Notes under the pieces: model-generated
Database searches by the model: none
Told to the model about the DNA's origin: nothing
What the model saw: the letters and a program-made list of their open reading frames with translations, nothing else
Translations under genes and position numbers: made by a program
Assembly: GCA_964555945.1 (NCBI GenBank)
Contig: CAZKUL010000001.1
Span: 1 to 57,459 of the forward strand
Length of the DNA stretch: 57,459 nucleotides
From: an uncultured Planctomycetales bacterium
Lineage (GTDB): Bacteria > Omnitrophota > Gorgyraeia > Zapsychrales > Fredricksoniimonadaceae
Direction of reading: 5' to 3'
Shown here: in pieces, positions 1-57,459 of the stretch
Position numbering within the stretch: the stretch's first letter is position 1
How the letters are laid out: each line of letters opens with the position of its first letter

Positions 1-302
1 AATCTTTTATACCAGAATTATCTACGGCTGTCGAGTAGCTTCTCTTAATATCTATCGATGCGCTTACCATTATAATTAAAAACATATTCATTTTGAGGGT
101 TCCTTAGGGTGTTTATTAAGACAGTTTTAACCTGCTCATTTATAGGCAACTCTCTTTTTTCTCCATTCTTGGTTTCATGAAGGTATAGTATATTTCTCTT
201 AATATCCACATCCCGCCATTTTAAGCCTAAAATCTCTGCCTTCCTCATGCCTGTATTAAGAGCAACTATTACTATCCCTTGATGGCTTGAATTTTTATTT
301 GT
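1..302 (-). pseudogene. tyrosine recombinase (phage-type integrase) remnant, N-terminally truncated and frameshifted
   Basis: Minus-strand frame open 302..48 reads ..HQGIVIVALNTGMRKAEILGLKWRDVDIKRNILYLHETKNGEKRELP.., the box-I Arg region typical of tyrosine recombinases. An in-frame TAG at 303-305 leaves no N-terminal domain. After the TAA at 45-47 the family-like sequence continues in another frame (..IKRSYSTAVDNSGIKD) to the window edge. Confidence 0.6.
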
Positions 303-328
303 CTAATTTATTAGTTAGACAAATAAAA
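293..328. repeat. 14-bp perfect A/T-rich inverted repeat (293-306 / 315-328, 8-nt loop) at the integrase truncation point
   Basis: tttatttgtctaa-tttattag-ttagacaaataaa read directly. No flanking T-run, so it is not a canonical terminator. It contains the stop that truncates the integrase frame. Confidence 0.6.
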
Positions 329-371
329 TACTAAAAAGTTCCTAAAGATCTTTATTTTATTTAAAAAACAA

Positions 372-1151
372 CTATTTTTCTTTTGGCTCCCAAGTCCAAT
401 ACAAACCCAAATAAGAAACAGCATTATTTTGACCTGTAAAAGAATGTCCTACAGAGAATAGCAAACTAAAATCTGAAGTAAAATTATACGCCCCCCCAAC
501 GTTAAATAAAGTAAACCCTCTTTCCCCCACATCACTGGCCTCTTGGGCAAAAACTTCTCCACCTAAAGAAAGATGTTCACCAAATTCGCGTTGTACAAGC
601 AATCCTCCAAAGCCATAATTACGCGTACCAGGACTATCATTTAATGCATATCCGCCACCACCATCAACAGTCCAATCACCCCAGCTTTTTTGCAACCACA
701 CCGGGAGTTTATACCATGTCCTACCGTTACCTAGACCTCTGTCAGTATCTCCTGTAGGAAGTTCAAGGGCAGGAAAAATTGCAATCTGTGGACGATAATC
801 TGTTTCTGTAAGGAATCGGTACTTCGCCCCTACTTCCATGTCTCCGATACCGTAATGACTAAGATCATCTTGTGGTGGAGAATAGTATTCAAGAGGTGCT
901 ATTACGTGTAACTGTAAATTAGGCGATGCCCCATAATTATACTCTACAGCTGGTCCTTGGATAGTATTAGAGTCATTCGTTTTATCCACAGTGGAGAATA
1001 GGTATACTTCCTGATGTTTATAATCTACCGTCTCAGGGTCATCTGTTAAAAATGGTGACCCAGCCAATGCCGAAGTAGACAATAGCAGGTTAAATAGAAA
1101 CAGCACTAAAAAGGGGGAATATTTTTTAAAATAAATATTCTTCTTAGTCAT
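372..1151 (-). CDS. outer-membrane beta-barrel, MetA-pathway/phenol-degradation-type hydrophobic-compound transporter family
   Basis: 259-aa ORF with a signal peptide (..LLLSTSALA). Has GSPFLTDDPETV, GIGDMEVGAKYRF and LELPTGD..GLGNG motifs plus alternating beta-strand pattern and a C-terminal aromatic residue, as in this OMP family. Confidence 0.6.
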   Translation of the reverse strand: MTKKNIYFKKYSPFLVLFLFNLLLSTSALAGSPFLTDDPETVDYKHQEVYLFSTVDKTNDSNTIQGPAVEYNYGASPNLQLHVIAPLEYYSPPQDDLSHYGIGDMEVGAKYRFLTETDYRPQIAIFPALELPTGDTDRGLGNGRTWYKLPVWLQKSWGDWTVDGGGGYALNDSPGTRNYGFGGLLVQREFGEHLSLGGEVFAQEASDVGERGFTLFNVGGAYNFTSDFSLLFSVGHSFTGQNNAVSYLGLYWTWEPKEK

Positions 1152-1237
1152 GGCAATGATAATACCATAATCTAAAATCTTGTCGATAAGTTGTAATACT
1201 CTGGGAATGCCTTAATGGTTCTTGCTGCAGAAAACGA

Positions 1238-1555
1238 CTATTGCTTTACCGTTACACCTTTAAAATCTTCAACTTTACCTATCTGTTTTAAATACTCAGC
1301 TATTTTACTAATGTCGTTTTTGGTAGGAACATCCGCTACCCCAGCGTCATTAATCGCTTTCTTTACTGTTTGGCCATAAGCATTCCAAGGGTGATGCCAT
1401 GGGTAAACAGCCATATGGCAATTTATGCATTTAAGTTGCGCTTCAGGATAATCTTTTTTATAAGCTTTCATCACGATTGAATCTGCGTGTGCCATGTTAC
1501 TTAAACCGAAACCTAATAATATCTCCAATGAAAACACTAAACTTTTAATTGTCAT
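1238..1555 (-). CDS. small periplasmic monohaem c-type cytochrome
   Basis: 105-aa ORF with a signal peptide and a single CxxCH haem-binding motif (CINCH). Confidence 0.6.
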   Translation of the reverse strand: MTIKSLVFSLEILLGFGLSNMAHADSIVMKAYKKDYPEAQLKCINCHMAVYPWHHPWNAYGQTVKKAINDAGVADVPTKNDISKIAEYLKQIGKVEDFKGVTVKQ

Positions 1556-1575
1556 ATCTTATCCTTTCCAATTTT

Positions 1576-2334
1576 TTATTTCCTTTTTAACTGCATTAAA
1601 TTTTCTTTTGTAAAAAATGAATCAGGAATATCCATTCTTTGTATTTCCTTGTAATCCATCACTGAGCATTGATCATTAATAACTCCATCTTTTATAACTA
1701 AGCGAGAAGGTCGCATTTCGCCTGCCAATGCTTTATAGTCCTTATAAAAACAAACTGTTAAGAATCGTCCGCTAACCGCATAAAATTCTGCTTTCAAAGG
1801 CCAAAAATTATCAAAGGCAACCCATAATAAAATCCTGCCATAGGTGGCATTTTTATTTTTAGGGGTTAATTCCAGCTCCTCATATTCCTTGCCATCTATC
1901 TTCTCATGACGAACAATATTTGCATTGTAATCATAAGAAAAACATGTTCTTGCAATATCGCCATTAGCAACATCTCCTGTCATTCTTTCTTGTAACGACA
2001 AGTGTATCGGTTTTGAAACCTGTGGAAAGAACGCCATAAAATCCTGACCGTGCATTAAAAGACATATTCCGTGCTCCCTTTTTGGCTCTAGAGTCCTAAC
2101 AACAGTGTTCTCACGTCCCTTAATAAAAAGCTCATAAGTACTCGTATGTATAGGGCGATTTGGTTTATAGGAAGTAACAGATACTACTAACCGATAATCA
2201 AAATCAGGACTTCTAATATCATCAACTTTTCGAAGGATTTCATTGGCCGTTAGTTCTGTCTGTGCCCAGCTTTTTCCTAATAATAAAATAAGACATCCTA
2301 CTAAAAATAAACCTGCGATGCTTTTTTCTAACAT
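1576..2334 (-). CDS. LolA-like outer-membrane lipoprotein-sorting protein family
   Basis: 252-aa secreted protein (signal peptide ..GKSWA). Its length and its position directly downstream of an FtsX-type ABC permease/ATPase pair are typical of LolA-like partners. GGAG Shine-Dalgarno upstream. Confidence 0.55.
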   Translation of the reverse strand: MLEKSIAGLFLVGCLILLLGKSWAQTELTANEILRKVDDIRSPDFDYRLVVSVTSYKPNRPIHTSTYELFIKGRENTVVRTLEPKREHGICLLMHGQDFMAFFPQVSKPIHLSLQERMTGDVANGDIARTCFSYDYNANIVRHEKIDGKEYEELELTPKNKNATYGRILLWVAFDNFWPLKAEFYAVSGRFLTVCFYKDYKALAGEMRPSRLVIKDGVINDQCSVMDYKEIQRMDIPDSFFTKENLMQLKRK

Positions 2335-2346
2335 AAATACTCCGAC

Positions 2347-3615
2347 CTATCGATTCCTCAACGCTTCTGTAATTACTAATCGTGATGCCCTATATGCAGG
2401 ATAAAAAGCAGATAGCCCTCCTATGAGTATTGAAAAAATAAACGTGGAAAATAAAATTCTGGGGACAATCATAGGGTGAGACAACCATCCGACATTTCCT
2501 CCTGGCGGCGGGGGCATAGTAATGCCAATACAGGACACTATACGCACGATTGCACACCCTAAAATAACACCCAGAACGCCTCCTATAAACCCTAATCCAA
2601 TGCCCTCATAAAGAAATAGGACAACAACCCCTTTACTTCTGCTCCCCATAGCCATGATCGTTCCAATCTCACTGATCCTTTCCATCACTGACATACTCAT
2701 GGTGTTAAAAATACTCAAAACAACTACAATAAATATGATCACTTTCATGATCAAATAGAATTTCTTAAACAAATTAACAGTTTGTGTATAGAATTCCGTC
2801 AGTTCATCCCATGTCTTCATTTCTAAATCAAAATGCTTTTCTTGGAAAAGGGATTTTAATTTATTCTTAACTTCTTGTGTGTCGTCAGTATGATGCAGCT
2901 TTATCAACAAAGATTGAACAGATTCGGTATTAAGAAATTTTTGTGCTGTTTCCAAAGGCATTCTTAAAAAAAATTCATCAAAGTCTTTAGAAGATGTATA
3001 AAACACACCCCTGATCTTCATATCCAACGCTGTGGGAGAACCATCAACAGTATTCGTTAATAACGTAACAGTCGAATGAGCCTTAGCATCTATGCCAGCA
3101 GCAAGCCCTGCGCCTAAAATAACCCCATACTCATCATTACTATCAAGGCCTCGACCAGTCTTTAAAGTGGTCACCCCCTGCTTGACTCCTTCTTTATATG
3201 CTTTTCTCAAATCTGCTACTGCTTCTTTCGACAAAGTCCTTTCATAGCGAGGGTCCACCCCTTGTCCAATAAAAGAGACTGTATTGTTCCCCGTACTTAA
3301 AAGGCCGGAAAATTGAATGCGCGGCGTCACATAATTAACTTCCGGCAATTGACGTATTACCGATATTACTTCACCACTATTCTCAATTAAGTAATTAAAA
3401 GGGTCCGTCCTCCCTTTTTGATTGAATCCTATTTTATAAACTTGAATATGCCCGGTTTGCGCTTCAATAAAACCTTCTCTTAATTGTAAAAAGACATCTT
3501 CAAAAAAACCTCCTATAAAAATAATAGCCACACAACCAAAAACAATCGTCGAGATGGTTATTAAAGATCTCGTTCTATGACGGAAAATATTGCGGACGGC
3601 TAATTTCAAAATCAT
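2347..3615 (-). CDS. ABC transporter permease, FtsX/MacB-type with large periplasmic domain
   Basis: N-terminal TM, roughly 250-aa periplasmic domain, then 3 C-terminal TMs (FtsX fold). Start moved to MILKLAVRNIF (ATG 3615), which overlaps the ATPase stop as TAATG. Confidence 0.8.
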   Translation of the reverse strand: MILKLAVRNIFRHRTRSLITISTIVFGCVAIIFIGGFFEDVFLQLREGFIEAQTGHIQVYKIGFNQKGRTDPFNYLIENSGEVISVIRQLPEVNYVTPRIQFSGLLSTGNNTVSFIGQGVDPRYERTLSKEAVADLRKAYKEGVKQGVTTLKTGRGLDSNDEYGVILGAGLAAGIDAKAHSTVTLLTNTVDGSPTALDMKIRGVFYTSSKDFDEFFLRMPLETAQKFLNTESVQSLLIKLHHTDDTQEVKNKLKSLFQEKHFDLEMKTWDELTEFYTQTVNLFKKFYLIMKVIIFIVVVLSIFNTMSMSVMERISEIGTIMAMGSRSKGVVVLFLYEGIGLGFIGGVLGVILGCAIVRIVSCIGITMPPPPGGNVGWLSHPMIVPRILFSTFIFSILIGGLSAFYPAYRASRLVITEALRNR

Positions 3616-4283
3616 TATTTTATTTCCCCATCCCAAATCTTGACGACACGGTCTGCCTGATCTATTATCTTTTGATCGTGCGTTGAGAAAATGAACGTGG
3701 TTTTATTTTCCCGATTCCTCTTTTTCATCAATGCAATGATCTCCTCACCTGTCTTATGGTCAAGGTTAGCTGTCGGCTCATCAGCCAATATAAATAAAGG
3801 GTCACGAACAATAGCTCTTGCGACAGCTACCCGTTGTTGCTGCCCCCCGCTTAATTCCAGGGGCTTATGTTTTGCAAAATCTGACAACCCAACCATAGAC
3901 AAAGCTTCTTCGGCCTTTCTTCTTTTTTCTATCAGAGACATTGGTTTGAATAAAAGAGAATATTCAACATTTTCAATAGCGGTCAGCACAGGGAAAAGAT
4001 TGAAATTCTGAAAAACAAAACCGATCTTCTGGGCCCGGACATCGGCAAGTTCATTAGGGGTCATGTTTATAATCTGTTGCCCGTCAACAAACACTTCCCC
4101 TGAACTCGGTTTATCAATACATCCCACGATATTAAGAAGAGTTGTTTTGCCGCTGCCTGAAGGGCCAGCTATAACCAAAAACTCTCCCTTATTGATTTTG
4201 AGATTGACTCCCTTTAATACTTCAACAGATATTTCATTCAAAGAGTAATCCTTAAATAAATTATTTACTTCAATAAGATGCAT
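3615..4283 (-). CDS. ABC transporter ATP-binding protein (LolD/MacB-like)
   Basis: Walker A GPSGSGKTT, ABC signature LSGGQQQRVAVARA, Walker B FILADEPT. Confidence 0.9.
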   Translation of the reverse strand: MHLIEVNNLFKDYSLNEISVEVLKGVNLKINKGEFLVIAGPSGSGKTTLLNIVGCIDKPSSGEVFVDGQQIINMTPNELADVRAQKIGFVFQNFNLFPVLTAIENVEYSLLFKPMSLIEKRRKAEEALSMVGLSDFAKHKPLELSGGQQQRVAVARAIVRDPLFILADEPTANLDHKTGEEIIALMKKRNRENKTTFIFSTHDQKIIDQADRVVKIWDGEIK

Positions 4284-4312
4284 TTGTTTTCCTAATGGCT
4301 GATATAAAAGGT

Positions 4313-5671
4313 CTATACTATCGTCCGGGTAACCACTCCCAGAGCTTCACTCCATAATGTATCTGAAGTATGGATCATGTCTGTTACTTCGGTCATTGAC
4401 TTAACAAAATAATCGAGCTGGTCAGACGTCGTGACCAAAGGCGGGACGACCTTAAGGACCATAAAATCATTGCCGCAGATCTGAGTTAAAATTCCCTTCT
4501 CTCGAAAAAGCTGCATAACCAAAATCTGGCCGAAAATTGCAGGATGAATATGTTTGATAGTTTCAAAAGATATCTTACGGCGCAATTGCTTTGGTGCCTG
4601 CCACTCGATCCCGGTGAACATCCCTATCCCACGAACGGTCTTAAACATCTCATATGGGGCCAGAGCCGTACTCAGACGTTCCCGCATATTTGCTGCTAAA
4701 GCGGCACTTCTTGAGCCCCATCCTTCAGTCTCCAACACATCGAGCGTGGCAAGTACCGCACGCATGGATAGGACATTTTCACTAAAAGTCGAAGCATGAA
4801 TATTGGCTCTTTTTAAAGAACTGTAAACTGCATCTGAAATCTTTTCTGACATCAAAACTGCCCCAACTGGCACAAAACCTCCACTCAAGGCCTTAGCTAA
4901 GACAACCATATCCGGCTGGACATTATAATGATGAGCAGCCAAAAACGGTCCTGTTCGCCAAACGCCTGTCTGTACTTCATCAAGTACGAAAAATGTCCCA
5001 TAGCGATGACATAATCGTTGAACTTCTTGTAGATAATTCCCCTCCGGCAAAAGAATTCCGGCTTCAGACTGCATAGGTTCAAGGATAAAGGCAGCAAATT
5101 TTTTGGTCTTCAATTTCTCTTCTAAGGCCTTTAGATCATTAAAAGGAATTGCTTCTGTATCCGGCAACAAAGGGCCAAAACCTTCCCGCCACAAAGGATC
5201 ACCCATCAATGACAGAGCACCACAAGTCAATCCATGAAAAGCACCATGGCAATAAAGCAATCCAGCTCGCTTGGTATACGCCCTTGAGAATTTGATCACA
5301 ATCTCAACACCTTCACTGCCGGAATTGCAAAATACGACGCGCTTCAACTGCCCGCCAGACAACGCACATAGACGTTGAGCGGCCATCCCAGCCAATTCCG
5401 GCACATGGCTCTGTAGCATGACCGGACCTTTCCGATCCAGCTCATTTTTTAAGGCAGCAATAATCGATGGATGGTTGTGACCTGCATTGTACACACAAAA
5501 ACCTGACAAGAAATCCAGGATACGACGAGCATCAGAAGTAAATAACTCCGTTCCTTCGCAACGCTCATACTGAACGTTCATCTGCAAAAGATCTAAAAGA
5601 CGCACCCACTGTGGATTGATATGCGAAGCATATGCACCCGCTTTTGATCTCTCCGATACAGCTTGTTCCAT
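4313..5671 (-). CDS. class-III PLP-dependent aminotransferase (acetylornithine/putrescine aminotransferase-like)
   Basis: 452 aa with SGSEG, DEVQTG and PLP-lysine context VLAKALSGG. AGGGAG Shine-Dalgarno upstream. Confidence 0.85.
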   Translation of the reverse strand: MEQAVSERSKAGAYASHINPQWVRLLDLLQMNVQYERCEGTELFTSDARRILDFLSGFCVYNAGHNHPSIIAALKNELDRKGPVMLQSHVPELAGMAAQRLCALSGGQLKRVVFCNSGSEGVEIVIKFSRAYTKRAGLLYCHGAFHGLTCGALSLMGDPLWREGFGPLLPDTEAIPFNDLKALEEKLKTKKFAAFILEPMQSEAGILLPEGNYLQEVQRLCHRYGTFFVLDEVQTGVWRTGPFLAAHHYNVQPDMVVLAKALSGGFVPVGAVLMSEKISDAVYSSLKRANIHASTFSENVLSMRAVLATLDVLETEGWGSRSAALAANMRERLSTALAPYEMFKTVRGIGMFTGIEWQAPKQLRRKISFETIKHIHPAIFGQILVMQLFREKGILTQICGNDFMVLKVVPPLVTTSDQLDYFVKSMTEVTDMIHTSDTLWSEALGVVTRTIV

Positions 5672-5692
5672 TCCATTGTCTCCCTTTGCAAC

Positions 5693-6256
5693 TCAACTAT
5701 TCATAAATCCAATGTTATACTGCACAGCAACTTCATCACTCACATGAATAAGCCCCAAAATACTAGGGGGCTTGAGTCCATAGTCTTTTAAATGAATAAG
5801 CATTTGCCCCTCACACATAAGGGTATCCCCCTCCATATGACCTTTTGATATCAGTGTTACAGGATGAGAAATGTTATGCATGGTCATAATGCCTGTGAAT
5901 TTAATCTCCCCGACTTGATTTTCAATAATTTTCGTAATATCCGTATCATTAAAAACGAAATGAATCTGTGGATATAGAGACGCATTAAACATCTGATACA
6001 TATTTTTATCACGCCCAGGTTCATCTGTTGTAAAACTAGCAACATCTACATCGACAAAACCTTTCGCTAAATTTAGTTTTTTCTCAAGAATTCCAGATAA
6101 TTTTCGTGCCGATCCATTAAAATCATGCAAGGTTGATTTACACATAAAACCGAGCCTACTTTTTTCTGACACAACATGCCATTGTCCAGATGCTTGAACA
6201 TATCCGCCACCAAACACAAATAATATAAATAAAAAAATCTTAAGAAATCTCGACAT
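5693..6256 (-). CDS. YceI-family periplasmic lipid/polyisoprenoid-binding protein
   Basis: 187 aa with a signal peptide and a YceI-like pattern (SRLGF..KSTLHDFNGS..., TDEPGRDKNM, HNISHPVTL). First gene after motif copy 1. Confidence 0.7.
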   Translation of the reverse strand: MSRFLKIFLFILFVFGGGYVQASGQWHVVSEKSRLGFMCKSTLHDFNGSARKLSGILEKKLNLAKGFVDVDVASFTTDEPGRDKNMYQMFNASLYPQIHFVFNDTDITKIIENQVGEIKFTGIMTMHNISHPVTLISKGHMEGDTLMCEGQMLIHLKDYGLKPPSILGLIHVSDEVAVQYNIGFMNS

Positions 6257-6349
6257 AAAAATTCTCCTTATAAGTTAACTTATTACAGCTTATCAATTGA
6301 TGGATATTTGATGTAGAGAAAAGCTATTGTGGAAGCACAAATGAAGGAA

Positions 6350-6393
6350 GAAAATTGCAGTTATGGACTTAAACCCTGCAAAATTTTTCAGGG
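6350..6393 (-). promoter_or_regulatory. triple-TGCA promoter/operator module, copy 1 (upstream of the YceI-ABC-OMP operon)
   Basis: Minus strand reads CCCTGAAAAATTTTGCAGGG-N13-CTGCAATTTTC. It shares core sequence and 10/21-bp spacing with copies at 14220, 17996 and 20412. Confidence 0.6.
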
Positions 6394-6412
6394 ATGGGGC
6401 TTGTTTAAAATT

Positions 6413-7153
6413 TTAAGGTTTTGATATATAAAAAGATGCTAGTATTCTTCTATAGAAAGGATTAACGACCTTGATATAAATATCCTTTCGTCGTCTTTCA
6501 GAGGGACGCTCAATACTCACATGTGTCAAAAAGTGTTTACTAAATCGCAAGTCAGGCATGTTTATTTTATTTTGTAAATCAATCCATTCTTGCGAAGACA
6601 AGGCAGCCAAAATTGATTTAAGATATTCTTCCTTCATCGTTCTATTGTAATTGATACCAAGGATATTTACACAAATGGCGTTCATGAATTTTGAATGTCT
6701 GACTAGATCCCTGATGATGATTGCCCCATCGATCTTCACAACGCGTTTTATTTCAGAAAGCATCTCTTCAGGCTGAGGCAAGTGATGGAGCATATTTTGA
6801 CAAAAAACAGCGTCAAACGTTCTATCATCAAAGGGCAGCCCTTTCGCATCTCCTTTAATAAAATTAATTTTGTTCGAAACCCCCTCCCTAGATGCATTGC
6901 GGGATGCAAATTTAAGCATCTCATCTGAAAGGTCAATAGCAGTAACCTGAACATTGGAGGTGTTCTTGGCGACCAATATAGCATCCCAACCCGTACCTGT
7001 ACCGATTTCAAGAAACTTCCCTTCAGAAGGACTAAGATTTATCACAGTTTCTGCAAAGCCTGCATGAACTATATTCAAATATCTACCTACAACCAGATCA
7101 TAGGCAACCACTTCTTCTGTAGAAGTCATGACTTCTTTTTTAAAAATTCTCAT
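6413..7153 (-). CDS. class I SAM-dependent methyltransferase
   Basis: 246 aa with SAM motif I LEIGTGTG and post-I acidic residue. Last gene of the T3PKS operon. Confidence 0.8.
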   Translation of the reverse strand: MRIFKKEVMTSTEEVVAYDLVVGRYLNIVHAGFAETVINLSPSEGKFLEIGTGTGWDAILVAKNTSNVQVTAIDLSDEMLKFASRNASREGVSNKINFIKGDAKGLPFDDRTFDAVFCQNMLHHLPQPEEMLSEIKRVVKIDGAIIIRDLVRHSKFMNAICVNILGINYNRTMKEEYLKSILAALSSQEWIDLQNKINMPDLRFSKHFLTHVSIERPSERRRKDIYIKVVNPFYRRILASFYISKP

Positions 7154-7179
7154 ATAGTTACATTTTTAATTTAAAATAA

Positions 7180-9636
7180 TCATGTTTTTTGAAAATTCAT
7201 CCGCGACTGCCATATAAAGCAAATTGTTAAATACAAAAAAGATGCAATTAACAACAAGGAAGAAAAACCAATAAACCTACTTAAAAAAATACTCATAGCG
7301 CTACCGACAATGGTCATATAGCCATTAAACCCCCAAGCCCAGGGGATTAAGTTTCTTTCGTAAACACCAAGACTTTTTAATCCTTCCGGAAAAAACATTC
7401 CTAGAAAGAATCCAATTGGTAAAATTAACACCAAGGATATCATCAATTTAAAAGGTAAATGCATCGACAAACAGTGCTGAATTAGCCAATGATTGAAGAA
7501 AAAATATAAATTTAAAATAGAAAATACAATTAAAGATACTCTCTTGATATTTAGATAACCTTGACTAAATAAATAATCTGAACACAAACTACCGATAGCA
7601 GTCGATATCAGCAAGCTCATTAAAACCACAGAAAAAGAATATATAGGATTACCCAATAAAAGTGTCAATGCTTGCATAATGGCTATTTCAGTAAATACAA
7701 AACCAAGACCAATAGTAGAAAAATAGACCAAGAACCGAGAAAGATTTTCTCCAGCAGAAGTTTTTATATTAAATATTAATGGATAAATAATAAGCACAAG
7801 ACCTATGACCAGCAACCCAATGGTAAAAAGCAGCACAGATAAATTAAACACAACCTGCCTAGTCGAATCATTCCAGTTTCCGAATATGACTTTCTTCCAT
7901 AGGTCTTTACTAAAGATACTCTGTATAAGAAATCCATTATCAATAAAGGGAGCATTATCCGTAGGTATCGATAAATCTTCATTGTATTGGTAGCTGGCAT
8001 CTTTAAGAAAATGATTCAGATTCTTGCTTTTTAATATATTCTCAAATAATTTGAAATCTTTATAGGTATAAAAAGGATTATAAATACTCATCCATCCCAT
8101 ACGAGATACATTTCTCTCAACTATAGAAACTTCATCTCTGGAAAAATCAGTATTTTTAATCAATAAGAATAAAGCATCTGTGCCGAAAAACATCTTCTTT
8201 TGAGTTATGCCATCTTTCACATCCTCCTGGGGGGCTATAACAATTACCTTATTAGCAACATGATCATATCCTAGCTCCTCCAAAGCCGCACGAGCCAGAG
8301 CTGTAATCTTTAGCTTTCTGCCGTAGGCAACACCTATTGTTCCACCTGGATTTAAATGCTTAAAATAGCTCTTGAAAGCCTCTTTTGTATATAGATATTG
8401 AGTTGTAGCACCGGAAACCCCTAGGTATTGGGAAGCTGAAGCCCCTCCGTATGAAAGAATGATGGAATCGAATTTTTTATCTATTGACTCAACATAACTA
8501 CGCCCTTCCTGCACAATCAAATGAACATTTTTCTTAGCAAAGAAATCAGTTAAATGATATCCTTCAACATCTTTTGCCATCTTGACTACAATTGGATTTA
8601 ACTCAACCCCCGTAATATCCGATATGCCTTTGGAATAACTATAGGCCTCTACCATATCCTTCCCTGCTCCAGCCATTAAAATTAGGATGTCCTGAGGATT
8701 TTTTAATAAAAAACCTAATGTTGTGGGCTGAAAATAACTAAACAATTTTAAATAAAAAGGATCTTCTTTCATAAATGGGTAAATATATCCTTCCCCATTG
8801 ATGATAGAAAACGCATAAATATTATGATTACTCTTTGTTGTGCTATCGACAAACAATGAAGCTCTTGAATATGCATTCCATTGATGCCATGATTCCTTAA
8901 AATCCATACCTTTTATTTTAGTGACATCAGCGATTTTCATTTTAACTTCAAGAAAATCTGTTTTAATATTAATGAGCAAAATAGTTACACAAGTTAACAA
9001 GAAAAATACAGCCGTTATTTTTCTCCATTTATCTTCATAAGTTGCCAATAATAAAATTATTAAAAAAGAAAAAATGGCCAATAAGATTAAAACCGAACTC
9101 AACTGAAAATAATTTAAACTAAAAGTACCAAAAATGCACCCGATTGAAGCCCCTAATAAATCAAAGAAATATATCCTGGAGGTATCTTTTGAATAAAATT
9201 TATAAATAAGAGAATAAAGTACACCAAGACAAAAAAAGATAATGGTAGAAATTAAACCAACCGTGAGTGAACTGCTCATTGTTTTTATTAAAAGTCGGTT
9301 CCAATAAACATCTCCCATTTTCAACGAATTTATGCCCCCAAATTCTAATCGCGCATTTACGCAATGAAAATTACTTATTGCCATGGTAAAAATAAGTAAT
9401 AAAACTCCTAAAAGGCAAAGATATTCAAAAGCCTTTGATTGAAGCCCTTCAACTGATTCTTTAAAATAAAATATGGACACAAATATCCCTGCTAAACTTA
9501 AACCCAAGAATGCGAAAGATATGGCAAAAAATGGAGAAAAGAAGAGTGCGGATAGCAAAACAGCTAATAACAATTCTAAAGATAAAAAAATAAAACTTAG
9601 AGAGAATGTCAGTAAATAAACTGAATTTGAACTCAT
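7180..9636 (-). CDS. polytopic membrane protein with embedded spermidine-synthase-like (SAM/dcSAM Rossmann) domain
   Basis: 818 aa. About 7 N-terminal and about 6 C-terminal TM helices flank a soluble domain with ILILMAGAGKDMVEA...GVELNPIVV, resembling fused MFS/spermidine-synthase architectures. Confidence 0.6.
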   Translation of the reverse strand: MSSNSVYLLTFSLSFIFLSLELLLAVLLSALFFSPFFAISFAFLGLSLAGIFVSIFYFKESVEGLQSKAFEYLCLLGVLLLIFTMAISNFHCVNARLEFGGINSLKMGDVYWNRLLIKTMSSSLTVGLISTIIFFCLGVLYSLIYKFYSKDTSRIYFFDLLGASIGCIFGTFSLNYFQLSSVLILLAIFSFLIILLLATYEDKWRKITAVFFLLTCVTILLINIKTDFLEVKMKIADVTKIKGMDFKESWHQWNAYSRASLFVDSTTKSNHNIYAFSIINGEGYIYPFMKEDPFYLKLFSYFQPTTLGFLLKNPQDILILMAGAGKDMVEAYSYSKGISDITGVELNPIVVKMAKDVEGYHLTDFFAKKNVHLIVQEGRSYVESIDKKFDSIILSYGGASASQYLGVSGATTQYLYTKEAFKSYFKHLNPGGTIGVAYGRKLKITALARAALEELGYDHVANKVIVIAPQEDVKDGITQKKMFFGTDALFLLIKNTDFSRDEVSIVERNVSRMGWMSIYNPFYTYKDFKLFENILKSKNLNHFLKDASYQYNEDLSIPTDNAPFIDNGFLIQSIFSKDLWKKVIFGNWNDSTRQVVFNLSVLLFTIGLLVIGLVLIIYPLIFNIKTSAGENLSRFLVYFSTIGLGFVFTEIAIMQALTLLLGNPIYSFSVVLMSLLISTAIGSLCSDYLFSQGYLNIKRVSLIVFSILNLYFFFNHWLIQHCLSMHLPFKLMISLVLILPIGFFLGMFFPEGLKSLGVYERNLIPWAWGFNGYMTIVGSAMSIFLSRFIGFSSLLLIASFLYLTICFIWQSRMNFQKT

Positions 9637-10289
9637 AAAGATGCCAACTTGTGAGTCCGTTCGTTTAAATACTCGTATACAGTTGCTAAATCAAATAACT
9701 CAATACAGGCAAGATTATGTTTCTTAAAATATTCTAAAAGGGTATCTTTAGCGAAAACAATATCCGCCTCCTTGGCAGCACAAATGTCCGATCTGCCATC
9801 ACCTATATAAACGATTGGGTTCTGCTTTGAATGGGTATCATCCATAAAATGCACTTTCTTACAATGTGCACAAAATGAACAATTAGGATTTTGATGAGGA
9901 AAAGATGGAAAAACTCTGTCCTTATAAAACTTTAAATGATTAGCATGAATTTTAAAATCTTTAATGCCATTATTCTCTAAAATTATATCAATGACGGGTC
10001 CAAAATTATCACTAACAATACAGGACTCTATTTCTCTGCTTCGCAAAAAACTAATTAACATTGAGAAATAAGGATCGATTTTAACCGTTTTTAAATATTT
10101 AATAAGCTCCTGTCTAGAAATTCTCACCCCCTTCATCTGTCCCCTCAGACACTCTTTGGTACTAATCTCACCTAATTGCCAGTCTTTTTCCAAAACCATC
10201 CAGTCATCACTAATTGAATAACGCTCAATCATTTCATTTAGAACATCACCCTTAGTCACAGTATTGTCAAAATCAATGAAAACACGCAT
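9633..10289 (-). CDS. HAD-IB family phosphatase (MtnX-like)
   Basis: DxDxT motif at the N-terminus (FIDFDNTVT), GDGRSD motif, Cys-rich insert CSFCAHCKK. ATGA overlap with the downstream gene. Confidence 0.7.
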   Translation of the reverse strand: MRVFIDFDNTVTKGDVLNEMIERYSISDDWMVLEKDWQLGEISTKECLRGQMKGVRISRQELIKYLKTVKIDPYFSMLISFLRSREIESCIVSDNFGPVIDIILENNGIKDFKIHANHLKFYKDRVFPSFPHQNPNCSFCAHCKKVHFMDDTHSKQNPIVYIGDGRSDICAAKEADIVFAKDTLLEYFKKHNLACIELFDLATVYEYLNERTHKLASL

Positions 10290-10299
10290 ATGATTTATC

Positions 10300-11079
10300 C
10301 TATCTAGCTTCTTGCATGAAATGCACTAAAGGCAAAATAATGCATTGTGGAAGAAAACGTACATTTATTGCCATTAACCTATTTAAAAAACCATGAACGG
10401 CAACAGTTTGTCCTTGTAACATCACCTTATACCCATAATGAGCAACCTCCTTAGGATCAGGAAGTGTTTGACCGTTTGTTAAACGAATTTCTTGGGGGAA
10501 GGTCGATATTTGAAAATTAGTTGCTGTTGGTCCGGGACATAAACATGTGACACTTACTCCAGTACCCTTTAATTCCTCAGAGATTGCTGATGAAAATGAC
10601 AGAATATATGCTTTTGTGGCATAATAAACAGACATTAAAGGACCAGGCTGAAAAGCCGCCGTTGAAGCCACATTCAATATTTTCCCTTTTCGGCGTTTGA
10701 CCATTCCAGGCAAAAAGAGTCGTGCTAAATTCGTCAAAGCAACAATATTTAGTTGTAACATTCGACCTTGCTTTTCCAAGTTTGAATCAACAAATTGCCC
10801 CCAGTCTCCTATTCCGGCATTATTTATGAGAACATCTACTTCTAAATTATTCCTTTTGATCTGTTCATAGACATACCCACAAGCCCCAGACTTCGATAAA
10901 TCACAAGCAATGACGTACACTTGGACTTTGTAAGTTAAGTATAAATAATCCCTAATTTCATCCAATTTAGATTTAGTGCGGGCTATAAGAATAAGATCGT
11001 ATTTATTCTCAGCTAATATTTTGGCGAATTCAAACCCTATACCATTGGAAGCCCCTGTGACAAGAGCTATTTTACTCAT
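10300..11079 (-). CDS. short-chain dehydrogenase/reductase (SDR)
   Basis: TGASNGIG cofactor motif, NNAG, catalytic YATKAY (YxxxK). Start moved to MSKIALVTGAS, which overlaps the stop of the upstream small ORF (ATGAGTAA). Confidence 0.85.
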   Translation of the reverse strand: MSKIALVTGASNGIGFEFAKILAENKYDLILIARTKSKLDEIRDYLYLTYKVQVYVIACDLSKSGACGYVYEQIKRNNLEVDVLINNAGIGDWGQFVDSNLEKQGRMLQLNIVALTNLARLFLPGMVKRRKGKILNVASTAAFQPGPLMSVYYATKAYILSFSSAISEELKGTGVSVTCLCPGPTATNFQISTFPQEIRLTNGQTLPDPKEVAHYGYKVMLQGQTVAVHGFLNRLMAINVRFLPQCIILPLVHFMQEAR

Positions 11080-11197
11080 TCGTATCGCCTGCATTGAGAG
11101 TTTCTTGACCATAAATACCCATCACAGACGCTAAAACAAGAACAAATATTGAAAATATAAAAATGATACCTGCTATAGATATGATTGCTAATTTCAT
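11072..11197 (-). CDS. 41-aa single-TM peptide (unannotated small ORF)
   Basis: AAAAGGAGACGAT-ATG Shine-Dalgarno. Product MKLAIISIAGIIFIFSIFVLVLASVMGIYGQETLNAGDTNE. Sits between two operon genes with its stop overlapping the SDR start. Confidence 0.45.
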   Translation of the reverse strand: MKLAIISIAGIIFIFSIFVLVLASVMGIYGQETLNAGDTNE

Positions 11198-11210
11198 ATC
11201 GTCTCCTTTT

Positions 11211-11963
11211 TTATTTCTTACCAATTTGTTGGGCAACCCCGCCTAACATATAATGCCTGTCATAAATATTTTTAAAACCTTCCCTAAACATCATTTGCAT
11301 AATTTCTTTGGAATCTGAGAAATATCTATTGGATATGCTTAAATAAGCAAAGGAATTATATTCATTACGATGAAAAAAAACCTTTCCCAGCCATGGCATT
11401 AATCTTTCATAATAAATTTGATAAAGAATTTTCTGCCATTTGCCTTCCGGCTTTCCTAAATCTAACGTGGTAAATATCCCGCCTGGTTTTAGTACCCGAT
11501 GCATTTCTTTAAGACCCAACGAAATATCCTTTAAATTACGAAGGCCAAAACACATCATAATGGCATCAAAGGTGTTGTCCTCAAATGGCAATTCCAAAGC
11601 GCTGGCCTCGTAAAAACTGATATTATTTAATTCCAGCTGATTGACCTTATTCTTGGCTAACGATAACATCTCTTCTGCAACATCTACCGCATCAATATGC
11701 AACCCCTTGCATCGCTGACTCATATAAATGGCCATATCCCCGCTTCCGGTACAGACATCCAACACCCTCATGCCCCGCTTTAAATTTAAACTACTAATAG
11801 AGGCATCTCTGTACTCTTGCTGCTGGCCTAAAGAAATAACATCATTAAGTTGATCGTATTTAGGAGCTAATTGATTAAAAAATAATTTGTTAGCTTCTTC
11901 CCAGGAATCTGTATGAAAATACTTATCAAAACCAACCTGTTTCATTATTTCCATATCTTTCAT
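11211..11963 (-). CDS. UbiE/MenG-type SAM-dependent methyltransferase
   Basis: LDVCTGSGD motif I and a UbiE-like N-terminus (FDKYFHT..). Start placed at MKDMEIMKQV after the AAAGGGA Shine-Dalgarno, 13 nt past the PKS stop. Confidence 0.75.
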   Translation of the reverse strand: MKDMEIMKQVGFDKYFHTDSWEEANKLFFNQLAPKYDQLNDVISLGQQQEYRDASISSLNLKRGMRVLDVCTGSGDMAIYMSQRCKGLHIDAVDVAEEMLSLAKNKVNQLELNNISFYEASALELPFEDNTFDAIMMCFGLRNLKDISLGLKEMHRVLKPGGIFTTLDLGKPEGKWQKILYQIYYERLMPWLGKVFFHRNEYNSFAYLSISNRYFSDSKEIMQMMFREGFKNIYDRHYMLGGVAQQIGKK

Positions 11964-11976
11964 AGCAATCCCTTTC

Positions 11977-13011
11977 CTATTCTGACCAGCGTAAACAGGC
12001 CGCATTTACACTAACCCCTGCCCCATAACTAACCATTAACGCAGGTGTTCCATCTATAAATTTTGTCGTATCCATCCATCGTTTTAGGATAAATAAAACA
12101 CAGGGGGACGACATGTTTCCATATTCAGAAAGAACATAACGGCTTGCCATTAGAGATGTAGAGTTTATATTTAATTCCTGTTGTAAGGTATCTAAAATCA
12201 ACCGCCCACCAGGATGAAAAACTAAAATATCAGGCAATTGAGTTATTTGCATCCGTGCCAAAAGTTCTTTAACACCTTGGGCTACAATTTGAGGGACATC
12301 CTTTCCTAAAACATTGTTCAATCTGGAATTGACAGTCTTGAATCTCAATTGTTCTCTGTGTTCTGGCACCAGCAAACATCCATGCCGTTCTAATTGCCAA
12401 CCTGGTTTTTTACAATTAGTAACTATGCAAGCGGCTGCCCCATCCCCAAAAATGGAATTTGATAGTATTAAATCAATAGCTTCCCCATGAACAAAAGTTG
12501 CAGACGACACTTCAACCGCAATAAATAAAACATTTGCATTTTTCTTCGTTAATAAAAATTGATCGGCAATACGTAATCCTGGCACCGCTGCACCACATCC
12601 GTGACCAACAACATCCAGTATGAATATGTCTGGACTGATGCCCAATACTTCCCCTACATGCGATGTTAATCCAGGGCACAAATAGCCGGTGCACGTTGTA
12701 ATAATTAGTCCATCAATTTGCCCAATCCCAAGGCCTACGGCTTTAAGGCATTTTTGAGCAGCTTGGACAGCCAACTCAGTTGCCATTTTTTCAAATCGAA
12801 AGACAGATTCATCGCAATTCTCAGTGGCTAACACCTCCATACTATCTAAAGCAAATGTCCGGGAACGAACTCCATCGTCAGAAAGGAAGCGATTATAGAA
12901 TTTCTTACTTCGCTCAGAGTAGTTTTGGAACCTCATTAATTCGATTAACTCTTTTTGATCCTTGCGTAATGAAGGATTTGCCGTTTCTACACAGGTAATT
13001 CTAGACTTCAC
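11977..13011 (-). CDS. type III polyketide synthase (chalcone-synthase superfamily)
   Basis: 344 aa with Cys-His-Asn triad contexts VGHGCGAAVPG, VFHPGGRLILD and YGNMSSPCVLFIL. Confidence 0.9.
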   Translation of the reverse strand: MKSRITCVETANPSLRKDQKELIELMRFQNYSERSKKFYNRFLSDDGVRSRTFALDSMEVLATENCDESVFRFEKMATELAVQAAQKCLKAVGLGIGQIDGLIITTCTGYLCPGLTSHVGEVLGISPDIFILDVVGHGCGAAVPGLRIADQFLLTKKNANVLFIAVEVSSATFVHGEAIDLILSNSIFGDGAAACIVTNCKKPGWQLERHGCLLVPEHREQLRFKTVNSRLNNVLGKDVPQIVAQGVKELLARMQITQLPDILVFHPGGRLILDTLQQELNINSTSLMASRYVLSEYGNMSSPCVLFILKRWMDTTKFIDGTPALMVSYGAGVSVNAACLRWSE

Positions 13012-14149
13012 TTAATACCCCCTTCGCATATACAATCTTGTTTTTTGTAACCCTTGGGCGAGAATAGCTCATCGCTGTTCGCCTAAACATCTTATTGATA
13101 TCTAAAAAACGAATTATCGCATCTGCAACCCAAGGAAAATGTGCAACACGACCAAATAAATCAGCCAGACGTCGTTGTTCCCCGAAATGCTTCTGATATT
13201 CATCAGTGTATGCCTTAAGCCTTTCGGCGTCATGGTTATATGTCGTTATTGACTGAGCTAATAATTGACCGCTTTGTAAAGCCACACTGATTCCGACACC
13301 CATCACGGTATCAATAAACGCAGACGAATTACCGACACGCCATATACCATTTTCATAATGAACAATTGAATGTCGTACCTGAATTTGAATAGCCTTCCAA
13401 GGAGATACCCTTGTGGCCCCAATCATTACATTCTGCAAATGTGAGCTCTCCTTGATCCAACCCATCAGCACCTTTTCAGGATCTTGCCCTTTAGCTTTAA
13501 AATATTTAGAGTCTACTACATAACAGACATTGACTTGGTTCTTTTCAAATGGATTGATACCAACATGCCCGCCCTCACAGCAATGAAGCATCACCCGTTT
13601 AAATGATTGAGGAATCCCCTGATAGATGGCGCAAATACCAAATTGAATTTTTGTTAATTTTACCGATGGAGAATGCTGGCCACTAGCATCAATAAGATGG
13701 CGAGTTCGCAAATTAAATTCTTTATTATTTCCATAATGGTCAACCGTTACTTCAAATCCGTTGCCATTGTTGTATATATTCCGAGCCTGAGCCCCCTCAT
13801 ACACCTCAATGCCCATTGCCTTAACACGATCTAACAATAGCGAATCAAATACCTTTCTACTTACCCCTAATGCTTCACCTTCTATCGGTATGACTGTACT
13901 TGCCCCCTTAGAGGATGTAAGTAACGACTCCTCAATAACGCGAGCCCCTTCTTCCAAAAGTTTTGACCAAATCCCTAAATCAAATAACATTGCTTTATTT
14001 TCAGGACCAATAAAACCACCGCATGTCTTGTGCCGAGGGAATGCCGATTTATCAATAATAACAACCTTCCATCCACGCTTCGCTAAACCTAAAGCACAGG
14101 ATGTCCCAGCTGGTCCTGCGCCAATAATTAATGCTTCAACTGTTGTCAT
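13001..14149 (-). CDS. FAD-dependent oxidoreductase/hydroxylase (geranylgeranyl-reductase-like fold)
   Basis: N-terminal dinucleotide fold IIGAGPAGTSCA...VVIIDK. 382 aa. First gene after motif copy 2. Confidence 0.8.
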   Translation of the reverse strand: MTTVEALIIGAGPAGTSCALGLAKRGWKVVIIDKSAFPRHKTCGGFIGPENKAMLFDLGIWSKLLEEGARVIEESLLTSSKGASTVIPIEGEALGVSRKVFDSLLLDRVKAMGIEVYEGAQARNIYNNGNGFEVTVDHYGNNKEFNLRTRHLIDASGQHSPSVKLTKIQFGICAIYQGIPQSFKRVMLHCCEGGHVGINPFEKNQVNVCYVVDSKYFKAKGQDPEKVLMGWIKESSHLQNVMIGATRVSPWKAIQIQVRHSIVHYENGIWRVGNSSAFIDTVMGVGISVALQSGQLLAQSITTYNHDAERLKAYTDEYQKHFGEQRRLADLFGRVAHFPWVADAIIRFLDINKMFRRTAMSYSRPRVTKNKIVYAKGVLSEV

Positions 14150-14219
14150 GAAAACAGTTTATCAAGAGGCCAAGCACTTCAGATAGATGAAAATCATGAT
14201 AAAGACAAAAATTAGGGAA

Positions 14220-14263
14220 GAAAATTGCAGATTCAAACAAAAACTATGCAAAATCTTGCAGGG
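14220..14263 (-). promoter_or_regulatory. triple-TGCA promoter/operator module, copy 2 (upstream of the T3PKS operon)
   Basis: Minus strand reads CCCTGCAAGATTTTGCATAG-N13-CTGCAATTTTC, with TGCA cores starting 10 and 21 bp apart. Lies 70 nt upstream of ATG 14149. Confidence 0.6.
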
Positions 14264-14303
14264 TGTAATTAAACCATATTTTTTCAGCTTATACGAAAGA
14301 AAA

Positions 14304-16244
14304 TTAAAAGCCAAACATATGATCTAGACTGAAAGATTTATCACCTTTGATTAGTCCATGATAGCCGAACAATCGGCAAGTTGTGTCACGTATAATAATA
14401 TACGAGTCTCGACCGGCACGGATGCGCTCTTCTTGGGAAAACATTTCGTTGTAACGCCAAAGCAAGGAACCGCTGCAGGCAATATTCACCGTCTTTTTAA
14501 TAATTTCATTTCCCTTTGCATCTGACAAGATCAAATCAGTTTCAGACTGGGTATGCCATGTGGTTGAGGCTGGATAAATCAAATGACATAACGTGTCTAT
14601 GCCTTCATCACGGCCCAGACGCAAGAAAAGACGCGTACTTAAACCTGGCGGACGACCCGCATAAGACTGTGGTTCATTTTTGTAGACCAATACTGTATTA
14701 AAAATATGCGAGCCGAAGCTGGTTTCGGAATTATGCCCGCTTTTAGTATCTTCGTAACGCATCAAAGCATGCAACCAACCATCGCCCTCACCACCTTGAG
14801 AAAAATCATAAACCAACTCCAAATGACCAAAACCTCCGGGGAATTCTTTTTCAGAACGCTTTCCCAATAAGTTATTGATATTAAAATCTTTGATATTACT
14901 GCGGTTTAATATGCCAAGAGAGTATTTCCCTGCTTGCTGTCCTTTACTGTTATAAACGATTAGAGTCAACGGAAAATTCTCCTGGCAGGTTGACATTGGT
15001 GTGGGCAGCATGATGTTTTTAAATCGGCCAATGGGTAGGATGGGAGCCGGTAATATATAACCCTTACCCATTACTTTAACTAAGTCGGGAATGCCAGGAT
15101 CAGACTTCAAATCAGTACGTTCGACATTGGTGTGCGCAATCAGGCGTTTGCCTTTAGCATCGATAACTTCATAACGTGGCCGCACAAAATGCCGCCCAGC
15201 ATGGACTTCAAACTGCTGCGGCCACCTGGCCTTTGGAAATAAAATAGCCACATCTATCGCACAAGTCGCAAAAGCAGCAATTGGTTTATCGAAAGCAACA
15301 ACATCGTCAGAACCTATTAAGTTCAAACCAATACCAGATGCAGGGATCAGACAGGGATGGCTATTTTGGACCCAAAGTAAAACCTGCTCCCCCTCACGAG
15401 GAGCAGGAAGGCCTGCGTAAAGATCAGCGGGCCAGGAATTGGCATCATGAGTGCAGGAAAGGACAGAGTCATCGTTGCCATAGGTATCTAACGCATATTT
15501 GACGATATCATGACCGGCGATTCCCGTAAAATGTACAAATAAATTTCCAGTAAAACTTTTCAATTTAAAGCGTTGGCTTATCTCAATACTATCCAGGATG
15601 ATAGTATGAACGCATTTTTCAAGCTTTTCATTCCATTGTGCCAATACGCGGCCATCTTTGTCAAACAAACTGCACCATAGCCCAACATTTTTAGGACTGT
15701 ATCCTGCCCAATAATTGGCAGTGACTAAGCGTGTATGATGCCCCAATTCTTCCCGAAAAAAAACAAAATTGGTAGCGAAATTCAAACTGTCAAGATAGTT
15801 TCGGGAATTTGTAAGAAATTCATCCGGCAAACGCGCATCGTCAAAAGAAAAAACCTTTATCCCTTTTGGCAATAGATGCTGAATTTGAGCAATCAAACGC
15901 GTGGAATCAAAAGCTGTAATAAAAATAACATCCGCATCCATATTTTTAAAATCAGTAATAGGCTCTGTATTTCGACCTAGGAGCTGTTTGCCGATATCAG
16001 TGACGTTCTGGACAAAAACACTCATAATTTTTAACTGTGAAATATCATAAAGAGCTTCAAATTCCGCAGCCTGCCCCATCGGGTCATAGACAGCAACTCT
16101 GCCAAAAGACGACAAGAAATTGATCAGATTGAGCATTTTGAAGGAAGTTAAAGGATGTCCCAGCGCCTTAAAAAGGACTGAACCTCCTGCGGCATTGCTG
16201 AATGTTTTGACCTTAAGAAGTTTTTCTTGAGATAATGTCTGCAT
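14304..16244 (-). CDS. conserved-looking 647-aa soluble protein of unknown function
   Basis: Long uninterrupted ORF. True start is taken as MQTLSQEKLL (ATG 16244, AAGG 8 nt upstream, 7 nt after the ELM1-frame stop). The first 41 codons in the ORF track overlap the ELM1 reading frame. Confidence 0.7.
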   Translation of the reverse strand: MQTLSQEKLLKVKTFSNAAGGSVLFKALGHPLTSFKMLNLINFLSSFGRVAVYDPMGQAAEFEALYDISQLKIMSVFVQNVTDIGKQLLGRNTEPITDFKNMDADVIFITAFDSTRLIAQIQHLLPKGIKVFSFDDARLPDEFLTNSRNYLDSLNFATNFVFFREELGHHTRLVTANYWAGYSPKNVGLWCSLFDKDGRVLAQWNEKLEKCVHTIILDSIEISQRFKLKSFTGNLFVHFTGIAGHDIVKYALDTYGNDDSVLSCTHDANSWPADLYAGLPAPREGEQVLLWVQNSHPCLIPASGIGLNLIGSDDVVAFDKPIAAFATCAIDVAILFPKARWPQQFEVHAGRHFVRPRYEVIDAKGKRLIAHTNVERTDLKSDPGIPDLVKVMGKGYILPAPILPIGRFKNIMLPTPMSTCQENFPLTLIVYNSKGQQAGKYSLGILNRSNIKDFNINNLLGKRSEKEFPGGFGHLELVYDFSQGGEGDGWLHALMRYEDTKSGHNSETSFGSHIFNTVLVYKNEPQSYAGRPPGLSTRLFLRLGRDEGIDTLCHLIYPASTTWHTQSETDLILSDAKGNEIIKKTVNIACSGSLLWRYNEMFSQEERIRAGRDSYIIIRDTTCRLFGYHGLIKGDKSFSLDHMFGF

Positions 16245-16251
16245 ATTGATT

Positions 16252-17199
16252 TTACCTTTCTTTCTCTTGAAAGCATTCATAAACAAAATTTGCCGCCTTG
16301 CTTGTCTCATCCAGCGGAATGTTCTTCCAGATTTCAATTTCACCTGAAAAAAAACGCGCTTTACCATTTTGTATTAAACCTTTACAAAATTGTTTATCAC
16401 GATTTCCGCCATTAGGCAGTTCATATATATAAACCGGCTTACCAGTCGATCAAGCTTCCGAAATCATGGAGATGGAATCACTTGTAACAACAATAACATC
16501 CGCAAGGGCCAACAAACCAAAATATGGATTTTCTCCTTTGCCATCCCAAATGTAAGAAGCAATCCCAGCGAGGTCTGGTCTCAATATGGCCTCATTTTCC
16601 TTCCCTGTCCGTCACGAAAATGAAATGGCAAGTCCGCCTCCTGTAATTGCTACTGAAGCCAGAAGTTTTTTTGCAAAATCATGGGCTAATACATCAGAAA
16701 AACCCTGATGCTTGTTTTTACCTCCGACCAACACACAAATCAAAGGACGCGGTAATGACGACAGCAAAGGACGGAAATGCATGGAAGCGCCGTTGAGCCT
16801 TTCAGTGCTGACATGATGAATAGCTCCTTGGGTAACAAAGACATTTTTCCCGCGCATTTTGTCGTGCGTAGGAACAATCACAACGTCAAACTGTTTGGGA
16901 TCTATAAAAAGGTCTTGAATATGGACAGTGAAGGTTTTATTTTTACTTGCACGACGAATAGCCACTGAAACAGGACCGCTTTGACGTCCGCAAGAAATTA
17001 GCATATCCGGCCATGGAGCAATAAGGCCACGCTCAACTGGTGAAAATAAATGCAGGAGACCCTTAGGTCTTTTAATCTCCTTTAAAATATATGGAAGTCT
17101 TAATGCTTGAGCCAGACCAATGGCCTGGTTCTGAAGGCCGACTAAGTCTTCAGTCACGATCCAACATGATGATACCTGCAAATCAGATTTAATGACCAT
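16252..17199 (-). pseudogene. ELM1/GtrOC1-family putative glycosyltransferase interrupted by two in-frame TGA codons
   Basis: A single 315-codon frame runs from 17199 to the TAA at 16252-16254. TGA at 16612-16614 falls at the first R of the family motif SRRT (..AISFS*RTGKE..). TGA at 16450-16452 falls at the conserved C of SEACxTGKPV (..MISEA*STGKPVYIY..). There are no frameshifts. Confidence 0.7.
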
Positions 17200-17211
17200 T
17201 TTTACCGCTTT

Positions 17212-17874
17212 TTAATAGGATGAAAACATTTTGAAAATGGCGGACCATCGGTGCCGATTTTGCTCATGATCGACGAATTTCTGATGAGTCACCCAGTTCA
17301 TCTGAATGACCTTACGTGTGCCTTCAAAAGGCAGATGGCCATGATAAGAATGATCGCTTCGCCTGAAAATAAGCAGGGTACCCACATTAGGAGATAACTC
17401 GGTTTTGATATCCTCAATATTATTACTGTTAAGTAGACGAAGACGGCCTGCGGCCTGATTTTCCCAGGAAGGGTTCATGTAGAGAAGCACAGTAATAATC
17501 TTGCTTTCCGAATCTGTATGTACTTGACCGTCCTTGAGCCTGCATTTGCCGCGGACCGTGAACATTGTCGGTTTACCCTCAAGATCCAGCAAAAATTTTT
17601 TTTCTATGGCGTGCCGGAAAGCATCCGAGTTTAATTCATTAATCAATTGCATAAATTCGCTGCTGCAAGACACAGAGGATAAAGGAAAACTTCCGGCAGC
17701 CTTGACTTTCGGATAAGCGTCTATCAACTTTTCTTTCCAATCCTGTAGGATAAAATCCAAAACGACCACATATTCATAGGGTGATGTTTCCAATTTCGAG
17801 TTATAAATCTTATTAACGTCAATGATAGACAAGTTCGACTTGCTTTCTACTTGTGTTTTGATTGGCTGGTTCAT
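17212..17874 (-). CDS. 2OG-Fe(II) oxygenase superfamily protein
   Basis: HxD...H iron triad context (QVHTDSE ... SYHGH) and RxS-like 2OG site. Start set at MNQPIK after the GAGGAA Shine-Dalgarno; the ORF track start 17922 is also possible. Confidence 0.6.
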   Translation of the reverse strand: MNQPIKTQVESKSNLSIIDVNKIYNSKLETSPYEYVVVLDFILQDWKEKLIDAYPKVKAAGSFPLSSVSCSSEFMQLINELNSDAFRHAIEKKFLLDLEGKPTMFTVRGKCRLKDGQVHTDSESKIITVLLYMNPSWENQAAGRLRLLNSNNIEDIKTELSPNVGTLLIFRRSDHSYHGHLPFEGTRKVIQMNWVTHQKFVDHEQNRHRWSAIFKMFSSY

Positions 17875-17995
17875 ATGTCCATTCCTCATAAAGGTATAGT
17901 CTCGGCTTTTAAAAAATGCCATTAAACTATTTTTTTAATATAACTAATTTTTTTAGATCAATTAATACTAAATTCTAGTTAGAGAGAAAATTAAT

Positions 17996-18041
17996 GAAAA
18001 AAATTGCAGATGTGGTCAAAAAGAGTGCAAATTCTTGCAGG
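17996..18041 (-). promoter_or_regulatory. triple-TGCA promoter/operator module, copy 3 (upstream of the oxygenase/ELM1/647-aa operon)
   Basis: Minus strand reads CCTGCAAGAATTTGCAC-N16-CTGCAATTTTTTTC with 10/21-bp core spacing. Starts 6 nt after the regulator gene stop. Confidence 0.6.
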
Positions 18042-18046
18042 AACAA

Positions 18047-18586
18047 TTAAATGCCATATTTCTTAAGCTTATACCAGAGATTACGTTCGGAAATTCCTAA
18101 TAAACGTGCAGCTTCTGCTTTCACACCATGAGCGGCATTGAGGGCTTTTTGGATAGCTTCTTTTTCTTTTAAACCTACTTGAGATTGTAGATCAAAATCA
18201 TTCGCTGAAGACTCCTTTTTGTTCGACACTTTCTCCATTGCTTTTTTGACAGATTGAACAAGCTCATCGACGCTAAAAGGTTTTCGTATATAATCACAAG
18301 CGCCATGTTTTAAAGTTTTAACAGCGGTATCAACATCCGCATGAGCAGTAGTCACAACAATAGGTAATTTGATTCCCAAACGTTCCATTTCATAAATAAG
18401 CTCTACCCCATCCATGACAGGCATCCGTATATCGGTCACAACAACATCAATCTTTTTATCAAATAAAAATTTCAATGCTTCCTGCCCATTGGATGCCGTC
18501 AAAACATTAAAACCATGCTCAGGCAATCCTAACCTCAAGACGCGCAGCAGGCGAGGTTCATCATCAACTATTAACATTTCAAACAT
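18047..18586 (-). CDS. response regulator, REC + Fis-type HTH (NtrC-like but lacking the AAA+ sigma54-activation domain)
   Basis: REC domain (LIVDDEP..., VVTDIRMP, KPF) joined directly to a C-terminal HTH_8-like segment (EKEAIQKALNAAHGVKAEAARLLGISERNLWYKLKKYGI). Start at MFEMLIVDD, 1 nt after the kinase stop. Confidence 0.85.
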   Translation of the reverse strand: MFEMLIVDDEPRLLRVLRLGLPEHGFNVLTASNGQEALKFLFDKKIDVVVTDIRMPVMDGVELIYEMERLGIKLPIVVTTAHADVDTAVKTLKHGACDYIRKPFSVDELVQSVKKAMEKVSNKKESSANDFDLQSQVGLKEKEAIQKALNAAHGVKAEAARLLGISERNLWYKLKKYGI

Positions 18587-18587
18587 A

Positions 18588-19901
18588 TTATTTTCCCATA
18601 GGTAGATGTATTGTAAAAGCTGTTCCATGAGGAGGAGGATTGCTAACCTCAATTCTTCCTCCGTGATCCTCAATAATGCGTTTGACCACAGTTAATCCTA
18701 TCCCGAAACCATACGGTTTAGTCGTGTACATCAAATCAAAAATCTTTTGCTTTTCTTTGGGATCTAATCCGCTTCCATAATCCCGTACCTGCAACATAAA
18801 CTCTTGTCCTACGACCATCATAGCGATTTCAATGGTATTATTTTTACTAGAGGCTTCAATAGCGTTAAGCAATAAATTCATTAATACCTGTTTGATTGCT
18901 TCAGGATGACAAGGCAAAAGTACTCCAGTCGCTTTATTATAAACGTCTAGCCTTAAATCTGCCGCACGTATTTTTGAAGCAAACAATTCAGTTACCCTTA
19001 AAACCAATGCTGATACATCTGTTGAAACCTTGGGTTTATTATCCCCACGGCGTAGATGCAATAAATCAGTCAGTAATCCATCAACCCGTTCGACTTCTGA
19101 AGATATATCTTCAGCTAAAGTAAGAACCTCTCCTGTCGAGCGTTTGGCAATCACACTGGCAGCACTTTTAACTATCCCCAAAGGATTACGGATTTCATGG
19201 GCAAGCTGCTGAACCAAGGTCACGGAAGCTATTTGTCGTTCTTGCTCCATTAACTGCTTTGTTTGTCTTTGCAATACCTTAATACTATAGGTACTTATTC
19301 CAAGTAAAAGTAAAGTAACTATTGCAATAAAATATACCCCTCCACTCTCCACTTTATATCGAGCTTTTTTAGCTTTGCCTAAAGAAACCTTAATACTATC
19401 AAAATAAAATTGACGTAATGGTTGGCTTGCTTCCTGTAATTGATCTAATGAATAAATTAATGAGGAAGTCGTTTTAGGTGTGGGCTTGGGGTGTAGAGTA
19501 GCAATCGTTTTAGTCAAATCAAGAAAAGCCTGACGTGCGGGGACAAGCAAATGTGCTTCTTGTTGCTCATGGCTGAGTAAATCTACTATTTTCTCTTCTT
19601 CTTGCTCATTTCGGGACCACGATGATAATATGTGGATTAACTCATTAGATTTTAATTTTAATTGGGTGACAGGTAGCATCCCTGCCTGCCAAGCACTGAT
19701 ATCCGTTGATATTTCTTTAAGGACATCCTCGGCAATAACCATGCGTTGGTATTCTTCCCATTCGTCCTCAAATTGAAGTTGATAAAGACGAATTCCATCA
19801 AGATAATGCAGTCCGATTCCGCCTGCAATGGCAATAGCAAGTCCAAGTATCACAAAAGCTGATGTTATTTTATTGGTTAATTTTAGGTAATATGATTTCA
19901 A
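18588..19901 (-). CDS. sensor histidine kinase
   Basis: Two TM segments flank a periplasmic/coiled region. H-box LAHEIRNPL and HATPase N/G boxes (LLLNAIEAS, DYGSGL, GFGIGL). Confidence 0.85.
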   Translation of the reverse strand: MKSYYLKLTNKITSAFVILGLAIAIAGGIGLHYLDGIRLYQLQFEDEWEEYQRMVIAEDVLKEISTDISAWQAGMLPVTQLKLKSNELIHILSSWSRNEQEEEKIVDLLSHEQQEAHLLVPARQAFLDLTKTIATLHPKPTPKTTSSLIYSLDQLQEASQPLRQFYFDSIKVSLGKAKKARYKVESGGVYFIAIVTLLLLGISTYSIKVLQRQTKQLMEQERQIASVTLVQQLAHEIRNPLGIVKSAASVIAKRSTGEVLTLAEDISSEVERVDGLLTDLLHLRRGDNKPKVSTDVSALVLRVTELFASKIRAADLRLDVYNKATGVLLPCHPEAIKQVLMNLLLNAIEASSKNNTIEIAMMVVGQEFMLQVRDYGSGLDPKEKQKIFDLMYTTKPYGFGIGLTVVKRIIEDHGGRIEVSNPPPHGTAFTIHLPMGK

Positions 19902-20266
19902 AATTTATTCACCTGTCTTCTAATAAAAACTACCATAAACAATGACTCTGCAATCATTGCCGCAACGCCAAGTGGTTCGAACCAAGCATCAGGCTCAGCT
20001 GGAATAAAAGGTAATCCTACGGTTCTACTGGCTATATAGCCACCCAATGAACCTACTGCAATCATAAGCCCAAGATTCCATCCCCAAACCTTCTTTTGAT
20101 AAATACCATACGCCGCAATTACAGCGGAAACTCCATTAGCGTAAAAAAGCCAACCTTTATAAACTGCATCACTAAAGCTATCCTTTGCATCAATTACGTG
20201 AATAAGGCCGATAATCAAAATCAATACAATCCCAGACCATAAAAGAAATTTTGATAGTTTAGTCAT
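19898..20266 (-). CDS. small 4-TM membrane protein, unknown function
   Basis: 122 aa with four hydrophobic helices. ATGA overlap with the kinase gene. First gene after motif copy 4. Confidence 0.6.
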   Translation of the reverse strand: MTKLSKFLLWSGIVLILIIGLIHVIDAKDSFSDAVYKGWLFYANGVSAVIAAYGIYQKKVWGWNLGLMIAVGSLGGYIASRTVGLPFIPAEPDAWFEPLGVAAMIAESLFMVVFIRRQVNKF

Positions 20267-20411
20267 GAAACACGCTTTCTTATGAATAAAATACTTTGGT
20301 TTATACCCTAACTAAAGAGATTAAAACACTTCATAGATTGAATAATGTACTATTATTTTACCATAAATAAAAAAGACTACGATAAAACCAATATATCTGA
20401 TAACAAACAAA

Positions 20412-20459
20412 GAAAAAAATTGCAGAAATTAATGATACACCATGCAATTTTATGCAGGG
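20412..20459 (-). promoter_or_regulatory. triple-TGCA promoter/operator module, copy 4 (upstream of the membrane protein-HK-RR operon)
   Basis: Minus strand reads CCCTGCATAAAATTGCATGG-N14-CTGCAATTTTTTTC with core spacing 10/22 bp. Confidence 0.55.
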
Positions 20460-20504
20460 TAAGGAATTAGTGGACACAGAAAATAATATTAATCAAAAGA
20501 TTAA

Positions 20505-20663
20505 TTAAATTTCAATCAAGTTGATTACAGGTATTTCAATCATGAACACTAACCATGAATGGCATACCAAACCAGATAAAACCGAAAATAGTGCTATTTC
20601 GGACCAAAGCAACGAACGATTTTCTTCGCTTAACTTTGCACCTTTTTTAATGAGTTGAATCAT
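20505..20663 (-). CDS. 52-aa small ORF with strong Shine-Dalgarno (hypothetical membrane peptide)
   Basis: AAATGGAGGTGAGGT-ATG. Product MIQLIKKGAKLSEENRSLLWSEIALFSVLSGLVCHSWLVFMIEIPVINLIEI. Below the ORF-track size cutoff. Confidence 0.4.
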   Translation of the reverse strand: MIQLIKKGAKLSEENRSLLWSEIALFSVLSGLVCHSWLVFMIEIPVINLIEI

Positions 20664-20780
20664 ACCTCACCTCCATTTATGTATGCCCTCTTTCGGAATA
20701 ATGACGCGGTCTTAAAATTTTTGGTGTCCAAATTCGATCTACATTAGGTTACTGGTAGTTAAAAAATCTTAAAAGATGTT

Positions 20781-20813
20781 AAAACAAAAAAGCTCCGTTT
20801 ATCGACGGAGTTT
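20781..20813 (-). terminator. intrinsic terminator following tRNA-like half A
   Basis: Minus strand reads CTCCGT-CGATAA-ACGGAG followed by CTTTTTTGTTTT. Confidence 0.7.
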
Positions 20814-20858
20814 CTTGATTTCTTTAAAAATAAAGGAAATAGGAAATTGGCCGGATTG

Positions 20859-20899
20859 CATTGCGAACGACGCGCTCTCCCAAACCAAGCTACCGACCC
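20859..20899 (-). repeat. tRNA-like 5' half, copy A (acceptor 5' strand, D arm, anticodon stem-loop only)
   Basis: Minus strand reads GGGTCGGTAGCTTGGTTTGGGAGAGCGCGTCGTTCGCAATG, identical at 38 of 41 positions to 34263..34223. There is no T arm or 3' acceptor strand downstream. Confidence 0.7.
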
Positions 20900-21018
20900 T
20901 TTATAACTCTTTTATTATTAATTACTTGCGACAATAAAAATTTTTTCTATTTTCTAATTTAGAGTTGGTGTCCAAATTGTGTCCGTTACGCCCTACAAAA
21001 TTAAAAGGTTCTTTAAAA

Positions 21019-21056
21019 CGTTATTAACGATGCGCTCTCCACTAAGTTAAACACAC
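21019..21056 (-). repeat. degenerate third tRNA-like 5' half
   Basis: Minus strand reads GTGTGTTTAACTTAGTGGAGAGCGCATCGTTAATAACG and aligns with the D-arm/anticodon-arm part of copies A and B. It is followed by an AATTTGGACACCAA box at 20965-20978. Confidence 0.45.
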
Positions 21057-21182
21057 TATAAATCGATTTATTGATTAGAAATTATACAACAAATCACCCT
21101 ATTGTGTATTAATTTCTCATTCGCTATTAACTAGCAAGGGATAGAACGAGTAATCATTATCTACCTATCTCATTCTTGGAAT

Positions 21183-22538
21183 TTACGCAGGAATATTGCC
21201 TACTTTGTAATCTAAAACCGCACGCTGGATCAAGTATTCATAATCAGCGTTAGCTTCGGTGATCGCAGCCTGAGTATCAGCAAGCTGGGCTTCGTTTAAA
21301 TCAACGATGGAACTTCTTCCGAGTTGGTAGCGTGTTTGTGTTAATTGTAATGATTCGTGGGTACTTTTAAGCAGCTGCCTTGTGACTTCAATATTCTTAT
21401 AAGCTGTCTGCACATTATCAAAAGCAATGCGAACGTCTCTCTGCAATTCGTTCATCTTTGCTATCAAATCTTGTTTTGCTGCCAAGGCTTTGTACTCTGC
21501 CTCTTTTTCTTCTGCCGTAATTTTACCTCCCGTAAAAAAAGGTATGCTGACAAGAATACCTGCTGCCTCGTAATGGTGAGCGATAGATTGATTATCCACG
21601 CGGTAAGGAGAAGCACCCGCATAACCAACGACGCTAATTGTCGGATATTTTGCATCACGCGCCGCTGCCTCATTTTTTAACTGAACGTTACTTTCTGCCT
21701 TCAATTCGGAAATTTCTGGATTCTGCTCAAGCGCCGTACTTATCAAAGGGCCTATGGAACCTGATGGCGGTACAATACTAACCTTATCTACCTGTTCAAA
21801 ATTTCTTGGCTCACTTAATCCAAGGGCCTCGGACAATGTCGCTTGTGCGTCATCCACCGAACTTCTAGCCTTCAATAGCAGAAGATTAGCATCAGCTACA
21901 GCTGATTCCCCTATACTTACATCTAGATCCGATTTCATCTTTGCCTTGCGCAATTCTGAAACTTGCTTAAACAATGTGCTTCGTGTTTTCAGAGCATCCT
22001 CTGACACCCGTAGTAGTGATTGCGAACGCAAAAGATCGTAATAAGCAGATATCACATTAAGTAATACTGTATCGCGTATAAAATTAGTACGATCCTTATG
22101 GGATTCTAATTCTAGTCTAGAGGAAGCAACTAAATTGCTCGTTCTGCCAAAGTCCGTAATAAGCTGGCTTAAACCTAAACCAACCGAACCACGTTCAATG
22201 ACTGAGGAACTGGTCAACCCACCGGATGCAGCTATTACGGTACCGCGATCATCAAAAGTACGCACTGCATCTCCAGTAATTTGTGGAAGGTACGCTGAAC
22301 GCGCATCATCCACATTTTCTGCTGCCGCTTTCGTAGTATATTCTGCTGAAAGTACCTGAGGATGATACTCCAAAGCGATCTTACAAGCTTCTTTCAAGGT
22401 TAATTTTTGTGGAATGCTGTCAGCATTATCAGCGAGAGCGATTCTGCTGTAAAATATGGCGAAAACCACTGTAATAAGAATGTAACGTCTCAAAAGGCCC
22501 AACACCCTAGTCATCGTATCTTTATATTTTTTTATCAT
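21183..22538 (-). CDS. TolC-family outer-membrane efflux protein
   Basis: 451 aa with a signal peptide and two internally repeated coiled-coil/beta-barrel halves typical of OMFs. The start shares 1 nt with the RND gene stop. Confidence 0.85.
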   Translation of the reverse strand: MIKKYKDTMTRVLGLLRRYILITVVFAIFYSRIALADNADSIPQKLTLKEACKIALEYHPQVLSAEYTTKAAAENVDDARSAYLPQITGDAVRTFDDRGTVIAASGGLTSSSVIERGSVGLGLSQLITDFGRTSNLVASSRLELESHKDRTNFIRDTVLLNVISAYYDLLRSQSLLRVSEDALKTRSTLFKQVSELRKAKMKSDLDVSIGESAVADANLLLLKARSSVDDAQATLSEALGLSEPRNFEQVDKVSIVPPSGSIGPLISTALEQNPEISELKAESNVQLKNEAAARDAKYPTISVVGYAGASPYRVDNQSIAHHYEAAGILVSIPFFTGGKITAEEKEAEYKALAAKQDLIAKMNELQRDVRIAFDNVQTAYKNIEVTRQLLKSTHESLQLTQTRYQLGRSSIVDLNEAQLADTQAAITEANADYEYLIQRAVLDYKVGNIPA

Positions 22539-25500
22539 TACACCTCTCCCATATTGGGTAGGATTTTATGATTATTTGAACCTTCCTTACCATAAATCAA
22601 TAGATAGGCCATCGGTACGATAAATATAGTGAGCAAAACAGAAAGAGTAAGACCCCCAATAATTACACGGGCAAGAGACGCATAAGCTTCGCTGCCAGCA
22701 CCAAGCGCTAATGACATTGGTATTAAACCAATGATGGTTGCCAATGACGTCATCAAGACTGGACGCAACCGAACGCGGCATGCAACAGAAACGGCTTTTT
22801 TAATATCAGGTTCTCTTTCTCTTAAGCGATGAGTAAACTCTACGATCAGAATGCTGTTAGATGAGGCAATTCCCATTAACATGACTATTCCCATTAGCGA
22901 CATAACATTAAGGGTTGTATTGGTGAGAAGTAGGGTAATCGGCACACCTGCCAAACCAGGTAATATGGCCAATAATATAATAAAAGGATCAATGAAAGAT
23001 TGAAACTGCGCAACCAGCACAAGATAAACTAACAGTATTGACAACAATAGCCCAAGGCCAAAAACCTTGAGCGATGTCTGCATGGCCAAAACTGACCCGT
23101 GAAGATGAATGCGCACATCCGGGGGTAATTTTTCGTCGTGTATGATATTTTCTACTTTCGAGGCTACCCTGCTCAAATCTTCACTCTTAGGTGCCACATA
23201 GATATCAATAACCCGACGCAGTTGATAATGATCCACAACTTTCGGGGCCTCCATGTGTGTTATCTTGGCCACCATACCAAGCCTTGTCGGGTTTTTTATA
23301 TTTGTACCGCGAATAGGGATAGACGCAAGGTCATCAATGGACTTTATATTATTTTCCGGGTACTGTACGGTCAGCATATAATCAAATCCAGTTTTAGGGT
23401 CCACCCAATAACTTGGTGCGATCATTTCATTGGAAGCAAGTGCCGTAATGACATTGTCCATAACTTCCTTTTGAGTGATTCCCATCTCGTTGGCATGAAT
23501 ACGGTCAATGTCAAGTTTAAGTGAAGGGGTATTGATGTCCTGAGGGATGTAGACGTCACTGACTTCTTTAAGTCCGCGGATTTTAATGGCCAGATCTTTT
23601 GCAATATTATGGTCTTTCTCTAAATCTGTCCCTTCAATCTGCACATCTATCGGTGCTGGCAAGCCAAGATTCAATACGGCATCGACCAATCCCCCTGTTT
23701 GGAAATATGTCACAAGCTCAGGCAATTCTGTCTGAACGGCCCTGCGGACCCGCGTCATATATTCATAACTTCCAATTTTATGACCTTCTTTTAAACTCAC
23801 CTGAACATAAGCGCTGTGACTTCCAGTATTAGTGGTATAAATAGCAGACAAACCTGAAACATTACCGATGTTGGAAATAATCTGGTCAAGATCACCTTTA
23901 GAAATAATACGGCGGATAATGCCTTCGACTTCTGCCACTTCTTGAGTGGTTATCTCAACACGTGTGCCTGTCGGGGCCTTAATCATAATGACAAACTGTC
24001 CCGGGTCGGTTCGTGGAAAATAGGAAAACCCTATGAAAGAAAATAGAAAAGGACTCAAGAGAAAGGCAACAAGAAATGCCGCCAGGTTAAAACGCGGACG
24101 TGCAATGGCAACGGCTACCCAATGGTCATAAGTAAGAAGCATTCTTTCAAACTTATGATTGAACCAATGGTTGAAACGGGTGCCCCAGTTTTCCTTTGCT
24201 GGATGATATTCATGCTTGTGTAAAAACTTGGCGCAAAATAAAGGCACGACAGTCATGGCAATGACATATGAAGCAAAAAGTGAAATGACCACCGAAAGCG
24301 CCAATGCTGAAAATAAAAACTTACTGACACCGTAAAGAAAGGTAACGGGAATAAATACGATAGCCGTTGTAATGGTTGATGCCAAAACCGGCAATTCAAC
24401 CTCCTGCCCTCCTTTTTCGGCAGCCTCCTGAGGCGATTCTCCTCTCTCTAAATGGCGATAAATGTTCTCCAGAACAACCACTGAATTATCAATGACTCTT
24501 GAAAATGCGAGGGCCAGCCCTCCTAAGATCATGGCGTTGACCGAATTTCCCATCCAGGACAAAATTAAAAAGACAGCACATATAGAAAGAGGTATGGAGA
24601 AAAAAACCGCCGCTGTTGCACGTAAGTTACCCAAAAACACCAAAATCATTATTCCTGTCAGAAGAAGCCCAATGATCCCTTCATGGATCAGGTTTTCGAT
24701 AGCGTTCTTCACAAAAACAGACTGATCAAAAACTACCTTGGCAACGAGGTTTTTCGGTACATCAACCAAATTGGCAATCGCTTTTTTAACACCATCAACA
24801 ATGGCTATGGTATTGGAATCACCTCCCTGCCTTAAGACTGGCAGATAGACTGAGGGTTGGCCGTCAATACGCACCACGTTGGTCTGGATGGATGCGGCAT
24901 CCGCAGCATGACCAATATCAGCAATGGTGACCGAGGAATTACCGACCGTCTTAAGCGGAACCTGGTTTAACTCACTCATTGTATCGACTTGGCTGTTGCT
25001 AAAAATGTTGTAATTATACGGCCCGATCTTAACGTCACCTGTGGGTATAATTAAATTGGAATTATTCACTCCCCGCACCACATCCATAACACTTAGTTGG
25101 TGGGCTTCAAGCTTAAGTGGGTCTACATAAACCATGATTTGACGGTATTTTCCGCCAAAGGGCGGTGGTACCGAAGCTCCCGGGACACCCGCCACTTGAT
25201 TGCGAATGTTATATTGACCAAGATCGCGCAGTTGGGCTTCATTGAGCCCATTGGCTTTCAATGTGATAAGACAAACAGGGAGGCTGGATGCATCAAATTT
25301 TAATACGACAGGAGGCAGGGTGCCCTGGGGCAAATGACGAAGGTTGGCCATGGCCAAATTGGAGATCATGCTCACATCTGTATCAGGATCACTGCCTGGT
25401 TGGAAAAAAATTTTAATCAGACTGACACTCGGCAAGGATCGCGATTCGATATGGTCAATACCACTGGCGAGCGTAAAAAAACGCTCAAAACGACTGGTAA

Positions 25501-25681
25501 TAGACGTTTCAATATCTTGGGCTGGCATGCCGGAATAAAAGGTCGCGACCACAACCACCGGGATACGAATGGACGGGAACAAATCAACCGGCATACGCAC
25601 AAGACTCGTTATACCGAGTACGCAAGTAATCAGACAACATACAATGATGAAATAGGGATATAAAATAGAAAAACGCGGCAT
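22538..25681 (-). CDS. RND efflux permease (AcrB/CzcA superfamily)
   Basis: 1047 aa with 12-TM topology and two large periplasmic loops. N-terminus MPRFSILYPYFIIV..DLFPSI and TM4 motif VIDNSVVVLEN. Confidence 0.9.
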   Translation of the reverse strand: MPRFSILYPYFIIVCCLITCVLGITSLVRMPVDLFPSIRIPVVVVATFYSGMPAQDIETSITSRFERFFTLASGIDHIESRSLPSVSLIKIFFQPGSDPDTDVSMISNLAMANLRHLPQGTLPPVVLKFDASSLPVCLITLKANGLNEAQLRDLGQYNIRNQVAGVPGASVPPPFGGKYRQIMVYVDPLKLEAHQLSVMDVVRGVNNSNLIIPTGDVKIGPYNYNIFSNSQVDTMSELNQVPLKTVGNSSVTIADIGHAADAASIQTNVVRIDGQPSVYLPVLRQGGDSNTIAIVDGVKKAIANLVDVPKNLVAKVVFDQSVFVKNAIENLIHEGIIGLLLTGIMILVFLGNLRATAAVFFSIPLSICAVFLILSWMGNSVNAMILGGLALAFSRVIDNSVVVLENIYRHLERGESPQEAAEKGGQEVELPVLASTITTAIVFIPVTFLYGVSKFLFSALALSVVISLFASYVIAMTVVPLFCAKFLHKHEYHPAKENWGTRFNHWFNHKFERMLLTYDHWVAVAIARPRFNLAAFLVAFLLSPFLFSFIGFSYFPRTDPGQFVIMIKAPTGTRVEITTQEVAEVEGIIRRIISKGDLDQIISNIGNVSGLSAIYTTNTGSHSAYVQVSLKEGHKIGSYEYMTRVRRAVQTELPELVTYFQTGGLVDAVLNLGLPAPIDVQIEGTDLEKDHNIAKDLAIKIRGLKEVSDVYIPQDINTPSLKLDIDRIHANEMGITQKEVMDNVITALASNEMIAPSYWVDPKTGFDYMLTVQYPENNIKSIDDLASIPIRGTNIKNPTRLGMVAKITHMEAPKVVDHYQLRRVIDIYVAPKSEDLSRVASKVENIIHDEKLPPDVRIHLHGSVLAMQTSLKVFGLGLLLSILLVYLVLVAQFQSFIDPFIILLAILPGLAGVPITLLLTNTTLNVMSLMGIVMLMGIASSNSILIVEFTHRLREREPDIKKAVSVACRVRLRPVLMTSLATIIGLIPMSLALGAGSEAYASLARVIIGGLTLSVLLTIFIVPMAYLLIYGKEGSNNHKILPNMGEV

Positions 25682-25694
25682 ATGGGAAAAGATC

Positions 25695-26858
25695 CTATTC
25701 TTTCAATGTCGTAATGAGTTTAGGCATGACCTTCATCCCTATATTGACCATTTCTCGACTACCATAGACTACCTGGTCTCCTTCTTTTAAACCGCTCAGA
25801 ATTTCAATTTTATCAGCAGTTTGTAACCCGACTGTAACCGGTTGTTCTTCAATTTCATTCTTATCATTGATCTTCCAAACATTGGGATTTCCGTTTAAAG
25901 AAACCGCCTGGATCGGAAGAGTCGTCACATTCTTTTTATTTTCAAGACCCAAATTCACATAAGCATACATGCCGGGTGTAAGACGTAAATCATGATTATC
26001 AACATCCACTTCCGTTTCCATGGTGCGGGTATCAGGATCGACCATGTCTGTGGTACGTGCCACCTTACCCACAATTTTCTGCCCTGTAGCACTAATCGTT
26101 ACTTCCATTGGCATACCCACTTTAATAAAAGGGACATCAGGTTCAGGTACTGGGAAGTCAAGACGCAACTTATCATTCTCGGCAATATGTACGACAGGCA
26201 TTGTTTGCCTGTCATTACTGCCGCTTGCCTGGATCATTGCGCCTGGATCGGCATAACGCTTAGTAACAACTCCATCAAATGGCACCGTGATAGTCGAATA
26301 ATCCATAAAAGTTTTTGCCCGCTCCATGTTAGCTTTAGCTATGGCGTAAGCGGCCTGTGCATTGTCTACATCCTGCTGGGCCAATAGTCCGGGTTGTTTT
26401 TCTATGACTTGATTAAGACGGTCATAATTAAGTTTGGCATCGTTATATGCGGCAGTGGCATTATCAAAATCAGCTTTCAGTTCCTCCGTATCTATTTTGG
26501 CGATGACCTCTCCGGCCTTGACTTGGTCGCCAATATCAACAGTGAGATACTTAAGATAACCCGCCACCTTAGCATGGAGATCAATTTCTTGGTATGGTTT
26601 CAACTCACCGCTGATTGTGACAAACCGCGCTAAATCTCCGCGCGTGACTTTTGCGGTGGCAACGAATTTAGCATTATCATTTGGTCTTGCAGTGTGCAGA
26701 CCTGAGAACCACAACACCACACCAACAACAATTAATAATGAAAACAGGCCCAAAACAATCTTGGTACGTCTATCCATACCTTTCGATTCTTTCTTAATCC
26801 CTATCGGTCGTTCGTTATCCAACTCTGAATCTTTTAATAAATTATTAATGTCCCTCAT
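25695..26858 (-). CDS. RND periplasmic adaptor (membrane fusion protein, HlyD_D23-type)
   Basis: 387 aa with an N-terminal TM anchor, lipoyl/coiled-coil/beta-barrel order, and the motif ..GDQVKAGEVIAKID... An internal start at MDRRTK is possible. Confidence 0.85.
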   Translation of the reverse strand: MRDINNLLKDSELDNERPIGIKKESKGMDRRTKIVLGLFSLLIVVGVVLWFSGLHTARPNDNAKFVATAKVTRGDLARFVTISGELKPYQEIDLHAKVAGYLKYLTVDIGDQVKAGEVIAKIDTEELKADFDNATAAYNDAKLNYDRLNQVIEKQPGLLAQQDVDNAQAAYAIAKANMERAKTFMDYSTITVPFDGVVTKRYADPGAMIQASGSNDRQTMPVVHIAENDKLRLDFPVPEPDVPFIKVGMPMEVTISATGQKIVGKVARTTDMVDPDTRTMETEVDVDNHDLRLTPGMYAYVNLGLENKKNVTTLPIQAVSLNGNPNVWKINDKNEIEEQPVTVGLQTADKIEILSGLKEGDQVVYGSREMVNIGMKVMPKLITTLKE

Positions 26859-26872
26859 TTAATCTGCACCTT

Positions 26873-27262
26873 TTATCCTCCCATCATATGAACTTCTGTC
26901 ATTTTGCCTGGCTCTAAAATGGCACCAATGATTTCATTCTTATACTGACGACTCCCAAGTGGAACAATCACATATTTTCCAGGTGATAAAGTAAACGTAT
27001 TGGGAGTATTATCATTCCTAACCGATTCTATTAACTTTCCATTATCTGAAAAAATATTGTAGCGTAGGCCTCTAACCCACAAATAACCTCCATCATTAAC
27101 CTCTTCTTCTTTTGTGTAGACCTTTAAATACGCTTCTTTGGCTGGTTTTGGCACCGTCGGCCCCACTTCCTGCTTAATATCCTGCCAAGTATACCGTTGA
27201 CCAGCGCTGGCACAACTTGCCATAAGCACCCCAAGAATTAAGACTAATACTATGCGCACCAT
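26873..27262 (-). CDS. small secreted lipoprotein, paralog 1 (unknown family, beta-sandwich-like)
   Basis: 129 aa with lipobox-like LMASC. The mature part begins YTWQDIKQEVGPTVPKP and ends ..GAILEPGKMTEVHMMGG. GGGGGGA Shine-Dalgarno upstream. Confidence 0.65.
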   Translation of the reverse strand: MVRIVLVLILGVLMASCASAGQRYTWQDIKQEVGPTVPKPAKEAYLKVYTKEEEVNDGGYLWVRGLRYNIFSDNGKLIESVRNDNTPNTFTLSPGKYVIVPLGSRQYKNEIIGAILEPGKMTEVHMMGG

Positions 27263-27271
27263 GCATCCCCC

Positions 27272-27412
27272 CTAATTATGTGCCGTTGGTCCTACTACTT
27301 CGTTAACATCATTCCATGTATACGTCCGGCCACCACTTGCACAACTTGTCAAACTCATCAAACAAGCAATAACGATAAATTTTCCAAAAGTCTTAAAAAT
27401 CAAGCGGAGCAT
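27272..27412 (-). pseudogene. truncated third paralog of the small lipoprotein (46 codons)
   Basis: MLRLIFKTFGKFIVIACLMSLTSCASGGRTYTWNDVNEVVGPTAHN*. It keeps the signal peptide, the LTSC lipobox and the first ~20 mature residues of the family, then stops just before the next gene's RBS. Confidence 0.5.
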
Positions 27413-27803
27413 ACTTAGGATCTTCTCCCTTCATATGGACCTCGGTAAGTTGACCTGGTTCTAAAATTGCACCAAAGATTTCAGTCTTAGTAATATTTGT
27501 TTCTGGGACAATTACATATTTACCAGGTGGCAACGTTATTAACTTTGGATCTTCATCATTAAAAGCGATCCATCTTAATTTCTTTCCATCTGATGAATAA
27601 ATAGTGTACGGTACACGAGACACCTTTGGTATATCCCCATCGCTATAAACACGGGCTTCTGAATAGACCTTTAAATATGCTTCCGGTTTGGGCACTTTAG
27701 GCCCTACCTCTTGCTTAGTATCATGCCAGGTATAAGCATTGGCATAGCTTGCCATGCTCACCAAACAAACAATCGTGATCACTTTTCCGATGATGTAGCG
27801 CAT
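27393..27803 (-). CDS. small secreted protein, paralog 2 of 26873..27262
   Basis: Start set at MRYIIGKV (AAGGAGA Shine-Dalgarno 7 nt upstream). The mature part begins YTWHDTKQEVGPKVPKP and ends ..GAILEPGQLTEVHMKGE... The track start at 27860 is a TTG with no support. Confidence 0.65.
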   Translation of the reverse strand: MRYIIGKVITIVCLVSMASYANAYTWHDTKQEVGPKVPKPEAYLKVYSEARVYSDGDIPKVSRVPYTIYSSDGKKLRWIAFNDEDPKLITLPPGKYVIVPETNITKTEIFGAILEPGQLTEVHMKGEDPKYAPLDF

Positions 27804-27948
27804 AATATTTCTCCTTTTCATAGATGTTATCCCGTTAATAATTTCTAAATCTTCCAGCAATTAATGTGCCCACCACAATAAAAATACCCAAAATAAAAGA
27901 GAATACCTTTTCATCCATAATTTGATATCCTCTTACAAAAGGGATCTA

Positions 27949-28401
27949 TCAAACTACCGCAGGCCCACCTGAAAGGGAGCCAATTATCCCTAAAAGTACG
28001 TTTTTACCATCAGATTTATCAAAATAAGCATCCGCACCTTCAATTCTTTCTTTTTGCTCATCAATGGAAAAAACACTAGAAATAACAACTTTGACATTCT
28101 TATGAAAGGTACGTATTAATCCATAAAGCACTGATCCATCTACTTCAGCCATCTTAATATCTAGAAGGACAATATCAAATCTACTCTGTACCAATAGTTC
28201 CTTGGCTTGTGTGGCATTCGATGCTGTAAGCACTTCAAAACCATAATGCCAAAATAAACGACGATATGCGTCTCTAATATGCGCCTCATCATCAATTACT
28301 AATATCCGTTGGGCAGATATTTGATTTATCTCATCCCATAGCAAATCTTTATTTTTCTGTTGATAATATTCCGGTAATCTGCCCACATGTGTTTGATTCA
28401 T
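27949..28401 (-). CDS. stand-alone receiver (CheY-like) response regulator
   Basis: REC motifs ILVIDDE, VLLDIKMAEVDG, and a K in ..DKSDG. Start set at MNQTHVG after the AAGGGGGTGAAA Shine-Dalgarno. Confidence 0.75.
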   Translation of the reverse strand: MNQTHVGRLPEYYQQKNKDLLWDEINQISAQRILVIDDEAHIRDAYRRLFWHYGFEVLTASNATQAKELLVQSRFDIVLLDIKMAEVDGSVLYGLIRTFHKNVKVVISSVFSIDEQKERIEGADAYFDKSDGKNVLLGIIGSLSGGPAVV

Positions 28402-28433
28402 TTTCACCCCCTTGGCTCGATCCATCTGAACAA

Positions 28434-28490
28434 AGTATACCCAGTGACGTATTAAAGGGACGTTAGAATAGAATAAGAATTTTATTATTA
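28434..28490 (-). promoter_or_regulatory. activator-type promoter cassette, copy R1
   Basis: Minus strand reads AATAATAAAATTCTTATTCTATTCTAACGTCCC-N17-TGGG-TATACT, homologous to the two cassettes at 31614-31742. The -10-like TATACT is at 28434-28439. Confidence 0.5.
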
Positions 28491-28551
28491 TTTATTTTTA
28501 AGACAAGCTTTTGATGGGAGCTTCAATGCGGAATGGTAATGGGAATAAAAT

Positions 28552-29298
28552 TTATCCACCCATACCAAGAGACTCCATTAAACGTTGAACGAACCTTGGA
28601 TTTACATCTACTCCTAGTTCATCCGCTTTGTGTACATCTGCCCAAGCTTTGTTGTAATGACTTAAATGATAATAAACAACTGCTCGGTTACTGTAGGCGT
28701 TGCCATATTTAGGGTCTATTGCAATGGCCCTGTCTAAATCAGCCATAGCTTGTGTGAAATCGTTTTGCTTAGCATACGCAATACCACGGTTAACATAGGC
28801 TGTTACATGATTAGGGTCTAATTCAATGGCTTTGTTTAAATCGGCAAGAGCTTGAGTAAAATTATGTTCTTTAGAGTAATCAAAACCACGATTGTTATAT
28901 GCATCCGGATCGTTAGGACTTAATTGAATGGCTTTATTATAATCAAGAATGGCTTTGTCCAACATCTCCTGCGCGTCGAAAGCATTACCACGGTTGTTAT
29001 AGGTAAGCGCATCGTTAGGTTTTATTTCAATAGCCTTTGTGTAGTCAGAAATGGCTTGATCATAATTCCCTTGGGCGTAGTAGGCCAAGCCGCGATTATA
29101 ATAAACATTGGGAAAGTCAGGATCTATTTCAATAGCTTTAGTAAAATCAGTTATAGCTTGAGTAATATTTCCTTGTTTTGCATCGGTCAGACCTTGATTA
29201 AAATACTCTTCTGTCGTTAACGCATAACAATTTAAAGTAAGTATCCAATTTCCGATTAAAATCAAAAATGCTATTGAAATAATTTTAATTTTTCTCAT
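28552..29298 (-). CDS. secreted tetratricopeptide-repeat protein
   Basis: Signal peptide followed by about six consecutive 34-aa TPR units (..A..Y.KAIE.DP....AY.NRG...). Confidence 0.85.
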   Translation of the reverse strand: MRKIKIISIAFLILIGNWILTLNCYALTTEEYFNQGLTDAKQGNITQAITDFTKAIEIDPDFPNVYYNRGLAYYAQGNYDQAISDYTKAIEIKPNDALTYNNRGNAFDAQEMLDKAILDYNKAIQLSPNDPDAYNNRGFDYSKEHNFTQALADLNKAIELDPNHVTAYVNRGIAYAKQNDFTQAMADLDRAIAIDPKYGNAYSNRAVVYYHLSHYNKAWADVHKADELGVDVNPRFVQRLMESLGMGG

Positions 29299-29316
29299 AA
29301 ATTTTTCTCCGATTCT

Positions 29317-29988
29317 TTATTCATCTTTAAATATATAACCAACTCCCCGCATAGAATGGATCAGTTGTTTCGTGTGGCCATAATCAATTTTCTTTTTGAG
29401 ATAATTGACGTAAACATTAATAACATTAGAAAACGCTTCGAAATCACCGTCCCAAACGTGTTCAGAAATCATAGTCCGGGTTATTACCTCCCCAACATTA
29501 CTCATAAAATATTCTAATAATGAGTATTCCTTGGGAGTAAGTTCAATCTCTTTGCCTGCACGATAAGCTTTACGCGTTAATTGATTAAGTTCCAAATCAG
29601 CAATTCTAAGTTGAGGTGTTTTTTCAGTATTTTTACGCCTAAGCAGAGCACGCACGCGGGCCAAAAATTCAGGATACGAAAATGGTTTGGTAATATAATC
29701 ATCCGCTCCCGAATCCAGTCCTGTAATCTTATCTTCTTCCTCATCCCGGGCTGTTAGCATAAGAATGGGCACATCGTTTTGCTTCTTTCTTAAATTCCGG
29801 CAAATAGAAATTCCATCCTTACCAGGAAGCATGATATCAAGAATGATCAGATCATAAGGATTCGACTCAGCTATAAATATTACTTCGTCGCCATTATCAG
29901 CAACGTCAACGGCATAATTGGACTCTTTCAGACTTCTTTTAATGATAGCTGATAGCTTTCTTTCGTCTTCAACAAGCAGTATTCGCAT
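29317..29988 (-). CDS. OmpR/PhoB-family response regulator, heavy-metal (CusR/CzcR)-like, orphan paralog
   Basis: 223 aa; REC plus winged helix. LTARDEEEDKITGLDSGADDYITKPFSYPEFLARVRALLRR. Collinear and highly similar over its full length to 33278..33949. Confidence 0.85.
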   Translation of the reverse strand: MRILLVEDERKLSAIIKRSLKESNYAVDVADNGDEVIFIAESNPYDLIILDIMLPGKDGISICRNLRKKQNDVPILMLTARDEEEDKITGLDSGADDYITKPFSYPEFLARVRALLRRKNTEKTPQLRIADLELNQLTRKAYRAGKEIELTPKEYSLLEYFMSNVGEVITRTMISEHVWDGDFEAFSNVINVYVNYLKKKIDYGHTKQLIHSMRGVGYIFKDE

Positions 29989-30010
29989 AATTTATTTCAT
30001 AATTCTTTAA

Positions 30011-30061
30011 AGGGTGCTATCAAATGTAGGAAGCTATATAATTCAAGTTTGATAGCACCCT
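30011..30061 (-). terminator. 14-bp perfect inverted repeat with 23-nt loop downstream of the porin gene
   Basis: AGGGTGCTATCAAA (30011-30024) pairs with TTTGATAGCACCCT (30048-30061). On the minus strand it is followed by TTTAAAG. The loop is unusually large for a terminator. Confidence 0.45.
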
Positions 30062-30093
30062 AATTGATCCAACATCTGCATTATTCATGCTCA

Positions 30094-31578
30094 TTAAAAT
30101 TTCATATTCATGTCTACTTGAAAGAGATATTCTCGAGCCTTGGCATTCGTTATCTGAGAATTTCCCCCATATTCACCCAAGGCGTTGTTAACAAAGGGCT
30201 TATACATATGAAAACTAAAAAAGTTAAAATCCATCCAAACATTTTTAGCTAAACCAAGATCAAGTTCGGTACGGACACCTGCAACGTTAGTGTCGCCTGT
30301 GTATTGATCAAAGTCAGGAAAGATGTCCATCTCCGCGTCTTTTTCAAGAACTCTGTAATCCGCACTAGCTTGCCAAGTTCCCCAACCATTAAGAGCAGGG
30401 TTCCCTATATATCCACCCATTTCCCATCCTTTATTTTGATCAGAAGGTATGTGTGAATCTGGGTTTTGTATATATTCTCCACGTACACCTATTTGAGGAA
30501 TATAAATGAAGGAAGGTAACATCTCTCCGAAGGGATCATTTAATCCAAAATCTGCTGCTGCTACAAGAGCGTTATAGCTATATGCATAGCAGTTTGTAAT
30601 ACTATTTAACGTTGTACCGTAGCCAGGAGCGCATTTAGCCGAGGTAGCACTTGAACCAGTTTGAACTAATGTTGTATTAGTCAAATCACTGGATCTTTGC
30701 CCTCCAATTTGATGTTTTGGATTGCTAATGTCTTGCCATGTCCCTGCCACTTTGTAATAGGCTTTATCCGTTAAATTACCTTTAAGACCTACCTGGTTGT
30801 CATACATCCAAGTGTCCAAAACAGAATGGCCTGTATCATCTAGGACAAAAACAGTATCTGTTGTAAAAGCTGTAATATAATCATTGAGTTTCTTCTCATA
30901 CTGAACAGAACCACCTTCAGGAGTAATATTTGGGTCCCAAAGGAATTTCTCTCCTGAAACAGATGATGGTTCCCAAATTGGATTGTCCAGCTTACCAACA
31001 GCTATTCTCCAATCCGCATTAGGTTTGTATTCTCCATAGGCCTTATTAACAACAATAAAATCTTTAGCAAAATTACCTGTAGGCTGACTTGTTGTATTAG
31101 CTCCATTACCGCCAAATGAATAATTGTTAGAACGACTAAAATTATACATTTGTACACCGCTTCCATTATTACCACCGGTACCATCTGTACCAACCCCAAA
31201 AATAAACTTAATCTTATCGTTTACCTGATCTTCAATGTTTAAGCGGGCACGAACGCGTCCACGGTCATGATCCCAATTACCTACATTGGTACCACTAAAA
31301 TTATGAACATCTCTCAACTGTTGTTGATAACGTAAACGCATATCTCCAGTAAGTTTGATCCCACTAACCCAATCAGGGAGCATGCTTTTAAATGTTTTTT
31401 GCTCGGAGTCTTGTTCTTTGGTAGAAGCCTTATCTTTAAGTTGTGAAGCTTCTTGATGATTCAAAATGCCTTTGTCTTCCAATTTTTGAATTAATTCATC
31501 AACGGAACTATCGGCGAAACTAAATCCCTGCCAGGCGAATAAAATCACAATCATTAACGGTAAGACATTTCTTTTCAT
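30094..31578 (-). CDS. outer-membrane porin-like beta-barrel with N-terminal helical region
   Basis: 494 aa with a signal peptide, the N-terminal motif DELIQKLEDKGILNHQEASQLKD, Gly/Asn/Tyr-rich alternating strands and a C-terminal ..NMKF. Confidence 0.65.
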   Translation of the reverse strand: MKRNVLPLMIVILFAWQGFSFADSSVDELIQKLEDKGILNHQEASQLKDKASTKEQDSEQKTFKSMLPDWVSGIKLTGDMRLRYQQQLRDVHNFSGTNVGNWDHDRGRVRARLNIEDQVNDKIKFIFGVGTDGTGGNNGSGVQMYNFSRSNNYSFGGNGANTTSQPTGNFAKDFIVVNKAYGEYKPNADWRIAVGKLDNPIWEPSSVSGEKFLWDPNITPEGGSVQYEKKLNDYITAFTTDTVFVLDDTGHSVLDTWMYDNQVGLKGNLTDKAYYKVAGTWQDISNPKHQIGGQRSSDLTNTTLVQTGSSATSAKCAPGYGTTLNSITNCYAYSYNALVAAADFGLNDPFGEMLPSFIYIPQIGVRGEYIQNPDSHIPSDQNKGWEMGGYIGNPALNGWGTWQASADYRVLEKDAEMDIFPDFDQYTGDTNVAGVRTELDLGLAKNVWMDFNFFSFHMYKPFVNNALGEYGGNSQITNAKAREYLFQVDMNMKF

Positions 31579-31613
31579 GACTCCTCCTATGTTTTAGTTT
31601 TGGATTGTTGCGT

Positions 31614-31661
31614 CATTTTTACCAAAACAAACATAAGAGGAACGTTAAAATAAAATAAGAG
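31614..31661 (-). promoter_or_regulatory. activator-type promoter cassette, proximal tandem copy
   Basis: Plus-strand unit taccaaaacaaacataagaggaacgttaaaataaaataagag. On the minus strand it ends ..TTTTGG-TAAAAA (extended -10-like), about 35 nt upstream of ATG 31578. Confidence 0.5.
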
Positions 31662-31694
31662 TTCTCTTATTCGTATAGAACCCCCATTATTGTC

Positions 31695-31742
31695 AAATGA
31701 TACCAAAACGTAGATAAGAGGAACGTTAAAATAAAATAAGAA
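31695..31742 (-). promoter_or_regulatory. activator-type promoter cassette, distal tandem copy (81-nt period)
   Basis: taccaaaacgtagataagaggaacgttaaaataaaataagaa matches the proximal unit at 38 of 42 positions. On the minus strand it ends ..TTTTGG-TATCAT. Confidence 0.5.
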
Positions 31743-31784
31743 TTTTATTATTTTTCTGTTAAGAAATGATTAAGATTGTGCGGA

Positions 31785-33281
31785 TTACAGCTTGTGAAAC
31801 GGCAGGATGACCGTAAATGTAGAACCTTTATTCAATTCACTTTCAAAAACAATATCACCGCCATGGCTTCTGGCGACAACTCTAGCCATACTTAAACCCA
31901 GGCCACTGCCGCCGATATCTTCCTGATCCATTCGGCGAACACGGTAAAACTTCTCAAATATCCGCTCCTGATCAGCGGTCGCAATACCAATACCCGTATC
32001 TTTAATTGAGATAAAAATTTGTTCTCCCCGAACTTCAGCAAGAATTTTAATATCCCCCTGCTCCTTGGTGAATTTGACCGCATTATGAAGTATATTGAAA
32101 AAAATCCTTCGCAAATGTGTCGTATCCCCTTGCAACAAAACCGAATAATCAGGGATTACCAATTCAAGACTGATATTCTTTTGATCCGCCAACACTTTAG
32201 CATGCTGATAAATTTCCTTAAGAAATTTGATAATATCCACTTCTTCCATCTTAAAAATGTTGAGCTTATACTCAAACTTTGCCAGGAGAAGTAAGTCTTT
32301 AATAGTTTTTATAAGCCTATCAATTTCTCCAAGAGCGACATTCATGACTCGTTTGTCATCCTCATTTGAATTTTCACCAACCAAGCCTAACTCCAGCTCA
32401 CTTTTGATGATGGCCAAAGGTGTTTTTAATTCATGTGCAACATGAGAGCTAAATTCATTAACATGGGCAAATGATTTCTCCAAACGTTCAATCATACGAT
32501 TGAATGATCCAACCAACTCTTCCATCTCATGATCTAGTTTCTGCTGCGGAATCCTCATATGCAGATTCGTTTGAGAAATATTATTAGCTGCCAGGGTCAC
32601 GTCTGTCACCGGCTTAAGGATTCTTCGAGTAAAAAACGATCCCATAAAGAGCGTCATTAATAGAATAACCACAATACCGATAATAATAAAAATTAAAAGA
32701 TGGGAAAGGATTCGCTGTATAGACGTCAGCGGTGTGGCCAGTTGTAAAACAAAAGAATTACGGTCAGAAAATCTAAAAGGATAACTTATCCCATAAAATG
32801 CTGCTTTGTTTAATTTCAAATTAGTAAAAAGAATTGTATCGGAATGAGGTGGAAATTGAGAATTAAAATCCACTTCAATCTCATTTGTCAGGTTATCTGA
32901 TCGTAAACGAACCCTCCCTCTTGGACTCAAAATTCGAAAAAAATCATTTCCCAAGCCTAATGATTTACTATCTTTTGTCCATAATTGATCAATAATCCCC
33001 TTACCAGAGATGACTTCCTTGCCAGGAACGTTCTCGTCACTGGTAGATAAGAATTTATTCATCAACGAGGTGGCATACGTATAATTCTGGGGAGAAATTG
33101 ATGCATAGGCATCAAGAAACGCGTCAATTTGTCCAGCCTTGACTTTCAAATCTTGCTTTGCTTCTTCATATAGTGTCGCTCGAACTGTGTCAAATAAATA
33201 TATACTGAAACAGGTAAGGATCAGACATAAAATGCTCGAATATAAAACGCTCGTTTTAAAACGTATTGAACGGGTTTTCAT
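31785..33281 (-). CDS. sensor histidine kinase, heavy-metal (CusS/CzcS)-like
   Basis: 498 aa with 2 TMs, a periplasmic domain, HAMP, H-box SSHVAHELKTPL and HATPase boxes (NILHNAVKFT, DTGIGI, GSGLGLS). ATGA overlap with the regulator gene. Confidence 0.85.
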   Translation of the reverse strand: MKTRSIRFKTSVLYSSILCLILTCFSIYLFDTVRATLYEEAKQDLKVKAGQIDAFLDAYASISPQNYTYATSLMNKFLSTSDENVPGKEVISGKGIIDQLWTKDSKSLGLGNDFFRILSPRGRVRLRSDNLTNEIEVDFNSQFPPHSDTILFTNLKLNKAAFYGISYPFRFSDRNSFVLQLATPLTSIQRILSHLLIFIIIGIVVILLMTLFMGSFFTRRILKPVTDVTLAANNISQTNLHMRIPQQKLDHEMEELVGSFNRMIERLEKSFAHVNEFSSHVAHELKTPLAIIKSELELGLVGENSNEDDKRVMNVALGEIDRLIKTIKDLLLLAKFEYKLNIFKMEEVDIIKFLKEIYQHAKVLADQKNISLELVIPDYSVLLQGDTTHLRRIFFNILHNAVKFTKEQGDIKILAEVRGEQIFISIKDTGIGIATADQERIFEKFYRVRRMDQEDIGGSGLGLSMARVVARSHGGDIVFESELNKGSTFTVILPFHKL

Positions 33282-33949
33282 TCTTCCTTAAGGGTATAAC
33301 CAACCCCCCGCAAAGTATGGATCAACTGTTTTTTATGATCGTTATCAATTTTCTTTTTAAGATAATTGATATACACATTAATTACATTGGAAAAGGATTC
33401 GAAATCATCATTCCAAACGTGTTCAGAAATCATTGTCCGGGTTACTACCTGCCCGACATTGAGCATTAAATACTCCAAAAGAGAATATTCCGTTGGTGTG
33501 AGTTCAATCTCTTTGCCCGCACGAGACACTTTTCTCGTTCGTTGATCAAGTACTAAATCTACGACTTTAAGACTGGTTGATTTTTCAGTATTCTTACGTC
33601 TAAGTAAGGCACGTACACGGGCTAGAAATTCAGGAAAAGAAAATGGCTTAGTTAGATAATCATCAGCTCCTGCATCAAGGCCCGAAATCTTATCCTCTAC
33701 ATCATCACGAGCTGTAAGCATGAGAATGGGCGTATCGTTCTTTTTCTTTCTTAAATTTCGGCAAATTGAGATCCCATCTTTCCCAGGTATCATGATATCA
33801 AGGATGATCAGATCATAAGAGTTCGTTTCAGCCAAAAAGAGAGCATCATCGCCATTATCAGCAAGATCAACAGCGTAATGAACTTCTTTAAGACCTCTTT
33901 TGATAACGGCCGATAACTTCCTTTCGTCCTCAACAAGTAAAATCCTCAT
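33278..33949 (-). CDS. OmpR/PhoB-family response regulator, heavy-metal (CusR/CzcR)-like
   Basis: MRILLVEDERKLS..., LTARDDVEDKISGLDAGADDYLTKPFSFPEFLARVRALLRR, and a winged-helix C-terminus ..LRGVGYTLKEE. Confidence 0.9.
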   Translation of the reverse strand: MRILLVEDERKLSAVIKRGLKEVHYAVDLADNGDDALFLAETNSYDLIILDIMIPGKDGISICRNLRKKKNDTPILMLTARDDVEDKISGLDAGADDYLTKPFSFPEFLARVRALLRRKNTEKSTSLKVVDLVLDQRTRKVSRAGKEIELTPTEYSLLEYLMLNVGQVVTRTMISEHVWNDDFESFSNVINVYINYLKKKIDNDHKKQLIHTLRGVGYTLKEE

Positions 33950-33995
33950 AAACGCATTACTCCTTGTTACTCTATAACTTTGATTTACAATCTGG

Positions 33996-34024
33996 ATGAT
34001 ACATCAAAAAAATAAAGCAGTCAA
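33996..34024 (-). promoter_or_regulatory. sigma70-type promoter for the RR-HK operon
   Basis: Minus strand reads TTGACT (34024..34019), a 17-nt spacer, then TATCAT (34001..33996). AAGGAG Shine-Dalgarno before ATG 33949. Confidence 0.55.
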
Positions 34025-34143
34025 TTTCATAGGGCTTATTGTCTTAGTCGGGGTCGTTATTGTACTATTGCTCACACTTAATTTTGGTGTCTAAATTGTG
34101 GCTGTTCGCAATCGAAACAACCAATAAAATCCACAAGTATCCT

Positions 34144-34177
34144 AAAACAAAAAAACTCCATTTCTCGATGATGGAGT
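34144..34177 (-). terminator. intrinsic terminator following tRNA-like half B
   Basis: Minus strand reads ACTCCAT-CATCGAGAA-ATGGAGT followed by TTTTTTTGTTTT. Relative to copy A the stem carries a compensatory G:C to A:T change. Confidence 0.7.
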
Positions 34178-34222
34178 CTAATATCACTGTAATTTCAAAG
34201 GGTTAGAAAAAGGGCTGGGGGT

Positions 34223-34263
34223 CATTGTGAACGACGCGCTCTCCCAAACTGAGCTACCGACCC
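34223..34263 (-). repeat. tRNA-like 5' half, copy B
   Basis: Minus strand reads GGGTCGGTAGCTCAGTTTGGGAGAGCGCGTCGTTCACAATG: acceptor 5' strand, D arm AGCTCAGTTTGGGAGAGC, and an anticodon-loop-like TTCACAA. Nothing downstream can pair with GGGTCGG. Confidence 0.7.
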
Positions 34264-34520
34264 GAAATTTATTTCAATTTCTATTTCAAAAAATTAGACT
34301 CGACCTGCGTTATCATTATTTTTCTTAGAACATTTCCAGATTAATTTGGACGCTGTGACCTTTCTTTAACTTTTTCTAAAGAATTAGAACGCCCCCCGAT
34401 ATTCGAAATCGGTTTATACAATAAATCTCTTGGTTGTATATCGATTTTTTAGACAACTTCCCCCTAATTTAAATCCTTATAGTTGAGGGACTCCATAATT
34501 TCATTTAATAAAGAGATATT

Positions 34521-34548
34521 TTGAAAATCGGCGTATGGTGTATACAAT
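34521..34548 (+). promoter_or_regulatory. sigma70-type promoter for 34589..36322
   Basis: TTGAAA (34521-34526), a 16-nt spacer, then TACAAT (34543-34548). AGGAG Shine-Dalgarno 7 nt before the GTG at 34589. Confidence 0.45.
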
Positions 34549-34588
34549 AAGTGAGATTTCGGAAAAAAGAAGGTAGCAGGAGCCAACC

Positions 34589-36322
34589 GTGTTATTCATA
34601 GATTACTTCAAGAAAAGAGGCGCAAGTTTAGTTTTTTGTCTCACTTTTCTGGTCTACAGCCCGATGTTGTTTAATAATTATGTTGGGGATGATTACCATG
34701 TTCTGGCAGGGAACACATTCTACCGTTCATGGCATAATATCCCAAGCGTATTTGGGAAAGAAAGCATTACGAACACGCGGGAAAGGATTTTTAGCGACAA
34801 ATCCCAAACTAATTACGGCACCGGAAGGGATTCTTACCGGCCCATTTCGAATCTAACCTATTTCCTTGATGGGTACTTATTTCCTGGCGAGCCCTGTGGC
34901 TCTCATCTTATCAATATATTGATCCATAGTTTCAATGCAGTTCTGATTTATTGGATGGTCACCCAAATCTTCTCTTCTTGGTCCTTGGGTATTCTCGCTG
35001 GGCTTCTCTTTGCTTTACATCCAATCCAGTCAGAAGCTGTAGCGGTCATTAGCTTTCGATCGGATATAGTGACCGGCATGTTTGTTTTGTGCTCATTTTG
35101 TTTGTGGATTAAATTTAGAAAAAGTAATTATGAAAGGCACCGCTATTACTGGGGCTCCTTAGCATCATGTTTTCTGGCGCTGCTGAGTAAGGAATCCGCC
35201 TTTACCTTGCCATTCTTATTCTTACTTTTCGACCAAATCTTGGATCCACCCGCGCTTCAAAAACAAAGAGAAATTTATTATTTTGGTTTTATCCTGGTTT
35301 TTATTCTTTACGTTTATCTTTATTTTGTCCTGTTCCCCAACATCTATCATCCATTTCACTGGTTAGGGGACTCTCCCACTAATCACTGTCTTGTCATTGG
35401 GTACATATGGTATGGCTGCTTAATCAATGTATTATTGCCTTGGACAGTAAAAATGATACCAGCACAACATTCCCCCCCTGTCCCCCTGGCAGTGAGTCTA
35501 CTGTCTATGGAAGCAGGAATTGCATTTATAATGTTTGCAACCAGCACCTATTTCATGTGGCATAAACATAAAAAATGTCTTTTTTTCTTAGGCTGGTATA
35601 TTATTTTTTATCTTCCCGTTTCAAATATGTTTCCAATCGTTAACCCTATGGCGCACCGTTATATGTATTTGCCTTCAATAGGATTATTGATTATCATAGC
35701 CTTCTGCTTATATCATGCCTGCAATAGTGCGTTCCTTAAGAAGCATCTACCCTATTTATCACGCATGCTGCCTGCTGCCATCATTGTGATCTGCCTGACT
35801 AAATCCCTATTTTTAGTTGGTGACTGGAAAAATAATTTTGATCTCGGTATCGCCTGGGTCAGGGATTATCCTAAGGATCACCAGGGATATGCTGTGGTGG
35901 GCGGAGAATACTTTGCCAAGGGAGATTTTAAAAAAGCCGAAGAATATCTCGGAAAGAGCATTCAATTGGGTGGACTTATGCCCAAAGAACTCATCCTATT
36001 GGCAACATGCTATCTGAAGCTTGGAGAAGATAGTGCCGCTGAATCACTACTTGAAAAGGAAATTTTATACTACCCTGACTATTACCTTCCTTATTTATAT
36101 TTGGGCGAAATATATTACAGACACCAGCACTACGTCCAAGCACAGACAATGTTGAAGAGCGCTTTGACTTTAAATCCCAGACAAAGAATGAACTATACAG
36201 TTTTGATGGAAGATTATTTAAAATTAAACCAACTAAAATCTGCAACGGATTTAATCATGAAAGCCCATCTATACCTGAATAAAAGAGATGTATTGGAACT
36301 TAATCAACTTTTAAAAACTTAA
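34589..36322 (+). CDS. polytopic membrane protein with C-terminal TPR domain (TMTC/PMT_2-like GT-C glycosyltransferase)
   Basis: 577 aa with a GTG start. N-terminal motif NNYVGDDYHVL, about 11 TMs, the motif NPMAHRYMYLPSIG, and C-terminal TPR repeats. Confidence 0.65.
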   Translation: MLFIDYFKKRGASLVFCLTFLVYSPMLFNNYVGDDYHVLAGNTFYRSWHNIPSVFGKESITNTRERIFSDKSQTNYGTGRDSYRPISNLTYFLDGYLFPGEPCGSHLINILIHSFNAVLIYWMVTQIFSSWSLGILAGLLFALHPIQSEAVAVISFRSDIVTGMFVLCSFCLWIKFRKSNYERHRYYWGSLASCFLALLSKESAFTLPFLFLLFDQILDPPALQKQREIYYFGFILVFILYVYLYFVLFPNIYHPFHWLGDSPTNHCLVIGYIWYGCLINVLLPWTVKMIPAQHSPPVPLAVSLLSMEAGIAFIMFATSTYFMWHKHKKCLFFLGWYIIFYLPVSNMFPIVNPMAHRYMYLPSIGLLIIIAFCLYHACNSAFLKKHLPYLSRMLPAAIIVICLTKSLFLVGDWKNNFDLGIAWVRDYPKDHQGYAVVGGEYFAKGDFKKAEEYLGKSIQLGGLMPKELILLATCYLKLGEDSAAESLLEKEILYYPDYYLPYLYLGEIYYRHQHYVQAQTMLKSALTLNPRQRMNYTVLMEDYLKLNQLKSATDLIMKAHLYLNKRDVLELNQLLKT

Positions 36323-36373
36323 AGGTAAAGACTTTATTCATAAGCATAAGTCAACTTCTCAAGTTTCTAATGC

Positions 36374-38446
36374 CTAAGAAGTGATGGCTATCGTATCAAT
36401 ACCTAAAACGGTTGTAGGGGATGAGTTCTTGTTGCGTCCAACAACCCTAATCAATATCACATTGTCCCCCTTCTCAAAAAAAACACCCTTAAATACAATC
36501 TTTTTGACAAAAATGCCACGGCTAAAAAGATCAATCGGGGCACTCGTAAGACTAACACTGTTGAACCAAATCTCAACTGCACCAGCCACTGAATCGGTTG
36601 TAACATTAAGGACCATATTCCCTTTAAGGGATTTGGGAAATCTGAGCCTGAAGGCAATACCCGCCCCCTGAAAATAAGGTTTAAACAGTACCTGGTCATC
36701 GTTTTCCCAAAATGGACCATAACGGGCCATATCTTGCTCCCAAAAGATCTCTCCTTGGTGAGAATCTACATTACCCAGCGTTAAGTTTATCAACGAAGGC
36801 TTATCGCTAGGAATAAGGTCTCCCTTTTTCCACAAGGTGTTGTCCTTAAGGTCTTTATCTTTAACTGTCAAAAGCTTATAGATCCAGTGTGCGTCATTAA
36901 GGTAGTATTTTTTAAAATGGTATTTTTGCTTGTCAGGAAGTTTTGATAGGAAATCAGTAAAGGGTTCTCCGGTGGAACATAAAAATAAATCCTTATTTTT
37001 TAGGTAAGCTTGTTCAATTGATTGCTCAAATGCTTTTCTATCAGCGCCCCAATTGGGCAACCCAAAGGAATTGACCAACATAACATTTATGTCTGGCCTT
37101 CGATGATAGGCTTCCTGGTAGTATGCCTTTAGCTGAAAATAAAAGCGCGAATCACTGTCCCAGTATTGGGCATTTGACGGGAGCTTTCGAAGGATCAAGT
37201 TACAAAACTCGGCGATGTCATGATAGTTTCGCTTATTTGGATTGGCTAAATATTCGTTAGACCGAAAACAATTATAGCTGTACGCGTTGTTATAGCGCAG
37301 GCACCAGAAACTATTGGGATCGTTCCCCCACCGGCTTATATGTGCATAAAAATAAACGGTCCATCCGAGACTCAGCGCCGCGGCAAGAGCCAAAAGCCAA
37401 CGTATAATTGCGGATCGAATAACAATAGGGTGGTGAATGGTCTTATAGACCACAAATGAGGCCCAGAAAGCCAGAATAATAAAGGTCGAAAGATATTGGG
37501 CAAAAAGGGCCCAGGTGTTAAGGCCTATCTCGAAGACAATGATAGGGATAAAAGTAAAAATTAGGCCTAGAGTGCTTTCCGTCCACCTCCAGGATCTCAC
37601 AAAATAAAATACTCCGATGGCAGCCGGAAACAAATAAGGGGAAGGGAATTGCATGAATACTAGAAATAAGTATTCCCTAAACCCGCTCCACAGTGATCGT
37701 TTAAAAAATAATGTCTTAAATTGGCCCCCCATGGCCCCAGACAGTGGTTGGACGATGCTATGATAGAAATTGACTTCATAAATGAAGGTCAGAAGCCATG
37801 GCGTAAAACCGATAAAGAAATAGAGGGCAGATTTCCCCAGGATACGCCAGGGATTGTCTTTGCGCCTTCCCATTCTCCATAACAGGGCCGCCAGAGATCC
37901 TATCAATAAACATCCAAGCAAAGCGTGTTGGAAGACACCCAAACCAGATAAGAAAAAAAGGGCATACAAATATTTGAGATCACCGGTACGTTGCAATCGC
38001 CCATATAAATAGATGGCCGTTGCCATAAAAACAGCGTTGACCGCGTATTCTGCCAGGACGGTACTATGCCACCACATGGAATGCGAAACCATCAGAAAAA
38101 GTGAACTAACAAGCGCTGTCAGCCAGCATCGATGAATGGCATACAGAGCGACATAAAATATACCGATGGCAAGCGCCCCTGCCAATACACAAGACAAATT
38201 CCCACGGTAGGCCTGATCCCCAAGGGGTAAATGCTCTATCAACCAGCCCCACAAGACCGTAATATTATGATTATTGACCCAGGTCGAAATTCCGAGATGT
38301 CCAATACGATGGATAAATAAAGCTGAGTCTCCCATCCCGATGGATGGCAGGCAGAAGTACCCATAAAATAGGAACGGAATAGGAAAGAATAAAAAAATAA
38401 ACAACTTCTGGGAAAGACGGGGAGGAATCATAGCGGTGAATACCAA
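36374..38446 (-). CDS. polytopic membrane protein, DUF2723-like GT-C fold plus C-terminal soluble domain
   Basis: 690 aa. N-terminal ..GMGDSALFIHRIGHLGIS...LGDQAYRGNLSCVL pattern, about 11 TMs, and a roughly 300-aa C-terminal periplasmic domain. Confidence 0.5.
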   Translation of the reverse strand: MVFTAMIPPRLSQKLFIFLFFPIPFLFYGYFCLPSIGMGDSALFIHRIGHLGISTWVNNHNITVLWGWLIEHLPLGDQAYRGNLSCVLAGALAIGIFYVALYAIHRCWLTALVSSLFLMVSHSMWWHSTVLAEYAVNAVFMATAIYLYGRLQRTGDLKYLYALFFLSGLGVFQHALLGCLLIGSLAALLWRMGRRKDNPWRILGKSALYFFIGFTPWLLTFIYEVNFYHSIVQPLSGAMGGQFKTLFFKRSLWSGFREYLFLVFMQFPSPYLFPAAIGVFYFVRSWRWTESTLGLIFTFIPIIVFEIGLNTWALFAQYLSTFIILAFWASFVVYKTIHHPIVIRSAIIRWLLALAAALSLGWTVYFYAHISRWGNDPNSFWCLRYNNAYSYNCFRSNEYLANPNKRNYHDIAEFCNLILRKLPSNAQYWDSDSRFYFQLKAYYQEAYHRRPDINVMLVNSFGLPNWGADRKAFEQSIEQAYLKNKDLFLCSTGEPFTDFLSKLPDKQKYHFKKYYLNDAHWIYKLLTVKDKDLKDNTLWKKGDLIPSDKPSLINLTLGNVDSHQGEIFWEQDMARYGPFWENDDQVLFKPYFQGAGIAFRLRFPKSLKGNMVLNVTTDSVAGAVEIWFNSVSLTSAPIDLFSRGIFVKKIVFKGVFFEKGDNVILIRVVGRNKNSSPTTVLGIDTIAITS

Positions 38447-38472
38447 GACGTAATAATCATCCTTCGCATACT

Positions 38473-39618
38473 TTAAAAGGCCGATAAGGTCCTTGCTAAA
38501 GTTCCTATGACGGCTTCCTGCTGAATGTCAGTCAAACCAACCCACAAGGGAAGGCGAATCAATCTCTCAGAAACAGAGTCGGTAATTGCAAGATCTCCAT
38601 TCGCTCGACCGTATCGTTGTCCTGCCGGCGAAGAATGCAGCGGCACATAATGAAACACGGCTCCAATATTATCACGTCTTAACTCCTCAAGGACCATTTG
38701 ACGGTCGATACCCTCCGCAAGCAAAATATAATACATATGGGCGTCATGTTGACATTCTTTGGGAACGATTGGACGCCGTAACATCCCGGCGCTTTCCAAG
38801 AAACCAAGTGAATCGTGATACCTTTGCCAAATACCCAAACGTATTTTAGTAATAGCCTCTGCTTCTTGCATCTGCGCCCATAAAAATGCAGCTATGATCT
38901 CACCCGGCAAATAGGATGAACCAATATCAATCCAGGAATATTTGTCAGTCTGACCCTCAAAGAACTGGCTTCGATTGGTCCCTTTTTCACGAATAATATC
39001 GGCACGGTCAGCAAAAATCGTGTCATTAACTAACAGCGCACCGCCTTCCCCTGCCATGATATTCTTAGTTTCATGAAACGAAAACGTACCTAGTTGTCCG
39101 ATGGACCCCAGAGGCCGACCCTTATAAAAAGACATAATTGCGTGTGCGGCATCTTCAATGACCAATAACTGATGCCGCTGTGCGACGCCCATCATGACAT
39201 CCATCTCGCAAGCGACGCCGGCATAATGAACCGGTACAATCGCTTTAGTACGTGGCGTGATGGCCTCTTCAATCAATCTTTCGTCCATATTCAGCGTGTC
39301 AGGACGGATGTCCACAAATACCGGAACAGCGCCGCGCAAGACAAAGGCATTGGCCGTAGAGACAAAGGTATAGGATGGCATGATAACTTCATCTCCCTGC
39401 TTGATGTCAGCAAGGATGGCTGCCATTTCCAAAGCTGCCGTACAAGAATGTGTCAGCAATGCTTTTCGCACGCCGATTTTATTTTCTAACCAGATTTGAC
39501 ATTTCTTAGTGAAGACGCCATTACCGGAGAGATGGCCATTGGCATGGGCTTGTGCTATACAATCAAGTTCGCGGCCGGTCATGTAGGGTTTATTAAAGAG
39601 TATCCATCCATCATCCAT
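38473..39618 (-). CDS. wecE: dTDP-4-amino-4,6-dideoxygalactose transaminase (DegT/WecE family)
   Basis: Collinear with E. coli WecE as I recall it: FNKPYMTGRELDCI, GNGVFTKKCQIWLE, EVIMPSYTFVSTANAFVLRGA, VPVHYAGVACEMD, FSFHETKN, IREKGTNRSQFF, VFHYVPLHSSPAG, SERLIRLPLW. Confidence 0.85.
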   Translation of the reverse strand: MDDGWILFNKPYMTGRELDCIAQAHANGHLSGNGVFTKKCQIWLENKIGVRKALLTHSCTAALEMAAILADIKQGDEVIMPSYTFVSTANAFVLRGAVPVFVDIRPDTLNMDERLIEEAITPRTKAIVPVHYAGVACEMDVMMGVAQRHQLLVIEDAAHAIMSFYKGRPLGSIGQLGTFSFHETKNIMAGEGGALLVNDTIFADRADIIREKGTNRSQFFEGQTDKYSWIDIGSSYLPGEIIAAFLWAQMQEAEAITKIRLGIWQRYHDSLGFLESAGMLRRPIVPKECQHDAHMYYILLAEGIDRQMVLEELRRDNIGAVFHYVPLHSSPAGQRYGRANGDLAITDSVSERLIRLPLWVGLTDIQQEAVIGTLARTLSAF

Positions 39619-40394
39619 TACATATTAGCCTTTTTAATAGCAATTGATTTATACGCAACCACAAATCTGGAGCCTCCGGCAGGCAATGAAACACCGCAAC
39701 GAATTAAAACCAATTCAACACGTAAAAACCATTCAAAAATTTTATTAAGTACAGGATTGATAGAAAGCTCAGCCTTTGCGTCAAATTTCAAGTCTTTCTT
39801 ATTGTTTTGCCATATTCTCGATAAGCACATGATAGGCAACAGCGTGCTGACAAAAGAAGTGCTCCGAATAATTTCGAAACCTGCCCTGCCAATCTTTTGA
39901 TGCAATTCCCTAGCGCTGTATCTTCTGACATGGCAAGCTGTTTCATCAACCTTACTAAAGAGCCAGGGATGCTGTGGAACGCTAAGAAACGCAATACCCC
40001 CGGGTCTAAGGGCCTTATACATTTGTTTCAACACTAGCTCATCCTCTTCAATATGCTCTAATACATCAAAAGCGCCAATAACATCCCAGTCAGATTCGTA
40101 AGGAATAGCGCGGGCATCCATTTGCACAAATTCGGCGTCCGGTACACGCACTCTAGCATAGACCAACCCTTCTTCAAAATACTCGACTCCCAAAAGCCTC
40201 AGACCGGAAAATTCCTTCGAGATACCTGCAAGAACAAACCCTGTTCCACATCCGATTTCTAGGTAAGATTTTAGTTTCGCCGCATACTTATGAAGCGCCC
40301 AAATAATAAGTTTATTCCTAACACGAAACCAAAAGTGGCCCGCCTCTAATTCAGCCAATTCTTTGAAATAATGGGCTTTGAATCCGCTATTCAT
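39618..40394 (-). CDS. class I SAM-dependent methyltransferase
   Basis: LEIGCGTGF motif I and a DVLEHI motif. Start set at MNSGFKAHYF, which overlaps the upstream stop as TAATG. Confidence 0.75.
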   Translation of the reverse strand: MNSGFKAHYFKELAELEAGHFWFRVRNKLIIWALHKYAAKLKSYLEIGCGTGFVLAGISKEFSGLRLLGVEYFEEGLVYARVRVPDAEFVQMDARAIPYESDWDVIGAFDVLEHIEEDELVLKQMYKALRPGGIAFLSVPQHPWLFSKVDETACHVRRYSARELHQKIGRAGFEIIRSTSFVSTLLPIMCLSRIWQNNKKDLKFDAKAELSINPVLNKIFEWFLRVELVLIRCGVSLPAGGSRFVVAYKSIAIKKANM

Positions 40395-41779
40395 TAACTG
40401 ATGTGACCGTATTTGTACATATCCTTCATCTCCACAGGTATTCCCCAATCATTGGCTCCAACATTGTCGTGGAGCCTGGAGAACTCATTTCTGTAGTGAC
40501 TTTCGACATCCTCCAGAAGCCTATTTTTAGATGGATTAAAGTCATGCTGGTATAGCGCATTAATGGTGTGCTTGACATACTTATCGATGGCTTCTTCTCT
40601 CGAATATAGCCGGGTAAGTTTACGTTCAGGACTATAAAGATTCATGTCAATGGTAGATGTTCCCGATATGACAAGGTCGCAGAGATATTCCGCTATCACA
40701 GGCGAACAGTGCAGACCATCCCTCTTGGTGCCCGTTGCCACAATAAGACCTTCGAGTGAAGTGGGACCAATGAGTGGAAGTGTATCTGAACTGGTAGGAC
40801 GCCAGCCCACATTCACTCTGAGGAGGTGACTTCTGTAATAGTCTGTGTTGATTTGTTCCATGACGCCTTTGAGCAGGCTGTACACAGAAGTTAGCCTAGG
40901 CGAATACTCCGGCACCGGGCTTATAAAATTACTTGCACCAATGACCACCTCCGTTTTAGTTTGGGGGGCTGAGTAAAGTCCACAGGACAGGCCTCGATTA
41001 GGCGTACGAATGCAGTTTTCGGTAGCGCTTTCTTCACACCCAATGACGATCGTGCAGCCGACGCCATAAAAAACCCTTTGAAAATTGCTTTCCATCCCAG
41101 AACGTTTGATCAGGTTAGTAAATTCGGCACCATTACACAAAAGGACCTTCTGAGATTCTATTTCCACTCCACTTTCAAGTTTGACTGATTTAACCCTTCC
41201 ATTTTCCGCATGAATGCGCTCACAGTGATCGTCCACCAATTCAACATTGGTACAATTTGACAGTATCTGCTCAAGAGCGTTAATCAGATGTATGGGATTG
41301 ACCCATCCCTCGTTCTTGATAAAAATAGCCTTAGACAAGCGCTTGGCAGCGCTGGGCTTATAATTCTTTATTTCACGGGCTTGGACCTCCCAATGGGGCT
41401 CTCCAAACTCGACCAATGCCTTTGCTATCGCGTCATAATTCCTGTCTTCAAGTTCGTCCGTAGCCGCATTTTTTATCAAAAAAGTCCCAAAACCATACTG
41501 GAGCGGTAATTTACTTTCCTGTTTTATTTTTTCAAGAAGTCCAGGCCAGAGACTGTTGGACTTTTTATTAAAAAGAAACCGTCCGTGTTCGATTTTATTC
41601 GAAAGGGTTCCTTCCTCAATCTCACAAAAAGAATTGAACATGGCCGCTGCCGCCAATGATGCACAGCCAATCCTGCTACGTTTTCCGATGAGTTTGATCT
41701 TTAAATCCGGGGCGCGTTCTGAAAGGACATAAGCCGTCATCATGCCTATGATGCCGTTTCCAATTATACAAATTGACAT
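40394..41779 (-). CDS. FAD-dependent oxidoreductase (DAO/glycine-oxidase-like)
   Basis: N-terminal ICIIGNGIIGMMTA dinucleotide fold. 461 aa. Confidence 0.7.
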   Translation of the reverse strand: MSICIIGNGIIGMMTAYVLSERAPDLKIKLIGKRSRIGCASLAAAAMFNSFCEIEEGTLSNKIEHGRFLFNKKSNSLWPGLLEKIKQESKLPLQYGFGTFLIKNAATDELEDRNYDAIAKALVEFGEPHWEVQAREIKNYKPSAAKRLSKAIFIKNEGWVNPIHLINALEQILSNCTNVELVDDHCERIHAENGRVKSVKLESGVEIESQKVLLCNGAEFTNLIKRSGMESNFQRVFYGVGCTIVIGCEESATENCIRTPNRGLSCGLYSAPQTKTEVVIGASNFISPVPEYSPRLTSVYSLLKGVMEQINTDYYRSHLLRVNVGWRPTSSDTLPLIGPTSLEGLIVATGTKRDGLHCSPVIAEYLCDLVISGTSTIDMNLYSPERKLTRLYSREEAIDKYVKHTINALYQHDFNPSKNRLLEDVESHYRNEFSRLHDNVGANDWGIPVEMKDMYKYGHIS

Positions 41780-41782
41780 GGT

Positions 41783-42547
41783 TTACCCTTTAATGAAGTA
41801 GCAGAGACCTGGGTATGTAGCACATCTATGGATTGTATGGGAGTATTTATTAATGATTTTCTCCGAATAGACGCTACCTTCCGCCGATATGCCTTTTCGG
41901 GTCAATTGCCAGAATGCCATCACGCCTGCGGGTATCGTGCGTTTGTATATGGCATCAAAAGCTTCGAGTGTTGGTTCATAAGAATTGACATCAAAGAAGG
42001 CCAGCGCCACAAATTCATTTCTTTGGTTATTAAAAAAATCAGGTATGGTTTTTCTGCAGTCACCAGAAATGACAGAATGTTTGCCGAAATTATGCCCCAT
42101 GGCATTATTTCTTTCATGGAGTTCCAACAGCTTACGTAAATACCTCGCGTAACTCTCTCCCACTTTATAAGTGCCATTACGATGAATTTTTGTCGGCTCA
42201 TCATTTTCTCCGAAACCCTTATACCCCGTGAAGGTATCAAAACAGACGATCCGGCGGTTTAAATGTAAGGGTTCGTAAATCGCTCTTAAATTCTCGCAAA
42301 GTACCGCGGTTTGTCCGCGCCACGTGCCTATATCCATGATGATGCCAGGCTTTTCTACAATGAGTTTGTATACATCTGCGATGGCCAAAAACCTGGCCAA
42401 CAGCGATCCCCGGACAAAGAGTCCAAGCGATCTTTCTCTTTCATCTGTTGTAGCAGAATATTCTATGAGCAATTTAAATAGGGCCTCCCTGGCACGAAGG
42501 CTTTCTTTCGAGGAATAAGTCATCGCTGCGGATTCGTGTTTAGTCAT
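41783..42547 (-). CDS. TylF/MycF-like sugar O-methyltransferase
   Basis: GIIMDIGTWRGQTAV ... IVCFDTFTGYKGF ... GDCRKTIP ... FFDVNSYEPT pattern, typical of the macrocin-O-methyltransferase family. Confidence 0.55.
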   Translation of the reverse strand: MTKHESAAMTYSSKESLRAREALFKLLIEYSATTDERERSLGLFVRGSLLARFLAIADVYKLIVEKPGIIMDIGTWRGQTAVLCENLRAIYEPLHLNRRIVCFDTFTGYKGFGENDEPTKIHRNGTYKVGESYARYLRKLLELHERNNAMGHNFGKHSVISGDCRKTIPDFFNNQRNEFVALAFFDVNSYEPTLEAFDAIYKRTIPAGVMAFWQLTRKGISAEGSVYSEKIINKYSHTIHRCATYPGLCYFIKG

Positions 42548-42655
42548 TTCTATATCCCATTAAAATTAATTTTATATAAACTTATTGAAGTCTCAGTTAA
42601 GTTTATCATTCCCACCGGTATTTTCAAATGTAATCGTAGATTGTTAAGAATTTCA

Positions 42656-43369
42656 TCAATGAACATACTTCATGAAACGGGGCGCAGATTTACCGCAGTT
42701 AAACAACAAATCAAGAATGGTAACGCCATGGATAAATTTACCCCAGAGTTGAGGATATTCAGGATAACTTGAGTAATCAAACCAAGTTAGCTTGATGCCT
42801 TTCTCCGTGAACGCATTCTCTTCAATATAATCCTTGGCTGCAGGACCTGAGAGGTATTCCCTGCCTCCTGCCTGAACACATAACTCGACCAAACGTTCCG
42901 TCTTACCTTCAAGAAGGACATATTCCCATGAATGGCGAATGACTGTCTTTATTCCCAAGTAATCACATGCCGCCCTGATTAACTTACGATTAAGCTCTGA
43001 AAGGTGGGTGTATTTCTCAGCAAGATACAAGGGCTCAAGCCATTGCGCAATTTCTTCAAAATGTGGCGCACGGCAATAGTTGTGCGTCAGCGTATTCCAG
43101 TGGATCTTGGCCCAGTCCGATCCCTCAATCATGGTATCCCGTATGGTCTGATGGTACTTTCCTTTTGCTTGCACTGGGACCGTCAGCCACTGTTCTCCTC
43201 GAGGGGTCTTGATTTTATTGCGGTTGCGCCAATCTCGCCTCGTATATTGCATGTCATCATAGAGGATAAACTCATCCACCGCGGCAATCACGTCGAAATA
43301 ACCTTTCCAGGGGATGTAATTCGATTGAAGGATGGCAACTTTCTTCATTCTTCTCATTGCCTCCATCAT
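42656..43369 (-). CDS. WbqC-family protein
   Basis: [54 protein letters not shown], a characteristic WbqC N-terminus. ATGA overlap with the upstream GT2 gene. Confidence 0.75.
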
Positions 43370-44307
43370 GTGACCTTGTTGATAATATATAATGGGCGTT
43401 TTTTACTTTCACTAAAGGTCTTGCCGAGATAAATGCCGATAATGCCAAGGAAAGCGATGATAATACCACCAATGAAATACATAGAAACGATTATACTGCT
43501 CCAACCCAAGACTGAAACTCCATATACCTTGGCTCTTATCAAAAAATACAAGCCCATACAGAAAGCAAAAGATGCCATGAGGAAACCGAATTGGATGGCA
43601 AACCGTAATGGTTTGTCAGAATAGGCGATTAAACCCTCAAAACCCAACTTTAAAAGCTTGGCCAGACTGTAGCTGGACTTGCCTTTGGGACGTTGCGCGT
43701 GTTCGATCTCTACGCTGGCGGTTGGAAAGCCCATCCAATGAAGTAATCCCCCGAAAACCCGCAAATGTTCACGCATAAGGCAAAAGTTAACTACCACCTT
43801 TCTCGATATAATGCACATGCTGCTGTTTCCGCCATCTTTGTCCATATCCGTCAAATAACTGAATAATCTGTAAAATAGGCGTGAGGCCACTCTTTTAAGA
43901 AATGGATGCCGCCGTTTGGAACATCTCGCTAATATCACGTCATAACCTTCCTGGGCTTTAGCATACAGGCGTGGGATTTCTTCGGGACGTTCTTGCAAAT
44001 CGCAATCCATCACCACGACCCAATCGCCATGGGAATGATCTAAACCTGCAGTAATGCCATAATGCTGGCCAAAGTTACGGCTGAACTGGATGCCATGGAC
44101 ACGCGAATCTTCACGGGCAAGCTTCTCAATAATTTTCCATGAGTTATCCCCGCCACAGTCTTCAACAAGAATTATTTCAAAATTAGATGAAATACTCTCC
44201 AGAGCGGCCATAAGGCGCTTATATAACTCATCAAGACACTCCTCCGCCCTATAAACCGGAATAACTACAGAAATATGGGGAGTTGAAGGTATTGGGCCAT
44301 CTGTCAT
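43366..44307 (-). CDS. GT2 polyprenyl-phosphate glycosyltransferase (ArnC/GtrB/DPM1-like)
   Basis: [35 protein letters not shown], and two C-terminal TM helices. Confidence 0.8.
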
Positions 44308-44352
44308 AGAGAGTACCTGTCTGGAGATTTATTTGAATATATCACAAAATTA

Positions 44353-46230
44353 TTATTTAACAACGCTCAAAGTTTTATTAATTGGATTATTCGAAATAAT
44401 GAGATAATTCTCATTGGCAGCATAATTCCGATAGTTTAGACTGTTGATTATATCCAAATATTCCAGGATTTCTACCCTGGGCACAACAATATAATAACCT
44501 TTCTTCAACTGATTATTCAAAAAATGAGCATAATCCTTCCAGAAAATCCAGCTGGCCATATAACAATGATAATCTTGAGGCAGGGAATATTTCCCAAAAT
44601 AGCAGAAAAAGAAATCCTTCTCGCTCAGGAAAATGACATTGGGACTGTTAAGGGACAGAGCTCTCAAAGTTGAAAAATCGAAAAACGCGACATTTGAACA
44701 CGGGGAGTAAAAAAAACGGTGGGCCTTGAAATTTGAAAACTGTGCGCTTAGTAAATAAACCGCTCGGCCGGCATATTGGAAACTGACCACAAGGACCACC
44801 ATAGACGCAGCCACAGGAACAACAAATCGGATAAATTTGGAATGAGAATACTTGAATTCAATAGAAAATAAGTCCAATAATAAAAAAAAAGCCACGAAGA
44901 ACCCTGCGGCGATATTGACAATGTTATTCTCATGGCTCCGGTAAAAAAAATAAGCCGAATTGCCAATGTCCAGCGCCAATATAAAAATTCCAGTTTCAAA
45001 ATATTGGGGAGACAGCAAAGGCCTGTTCTTCCATAACAATAAAAATATGGATGCAAATAAAATCGGCATGTACCAATAAAACGAGTGACGACTGATCGCT
45101 ATAAATCCATACCCAGCTTTTAGGAAAAGACTAGTTGGATTCACGGACGGCTGTAGAAAAAATTTATAAAGTAAAAACCCTGCAAATATATAAATAAAGT
45201 TCTTACGACATAGGGAAAAGAATTTAGAAAGAAGATCAACATATGAATTTTTTCTACTGGTTCCCTCAAGAATGATTAACATAAGTACGAGAAGAAAATA
45301 AGACATCGAGTAGATAAAGCCGAATGAATGGTGAAAAATAATAAGGAATCCGAGAGTAACACCAATGGTCCAATGATATATGGTTTTCCAATAGGCCAGT
45401 GCCAGCAACACAAGCCACCAGTCTAAACGCAAGGGCGTGACTTGATAGGCTTGATCCATCTGCCCTAAATTACCGTACATTTCAGTAATGACAATACTTA
45501 GAAGCAGATAGACTGCTAACTGTTTATTGTCAAAAAATTTTCTTGCAAATAAATAGCACCCAAAAAAAAGAGCGAAGAAAGATAGCCTTCCCAATAAAGG
45601 AATTGTGTCTAAGGGAAATATCCTCATCCATAACGCTGATATCATGGACATAAAATAATCATAAAGACAGAAGGACTTATTTAAAGGTATCCCTTGTAAA
45701 AACCTCCATGCAGGACTCAATATGAAGCTCCAATCGAGTTCATTGATGGGGGATGCCGTAACCAGGCATAGTTCTAGCAAAACTGCAAATATTAAAATTG
45801 GCAGCCAGGGTGCTTTATAATTGGTGGAAAGGAACATAGTAACCAAAAGCACTATGCTTACAAAAATAATCCCGGACAGTGACCTCGTTGGAAAAGCCAT
45901 AGGAAGATAAAATCCTACGCTTATAAATAAAACAGATGACATCCCCATAAAGAGAATTAAAAAAATGTTTCTTATGACTGTTTTTCTTAAATTCAAGAAA
46001 AAACCATGCAAAATCAAAGAAAGCACCGGGCTCAAAAACACAATTAAACACAGGACATATACCTGAATCCCGCTATGTTCATTGATCATCGCACGTTTCG
46101 GCGGAAAGTATTCATTGATCGGGTAAGGCTCACTTAATGACCAGATGACGGGAGAAAAATAATAAAATAGCCAATATAAACAAGAGGTCACGCTGCTTGC
46201 TATTAGAATAATGAGAGGAATAGAAGGCAT
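44353..46230 (-). CDS. large polytopic membrane protein, unknown (GT-C or polymerase-like)
   Basis: 625 aa with more than 12 predicted TM helices and no soluble catalytic motif that I recognise. Sits between the two ArnC-like GT2 genes. Confidence 0.55.
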   Translation of the reverse strand: MPSIPLIILIASSVTSCLYWLFYYFSPVIWSLSEPYPINEYFPPKRAMINEHSGIQVYVLCLIVFLSPVLSLILHGFFLNLRKTVIRNIFLILFMGMSSVLFISVGFYLPMAFPTRSLSGIIFVSIVLLVTMFLSTNYKAPWLPILIFAVLLELCLVTASPINELDWSFILSPAWRFLQGIPLNKSFCLYDYFMSMISALWMRIFPLDTIPLLGRLSFFALFFGCYLFARKFFDNKQLAVYLLLSIVITEMYGNLGQMDQAYQVTPLRLDWWLVLLALAYWKTIYHWTIGVTLGFLIIFHHSFGFIYSMSYFLLVLMLIILEGTSRKNSYVDLLSKFFSLCRKNFIYIFAGFLLYKFFLQPSVNPTSLFLKAGYGFIAISRHSFYWYMPILFASIFLLLWKNRPLLSPQYFETGIFILALDIGNSAYFFYRSHENNIVNIAAGFFVAFFLLLDLFSIEFKYSHSKFIRFVVPVAASMVVLVVSFQYAGRAVYLLSAQFSNFKAHRFFYSPCSNVAFFDFSTLRALSLNSPNVIFLSEKDFFFCYFGKYSLPQDYHCYMASWIFWKDYAHFLNNQLKKGYYIVVPRVEILEYLDIINSLNYRNYAANENYLIISNNPINKTLSVVK

Positions 46231-46242
46231 AAAATGAGGGTA

Positions 46243-47175
46243 CTAATCTTTATGGCGCACTATGCTTTTCACAATATATTTAGGGCGTGCTTTAACTTCT
46301 TCGAAAATTTTCCCTATATACTGCCCAAGTATGCTGATTCCTAACAGTTGGATAGCTCCCATAAAAAGGACCGCAATCAGGATAGTGCTATAGCCACGAG
46401 GCGTGGCGGGATCAATAAAACGCAAGATCAGTTGGGCGACAATGCCGAGCAATGCTACAAAAAAAATAGCCAGAGAGAACAATGTCATGATTTCCAAGGG
46501 AATGTATGAAAATGAAAAAATCCCTTTGGTCGCCCAATTAAAATTCCTAAAGAAATTATTTGTCGTTTGGCCAAACATCCTTTCCGGGCGGACATAAGAA
46601 ACACCTGTTTGTTTAAAGCCCGTCCAGGCACGTAAACCCCGCAGAAACCTGTCCCGCTCAGGAAATGCTTTCATGATCTCCACGACCCTCCTGTCCATCA
46701 AGGAGAAATCACCGGCATTTAAAGGGATTTTGATATAGGAAAGTTTATGAAAAATACGATAAAACAATTTATAGGCCATTTGCATGAGTAAGGGGGCTTC
46801 ACGCTTGGCCCTCACCCCGTAAACGACATCAAATCCCTCCATCCATTTCTTATAAAATTCCTCTATTATCTCCGGAGGGTCCTGGAGGTCGCCATCCAAT
46901 AGAACAACAGCATCTCCCGTGGCAATATCCATGCCGCTGGTGAAGGCCATTTGGGAAGAGAAATTGCGGGAATGGTTAACTGCAATGACATGGGGATCTT
47001 GACCCGCCAGCCCTTGCAAAATCATTTCCGTGTTATCAGGACTGCCATCATTGACAAAAATGATTTCATAATCGACACCGATCTTCAGAAACGTCTGAGT
47101 AAGCCTTTCGCGCATGTAGGGAATGGCCTGCTCATCCTTGTAACAGGCGATCACGGCAGAAATCTTTTTTGCCAT
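46243..47175 (-). CDS. GT2 polyprenyl-phosphate glycosyltransferase (ArnC/GtrB-like), second copy
   Basis: SAVIACYKDEQAI, FVNDGSPDNT, LLDGDLQDPPEII, and two C-terminal TM helices. Confidence 0.8.
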   Translation of the reverse strand: MAKKISAVIACYKDEQAIPYMRERLTQTFLKIGVDYEIIFVNDGSPDNTEMILQGLAGQDPHVIAVNHSRNFSSQMAFTSGMDIATGDAVVLLDGDLQDPPEIIEEFYKKWMEGFDVVYGVRAKREAPLLMQMAYKLFYRIFHKLSYIKIPLNAGDFSLMDRRVVEIMKAFPERDRFLRGLRAWTGFKQTGVSYVRPERMFGQTTNNFFRNFNWATKGIFSFSYIPLEIMTLFSLAIFFVALLGIVAQLILRFIDPATPRGYSTILIAVLFMGAIQLLGISILGQYIGKIFEEVKARPKYIVKSIVRHKD

Positions 47176-47184
47176 ATGTATCTC

Positions 47185-47688
47185 CTACTTTCTTAAATTC
47201 AAATAAAATGGGACGGGGCGGGAAAGCATTTCTTCTATCATTAACGGCAATTGCGCCACGTCATCAGGCCAGAAAGATTCAACCTTATTTAAAATCCTGA
47301 GTATGGCCCTGTCTTCCTCAGCCCAATGAGAGAAGCCATCATGGACGTAGTCCTTCCCGCGACCGGAAGCAACCAGCTTGACGGGGATCTGCTCATGGTT
47401 TATGTAATTGCGTAATGTTTCAAAAGGTCTGTACAGTAAAAATGGCGTAATGGAGTATACAATCGGGACCTTACCTTCAAGAGCCAATCCTACCGCCATA
47501 CCCATCATGGCCTGTTCTGAGGCCCCCACATTGATAAAACGCTTAGGGTAGTCATCACGGATCATGTCCCACATTTTATAACCCAGATCAGCAGTGAGGA
47601 CCCAAATGTCTTTATTGCGCGCCATATGCTGGTATAAAATATCCGCAAAACACCTGCGCATGCGAGGCGGTTGAGAAGCCTGATTCAT
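47185..47688 (-). CDS. transketolase-family protein, pyrimidine-binding (C-terminal-section) subunit, short form
   Basis: ..VLTADLGYKMWDMIRDDYPKRFINVGASEQAMMGMAVGLALEGKVPIVYSITPFLLYRPFE... At only 167 aa it lacks the usual C-terminal domain. ATGA overlap with the N-subunit gene. Confidence 0.7.
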   Translation of the reverse strand: MNQASQPPRMRRCFADILYQHMARNKDIWVLTADLGYKMWDMIRDDYPKRFINVGASEQAMMGMAVGLALEGKVPIVYSITPFLLYRPFETLRNYINHEQIPVKLVASGRGKDYVHDGFSHWAEEDRAILRILNKVESFWPDDVAQLPLMIEEMLSRPVPFYLNLRK

Positions 47689-48407
47689 TTTAATGCCTCC
47701 ATGGCCATCGTATAATCCTCTGCATTCATCACATAGTAATGGGCATCCAGGCCTTTAAGGAAAGGGAATTGTTCAACGTCTGTTCTGGCAAATAGGATAG
47801 ATTCCCCTCCTTCACCCTCCAAGAGCGCTTTATCCAGATCAGCTAATGAATGTCCGTCAATTTCAATGGCCCTCGCACCAAAACCCTCAAACTGCGCCTT
47901 TAGTCTTTGTGGCATAACCGGCATATAGGCGGCCCACCCATTAACATTAACAATCAGTTTAAGATTCCTGATTTTTTGTTCAACCAGAATCCGCAATGAT
48001 TCCCAAATGCTTCCCTCAGCGCATTCTCCATCTGAGATCATACAAAAGATATTCCGTTGCGGATCTGCCAGGGCCATCCCTAACGCAATAGGAAGACCTT
48101 GCCCAAGACTACCTGTCGAAACCCAAAGTCCTTTCTCAAGCGAACGATCGGGATGGATATGTAAGCCCTCCAAAGAAGCCAGGTCCAACAAGCCTTCTTG
48201 TTCGAGAACTACATATAAAGCCAGTCCTGCTTGCCCATTGGATAGAACAAATTTATCACCAGGGCCTTTGATTTGGTAAATGGCTATCATGACATCCAGA
48301 GCGCTAAGACAAGACCCTAAATGGGACAATTTCTCCCGGTAGGACACCTCCAGCAATCGGCGTCTTAATTGTTTCTGTATGGGGGAAAAGCCCTGTAAGT
48401 TAAACAT
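47685..48407 (-). CDS. transketolase N-terminal (ThDP-binding) subunit
   Basis: HLGSCLSALDVM, STGSLGQGLPIALGMA, and ISDGECAEGSIWES (GDG-type ThDP/Mg motif). Confidence 0.8.
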   Translation of the reverse strand: MFNLQGFSPIQKQLRRRLLEVSYREKLSHLGSCLSALDVMIAIYQIKGPGDKFVLSNGQAGLALYVVLEQEGLLDLASLEGLHIHPDRSLEKGLWVSTGSLGQGLPIALGMALADPQRNIFCMISDGECAEGSIWESLRILVEQKIRNLKLIVNVNGWAAYMPVMPQRLKAQFEGFGARAIEIDGHSLADLDKALLEGEGGESILFARTDVEQFPFLKGLDAHYYVMNAEDYTMAMEALK

Positions 48408-48433
48408 GATTCCATCCTAAGAGTCTGTGCGGC

Positions 48434-49318
48434 CTACTGCCTAACCGGCAATGCTTTGCTCTTTTCATTGGGTACACAAAAAATATTGGTCGTGATTTTT
48501 TGTTGATGATAGAGATCACTTTCCCTGACTTTATCAAGTATCATAAACATACCACTAGGATAATCGTAAGTAAAGAAACTATAGCTCAATTTCTTAAAAA
48601 AAGCTTCAATGGATTCCATTAATTTAGGGTTATATTCAATCATGATATGGGGCCGTTGACTCTCAATGGTTTTGCGCAGTCCCAGTATGACCTCAAAATC
48701 AAAGCCTTCCGAATCAATTTTGATAATATCAGGTTGTAAGCCTAGTTCATCCAAGGGGACAATATCAACACTGCACTCAAAAATCACGATGTTTTTATCA
48801 TGATCCGCAGGTAGATGCTGCTCCAGCATGGTCATATCGACATAATCTTTGATTAATGAGGCAGCTGTATAAATGGGGACTCCATTGTAGGTTGGCACAT
48901 AGAGTATCTTTTGGCATCTAGTACTTCCTGCTCCGATCATTTTAAAATCGAAACGTTTTAATTTCTTTTTTAATTTTCGTAAAGACCTCTCATGACAAAG
49001 ATTTGGTTCAATGGATAAAATGCTGTAATCGCTATGAATATGCCTGAATCCAATGGCCGAGATACCATCATTAGCCCCCACATCTAAAAAAAGACCATCA
49101 CCTTTATGGACCAGGTGGGCAAACCCAAAGTAACTTTTATCATGAGGCAACAGAAAAGGGAAATAGCGGAACATCTGGCGGCCGATAAACCCCGTATAGG
49201 GATTGTAACGCAAAAGCCTGGGGATGGCGATATTGATGCGCCAAAGGCGGATGATGAACTTACGCGCTTGGCGAAAGGTATCCTTAAACTTTCGTAATGG
49301 CATTACGATCAATCCCAT
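48434..49318 (-). CDS. FkbM-family methyltransferase
   Basis: FLDVGANDGISAIGF and IIKIDSEGFDFEVILG motifs. The exact start is uncertain because it overlaps the upstream gene. Confidence 0.7.
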   Translation of the reverse strand: MGLIVMPLRKFKDTFRQARKFIIRLWRINIAIPRLLRYNPYTGFIGRQMFRYFPFLLPHDKSYFGFAHLVHKGDGLFLDVGANDGISAIGFRHIHSDYSILSIEPNLCHERSLRKLKKKLKRFDFKMIGAGSTRCQKILYVPTYNGVPIYTAASLIKDYVDMTMLEQHLPADHDKNIVIFECSVDIVPLDELGLQPDIIKIDSEGFDFEVILGLRKTIESQRPHIMIEYNPKLMESIEAFFKKLSYSFFTYDYPSGMFMILDKVRESDLYHQQKITTNIFCVPNEKSKALPVRQ

Positions 49319-50228
49319 TCAGACTGGCTATGACGCCCATGTTCCCAAGACCTAACTCCAAAGGCAAATTGCCAATGGCTGACCTTTGCAGGAAATCTAA
49401 CAGTAGATTTTTAAAACTCAAAGGCAACGGTACTAATTGCAGCCAATATCTTAAGGGATACCGGTTCATCACATTAAATTCCTTTTGAATGGTATAGCCA
49501 TTGGATTCGAGCATTTTGACGATGGTCAGAGGATTGTAAAGAAAGGGGTGCTCAATATCGAGCATCGGACAAAGAGGCCCGAGGATCCTCGCGGGTAAGG
49601 ACTTAATATTATGCATTATTAAGAATAAACTCCCCTGAGGTTTTAAATATTCCCGGCAATCCTTTAAGAACTGCCTGGGGTCTGAGAGATGGTCAAACAT
49701 TTGAAACCCGCAAATCACATCAAAACAGGCTTTAGGATAGATGCCGCTGCCAAACATGCCATTATAAATCAAGCCTTTCATCTCTCCGGATTGCTCTATG
49801 GCCTCGCAACTTGGCTCTACCCCTTGCACCTGGCTGCAACCTTGCTTCAGCAAAACCTTTAAAAAAAAACCTGGACCGCAACCGATTTCCAACACCCTTC
49901 CCTGCTCATGGAAGGAAGAAAAATTTTTATGAAAATATTGCCCATAAGTCTCAGCCGCAGCCTGAGATAATTGGGGTTGATGGCCATGGCTTTTAGCGTA
50001 AAGGGCACTTAAAGCACTGGGGCTTAAAACAGGGTTAGCGCGCATCAATCCGCATTGATGGCAGAGGACCATCCGGTAATGCAAACGGTCCGGAAGACGA
50101 CGGGCGGAAAAAACTTCAGGGTTTAAATCCTCACAACGAAAGTTTGCGCCATATACCTCGCGATCATGGGCATCAGTCGGACAAATGGCGCATGTGGTCT
50201 TTATGAGTTCATCAGCGAAAGAATTCAT
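49284..50228 (-). CDS. class I SAM-dependent methyltransferase with N-terminal Cys4 zinc-ribbon-like segment
   Basis: CAICPTD...CHQCG, then LEIGCGPGFF. Start set at MNSFADE, an ATGA overlap with the epimerase stop. Confidence 0.7.
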   Translation of the reverse strand: MNSFADELIKTTCAICPTDAHDREVYGANFRCEDLNPEVFSARRLPDRLHYRMVLCHQCGLMRANPVLSPSALSALYAKSHGHQPQLSQAAAETYGQYFHKNFSSFHEQGRVLEIGCGPGFFLKVLLKQGCSQVQGVEPSCEAIEQSGEMKGLIYNGMFGSGIYPKACFDVICGFQMFDHLSDPRQFLKDCREYLKPQGSLFLIMHNIKSLPARILGPLCPMLDIEHPFLYNPLTIVKMLESNGYTIQKEFNVMNRYPLRYWLQLVPLPLSFKNLLLDFLQRSAIGNLPLELGLGNMGVIASLNGIDRNAITKV

Positions 50229-51157
50229 CTTTGATTTAACCACTCCATGGTCAACCTCAATCCTTCTTTCAGGGGCGTTGCCGCATGCCAGTTTAACAGT
50301 TCTTTGGCCTTGCGGACTTCACCCACCCAAATCGACGTATCCCAAATGCGGGCCTGCATCGCATTCCAATGGACATCAGCCTTAGAGCCTGTCAAAACCA
50401 AAATAACGGCCACAATCTCTTTTAAAGACACCTGCTGGCCTCTGCCTATGTTGATGATTTGATCGCCGCAAACTAAAAGACGCTCAACACTTAAATAAGC
50501 ATCCACCACATCCTCCACATAGATAAAGTCTCTCGCAGTTTCCGGGGACACCATTTCTAAGTCCTTCCCTTGTAAAGATCGACTAATAATGGTTGGCACC
50601 AAGCGGCTGGGTTCTTCATACGGACCATATACGGAAAACAGTCGAAAAGTCACAATGGGCTTCTTCTGGGACCTGGCAGTATATTGACTAAGCATCGTTT
50701 GGGCCGCCTTGGCCACCGCGTAATAACTGTTGGGTTCCAGGAGGTCATTTTCCTGCATTGGCTTTTGCTTAAAGCCATATTCAGAAGAGCTTCCGGTATT
50801 AACAAATAATTTATAAGGCACATGCTCTAAAGCGGCAAGAAGATTGAATGTCCCCAGGACATTGGTCATCAAAATACGTTTAGCATCATGCTGAATAGAA
50901 TAAGCCCCATGGGTGGCCAGATGATAGATAATACTTGGATTGATATGGCCCACCAGATGACGCACGAAAGATTCATCCGCTATGTCCCCGCGATGCAAAG
51001 TGAGCGAAGACAATAAGTCTTCAATACGCCAAAGGTCACCCTGGGGAGATACCAAGACGTGCACCTTAAACCCCATCTTAACCAAACGACGGGTCAACAT
51101 CGAGCCTACAAATCCAGCGGCTCCGGTGACTAAAAAACATTCTTTCTTCAAATCCAC
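50225..51157 (-). CDS. NAD-dependent nucleotide-sugar epimerase/dehydratase (extended SDR)
   Basis: VTGAAGFVGS cofactor motif, a GSSSEYG serine, and catalytic YAVAK. Confidence 0.85.
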   Translation of the reverse strand: MDLKKECFLVTGAAGFVGSMLTRRLVKMGFKVHVLVSPQGDLWRIEDLLSSLTLHRGDIADESFVRHLVGHINPSIIYHLATHGAYSIQHDAKRILMTNVLGTFNLLAALEHVPYKLFVNTGSSSEYGFKQKPMQENDLLEPNSYYAVAKAAQTMLSQYTARSQKKPIVTFRLFSVYGPYEEPSRLVPTIISRSLQGKDLEMVSPETARDFIYVEDVVDAYLSVERLLVCGDQIINIGRGQQVSLKEIVAVILVLTGSKADVHWNAMQARIWDTSIWVGEVRKAKELLNWHAATPLKEGLRLTMEWLNQR

Positions 51158-51314
51158 GGTTTTTTCTAGAGATTCATAGATATGATTGGGTTTTAGAAAA
51201 TTCTGTGTGATTATTTTACGGATTTAATTGTAGGTGACAATATTGTGACTAGCAAACAATTTCTATTTTTTAAGAGGAAATTAATCTAGTTGGCTGATAT
51301 TATAAAATTAGACT

Positions 51315-53399
51315 ATGCCTTCCCCTCTTCCCAAACGTTTATTGTGCTTGTGCCTGCTCCTGCCTTATATCCTTTGGCTTTTTATCTTTAACCAATCTGT
51401 CCTGGGACATAAGGCCCTACTCCATGACACCTTTGTGGATTATTGCGTCTTTAAATATTTTTTCAACAATTTATTTAACGGCGTCATCCCGCTTTGGGAA
51501 CCATTTATTTTCTTAGGCAGGCCCCATCACTACACATTAGTGTCAGGGGTCCTTAATCCCGTGGCGTTATTTATTTTTTCATTTCATTTCCTGGGCCTTA
51601 ACTATTTAAAGCTATACCTCATTTACCTGGTGCTCTATTTTTTATTGGGTCTGGTTGGATTTTTCCTTTTATGCCGGCAAATTTTCAAACATGATGCCTA
51701 TGCGCTCGTGGCCACCTGGTTCCTCACATTTTCAGGTTTGGGAGGCACGCTTTTCTTCCAGATCAATGAGGTGATGCTTTTTGTAACGGGCGTTTGGTTT
51801 TTCGTGTTCTTATTGCGGTTTTTCGATGAGTTCAACGTTGCGGATTTCTGGGGAATAATTTTCTGCCTGATGCTCAGTATGTTTTGCTGTTACCCCTTTT
51901 ATCTCATTTGCCTGCTCTGTGCCTTTTCTTTGGCGTACGCCACCCTTTTTTATAAGTCAATTATCCAACAAATTAAAAATTTATTTGCTTTCATGAAGTC
52001 TCATCCATTCTTGCTGGCTGGCGCCCTGGCATGCCTCTTGATAGCATCGATGCCAATACTTTTATTCAACGTCTTAAATTCAAGCGGAGAAATTGTCTCG
52101 TTGGATAGACATCACACCAGCCTCCAGGATTTTAAGGAAGGTACCGGCTCAAACGCGCAATTAACTTATAAAGATGTGTCCAATTGGGACTCGTTGTCGG
52201 ACATTTACGGCGGATGGGACTGGTTTGCCACTTTTGGCTTTTTCAACGGTGATGATTTTTCATTTCTCCCGCTGTTTTGCTTTACCATATTATTTATGGC
52301 CCTTTGGACCGTTCCGGAACGTGGTACTGTCGTTGTTTTTATGACGGCATTCCTGATTTATTTGATCGGCATGGGCGGAGCCACACCGGTTTATTATTTT
52401 CTCTTTCACCACATCTTCTTTTTTAAATTTTTTAGAAACCTCTATTTTTTTACGATCTATTTAATGCCTTTAATAATTCTATTTGCCGTATTCCAGCTAA
52501 AGGCCATTCTTCAGTCATGGGTCTCGACTCAACATAAAGCGGCGCCCCTTATTTTTATCTCTTTGGGGCATCTGGCCTTCTATTTTCTATTAAAAAATGA
52601 CGGTTGCCTTTATTTTGCGTCCTATTTGACCTTAATATTAAGTTTTCTGTTCTTTGTGGCCTTGGTATTAGGCGCATTTAAACACCACTGGTATTTGCTG
52701 CTGGGCTGTCTTTTCTGTTTGATTGTCATGGAGCCCTGGCACCTCTTTAACTACTATCAAAAGAACCTGCCTAATTTTACCGATTTCCCGGTACCGTATT
52801 CCCATGATATAGCCAGGTTTAATTATACGAGACCCCGGCATGATCAGTTGACCGAACCATATGGCCCGTCATTTTATTGCCTATTTCCAATGTTGGCCTC
52901 ACTTAAAGACGCAGCCGGAAGCATTGAGTTTGAACCGGATCTCCTCCAAAAATATGTCCTGTCCTTTGGTCAAAGGTTTCCTTCAAACCAGCAACCAGAA
53001 TACGTCCGTCATAAAATTGTTCTTTATGACCGGATGCCTAATGCTGCAAAGCAAGGTCCTTCTCCCCAGTATGTCTTAAATGATTCTAAAACTTTTAAGA
53101 TTTTACATTTTGACGTTAACTCACTTGCCTTTGAAAGCAACTTTCCCATAAATAAATTCCTTGTTTACAATGATGCTTATTCCAAATTCTGGAGGGTTGT
53201 GATAAATGGGCGAAAAGAGAAAATCTTCCTCGCTAATGAGGCCTTTAAAGGGATATTTCTACCTGCAGGCAGGAATTTAGTGCAATTGCGCTATTGCCCA
53301 TACGGTGGTGAGTGGGTTTATATCATTGTACTTATCACTAATTGTCTTAGCTTTATCTATCTCCTGTTTTTAAATTTTAACTTTAAAGGCCGACGATAA
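51315..53399 (+). CDS. YfhO-like polytopic membrane protein (GT-C-type)
   Basis: 694 aa with more than 12 TMs. The C-terminal segment ..YNDAYSKFWRVVINGRKEKIFLANEAFKGIFLPAGRNLVQLRYCP.. plus a terminal TM resembles the YfhO family. Confidence 0.5.
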   Translation: MPSPLPKRLLCLCLLLPYILWLFIFNQSVLGHKALLHDTFVDYCVFKYFFNNLFNGVIPLWEPFIFLGRPHHYTLVSGVLNPVALFIFSFHFLGLNYLKLYLIYLVLYFLLGLVGFFLLCRQIFKHDAYALVATWFLTFSGLGGTLFFQINEVMLFVTGVWFFVFLLRFFDEFNVADFWGIIFCLMLSMFCCYPFYLICLLCAFSLAYATLFYKSIIQQIKNLFAFMKSHPFLLAGALACLLIASMPILLFNVLNSSGEIVSLDRHHTSLQDFKEGTGSNAQLTYKDVSNWDSLSDIYGGWDWFATFGFFNGDDFSFLPLFCFTILFMALWTVPERGTVVVFMTAFLIYLIGMGGATPVYYFLFHHIFFFKFFRNLYFFTIYLMPLIILFAVFQLKAILQSWVSTQHKAAPLIFISLGHLAFYFLLKNDGCLYFASYLTLILSFLFFVALVLGAFKHHWYLLLGCLFCLIVMEPWHLFNYYQKNLPNFTDFPVPYSHDIARFNYTRPRHDQLTEPYGPSFYCLFPMLASLKDAAGSIEFEPDLLQKYVLSFGQRFPSNQQPEYVRHKIVLYDRMPNAAKQGPSPQYVLNDSKTFKILHFDVNSLAFESNFPINKFLVYNDAYSKFWRVVINGRKEKIFLANEAFKGIFLPAGRNLVQLRYCPYGGEWVYIIVLITNCLSFIYLLFLNFNFKGRR

Positions 53400-53403
53400 G
53401 AAA

Positions 53404-53805
53404 ATGATCCTTCAACGGACGTATATGCTTTATCTTCTAGCCGCTCTCCTTTTACTGAACATAACGAACTTTGATTATGTCCATAAGCGACGTTTAAATA
53501 AACTCAAATCGGAAAATTATTCTTTGGCGGGGAATAATGCCAACGTGGCCATCAATGTCTGGAATTACCGCAGACGCCTTGAACCTGGGAATATTACAGT
53601 TTTAAAATCCCTGGGTAAATATTATTTATTAGCGAGTGACAGCATTGATGCCAAGGAGACCCTTAATGGCCTTTTATGCATAGACCCTCCCCATGATAAA
53701 GACCGTCCTGAATTCTTAAGGGCCTACAGCTTGCTGGCAGGAAGTGATAAGATCCATTGTAAGGATAAAGTCATTTATGATCTGCTTTTCAAGTATTTTA
53801 TATAG
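53404..53805 (+). CDS. hypothetical membrane-anchored protein
   Basis: 133-aa ORF starting 5 nt after the YfhO-like gene, with one N-terminal TM and no recognisable motif. Confidence 0.4.
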   Translation: MILQRTYMLYLLAALLLLNITNFDYVHKRRLNKLKSENYSLAGNNANVAINVWNYRRRLEPGNITVLKSLGKYYLLASDSIDAKETLNGLLCIDPPHDKDRPEFLRAYSLLAGSDKIHCKDKVIYDLLFKYFI

Positions 53806-53823
53806 GAGAACTGTGACTTCGAT

Positions 53824-55614
53824 TCATTTCTTTTGGCGCATCAAAATAGTGGCTTGAATAATGCTTGAGGTAAATCTGGAATCCGACGGATCAATAACCA
53901 ACCCTCTTTTCCAAAAATCAATGCTTTCTGCGTAATGATCGTCATTGCCCAGGATGACCCCGATTAATAAATAAGGTTCCTTATAACGAGGGTAAAGGTC
54001 TATACAATGCTCAAGAAGGTTGATTGCCGCCTTATCAGCCCCTGATTTATAAAAAGAATAGCCCAACTTCATAAAGACATAGGGGACTTTGTTGGGTCCA
54101 ATGATACCGTTGATAAGCTCTCCACATCTAGCATGGGGGCCAGCCTTGCACTGGTATGCGGCCAACTGATAAGATAATTCTTCTCTTTGGGCGGCAGAGA
54201 TTTTACCCATGGCAATCCTCTTGATTAGTTCAGAAGTCTCGGGAACATTGTCTTTAATGTAATCATAGACCTGGTTTAACAAATCGGGAACAAGATCAGA
54301 GGGAATTGGAATATCTTGATGATTAAAATAATAAGAGGTGACGATATTGGTGGCGATCGAGTTACCTGGGAATTTCCTCAGCCAATTCTCGGCATAACTT
54401 CTCTCGGTCCTTGACATTATGTTGAGATTTAATGTGGAGGTGAAATAGAATAAGAATATGGCTGACAACAGACCCAGGAATAAGAATTTGCTAAGATATT
54501 TCCTTAACCTTAAAAGCAAGAGGACAAAAAGCAAATAAAATCCCATGGAAGAAAAATAAAGCCAATAGGGCTCAAATACCACCCCCATGGCGGGACGGGT
54601 CTGAGATGCTGGAAAGGCAAAAATAAAACCTGTCAAGAATAAGACAAGGGCGAAGCTCTCCAGCGATATTTTGAATGCATAGATGGTTGCAGCGCATCCT
54701 GCCAGAAAACCGTAAAAAAGAACATTCCATATCCAAATCGAGTCATTTAATGGCGGTAAATTACACATAAATACAATGTTCCGGGGGACCATCAGGTTAC
54801 TTAAATACCAAAAGAATACATGAGAAAAATTGGCGGTTAAGATCCAGAAGAACCTGGGATGGAATGTTTTAACATTCTCTAAATGCAGGACTGGATTGGC
54901 CATCAGCATCCATAAAACAGCCAATAACAGACTTAATAAAACATAGGGTACCATCAGCCGGATAATTCTTGGCACCGGGGTGTCCGTCAAAAAGAATAGA
55001 AGGGCTGCCGCATAGAGGGGGAACAAGAAAGTCGTTTCCTGGCAGAATAACGCTAAAAACATCATCAGGAGGCTGAAATAATAGGACAAAACAGTACTCT
55101 TTTTCTCAGCGTATAGATAGAGAAAAATGAGACCTGCCTGCAAAAAAATGGTTTGAGTTAGAATAATGTTAAAGGTGATATGCTGAAGTATGTCACCCGT
55201 CATCGGATGAACACAAAATAAAACGGCTGCGCATGAAGCTGTCAGGAGATCTCGGGCAAGGAGATAGACCAGTACAAAGAAAAGGCCCACATTAATATAA
55301 AAAAGCAGAAGGTTGACCAAATACAGCGGAAATGGCGTCTGGAATAAACGGAACAACCCTACATTGAGCACATAATTAAAAGGGACATAATGGTGCCCCG
55401 AGGGTTTTGTGAAATAGTCCGCCCAATGTTGATATTTAGTAAATACCGTCGAAGAAGGGTCAAGATAAATGCGCTCCTGCGCGTAACTGGACTTCACGTA
55501 GATACGCTCATCGATCATGAACTTGTGCGACAGGATATCGCCATAGGTCATCACGCAGAGTAATAACAGCAGAAAACCTGAAACGCATACAGAGATTTTT
55601 TTAACTTTGAACAT
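53824..55614 (-). CDS. polytopic membrane protein with C-terminal TPR domain (TMTC/PMT_2-like GT-C)
   Basis: 596 aa with about 11 TMs, the motif ..VFEPYWLYFSSMGFYL.., and C-terminal TPR repeats. Tandem paralog of 55601..57459. Confidence 0.6.
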   Translation of the reverse strand: MFKVKKISVCVSGFLLLLLCVMTYGDILSHKFMIDERIYVKSSYAQERIYLDPSSTVFTKYQHWADYFTKPSGHHYVPFNYVLNVGLFRLFQTPFPLYLVNLLLFYINVGLFFVLVYLLARDLLTASCAAVLFCVHPMTGDILQHITFNIILTQTIFLQAGLIFLYLYAEKKSTVLSYYFSLLMMFLALFCQETTFLFPLYAAALLFFLTDTPVPRIIRLMVPYVLLSLLLAVLWMLMANPVLHLENVKTFHPRFFWILTANFSHVFFWYLSNLMVPRNIVFMCNLPPLNDSIWIWNVLFYGFLAGCAATIYAFKISLESFALVLFLTGFIFAFPASQTRPAMGVVFEPYWLYFSSMGFYLLFVLLLLRLRKYLSKFLFLGLLSAIFLFYFTSTLNLNIMSRTERSYAENWLRKFPGNSIATNIVTSYYFNHQDIPIPSDLVPDLLNQVYDYIKDNVPETSELIKRIAMGKISAAQREELSYQLAAYQCKAGPHARCGELINGIIGPNKVPYVFMKLGYSFYKSGADKAAINLLEHCIDLYPRYKEPYLLIGVILGNDDHYAESIDFWKRGLVIDPSDSRFTSSIIQATILMRQKK

Positions 55615-57459
55615 GGCTTTTGTTCATCTTGATAGCCCGGTTGACATCACTTCGTAACCGCTGATCAGCCGGGTCTATGGTCAAACCTATCTTCCAGATA
55701 TGTATAGCTTCGTCATATTTACCTAAATTGGCGAATAATGTTCCTGTAGCCACGTAACCATCCTTATAATCCGGGGCTATGCGCATGACCTTCGAAAAAG
55801 AATCCAAGGCCAGGTCAGGAATGTTTTGTTGTGCCAATACTATGCCCAGAACCGTCAATGCCTTAGGATCTGACCCAGCATTTATGAATATTTTCGCGTA
55901 TTTCCTTAGATTTAAGAAATCCTTCTGTCTTAAACAAATATCCATAAGCAATGATAGGCTTTGAGGATCGTCCTTGGTAATGCTGAGATTGAATTGACAT
56001 AATTGGTTGGCTTCTTGGTATTGACCATGATTAAAATAAATTGTAGCCAGCCCCACCCTCGCGTCCAGCATCAGCGGATTATAGGCTAGGGCAAGGTGAA
56101 AAAGCGCCTTCGCTTTCTCCCATTGCCCTTCTTCAAGATATATCTCAGCCAAATTATTATACGCGAATGAGGAACGGGGGTTGCTTTCCAGCGCCCTGTA
56201 GTCATCCGATTCAGCGGCCTTGAAGTTATGCTCACCATCCTCGATGACCCCCATACACAAATAAAGCTCTGCGTCCGAAGGATATCCGGAAAGCCCTCTC
56301 TTTAAATATCTCATGGATTCTTTTAGTTTTCCTTCATCATAGTAAGCGGATGCGATGTAATAATTAATCCATTTGATGGAGGGAACCTCTCGAGACCAAT
56401 AAAGAGAATATGTTTTTTGATCGGCCCATAATTGATTATTGGCATGGGAAATGGTGCCCCATGTACAAGTCAGGATAAATAAAAGCATCAAACCAAAACC
56501 TTTCTTTTTATCAAGAAAAACCCACAAAAGATAGGCCATTAAAATAAAAAATCCAATGGAAGAAAAAATGAACCAATGGGGTTCAATTTGAACTCCGTTC
56601 TCGGGTTTCCTGAAGGCGGCCACACAGACAGGCATAAAACCTACTATCATCCACAGGAATGCCAACTGACACTCTTTAGCTAATCGTACATATAATATTG
56701 AAACTAATATTAGCAACAAACTTGACTCCCAAAGATAACCGGCCATATGGTCATGAATGAGGGGCGCCGCCCAAGCCATGACAATACCTTGGGGATATAT
56801 CAACCGTGACAGATACCAAATGAACCCATGACATAAATTGGCCCAATACATCCCCCCATTCACATGCCAAAGAACAAGGGGCTTTAGAATTAGCTCATTG
56901 ATGCTGATAAAGTAAAACCTGAAGACAATGTAAGCAAAGACAATCAGATAGTACGGAAAAAGATATAATACCTTTTGCTTCACGGACTCTTTGCGAAATA
57001 CGATAGTGTATGCTGAAACATAAAAAGGAATCATGATTCCGCTTTCGTTCCAGAACAAGGACAAGAAAGTACATACCAAGCTTAAAAAGTAAAACACTCG
57101 ATTACTTTCTTTATCCAGAGACTCTTCCAGCAATAAGATGGCCCCCAACATAAAAATGACTTGGAAGGCAAAAACACACGCTGAAGCATAGTTGACCACG
57201 ATCCCGTTGATGGGATGGATGAGATAAAAAAAACCTGTCAAAAAAGCCAATATAGTCTTTCCCGTTAGCCTTTGGATAAACAGATAAATTAATAAAGAAG
57301 CGAAGATAAATAGGAAGATATTCAAAAGATGGTAGCGCCAGAAATGATGCGCAAAAACAGCATACAACAAATCGTAGACCATATGGGCCATGGGACGGTA
57401 ATAGCCGAGATTTTGCTGGCTGTCCATCAGGCAGGCCGACACGCGTTTGCGCTCGGAGA
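55601..57459 (-). CDS. polytopic membrane protein with C-terminal TPR domain (TMTC/PMT_2-like GT-C), 5' end outside the window
   Basis: The frame stays open to the window edge (..SERKRVSACLMDSQQNLGYYRPMAH..). About 10 TMs, the motif ..IEPHWFIFSSIGFFIL.., and at least 6 TPR units. Confidence 0.6.
   Translation of the reverse strand, partial: SERKRVSACLMDSQQNLGYYRPMAHMVYDLLYAVFAHHFWRYHLLNIFLFIFASLLIYLFIQRLTGKTILAFLTGFFYLIHPINGIVVNYASACVFAFQVIFMLGAILLLEESLDKESNRVFYFLSLVCTFLSLFWNESGIMIPFYVSAYTIVFRKESVKQKVLYLFPYYLIVFAYIVFRFYFISINELILKPLVLWHVNGGMYWANLCHGFIWYLSRLIYPQGIVMAWAAPLIHDHMAGYLWESSLLLILVSILYVRLAKECQLAFLWMIVGFMPVCVAAFRKPENGVQIEPHWFIFSSIGFFILMAYLLWVFLDKKKGFGLMLLFILTCTWGTISHANNQLWADQKTYSLYWSREVPSIKWINYYIASAYYDEGKLKESMRYLKRGLSGYPSDAELYLCMGVIEDGEHNFKAAESDDYRALESNPRSSFAYNNLAEIYLEEGQWEKAKALFHLALAYNPLMLDARVGLATIYFNHGQYQEANQLCQFNLSITKDDPQSLSLLMDICLRQKDFLNLRKYAKIFINAGSDPKALTVLGIVLAQQNIPDLALDSFSKVMRIAPDYKDGYVATGTLFANLGKYDEAIHIWKIGLTIDPADQRLRSDVNRAIKMNKSHVQS

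What the first reader, a model, noticed from the sequence alone, without database searches (positions are those of the whole stretch)
34084..34263. Noncoding region B: second tRNA-like 5' half + terminator module, with a compensatory stem change and no upstream gene to terminate
The segment 34263..34223 matches copy A at 38 of 41 positions, with anticodon-loop-like TTCACAA. The next ~45 nt share nothing with copy A. The terminator is then conserved again, with a compensatory pair change (CTCCGT/ACGGAG in A, CTCCAT/ATGGAG in B) and the same TTTTTTTGTTTT tail. An AATTTAGACACCAA box follows.

The nearest upstream gene (34589..36322) is on the opposite strand, so this terminator can only stop a transcript that begins within 34264-34588. 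That supports an independent small transcription unit. A TAAATT -10-like hexamer ends 2 nt before the GGG start.
Basis: seen in the sequence. Interest (0 to 1): 0.7.

Follow-up and report, generated by a model that had tools for sequence, protein, structure and literature searches.

The report
Displaced tRNA half marking island edge
This stretch is the orphaned front half of an alanine tRNA gene, pushed aside when a mobile DNA island inserted into that gene and now joined to the island's conserved end, which carries a transcription stop signal; it is a scar of a known process, not a new kind of RNA gene.

Summary
Window 34263..34221 (- strand) matches positions 1-43 of tRNA-Ala(CGC) at 42 of 43 bases. 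It is followed by a hairpin plus T-run and by the palindromic box at 34097..34084. Copy A (20899..) has the same layout.

The interpretation needs changing. The unit is about 190 nt long and recurs in related Omnitrophota contigs. Its non-tRNA part (the "arm") is also found fused to the 5' halves of tRNA-Ser(UGA) and tRNA-Thr(UGU), always breaking at tRNA positions 39-43. In locus L140 a Thr 5' fragment plus arm lies 11.4 kb upstream of a tyrosine integrase gene, and an intact tRNA-Thr follows 80 nt after that gene. This is a complete island flanked by a 40-nt direct repeat. L125 and L136 show 5' fragment, cargo, then intact tRNA-Ala and rsmE. The window itself starts inside an integrase pseudogene (302..12) on the same strand.

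Region B is therefore most likely an attL-type junction: a displaced 5' tRNA-gene fragment joined to an island arm. The Islander survey lists 159 such islands among 3919. The terminator probably stops transcripts from the orphaned tRNA promoter. An independent functional sRNA is not excluded, but I found no support for it.

The parts
34221..34263 (-). Displaced 5' fragment of tRNA-Ala(CGC), positions 1-43: acceptor 5' strand, D arm, and anticodon arm up to 4 nt of its 3' strand. The middle anticodon base has changed from G to A.
   Evidence: 42 of 43 identical to intact tRNA-Ala(CGC) in L125 and L042. ARAGORN and Rfam find no tRNA here.
34202..34220 (-). Start of the island arm: CCCCAGCCC, which can pair with the acceptor 5' strand, then the U-rich TTTTTCTAAC motif.
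   Evidence: Conserved in type-2 copies L131 and L132. A related TTTTTCTAAC-like motif occurs in most copies. RNAfold predicts a closing stem.
34178..34201 (-). Beta allele of the middle segment of the arm (CCTTTGAAATTACAGTGATATTAG).
   Evidence: Shared with L129, L130, L131 and L132. Copy A carries the alpha allele.
34144..34177 (-). Intrinsic-terminator-like hairpin (7-bp stem, 9-nt loop) followed by TTTTTTGTTTT.
   Evidence: Predicted in the MFE and centroid folds. Conserved in 16 alpha/beta copies, with one double change G:C to A:T in B and L131. The scan tool missed it only because it allows loops of at most 8 nt.
34098..34143 (-). Type-2 spacer of the arm, containing the hairpin GGTTGTT..AACAGCC at 34122..34100.
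   Evidence: Conserved in L131, L132 and L133.
34084..34097 (-). Box AATTTAGACACCAA, an imperfect palindrome (TTTRG-ACA-CCAAA) that ends the conserved arm.
   Evidence: Three copies in the window, all on the - strand. Present at the end of nearly every arm, including the Thr and Ser junctions.
34055..34078 (-). Decayed D-stem/anticodon-arm-like piece after the box (AGTGTGAGCAATAGTACAATAACG), homologous to A'.
   Evidence: Read from the sequence and compared with 21040..21019 and with the post-box sequences of L129 and L133.
34296..34311 (-). Possible older, more decayed 5' fragment (B'): AACGCAGGTCGAGTCT. Moderate confidence.
   Evidence: Resembles GGGTCGGG.. pieces upstream of the modules in L131, L132 and L136. 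In L136 a TTGTATAAT lies 17 nt upstream of it.
34413..34427 (-). GATTTATTGTATAAA, a decayed homologue of the GATTTGTTGTATAAT promoter found upstream of copy A and of intact tRNA-Ala genes.
   Evidence: The intact version scores 10 of 12 in the promoter scan at 21108..21081.
20859..20899 (-). Copy A: displaced tRNA-Ala(CGC) 5' fragment, positions 1-41, with two D-arm changes.
   Evidence: 39 of 41 identical to the intact tRNA.
20721..20858 (-). Copy A arm: closure CAATCCGGCC, alpha middle segment, terminator at 20811..20781, type-1 spacer, box at 20734..20721.
   Evidence: It is 94% identical to the L141 arm and 91% to the L138 arm.
20965..21108 (-). Region upstream of copy A: promoter TACACA-16-TATAAT (21108..21081), decayed fragment A' (21040..21019), box (20978..20965). 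Homologous to the ~225 nt upstream of the intact tRNA-Ala in L125 and L136.
   Evidence: 81% identity over 226 nt to the L125 tRNA upstream region.
12..302 (-). Tyrosine integrase pseudogene: part of the catalytic domain with in-frame stops and no N-terminal part. It runs off the window start.
   Evidence: tblastn with the L140 island integrase gives 46% identity over residues 179-269, E = 3e-20. Pfam PF00589 is recorded for the 67-aa fragment in L145 and L146.

Best explanation
Region B is an attL-type junction left by site-specific integration of a genomic island into a tRNA-Ala(CGC) gene of an Omnitrophota bacterium.

Proposed mechanism:
1. A tyrosine integrase recombines the island's attP with the anticodon-loop region of the tRNA gene.
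2. attP carries its own promoter and a copy of tRNA positions 1 to about 40.
3. The island-borne 5' half joins the chromosomal 3' half and keeps the tRNA gene functional.
4. The chromosomal 5' half, still attached to its old promoter, is displaced to the far end of the island.
5. There it abuts the island's conserved arm: a U-rich stretch, a hairpin plus T-run, a spacer and a palindromic box.

Repeated insertions produce a same-strand series of such fragments. In the window this series is B', B, A', A, then an integrase pseudogene at the left edge.

Shown: the identity of the tRNA part, the break at positions 39-43, the same arm on three different tRNAs, complete islands with an integrase and an intact tRNA in relatives, and an integrase remnant in the window.

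Inferred: that recombination was catalysed by these integrases, that the crossover lies in the anticodon loop, that the arm's terminator stops transcripts from the orphaned tRNA promoter, and that the box is a protein-binding or regulatory site.
For: 1. B matches tRNA-Ala(CGC) positions 1-43 at 42 of 43 bases and A matches positions 1-41 at 39 of 41. Similarity to the intact genes in L125 and L042 stops there.
2. The whole ~190-nt module recurs in 10 metagenome loci. nhmmer E-values reach 1e-59.
3. The same arm is fused to a tRNA-Ser(UGA) 5' half in L138, preceded by TATAAT 11 nt upstream. It is also fused to a tRNA-Thr(UGU) 5' half in L140, with nhmmer E = 7e-20.
4. L140 is a complete island. 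The Thr fragment at 2487-2525 and the intact tRNA-Thr at 13910-13985 share a 40-nt perfect direct repeat on the same strand. A Phage_integrase gene at 12774-13829 ends 80 nt before the tRNA. The cargo includes a RelE gene (toxin-antitoxin), IS21 and ars genes.
5. L125 and L136 have the order module, cargo with HigBA, intact tRNA-Ala, rsmE, all on one strand. Homology between the two loci starts 1 nt before G1 of the fragment.
6. Integrase remnants lie next to 5' fragments: L133 1027-1245, 155 nt upstream of G1, and window 302..12 on the module strand.
7. All copies within each locus have the same orientation.
8. The arm is 80-94% conserved in copies where the tRNA part is absent or decayed.
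9. The intact tRNA-Ala in L134 has a mismatched hybrid anticodon stem (CCTCG/CGATG), as expected if two halves from different sources were joined.
10. This configuration is a known class. Islander requires a 5' fragment to lie upstream of the intact tRNA gene, and it lists 159 islands with a 5' fragment among 3919, as well as tandem arrays (PMC4383910).
Against: - No intact tRNA-Ala gene and no intact integrase lie in the 57-kb window. For the window itself the island model therefore rests on analogy with relatives and on a pseudogene that runs off the edge.
- The 13.3 kb between B and A carries ordinary-looking genes (RND efflux, two-component systems) and is syntenic with L130. If it is an island, it is old and fixed.
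- No empty-site allele was found.
- Most displaced fragments are still 100% identical to the tRNA. In L136 both the fragment and the tRNA share a lineage-specific D-loop variant. Simple decay of a relic does not predict this.
- Recombination itself was not observed.
Confidence: 0.8

Rival explanations
1. Region B is an independent small RNA gene. A promoter just upstream starts transcription at GGG, the terminator ends it near 34144, and the ~120-nt RNA with a tRNA-like 5' domain acts in trans, for example as a tRNA mimic or decoy. This function could have been co-opted from an insertion scar.
For: - A conserved hairpin plus U-tract with one compensatory change.
- A predicted stem that closes the tRNA-like part into a mini-tRNA lacking the T arm.
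- 9 of 11 complete Ala fragments are 100% identical to the tRNA.
- The fragment and the tRNA share a D-loop variant in L136.
Against: - The promoter scan finds no - strand promoter in 34264-34588, and TAAATT is only 2 nt from G1.
- Upstream flanks are unrelated among copies.
- The fold energy of B is no better than shuffled sequence (z = +0.76). For A, z = -1.57.
- The arm is conserved without the tRNA part in four copies.
- Gamma-type arms lack the hairpin.
- The variants in the closing strand are all transitions to wobble pairs. Five of the six possible transitions on that strand keep pairing, so they carry little weight.
- No Rfam family matches.
Confidence: 0.1
2. Region B is a cis-acting leader or attenuator. 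Transcription from an upstream promoter runs through the tRNA-like domain, and conditional read-through of the terminator controls the downstream gene. That gene is the OmpR-type regulator in B and a small membrane-protein ORF in most other copies.
For: - The module is always on the same strand as, and directly upstream of, the next gene.
- In L130 and L132 the box lies 5 nt from the ribosome-binding site, with no obvious promoter between the terminator and the ORF.
- L125 and L135 have an inverted second box just before the ribosome-binding site.
Against: - In B a promoter-like site (TTGACT-17-TATCAT, 34024..33996) lies between the box and the regulator gene, so read-through is not needed.
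- No alternative antiterminator pairing is conserved.
- The downstream genes differ among copies: a regulator, the small ORF, RelE, a 135-aa ORF.
- The tRNA part is dispensable for conservation of the arm.
Confidence: 0.06
3. Region B is a pseudogene formed by duplication of the tRNA-Ala gene followed by internal deletion of the variable loop and T arm, with no mobile element involved.
For: - The closure strand (CCGACC-like) resembles the tRNA 3' acceptor strand CCGATCC.
- The trailer of the intact tRNA in L134 resembles the gamma middle segment.
Against: - The same arm follows the 5' halves of tRNA-Ser and tRNA-Thr. The tRNA-Ser junction has no acceptor-complementary closure.
- Integrase genes or remnants are adjacent.
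- L140 has a 40-nt direct repeat bracketing an integrase-bearing island.
Confidence: 0.03

Closest known systems
Genomic islands integrated in tRNA genes with a displaced 5' fragment (Islander class; anticodon-centred attP site 'A'; Hudson, Lau and Williams 2015, PMC4383910)
   Same: - An intact tRNA gene plus a cognate end fragment in the same orientation, with the 5' fragment upstream.
- A tyrosine integrase inside the island.
- A break near the anticodon loop.
- Tandem arrays.
- Toxin-antitoxin genes and other accessory cargo.
   Different: - This is the minority configuration: 159 of 3919 islands have a 5' fragment.
- The lineage is Omnitrophota.
- The island arm carries a conserved hairpin plus T-run right after the fragment, and a palindromic box.
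- In the window only remnants are present: the integrase is a pseudogene and the intact tRNA is not in view.
dusA-specific integrases and their islands (Farrugia et al. 2015, PMC4482086)
   Same: The element inserts into the 5' end of a gene. This point comes from the abstract only. That the island supplies a replacement 5' end is my recollection and was not checked.
   Different: The target is a protein-coding gene, not a tRNA gene. I did not test whether the integrases are related.
Split tRNA genes of Nanoarchaeum equitans (from my own knowledge)
   Same: A stand-alone tRNA 5' half ending near the anticodon loop, followed by non-tRNA sequence.
   Different: That system needs a separately encoded 3' half with a complementary leader and an archaeal splicing endonuclease. 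The window has no 3' half, and the host is a bacterium.
tRNA-derived SINEs of eukaryotes (from my own knowledge)
   Same: A dispersed repeat whose conserved block starts at tRNA position +1 and continues into a tRNA-unrelated body.
   Different: SINEs are retroposons with an internal Pol III promoter. Here the copies are same-strand arrays next to integrases and intact tRNA genes, and there is no reverse transcriptase.

Membership tests
tRNA-gene-integrated genomic island (Islander signature) | An intact tRNA gene plus a cognate fragment, same orientation, same replicon | tested here: inconclusive
   Met in the relatives L125, L136 (Ala) and L140 (Thr). In the window no intact tRNA is present. 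It is predicted to lie beyond coordinate 1.
tRNA-gene-integrated genomic island (Islander signature) | The fragment is an end fragment of the tRNA gene, not an internal piece | tested here: met
   B and A start at G1 and run to positions 43 and 41. The Thr fragment in L140 covers positions 1-39.
tRNA-gene-integrated genomic island (Islander signature) | Correct configuration: the 5' fragment lies upstream of the intact tRNA gene | tested here: met
   True in L125, L136 and L140. In the window the fragments lie upstream, on the - strand, of the integrase pseudogene at the left edge.
tRNA-gene-integrated genomic island (Islander signature) | A tyrosine integrase gene inside the island | tested here: inconclusive
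   Intact in L140 at 12774-13829, PF00589. Fragments occur in L133 and in window 302..12. No intact integrase is found among the window ORFs of at least 110 aa. L125 and L136 islands have none detected.
tRNA-gene-integrated genomic island (Islander signature) | Island length 2-200 kb | tested here: met
   B to A is 13.4 kb. A to the window edge is at least 20.8 kb. The L140 island is 11.4 kb, L125 is 7.9 kb and L136 is 5.9 kb.
tRNA-gene-integrated genomic island (Islander signature) | Demonstrated excision or integration (attP/attB junctions, or an empty-site allele) | not testable with these tools
   No circular junction or empty site was recovered.
Functional tRNA gene | A complete cloverleaf with T arm and 3' acceptor strand | tested here: not met
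   ARAGORN finds 0 genes and Rfam has no hit even at E <= 10. No T-arm motif or 3' half is present in the window.
Rho-independent terminator | A G+C-containing hairpin followed directly by a U tract | tested here: met
   B has a 7-bp stem, a 9-nt loop and T7GT4. A was flagged by the scan. The feature is conserved in 16 copies. Termination activity was not tested.
Independent bacterial sRNA gene | Its own promoter at a suitable distance, and a discrete transcript | tested here: inconclusive
   No promoter match on the - strand in 34264-34588. There are no expression data, so the transcript cannot be tested here.
Split tRNA gene (Nanoarchaeum type) | A matching 3'-half gene with a leader complementary to the 5'-half trailer | tested here: not met
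   No 3' half of tRNA-Ala is present in the window, allowing up to 3 mismatches.

The most novel reading that the evidence does not exclude
The displaced halves are not inert scars. Each keeps a tRNA promoter and gains an island-supplied terminator, so the cell would make several ~120-nt RNAs that begin with an authentic tRNA-Ala 5' half closed into a T-arm-less mini-tRNA. Selection or gene conversion would keep them identical to the working tRNA, as the shared D-loop variant in L136 suggests. They could act as decoys or regulators for tRNA-binding factors or for island genes.
Probability: 0.08. Interest if true: 0.6.

Novelty: new member of a known kind. Interest (0 to 1): 0.27.

Why it matters
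It explains a puzzling feature, a half tRNA followed by a terminator with nothing to terminate, as the edge of an integrated island. It shows that this part of the window is a same-strand series of such scars ending in an integrase pseudogene.

For mobile-element specialists it documents, in the little-studied Omnitrophota, an island family of the minority type that replaces the tRNA 5' half. The family reuses one conserved arm on at least three tRNA identities.

For annotation, it warns that these fragments should not be called tRNA or sRNA genes without expression data.

Tried and rejected
- ARAGORN and Rfam at gathering and permissive thresholds found no tRNA or known RNA family. The weak BSnc120 and RsaE hits are only the terminator hairpin.
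- My single genome-contig scan was flooded by genuine tRNA-Ala(CGC) genes, because AATG after the anticodon loop is normal for that tRNA. It still produced L042, which has an identical 5' half.
- Split tRNA: no 3' half or T-arm motif in the window.
- Covariation in the acceptor-like closing stem was rejected as evidence, because all variants are transitions to wobble pairs.
- The formal pair count on the terminator was dropped. MAFFT placed the 3-nt loop insertion inside the stem, so I counted by eye.
- My first guess that L131 is the orthologue of the B locus was wrong. The flanking proteins do not match.
- I considered the box as a -35 element or a sigma-54 site. This does not fit, because in L130 and L132 the box lies 5 nt from the ribosome-binding site.
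- Integron attC or cassette array: I considered this because of the arrays and toxin-antitoxin cargo, but I did not pursue it. No IntI and no R''/R' motifs were evident.
- Two viral-contig scans for the arm found nothing.
- The look-up to extend the window leftward gave only 49 extra bases.
- A literature search found no description of this element in Omnitrophota.

Full report
**Observation**

On the - strand, 34263..34221 reads GGGTCGGTAGCTCAGTTTGGGAGAGCGCGTCGTTCACAATGAC. It matches copy A (20899..20859) at 38 of 41 positions, and no such match occurs in shuffled sequence. The hairpin at 34177..34155 (ACTCCAT/ATGGAGT), the T-run to 34144 and the box at 34097..34084 are all present. The G:C to A:T double change relative to copy A is real. 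ARAGORN and Rfam find no tRNA or known RNA family. The window holds no tRNA 3' half.

**What the tRNA part is**

A genome scan returned mostly genuine tRNA-Ala(CGC) genes, which shows that the anticodon arm CGTCG-TTCGCAA-TGACG is the normal form of that tRNA. One hit, L042, is a 39% G+C MAG contig. Its intact tRNA-Ala(CGC) has a 5' half identical to the module. B matches this tRNA at 42 of 43 positions and A at 39 of 41, and similarity ends at positions 43 and 41. A protein from a related contig is named by NCBI as coming from Candidatus Omnitrophica.

**The module is a family**

A metagenome scan designed to exclude intact tRNAs gave 10 loci, each with a ~190-nt unit. The unit consists of:
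- the tRNA 5' half;
- a short strand able to pair with the acceptor 5' strand;
- a TTTTTCTAAC-like stretch;
- a middle segment in alpha or beta form;
- the hairpin plus T-run;
- a spacer in two forms;
- the palindromic box TTTRG-ACA-CCAAA.

The window's A is (1, alpha, 1) and B is (2, beta, 2). A profile built from these copies finds further whole, partial and decayed copies, always on one strand within a locus.

**Context evidence that decides the case**

1. L125 and L136 carry a module, then cargo that includes a HigBA toxin-antitoxin pair, then an intact tRNA-Ala(CGC), then rsmE. All are on one strand, with the module 6-8 kb from the tRNA. Homology between the two loci begins 1 nt before G1 of the fragment.
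2. The ~225 nt upstream of the intact tRNA in L125 contains a TATAAT promoter, a decayed fragment A' and a box. It is 81% identical to the region upstream of window copy A. Copy A therefore sits where the relative has the whole tRNA.
3. In L138 the same arm follows a tRNA-Ser(UGA) 5' half, and in L140 it follows a tRNA-Thr(UGU) 5' half. Both break at positions 39-43.
4. L140 is a complete island. A 40-nt perfect direct repeat links the Thr fragment at 2487-2525 to the intact tRNA-Thr at 13910-13985. A PF00589 integrase gene ends 80 nt before that tRNA. The cargo includes a RelE gene (toxin-antitoxin), IS21 and ars genes.
5. tblastn with the L140 integrase hits L133 155 nt upstream of its module. 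It also hits window 302..12 on the module strand (46% identity, E = 3e-20), where the gene has in-frame stops and lacks its N-terminal part. Stored Pfam hits confirm PF00589 for that fragment.
6. No intact recombinase is found among the window ORFs.

**Interpretation**

These facts fit the known signature of integrase-mediated insertion into a tRNA gene, in the configuration where the island replaces the 5' part. Islander accepts exactly this layout, with the 5' fragment upstream of the intact gene. It counts 159 such islands among 3919 and also records tandem arrays (PMC4383910).

B is then the earlier 5' half of tRNA-Ala, displaced and joined to the island arm. A is the next one in the series. 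The segment from A to the window's left edge is a roughly 21-kb island that ends in a decayed integrase, and the tRNA is predicted to lie just outside the window.

The arm's hairpin plus T-run would stop transcripts coming from the orphaned tRNA promoter. That accounts for a terminator with no upstream gene. The role of the box is open. It is palindromic, and in some loci it sits next to the ribosome-binding site of the first island gene. I infer an arm-type or regulatory protein site, but I did not test this.

**Against an independent sRNA**

- No - strand promoter lies in 34264-34588.
- TAAATT is only 2 nt from G1, whereas intact genes and better-preserved fragments have TATAAT 11-17 nt upstream.
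- Upstream flanks are unrelated among copies.
- B's fold energy is ordinary (z = +0.76).
- The arm remains 80-94% conserved in four copies without a tRNA part.
- Gamma-type arms lack the hairpin.
- The regulator gene downstream of B has its own promoter-like site at 34024..33996.

**What remains unexplained**

- Most displaced fragments are still identical to the tRNA. In L136 the fragment and the tRNA share a D-loop variant that is absent from L125. This needs gene conversion, circulation of the element within one lineage, or selection.
- The 13.3 kb between B and A looks like ordinary chromosome and is syntenic with L130. Any insertion there is old.
- I could not see beyond the window edge, and I found no empty site.

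**Verdict**

The feature is a displaced tRNA-gene 5' fragment plus island arm. It is a new member of a known kind and of modest interest.

Noticed in passing
window 12-302 (- strand): A tyrosine integrase pseudogene runs off the left edge of the window. It is 46% identical to the L140 island integrase over residues 179-269, has in-frame stops and lacks the N-terminal part.
   Followed up: yes
window 20505-20663 (- strand); L127 498-914, L129 1461-1871, L132 676-1092 and others: A family of 135-147-aa predicted membrane proteins with no Pfam match (N-terminus M..LIKK.AKLSEEN.. or MLKIIKNF.AKLANHNYRV) is the first gene after most modules. The window copy is truncated to 52 aa. 22 homologues were found, one from an Omnitrophica MAG.
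   Followed up: partly
window 6336-6393, 14206-14263, 17985-18042, partial copy at 20399-20426: A repeat family of about 58 nt containing TTGCAG..CTGCAA. Each copy lies just upstream of a - strand operon. It may be a shared operator or promoter.
   Followed up: no
window 28438-28498, 31620-31680, 31701-31761: An AT-rich repeat (..GGAACGTTAAAATAAAATAAGAAT..) occurs in three intergenic places around the porin and histidine-kinase genes, including a tandem pair 81 nt apart.
   Followed up: no
window 29317-29988 and 33278-33949 (- strand): Two paralogous OmpR-type response-regulator genes, 78% identical over 300 nt. One lies directly downstream of module B.
   Followed up: partly
L134 804-878: An intact tRNA-Ala(CGC) has a mismatched anticodon stem (5' strand CCTCG, 3' strand CGATG). 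This is what would result if two halves from different sources were joined at the anticodon loop.
   Followed up: partly
L136 9765-9805 and 15663-15703, compared with L125: The displaced fragment and the intact tRNA share the D-loop variant AGTTTTGGTA in L136 and AGTTTGGGA in L125. The two copies appear to evolve in concert within each genome.
   Followed up: partly
L133 ~1300-1330; L134 ~975-1005; L128 ~3085-3110; L140 13815-13840: Short direct repeats lie near island arms and integrase ends: TTTAGCACA twice or three times, and TAGTCCCCA twice in L140. They could be integrase arm-type binding sites. The window has none.
   Followed up: partly
L127 ~440-475, L133 ~1610-1635, L136 9960-9985, L138 ~2240-2265: Small palindromic repeats GTCATTCCCGCG(N4)CGGGAAT(C/G) and GTCATTGCGAGGAGCCGAAGGCGACGC lie between the box and the next gene in several relatives.
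   Followed up: no
window 10300-14149 (- strand): A gene cluster with a type III polyketide synthase, a UbiE-like methyltransferase, an FAD monooxygenase and a short-chain dehydrogenase lies inside the putative 21-kb island.
   Followed up: no

Follow-up and report, generated by a model that had tools for sequence, protein, structure and literature searches.

The DNA analysed here, a stretch of 57,459 nucleotides referred to as the window, carries at positions 38473-51157 a string of 13 genes, all on the minus strand. The question it raises is whether these genes make up one pathway, leading to a single, heavily tailored 4-amino-6-deoxyhexose, as the initial annotation had it, or more than one. 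An ORF check and profile searches bore out the gene content originally described, in position, strand and family; the list had passed over a 625-aa polytopic membrane protein (44353-46230), and two starts are to be moved, most likely to an ATG at 40394 for the methyltransferase gene at 39618-40448 and to 43348 for the WbqC gene at 42656-43369. Nor does the string end at 38473: a 14th gene (36374-38446), encoding a TMEM260-like GT-C protein, begins 26 bp downstream of the WecE gene, just outside the stretch first described, and belongs to the same string. At the junctions, genes overlap by up to 35 nt or are separated by up to 108 bp, and only one intergenic gap is longer:

51158..51314, no strand: divergent intergenic region

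This region, which contains at 51240-51213, on the minus strand, a TTGTCA-16-TAAAAT match, is the probable promoter of the 14-gene string; over the whole region, promoter-like sites occur at background frequency only.

We favour, with moderate confidence, the view that the operon consists of two independent, uncharacterised cassettes lying side by side, probably packed within one transcription unit, rather than of one pathway for one sugar; two different lipid-linked sugars are predicted, one per cassette. Cassette A is made up of an extended SDR, a zinc-ribbon methyltransferase, a minimal split transketolase and a glycosyltransferase, GT2a, usually accompanied by a large membrane protein:

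50225..51157, minus strand: gene 1, extended SDR of the epimerase/dehydratase type, 310 aa (PF01370, 158 bits)
49284..50243, minus strand: gene 2, 319-aa class I SAM methyltransferase bearing a Cys4 ribbon at its N terminus (Methyltransf_23, 77.6 bits)
48434..49318, minus strand: FkbM-family methyltransferase (TIGR01444, 60.5 bits; weak RfbT-like match)
47685..48407, minus strand: gene 3, ThDP-binding (PP-domain) subunit of the minimal split transketolase-like enzyme, 240 aa (Transketolase_N, DXP_synthase_N)
47185..47688, minus strand: gene 4, Pyr-domain subunit, 167 aa (Transket_pyr only, 70 bits)
46243..47175, minus strand: gene 5, GT2a, GtrB-type polyprenyl-phosphate glycosyltransferase, 310 aa
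44353..46230, minus strand: 625-aa polytopic membrane protein, about 9-11 hydrophobic segments

The SDR features the motifs GAAGFVG (residue 12), SSSEYG (residue 123) and YAVAK (residue 146), and its best PDB match is MoeE5, a UDP-GlcA 4-epimerase (119 bits). It reaches no NCBIfam equivalog cut-off; no operon enzyme other than WecE reaches an equivalog threshold. The zinc-ribbon methyltransferase, with a CxxC...CxxC pattern (CAIC at residue 18, CHQC at 61) and EIGCGPG at 119, gave only generic methyltransferase matches in PDB. The ThDP-binding subunit, a member of a large family of proteins of about 240 aa, scores 119 bits against the transketolase model NF004559 (cut-off 488) and contains the ThDP/metal motif, made up of SDGE (residue 125) and NVNGW (residue 154). 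Its gene and that of the Pyr subunit share an ATGA overlap; a domain search of the latter protein found no transketolase C-terminal domain, and its presumed cofactor-activating Glu would lie within SEQ at residue 57.

Related loci were collected by a genome scan based on aligned transketolase N-subunits, followed by tblastn with all window proteins. In the 38 comparable ones (identity of 45% or more, with no less than 4 kb of flank), which come from Omnitrophota, from many Patescibacteria and from further phyla, the Pyr subunit is adjacent in 37, GT2a is present in 33, the SDR in 31 and the zinc-ribbon methyltransferase in 30; 24 contain all five genes. The closest relative (locus L032) has, in unchanged order and with identities of 61-84%, the SDR (74%), the methyltransferase, the two transketolase subunits, GT2a and also the 625-aa protein (61%). 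The FkbM gene appears to be a local insert: in L032 it is missing, the methyltransferase and transketolase N-subunit genes abutting each other, none was found in any of the 80 loci surveyed by tblastn with the window proteins, and its G+C content is 0.397, against 0.44-0.46 in its neighbours. The 625-aa protein has no sequence match in Pfam, NCBIfam or PDB, profile search included, and no detectable likeness to GT-C families; homologues with 32-39% identity adjoin cassette A in four further loci (L060, L062, L065 and L068), and gene context makes it a candidate for the periplasmic transferase of this cassette.

GT2a, with DGD at residue 94 and two C-terminal TM segments, is the most conserved gene of the cassette. 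According to the mechanism we propose, the SDR would provide a keto-sugar, to which the two-domain ThDP enzyme would attach a two-carbon unit; methylation by the zinc-ribbon enzyme, and here also by the inserted FkbM enzyme, would follow, and GT2a would load the product onto polyprenyl phosphate. It is possible, instead, that GT2a loads polyprenyl phosphate with a common hexose, giving for example Und-P-glucose, while the SDR, the ThDP enzyme and the methyltransferase act elsewhere, either remodelling the lipid-linked sugar, as DprE1/DprE2 do with decaprenyl-phospho-ribose, or making a non-sugar substituent. The full-length match of GT2a to the glucose-specific Synechocystis GtrB (5EKP, 268 bits), closer than that to ArnC (145 bits), leaves room for this, and a common, invariant donor would fit its identity across phyla, mostly 65-84%, while that of the SDR and methyltransferase falls to 33-52%. 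We consider it unlikely, however: no membrane segments are predicted in the SDR, the transketolase subunits or the methyltransferase, extended SDRs normally work on nucleotide sugars, and the literature searched holds no precedent.

The second cassette, B, consists of a further glycosyltransferase (GT2b), a WbqC protein, a TylF-like methyltransferase, a ThiO-like oxidase, a class I methyltransferase and WecE, and is followed by the last gene of the string:

43366..44307, minus strand: GT2b, GtrB/ArnC-type polyprenyl-phosphate glycosyltransferase, 313 aa
42656..43369, minus strand: WbqC-family protein, 230 aa from the probable start at 43348 (PF08889, 286 bits)
41783..42547, minus strand: TylF-like methyltransferase, 254 aa (Methyltransf_24, PF13578, 28.0 bits, cut-off 26.3)
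40394..41779, minus strand: DAO-family FAD oxidoreductase, ThiO-like, 461 aa (PF01266, 119 bits)
39618..40394, minus strand: class I SAM methyltransferase, 258 aa from the ATG at 40394 (Methyltransf_23/11/25)
38473..39618, minus strand: WecE-type dTDP-4-keto-6-deoxy-D-glucose 4-aminotransferase, 381 aa (TIGR02379, 610 bits, cut-off 435)
36374..38446, minus strand: GT-C-type membrane protein, TMEM260/PMT_2-like, 690 aa (PF11028, 29.7 bits, cut-off 24.2)

The aminotransferase, rightly described from the outset as clearly of the WecE type, also exceeds the cut-off of NF008687 (605 bits against 375), scores 479 bits against E. coli WecE (4PIW), contains the PLP-lysine motif SFHETKN at residue 180 and is 60-70% identical to WecE of sister cassettes; it is of orthologue grade. 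It is not an ArnB, the ArnB model giving 220 bits against a cut-off of 631. WbqC is 76-80% identical to its counterparts in Pseudomonas koreensis and in a deltaproteobacterial MAG. Its AlphaFold2 model (pLDDT 93.6, pTM 0.91) has no structural match in PDB at E<=0.001, the best ones being a universal-stress protein and a cytidylyltransferase domain (E 0.06-0.09). The TylF-like methyltransferase falls short of the TylF model (20.5 bits, cut-off 23), and so does the oxidase of the ThiO model (131 bits, cut-off 250.8). The latter, with GNGIIG at residue 7, represents a distinct family of proteins of about 461 aa, 48-69% identical among the matches listed, and in most sufficiently long related loci the TylF-like gene (50-72% identity) lies immediately upstream of it. 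The class I methyltransferase gene has a TAATG overlap at either end. GT2b, with DCD at residue 101 and two C-terminal TM segments, matches GtrB 5EKP (179 bits) and ArnC (164 bits), each over its full length.

For cassette B, a metagenome scan with an alignment of the oxidase, again followed by tblastn, gave nine comparable loci, each with 3 kb or more of flank. In all nine, the oxidase is accompanied by the TylF-like methyltransferase, a GT2, WbqC and WecE, and in seven also by a class I methyltransferase like the present one; the cassette also occurs in Halobacteriovorax sp. JY17. Neither a transketolase nor a zinc-ribbon methyltransferase was found in any of the nine; conversely, none of the 38 cassette A loci contains WbqC, the oxidase, the TylF-like methyltransferase or a close WecE, the WecE-like matches there being generic DegT proteins only (25-33% identity). 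These counts do not support the assignment of all tailoring genes to one sugar: since each cassette recurs free of the other's genes, the combination of four methyltransferases, an oxidase and a C2-transfer enzyme on a single 4-amino-6-deoxyhexose would be an artefact of juxtaposition. A single pathway of the 13 genes, yielding a methylated, oxidised, C2-branched amino sugar that the two GT2s would load as such or as two intermediates, is in our judgement quite improbable. It would agree with the tight, co-directional arrangement of all genes and with the WbqC cassette that adjoins cassette A also in L032, and the 4-keto substrate of WecE could, in principle, also be the acceptor of a ThDP-dependent branching enzyme; but amination at C-4 and branching at the C-4 ketone would compete for one carbon, and the GtrB-type GT2, like the adjacent membrane protein, is present once per cassette. 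Given the shared transcription unit and the neighbourhood seen in L032, two independent cassettes may still be functionally coupled, for instance by placing both sugars on the same glycan.

In cassette B, RmlA and RmlB would supply in trans dTDP-4-keto-6-deoxy-D-glucose, which WecE would convert to a dTDP-4-amino-4,6-dideoxyhexose. Past this step, we infer a tailoring by WbqC, the TylF-like methyltransferase, the ThiO-like oxidase and the class I methyltransferase, most likely at or on the 4-amino group, and a transfer of the product to polyprenyl phosphate by GT2b. Both lipid-linked sugars would then be flipped by a flippase encoded elsewhere and attached by polytopic transferases to a surface glycan or protein. 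For this last role, the 625-aa protein may be paired with cassette A and the 690-aa TMEM260-like GT-C, which matches the TMEM260 structure 9RQL over residues 28-218 (E 7e-4), is the candidate for cassette B. The GT-C gene is not kept beside other B cassettes, whose polytopic neighbours come from unrelated families. The two cassettes, so joined into one operon, are likely to be horizontally mobile.

Several observations point to such delivery through a lipid carrier, in line with the Arn/Gtr-like logic originally suggested. Both GT2s, as had been noted, are of the ArnC/GtrB type, with full-length matches, DxD motifs and C-terminal TM pairs. RmlA and RmlB, reported as lacking in the window, are both encoded in trans, on contig C27 (429 and 437 bits, respectively), and rml genes flank a cassette B-type locus, L030. 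The reported lack of Wzx also holds, no Wzx-family gene being found on the window contig; Wzx-type genes lie on C2 and C22. No flippase gene was found in the window, while GtrA-family genes are present on C155, C118 and C2, with a weak EamA-like match on C10, and small membrane proteins, either ArnE/F-like EamA or TMEM234-like, occur in sister cassettes. Among 32 cassette A loci, 30 have large polytopic ORFs within 6 kb (mean 1.75); in the genome analysed here, this holds for 45% of random windows (mean 0.69). Variable polytopic neighbours next to a conserved GT2 recall the Gtr pattern, in which GtrB is conserved and GtrC variable. That the cassettes rather supply sugars to a cytoplasmic (Leloir) pathway, encoded elsewhere in the genome, for an O-antigen-like or capsule-like polymer, GT2s and membrane proteins being unrelated glycan-modification genes adjacent by chance, is very improbable: the genome does have extensive polysaccharide loci rich in SDR genes, besides the rmlAB and Wzx-type genes just mentioned, and in E. 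coli the WecE product is used by a Leloir transferase for ECA, but a GtrB-type GT2 is integral to both cassettes and highly conserved across phyla (33/38 and 9/9 loci), and family profile searches found no Leloir GT4/GT2 polymer-building genes in the operon, nor was a Wzx or Wzy seen there.

Among known systems, the Arn pathway (ArnB, ArnA, ArnC, ArnD, ArnE/F, ArnT), which places L-Ara4N on lipid A, likewise combines a DegT-family 4-aminotransferase with a GT2 of the GtrB/ArnC type, which puts the amino sugar on undecaprenyl phosphate, and with a polytopic transferase working in the periplasm, and the EamA-type proteins of sister B cassettes resemble ArnE/F. Here, however, the aminotransferase is of the WecE type, acting on a dTDP-6-deoxyhexose, and WbqC, the FAD oxidase and methyltransferases take the place of ArnA, ArnD and ArnT, of which no homologues were found in the operon. 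Gtr systems (GtrA flippase, GtrB, serotype-specific GtrC) share the conserved polyprenyl-phosphate sugar synthase and the highly variable polytopic transferases seen beside both cassettes, but they transfer plain glucose and have no sugar-tailoring genes, whereas the operon has a dedicated sugar-synthesis set for each GT2 and no flippase gene. Related three-component systems are the GT136 pentofuranose systems of Citrobacter youngae (PMC11127046).

[quoted passage not shown] In both cases a ketone made by an oxidoreductase would receive a short carbon unit from a ThDP enzyme, the transketolase-like one being encoded by two genes; the cassette A enzyme differs in its minimal PP and Pyr composition, lacking the C-terminal transketolase domain, and in its tie to a lipid-carrier GT2 instead of a natural-product pathway.

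Cassette B shares with the E. coli ECA pathway (RmlA, RmlB, WecE, WecD) its aminotransferase, but dTDP-Fuc4NAc is there used by a cytoplasmic Leloir transferase and neither WbqC nor a GtrB-type GT2 is involved. The terminal sugar of Mycobacterium marinum LOS-IV is an N-acylated 4-amino-4,6-dideoxyhexose. Among the LOS-IV capping genes (wecE, mmar_2318, mmar_2319, mmar_2323, losA), both wecE and neighbouring genes for transmembrane proteins that belong to no known family are required for its addition, mutants accumulating LOS-III (PMC4703794). The arrangement resembles the present one, although in the context of an actinobacterial glycolipid. In region 3 of the Xanthomonas campestris wxc cluster (wxcK-L-M-N-O), genetically studied and labelled "modification and transport", a FucNAc side branch is added to the O-antigen, and WxcO differs strongly between strains, with identity down to 26% (PMC13133917). 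By description, it is alike in that a local aminotransferase makes a dTDP-amino-6-deoxyhexose that is added as a side branch, and it differs in the 3-amino sugar and in having no WbqC, oxidase or transketolase module.

In the O-antigen of E. coli O121, N-acetylglycine sits on a 4-amino-4,6-dideoxyhexose. Its linkage is an amide (PMC7685785), which would connect WbqC-type clusters with N-acylated 4-amino sugars; the O121 cluster presumably contains wbqC and is the source of the WbqC name, to judge from the wbq gene naming and the Pfam description quoted in PMC5532660. A sister variant of cassette B, found in P. koreensis and on other contigs, contains WbqC, a GT2, a methyltransferase, a hexapeptide acyltransferase, EamA and WecE, the acyltransferase and the EamA flippase standing in for the methyltransferase-oxidase pair.

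The gene string at 38473-51157 comprises 13 ORFs, all on the minus strand; neighbouring ORFs overlap by up to 35 nt or lie up to 108 bp apart, and several of the overlaps are of the ATGA or TAATG type. A fourteenth gene follows at short distance, and the only sizeable gap upstream of the string is a divergent region. The elements are the following:

51158-51314, divergent region upstream of the string
46243-51157, minus strand, cassette A: SDR, zinc-ribbon methyltransferase, split transketolase (N/PP and Pyr subunits) and the glycosyltransferase GT2a
48434-49318, minus strand, FkbM gene, between the zinc-ribbon methyltransferase and transketolase genes
44353-46230, minus strand, 625-aa polytopic protein, between the two GT2 genes
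38473-44307, minus strand, cassette B: GT2b, WbqC, TylF-like methyltransferase, ThiO-like oxidase, class I methyltransferase and WecE
36374-38446, minus strand, fourteenth gene: 690-aa polytopic protein, 26 bp downstream of WecE

From the spacing of the genes, we infer co-transcription of the 14-gene string. A scan for promoters and terminators gave counts at shuffle background (55 vs 48.7; 24 vs 19.4), and no internal operon boundary was found. All families named in the initial annotation were recovered with Pfam and NCBIfam; its gene list, although sound as to families, omits the 625-aa polytopic protein. The surrounding assembly measures 2.88 Mb in 281 contigs and is 94% complete, the window being contig 1. 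The G+C content of the 38-51 kb block is 0.42-0.44, against 0.45 for the genome, and the reading as a genomic island was discarded, the compositional signal being absent. Omnitrophota MAGs contribute several of the named sequences closest to the transketolase gene, which agrees with an Omnitrophota host.

Gene content across genomes indicates that the operon is composed of two separate cassettes. For cassette A, 185,579 species genomes were scanned with an alignment of the transketolase N-subunit, and the selected loci were compared with all window proteins by tblastn. Among the 38 comparable loci (identity of at least 45%, flank of at least 4 kb), the Pyr subunit is adjacent in 37, while GT2a is found in 33 and the SDR in 31; the zinc-ribbon methyltransferase occurs in 30 and the complete five-gene cassette in 24, and GT2a is mostly 65-84% identical across loci. 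WbqC, the oxidase and the TylF-like methyltransferase were detected by tblastn in none of the 38, and the WecE-like matches are only generic DegT proteins, 25-33% identical. The hosts, all represented by MAGs or SAGs, include Omnitrophota, many Patescibacteria (Levy-, Davies-, Woese-, Amesbacteria and others), Ratteibacteria, Elusimicrobia and uncultured Gamma- and Deltaproteobacteria. Within the phylum of the window, only 5 of 401 sampled genomes have the gene, and the 15 sampled from its family all lack it. At one locus, L103 (Omnitrophota MAG JAPLLY010000014, 7628-15031), the cassette is interrupted, about 1.7 kb separating the N-subunit from the Pyr subunit and about 6.7 kb from GT2a, both downstream; this suggests insertions inside the cassette.

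The mirror survey for cassette B, in which an oxidase alignment was run against metagenome contigs and followed by tblastn, gave nine comparable loci with flanks of at least 3 kb. The TylF-like methyltransferase, a GtrB-type GT2, WbqC and WecE accompany the oxidase in all nine and a similar class I methyltransferase in seven; the TylF-like gene lies directly upstream of the oxidase in most. The transketolase and the zinc-ribbon methyltransferase occur in none of the nine. The same cassette B set is found in Halobacteriovorax sp. JY17 and, along with a TMEM234-like small membrane protein, on an ENA contig. The operon had previously been read as the pathway of a single, heavily tailored 4-amino-6-deoxyhexose. 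That interpretation should be dropped: the cassettes recur apart, A in 38 loci and B in 9, counts which rest on the sampled collections and the chosen tblastn thresholds, related loci being phylogenetically non-independent. What is new from the window is the juxtaposition of A and B in one operon, with quantified evidence of their mutual independence. One over-interpreted "super-tailored sugar" is thus replaced by two testable units. In the literature searched, no function was found assigned to WbqC or to either cassette.

Cassette B exists in more than one form. WbqC homologues 76-80% identical to that of the window occur in Pseudomonas koreensis, in a deltaproteobacterial MAG and on metagenome contigs. 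The order in Pseudomonas-type loci is large membrane protein, WbqC, GT2, methyltransferase, hexapeptide acyltransferase, EamA and WecE, the last being 60-70% identical to the WecE of the window; an SDR or transketolase like those of the window is found in none of the Pseudomonas-type loci compared. Since WbqC proteins of the oxidase loci are mostly only 36-46% identical to the window protein (48-61% in a few), cassette B is a hybrid of the two variants, a display of cassette shuffling in which Pseudomonas-type WbqC and WecE are joined to an oxidase-type tailoring pair. WecE, WbqC and a GT2 form the invariant trio; the variable partners differ between the forms, one having a hexapeptide acyltransferase, the other a ThiO-like amine oxidase together with a TylF-like methyltransferase. 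This hybrid make-up is also new from the window, as is a high-confidence WbqC model devoid of significant PDB neighbours. At L032, a contig of ERR11523672 carrying the closest syntenic relative of cassette A, the latter is followed (7779-14298) by a gene for a B12-binding radical SAM protein and by a WbqC cassette, whose tailoring set is another one: a GT2, an acyl-carrier protein, a ketoreductase, a hexapeptide transferase and an FkbH-like loader. It represents a third WbqC variant and suggests hydroxyacyl-type N-acylation.

ThiO (TIGR02352) is the best-scoring model for the oxidase, at 130.8 bits under a cut-off of 250.8; the protein is a DAO-family member with a C-terminal extension of about 90 aa, and represents a conserved family of its own. 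The TylF-like methyltransferase scores 20.5 bits with PF05711, below the cut-off of 23, and 28.0 with Methyltransf_24, above that of 26.3.

Each cassette includes its own glycosyltransferase of the GtrB/ArnC type. Both align end to end with Synechocystis GtrB (5EKP; 268 bits for GT2a, 179 for GT2b) and with ArnC (145 and 164 bits), and carry a DxD motif (DGD at residue 94 in GT2a, DCD at residue 101 in GT2b) and two C-terminal hydrophobic segments. The features of this type, a GT-A domain with DxD, a juxtamembrane region, a C-terminal transmembrane pair and a full-length match to solved members, are present in both, which are predicted to be polyisoprenyl-phosphate glycosyltransferases. The presence of one such enzyme per cassette, along with polytopic neighbours, supports the Arn/Gtr-like delivery already suggested for this region and, as had been noted, no Wzx-type gene lies on the contig.

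No GtrA or EamA gene, and hence no candidate flippase of these families, is found in the window, while sister B cassettes encode ArnE/F-like EamA or TMEM234-like proteins. Elsewhere in the assembly, on other contigs, there are three GtrA-family genes and a single weak EamA-like match, and a three-component Gtr-type scheme may operate in trans. The EamA-like match, the only one that the small membrane proteins of sister B cassettes have in the genome, falls on contig C10 (G000:C10:20367-20943; 31% identity, E 2e-7), and may correspond to two tandem ArnE/F-like genes, a candidate in-trans flippase.

Of 32 cassette A loci, 30 have large polytopic ORFs (at least 400 aa and at least 7 hydrophobic segments) less than 6 kb away, on average 1.75 per locus, against 45% of random windows of the genome, with an average of 0.69. 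Those adjoining B cassettes belong to mutually unrelated families. The 625-aa protein, encoded downstream of GT2a, also lies beside cassette A in L032 (61% identity) and in four other loci (32-39%); a five-sequence profile found no match in PDB or Pfam, and sequence gives it no GT-C assignment. The 690-aa protein encoded after WecE matches a TMEM260-like model (29.7 bits, cut-off 24.2) and the TMEM260 structure 9RQL (E 7e-4), and is predicted to be a TMEM260/PMT_2-like GT-C. A YfhO-like protein of the window scores 26.1 bits, below the cut-off of 28.5; directly after its gene, a 133-aa ORF (53404-53805) gave no family match at any threshold tried. Three polytopic paralogues carry TPR domains at the C-terminus:

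34589-36322, TPR-fused polytopic protein
53824-55614, TPR-fused polytopic protein, first of a tandem pair
55601-57442, TPR-fused polytopic protein, second of the pair, with a 14-nt overlap with the first (mutual match of 101 bits)

Their profile matches TPR proteins only, the membrane domains having no Pfam or PDB family.

In its working, the system resembles Arn, Gtr and the three-component systems, but it is not an Arn member: the operon contains no formyltransferase or deformylase (ArnA, ArnD), no ArnT-family and no ArnE/F-type EamA gene, and its aminotransferase scores 220 bits with the ArnB model, against a cut-off of 631. The unrelated polytopic proteins beside B cassettes recall Gtr systems, where GtrB is conserved and GtrC variable, as well as the highly variable WxcO of the Xanthomonas wxc region 3 (PMC13133917). 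A flippase is not encoded here together with the synthase and the GT-C. We conclude that the system is a real, uncharacterised variant of the Arn/Gtr-like scheme.

The WecE step is the sole secure chemistry of both cassettes. The assignment as a WecE-type aminotransferase stands, with full-length matches to TIGR02379 (610 bits, cut-off 434.85) and NF008687 (605 bits, cut-off 375). E. coli WecE (4PIW) is matched with 479 bits over residues 6-376, and the PLP-lysine motif SFHETKN at residue 180 aligns with the identical motif of 4PIW; the NCBIfam subfamily model spans both galacto (Fuc4N) and gluco (Qui4N) products. The search of the remaining genome for rmlAB, proposed earlier, located rmlA (429 bits) and rmlB (437 bits) together on contig C27, which makes dTDP-4-keto-6-deoxyglucose available in trans. 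The region (G000:C27:4591-23713) contains seven more SDR-type matches, so that a large polysaccharide locus is probable here; a further rmlA-like frame (12542-13276) includes an in-frame TGA.

The transketolase-like enzyme of cassette A consists of a PP subunit of 240 aa and a Pyr subunit of 167 aa and is devoid of the C-terminal TK domain. Its subunits score 119 and 61 bits with the transketolase model NF004559, against a cut-off of 488, and do not make up the canonical three-domain protein; this minimal enzyme, not a transketolase of the canonical kind, retains ThDP-binding motifs. In miharamycin and amipurimycin biosynthesis, an oxidoreductase and a split-gene transketolase have been proposed to branch a keto-sugar (PMC12247030), by analogy the best precedent for the chemistry of cassette A. 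Alternatively, GT2a, which is close to the glucose-specific GtrB, might load a common hexose onto the lipid carrier, to be remodelled afterwards. The FkbM gene looks like a recent local insertion into the conserved cassette, being absent from L032 and from all of 80 related loci and having a G+C content (0.397) lower than its neighbours.

WbqC matches PF08889 with 286 bits (gathering threshold 21.3), a family for which neither an assigned function nor a solved structure was found; the family is widespread in O-antigen-type clusters. No other Pfam family was matched even at E values of up to 10, and searches of NCBIfam and of PDB sequences returned no match. A first model, from an alignment of 72-80% identical homologues, had a pLDDT of 66.7 and gave only noise with Foldseek; addition of 15 diverse homologues from related loci raised the pLDDT to 93.6. 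No PDB match to this model was found at E<=0.001; the best fold matches, a universal-stress protein and the cytidylyltransferase domain of Fom1 (E 0.06-0.09, probability 0.82), point only weakly to a nucleotide-binding core of the HUP-like type.

In E. coli O121, the strain type to which the wbq gene names belong, an N-acetylglycine group sits on a 4-amino-4,6-dideoxyhexose. The O121 O-antigen bears this group in amide linkage (PMC7685785); the WbqC gene had no blastn hit in any of the complete E. coli genomes, and the link between WbqC and O121 is inferential. In Streptomyces operons, WbqC genes are associated with a ProRS paralogue, a dedicated tRNA, an LmbE-type gene and MurG (PMC10404621). 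Taken together, O121 N-acetylglycine, the ProRS/tRNA operons and the weak HUP-class matches suggest that WbqC may acylate the 4-amine with a group of amino-acid type, which its partners would then acetylate, oxidise or methylate. The idea of an ArnD-like deacylase was discarded, because the oxidase variant, where no acyltransferase (hexapeptide or GNAT) is recognisable, conserves WbqC to the same degree.

A joint reading, which we regard as unlikely, is that the sugars of both cassettes are of types so far undescribed for the lipid-carrier route. The WbqC of cassette B would then be an enzyme of a new kind, nucleotide-dependent, built on a HUP-like core and lacking any solved relative. It would attach an amino-acid-type acyl to the 4-amino group, for instance glycyl, as in E. 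coli O121; conversion of the acyl group would follow, through the ThiO-like oxidase and the TylF-like methyltransferase, whereas in the Pseudomonas-type variant the hexapeptide transferase would acetylate it instead. The product of the minimal transketolase in cassette A would be a methylated sugar, either C-branched or extended in its chain, delivered on polyprenyl phosphate. If the joint reading is true, the cassette A sugar is a surface decoration common to Omnitrophota and many Patescibacteria. The distribution of cassette A, in Omnitrophota, many candidate-phyla-radiation bacteria and others, predicts a possibly C-branched surface sugar in hosts whose envelopes are almost unstudied. The presence of cassette B in cultivable bacteria (P. 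koreensis and related strains, Halobacteriovorax sp. JY17) offers a route to the long-missing function of WbqC, and with both cassettes the Arn/Gtr scheme of "synthase, flippase, GT-C" would come to include new donors.

WbqC-family genes are also carried by viruses, since comparison of the WbqC model (m859f4b7dc133) with a viral structure library identified four proteins of about 240 aa sharing the full fold (TM 0.69-0.81, E 4e-16 to 7e-7), along with one further, partial match.
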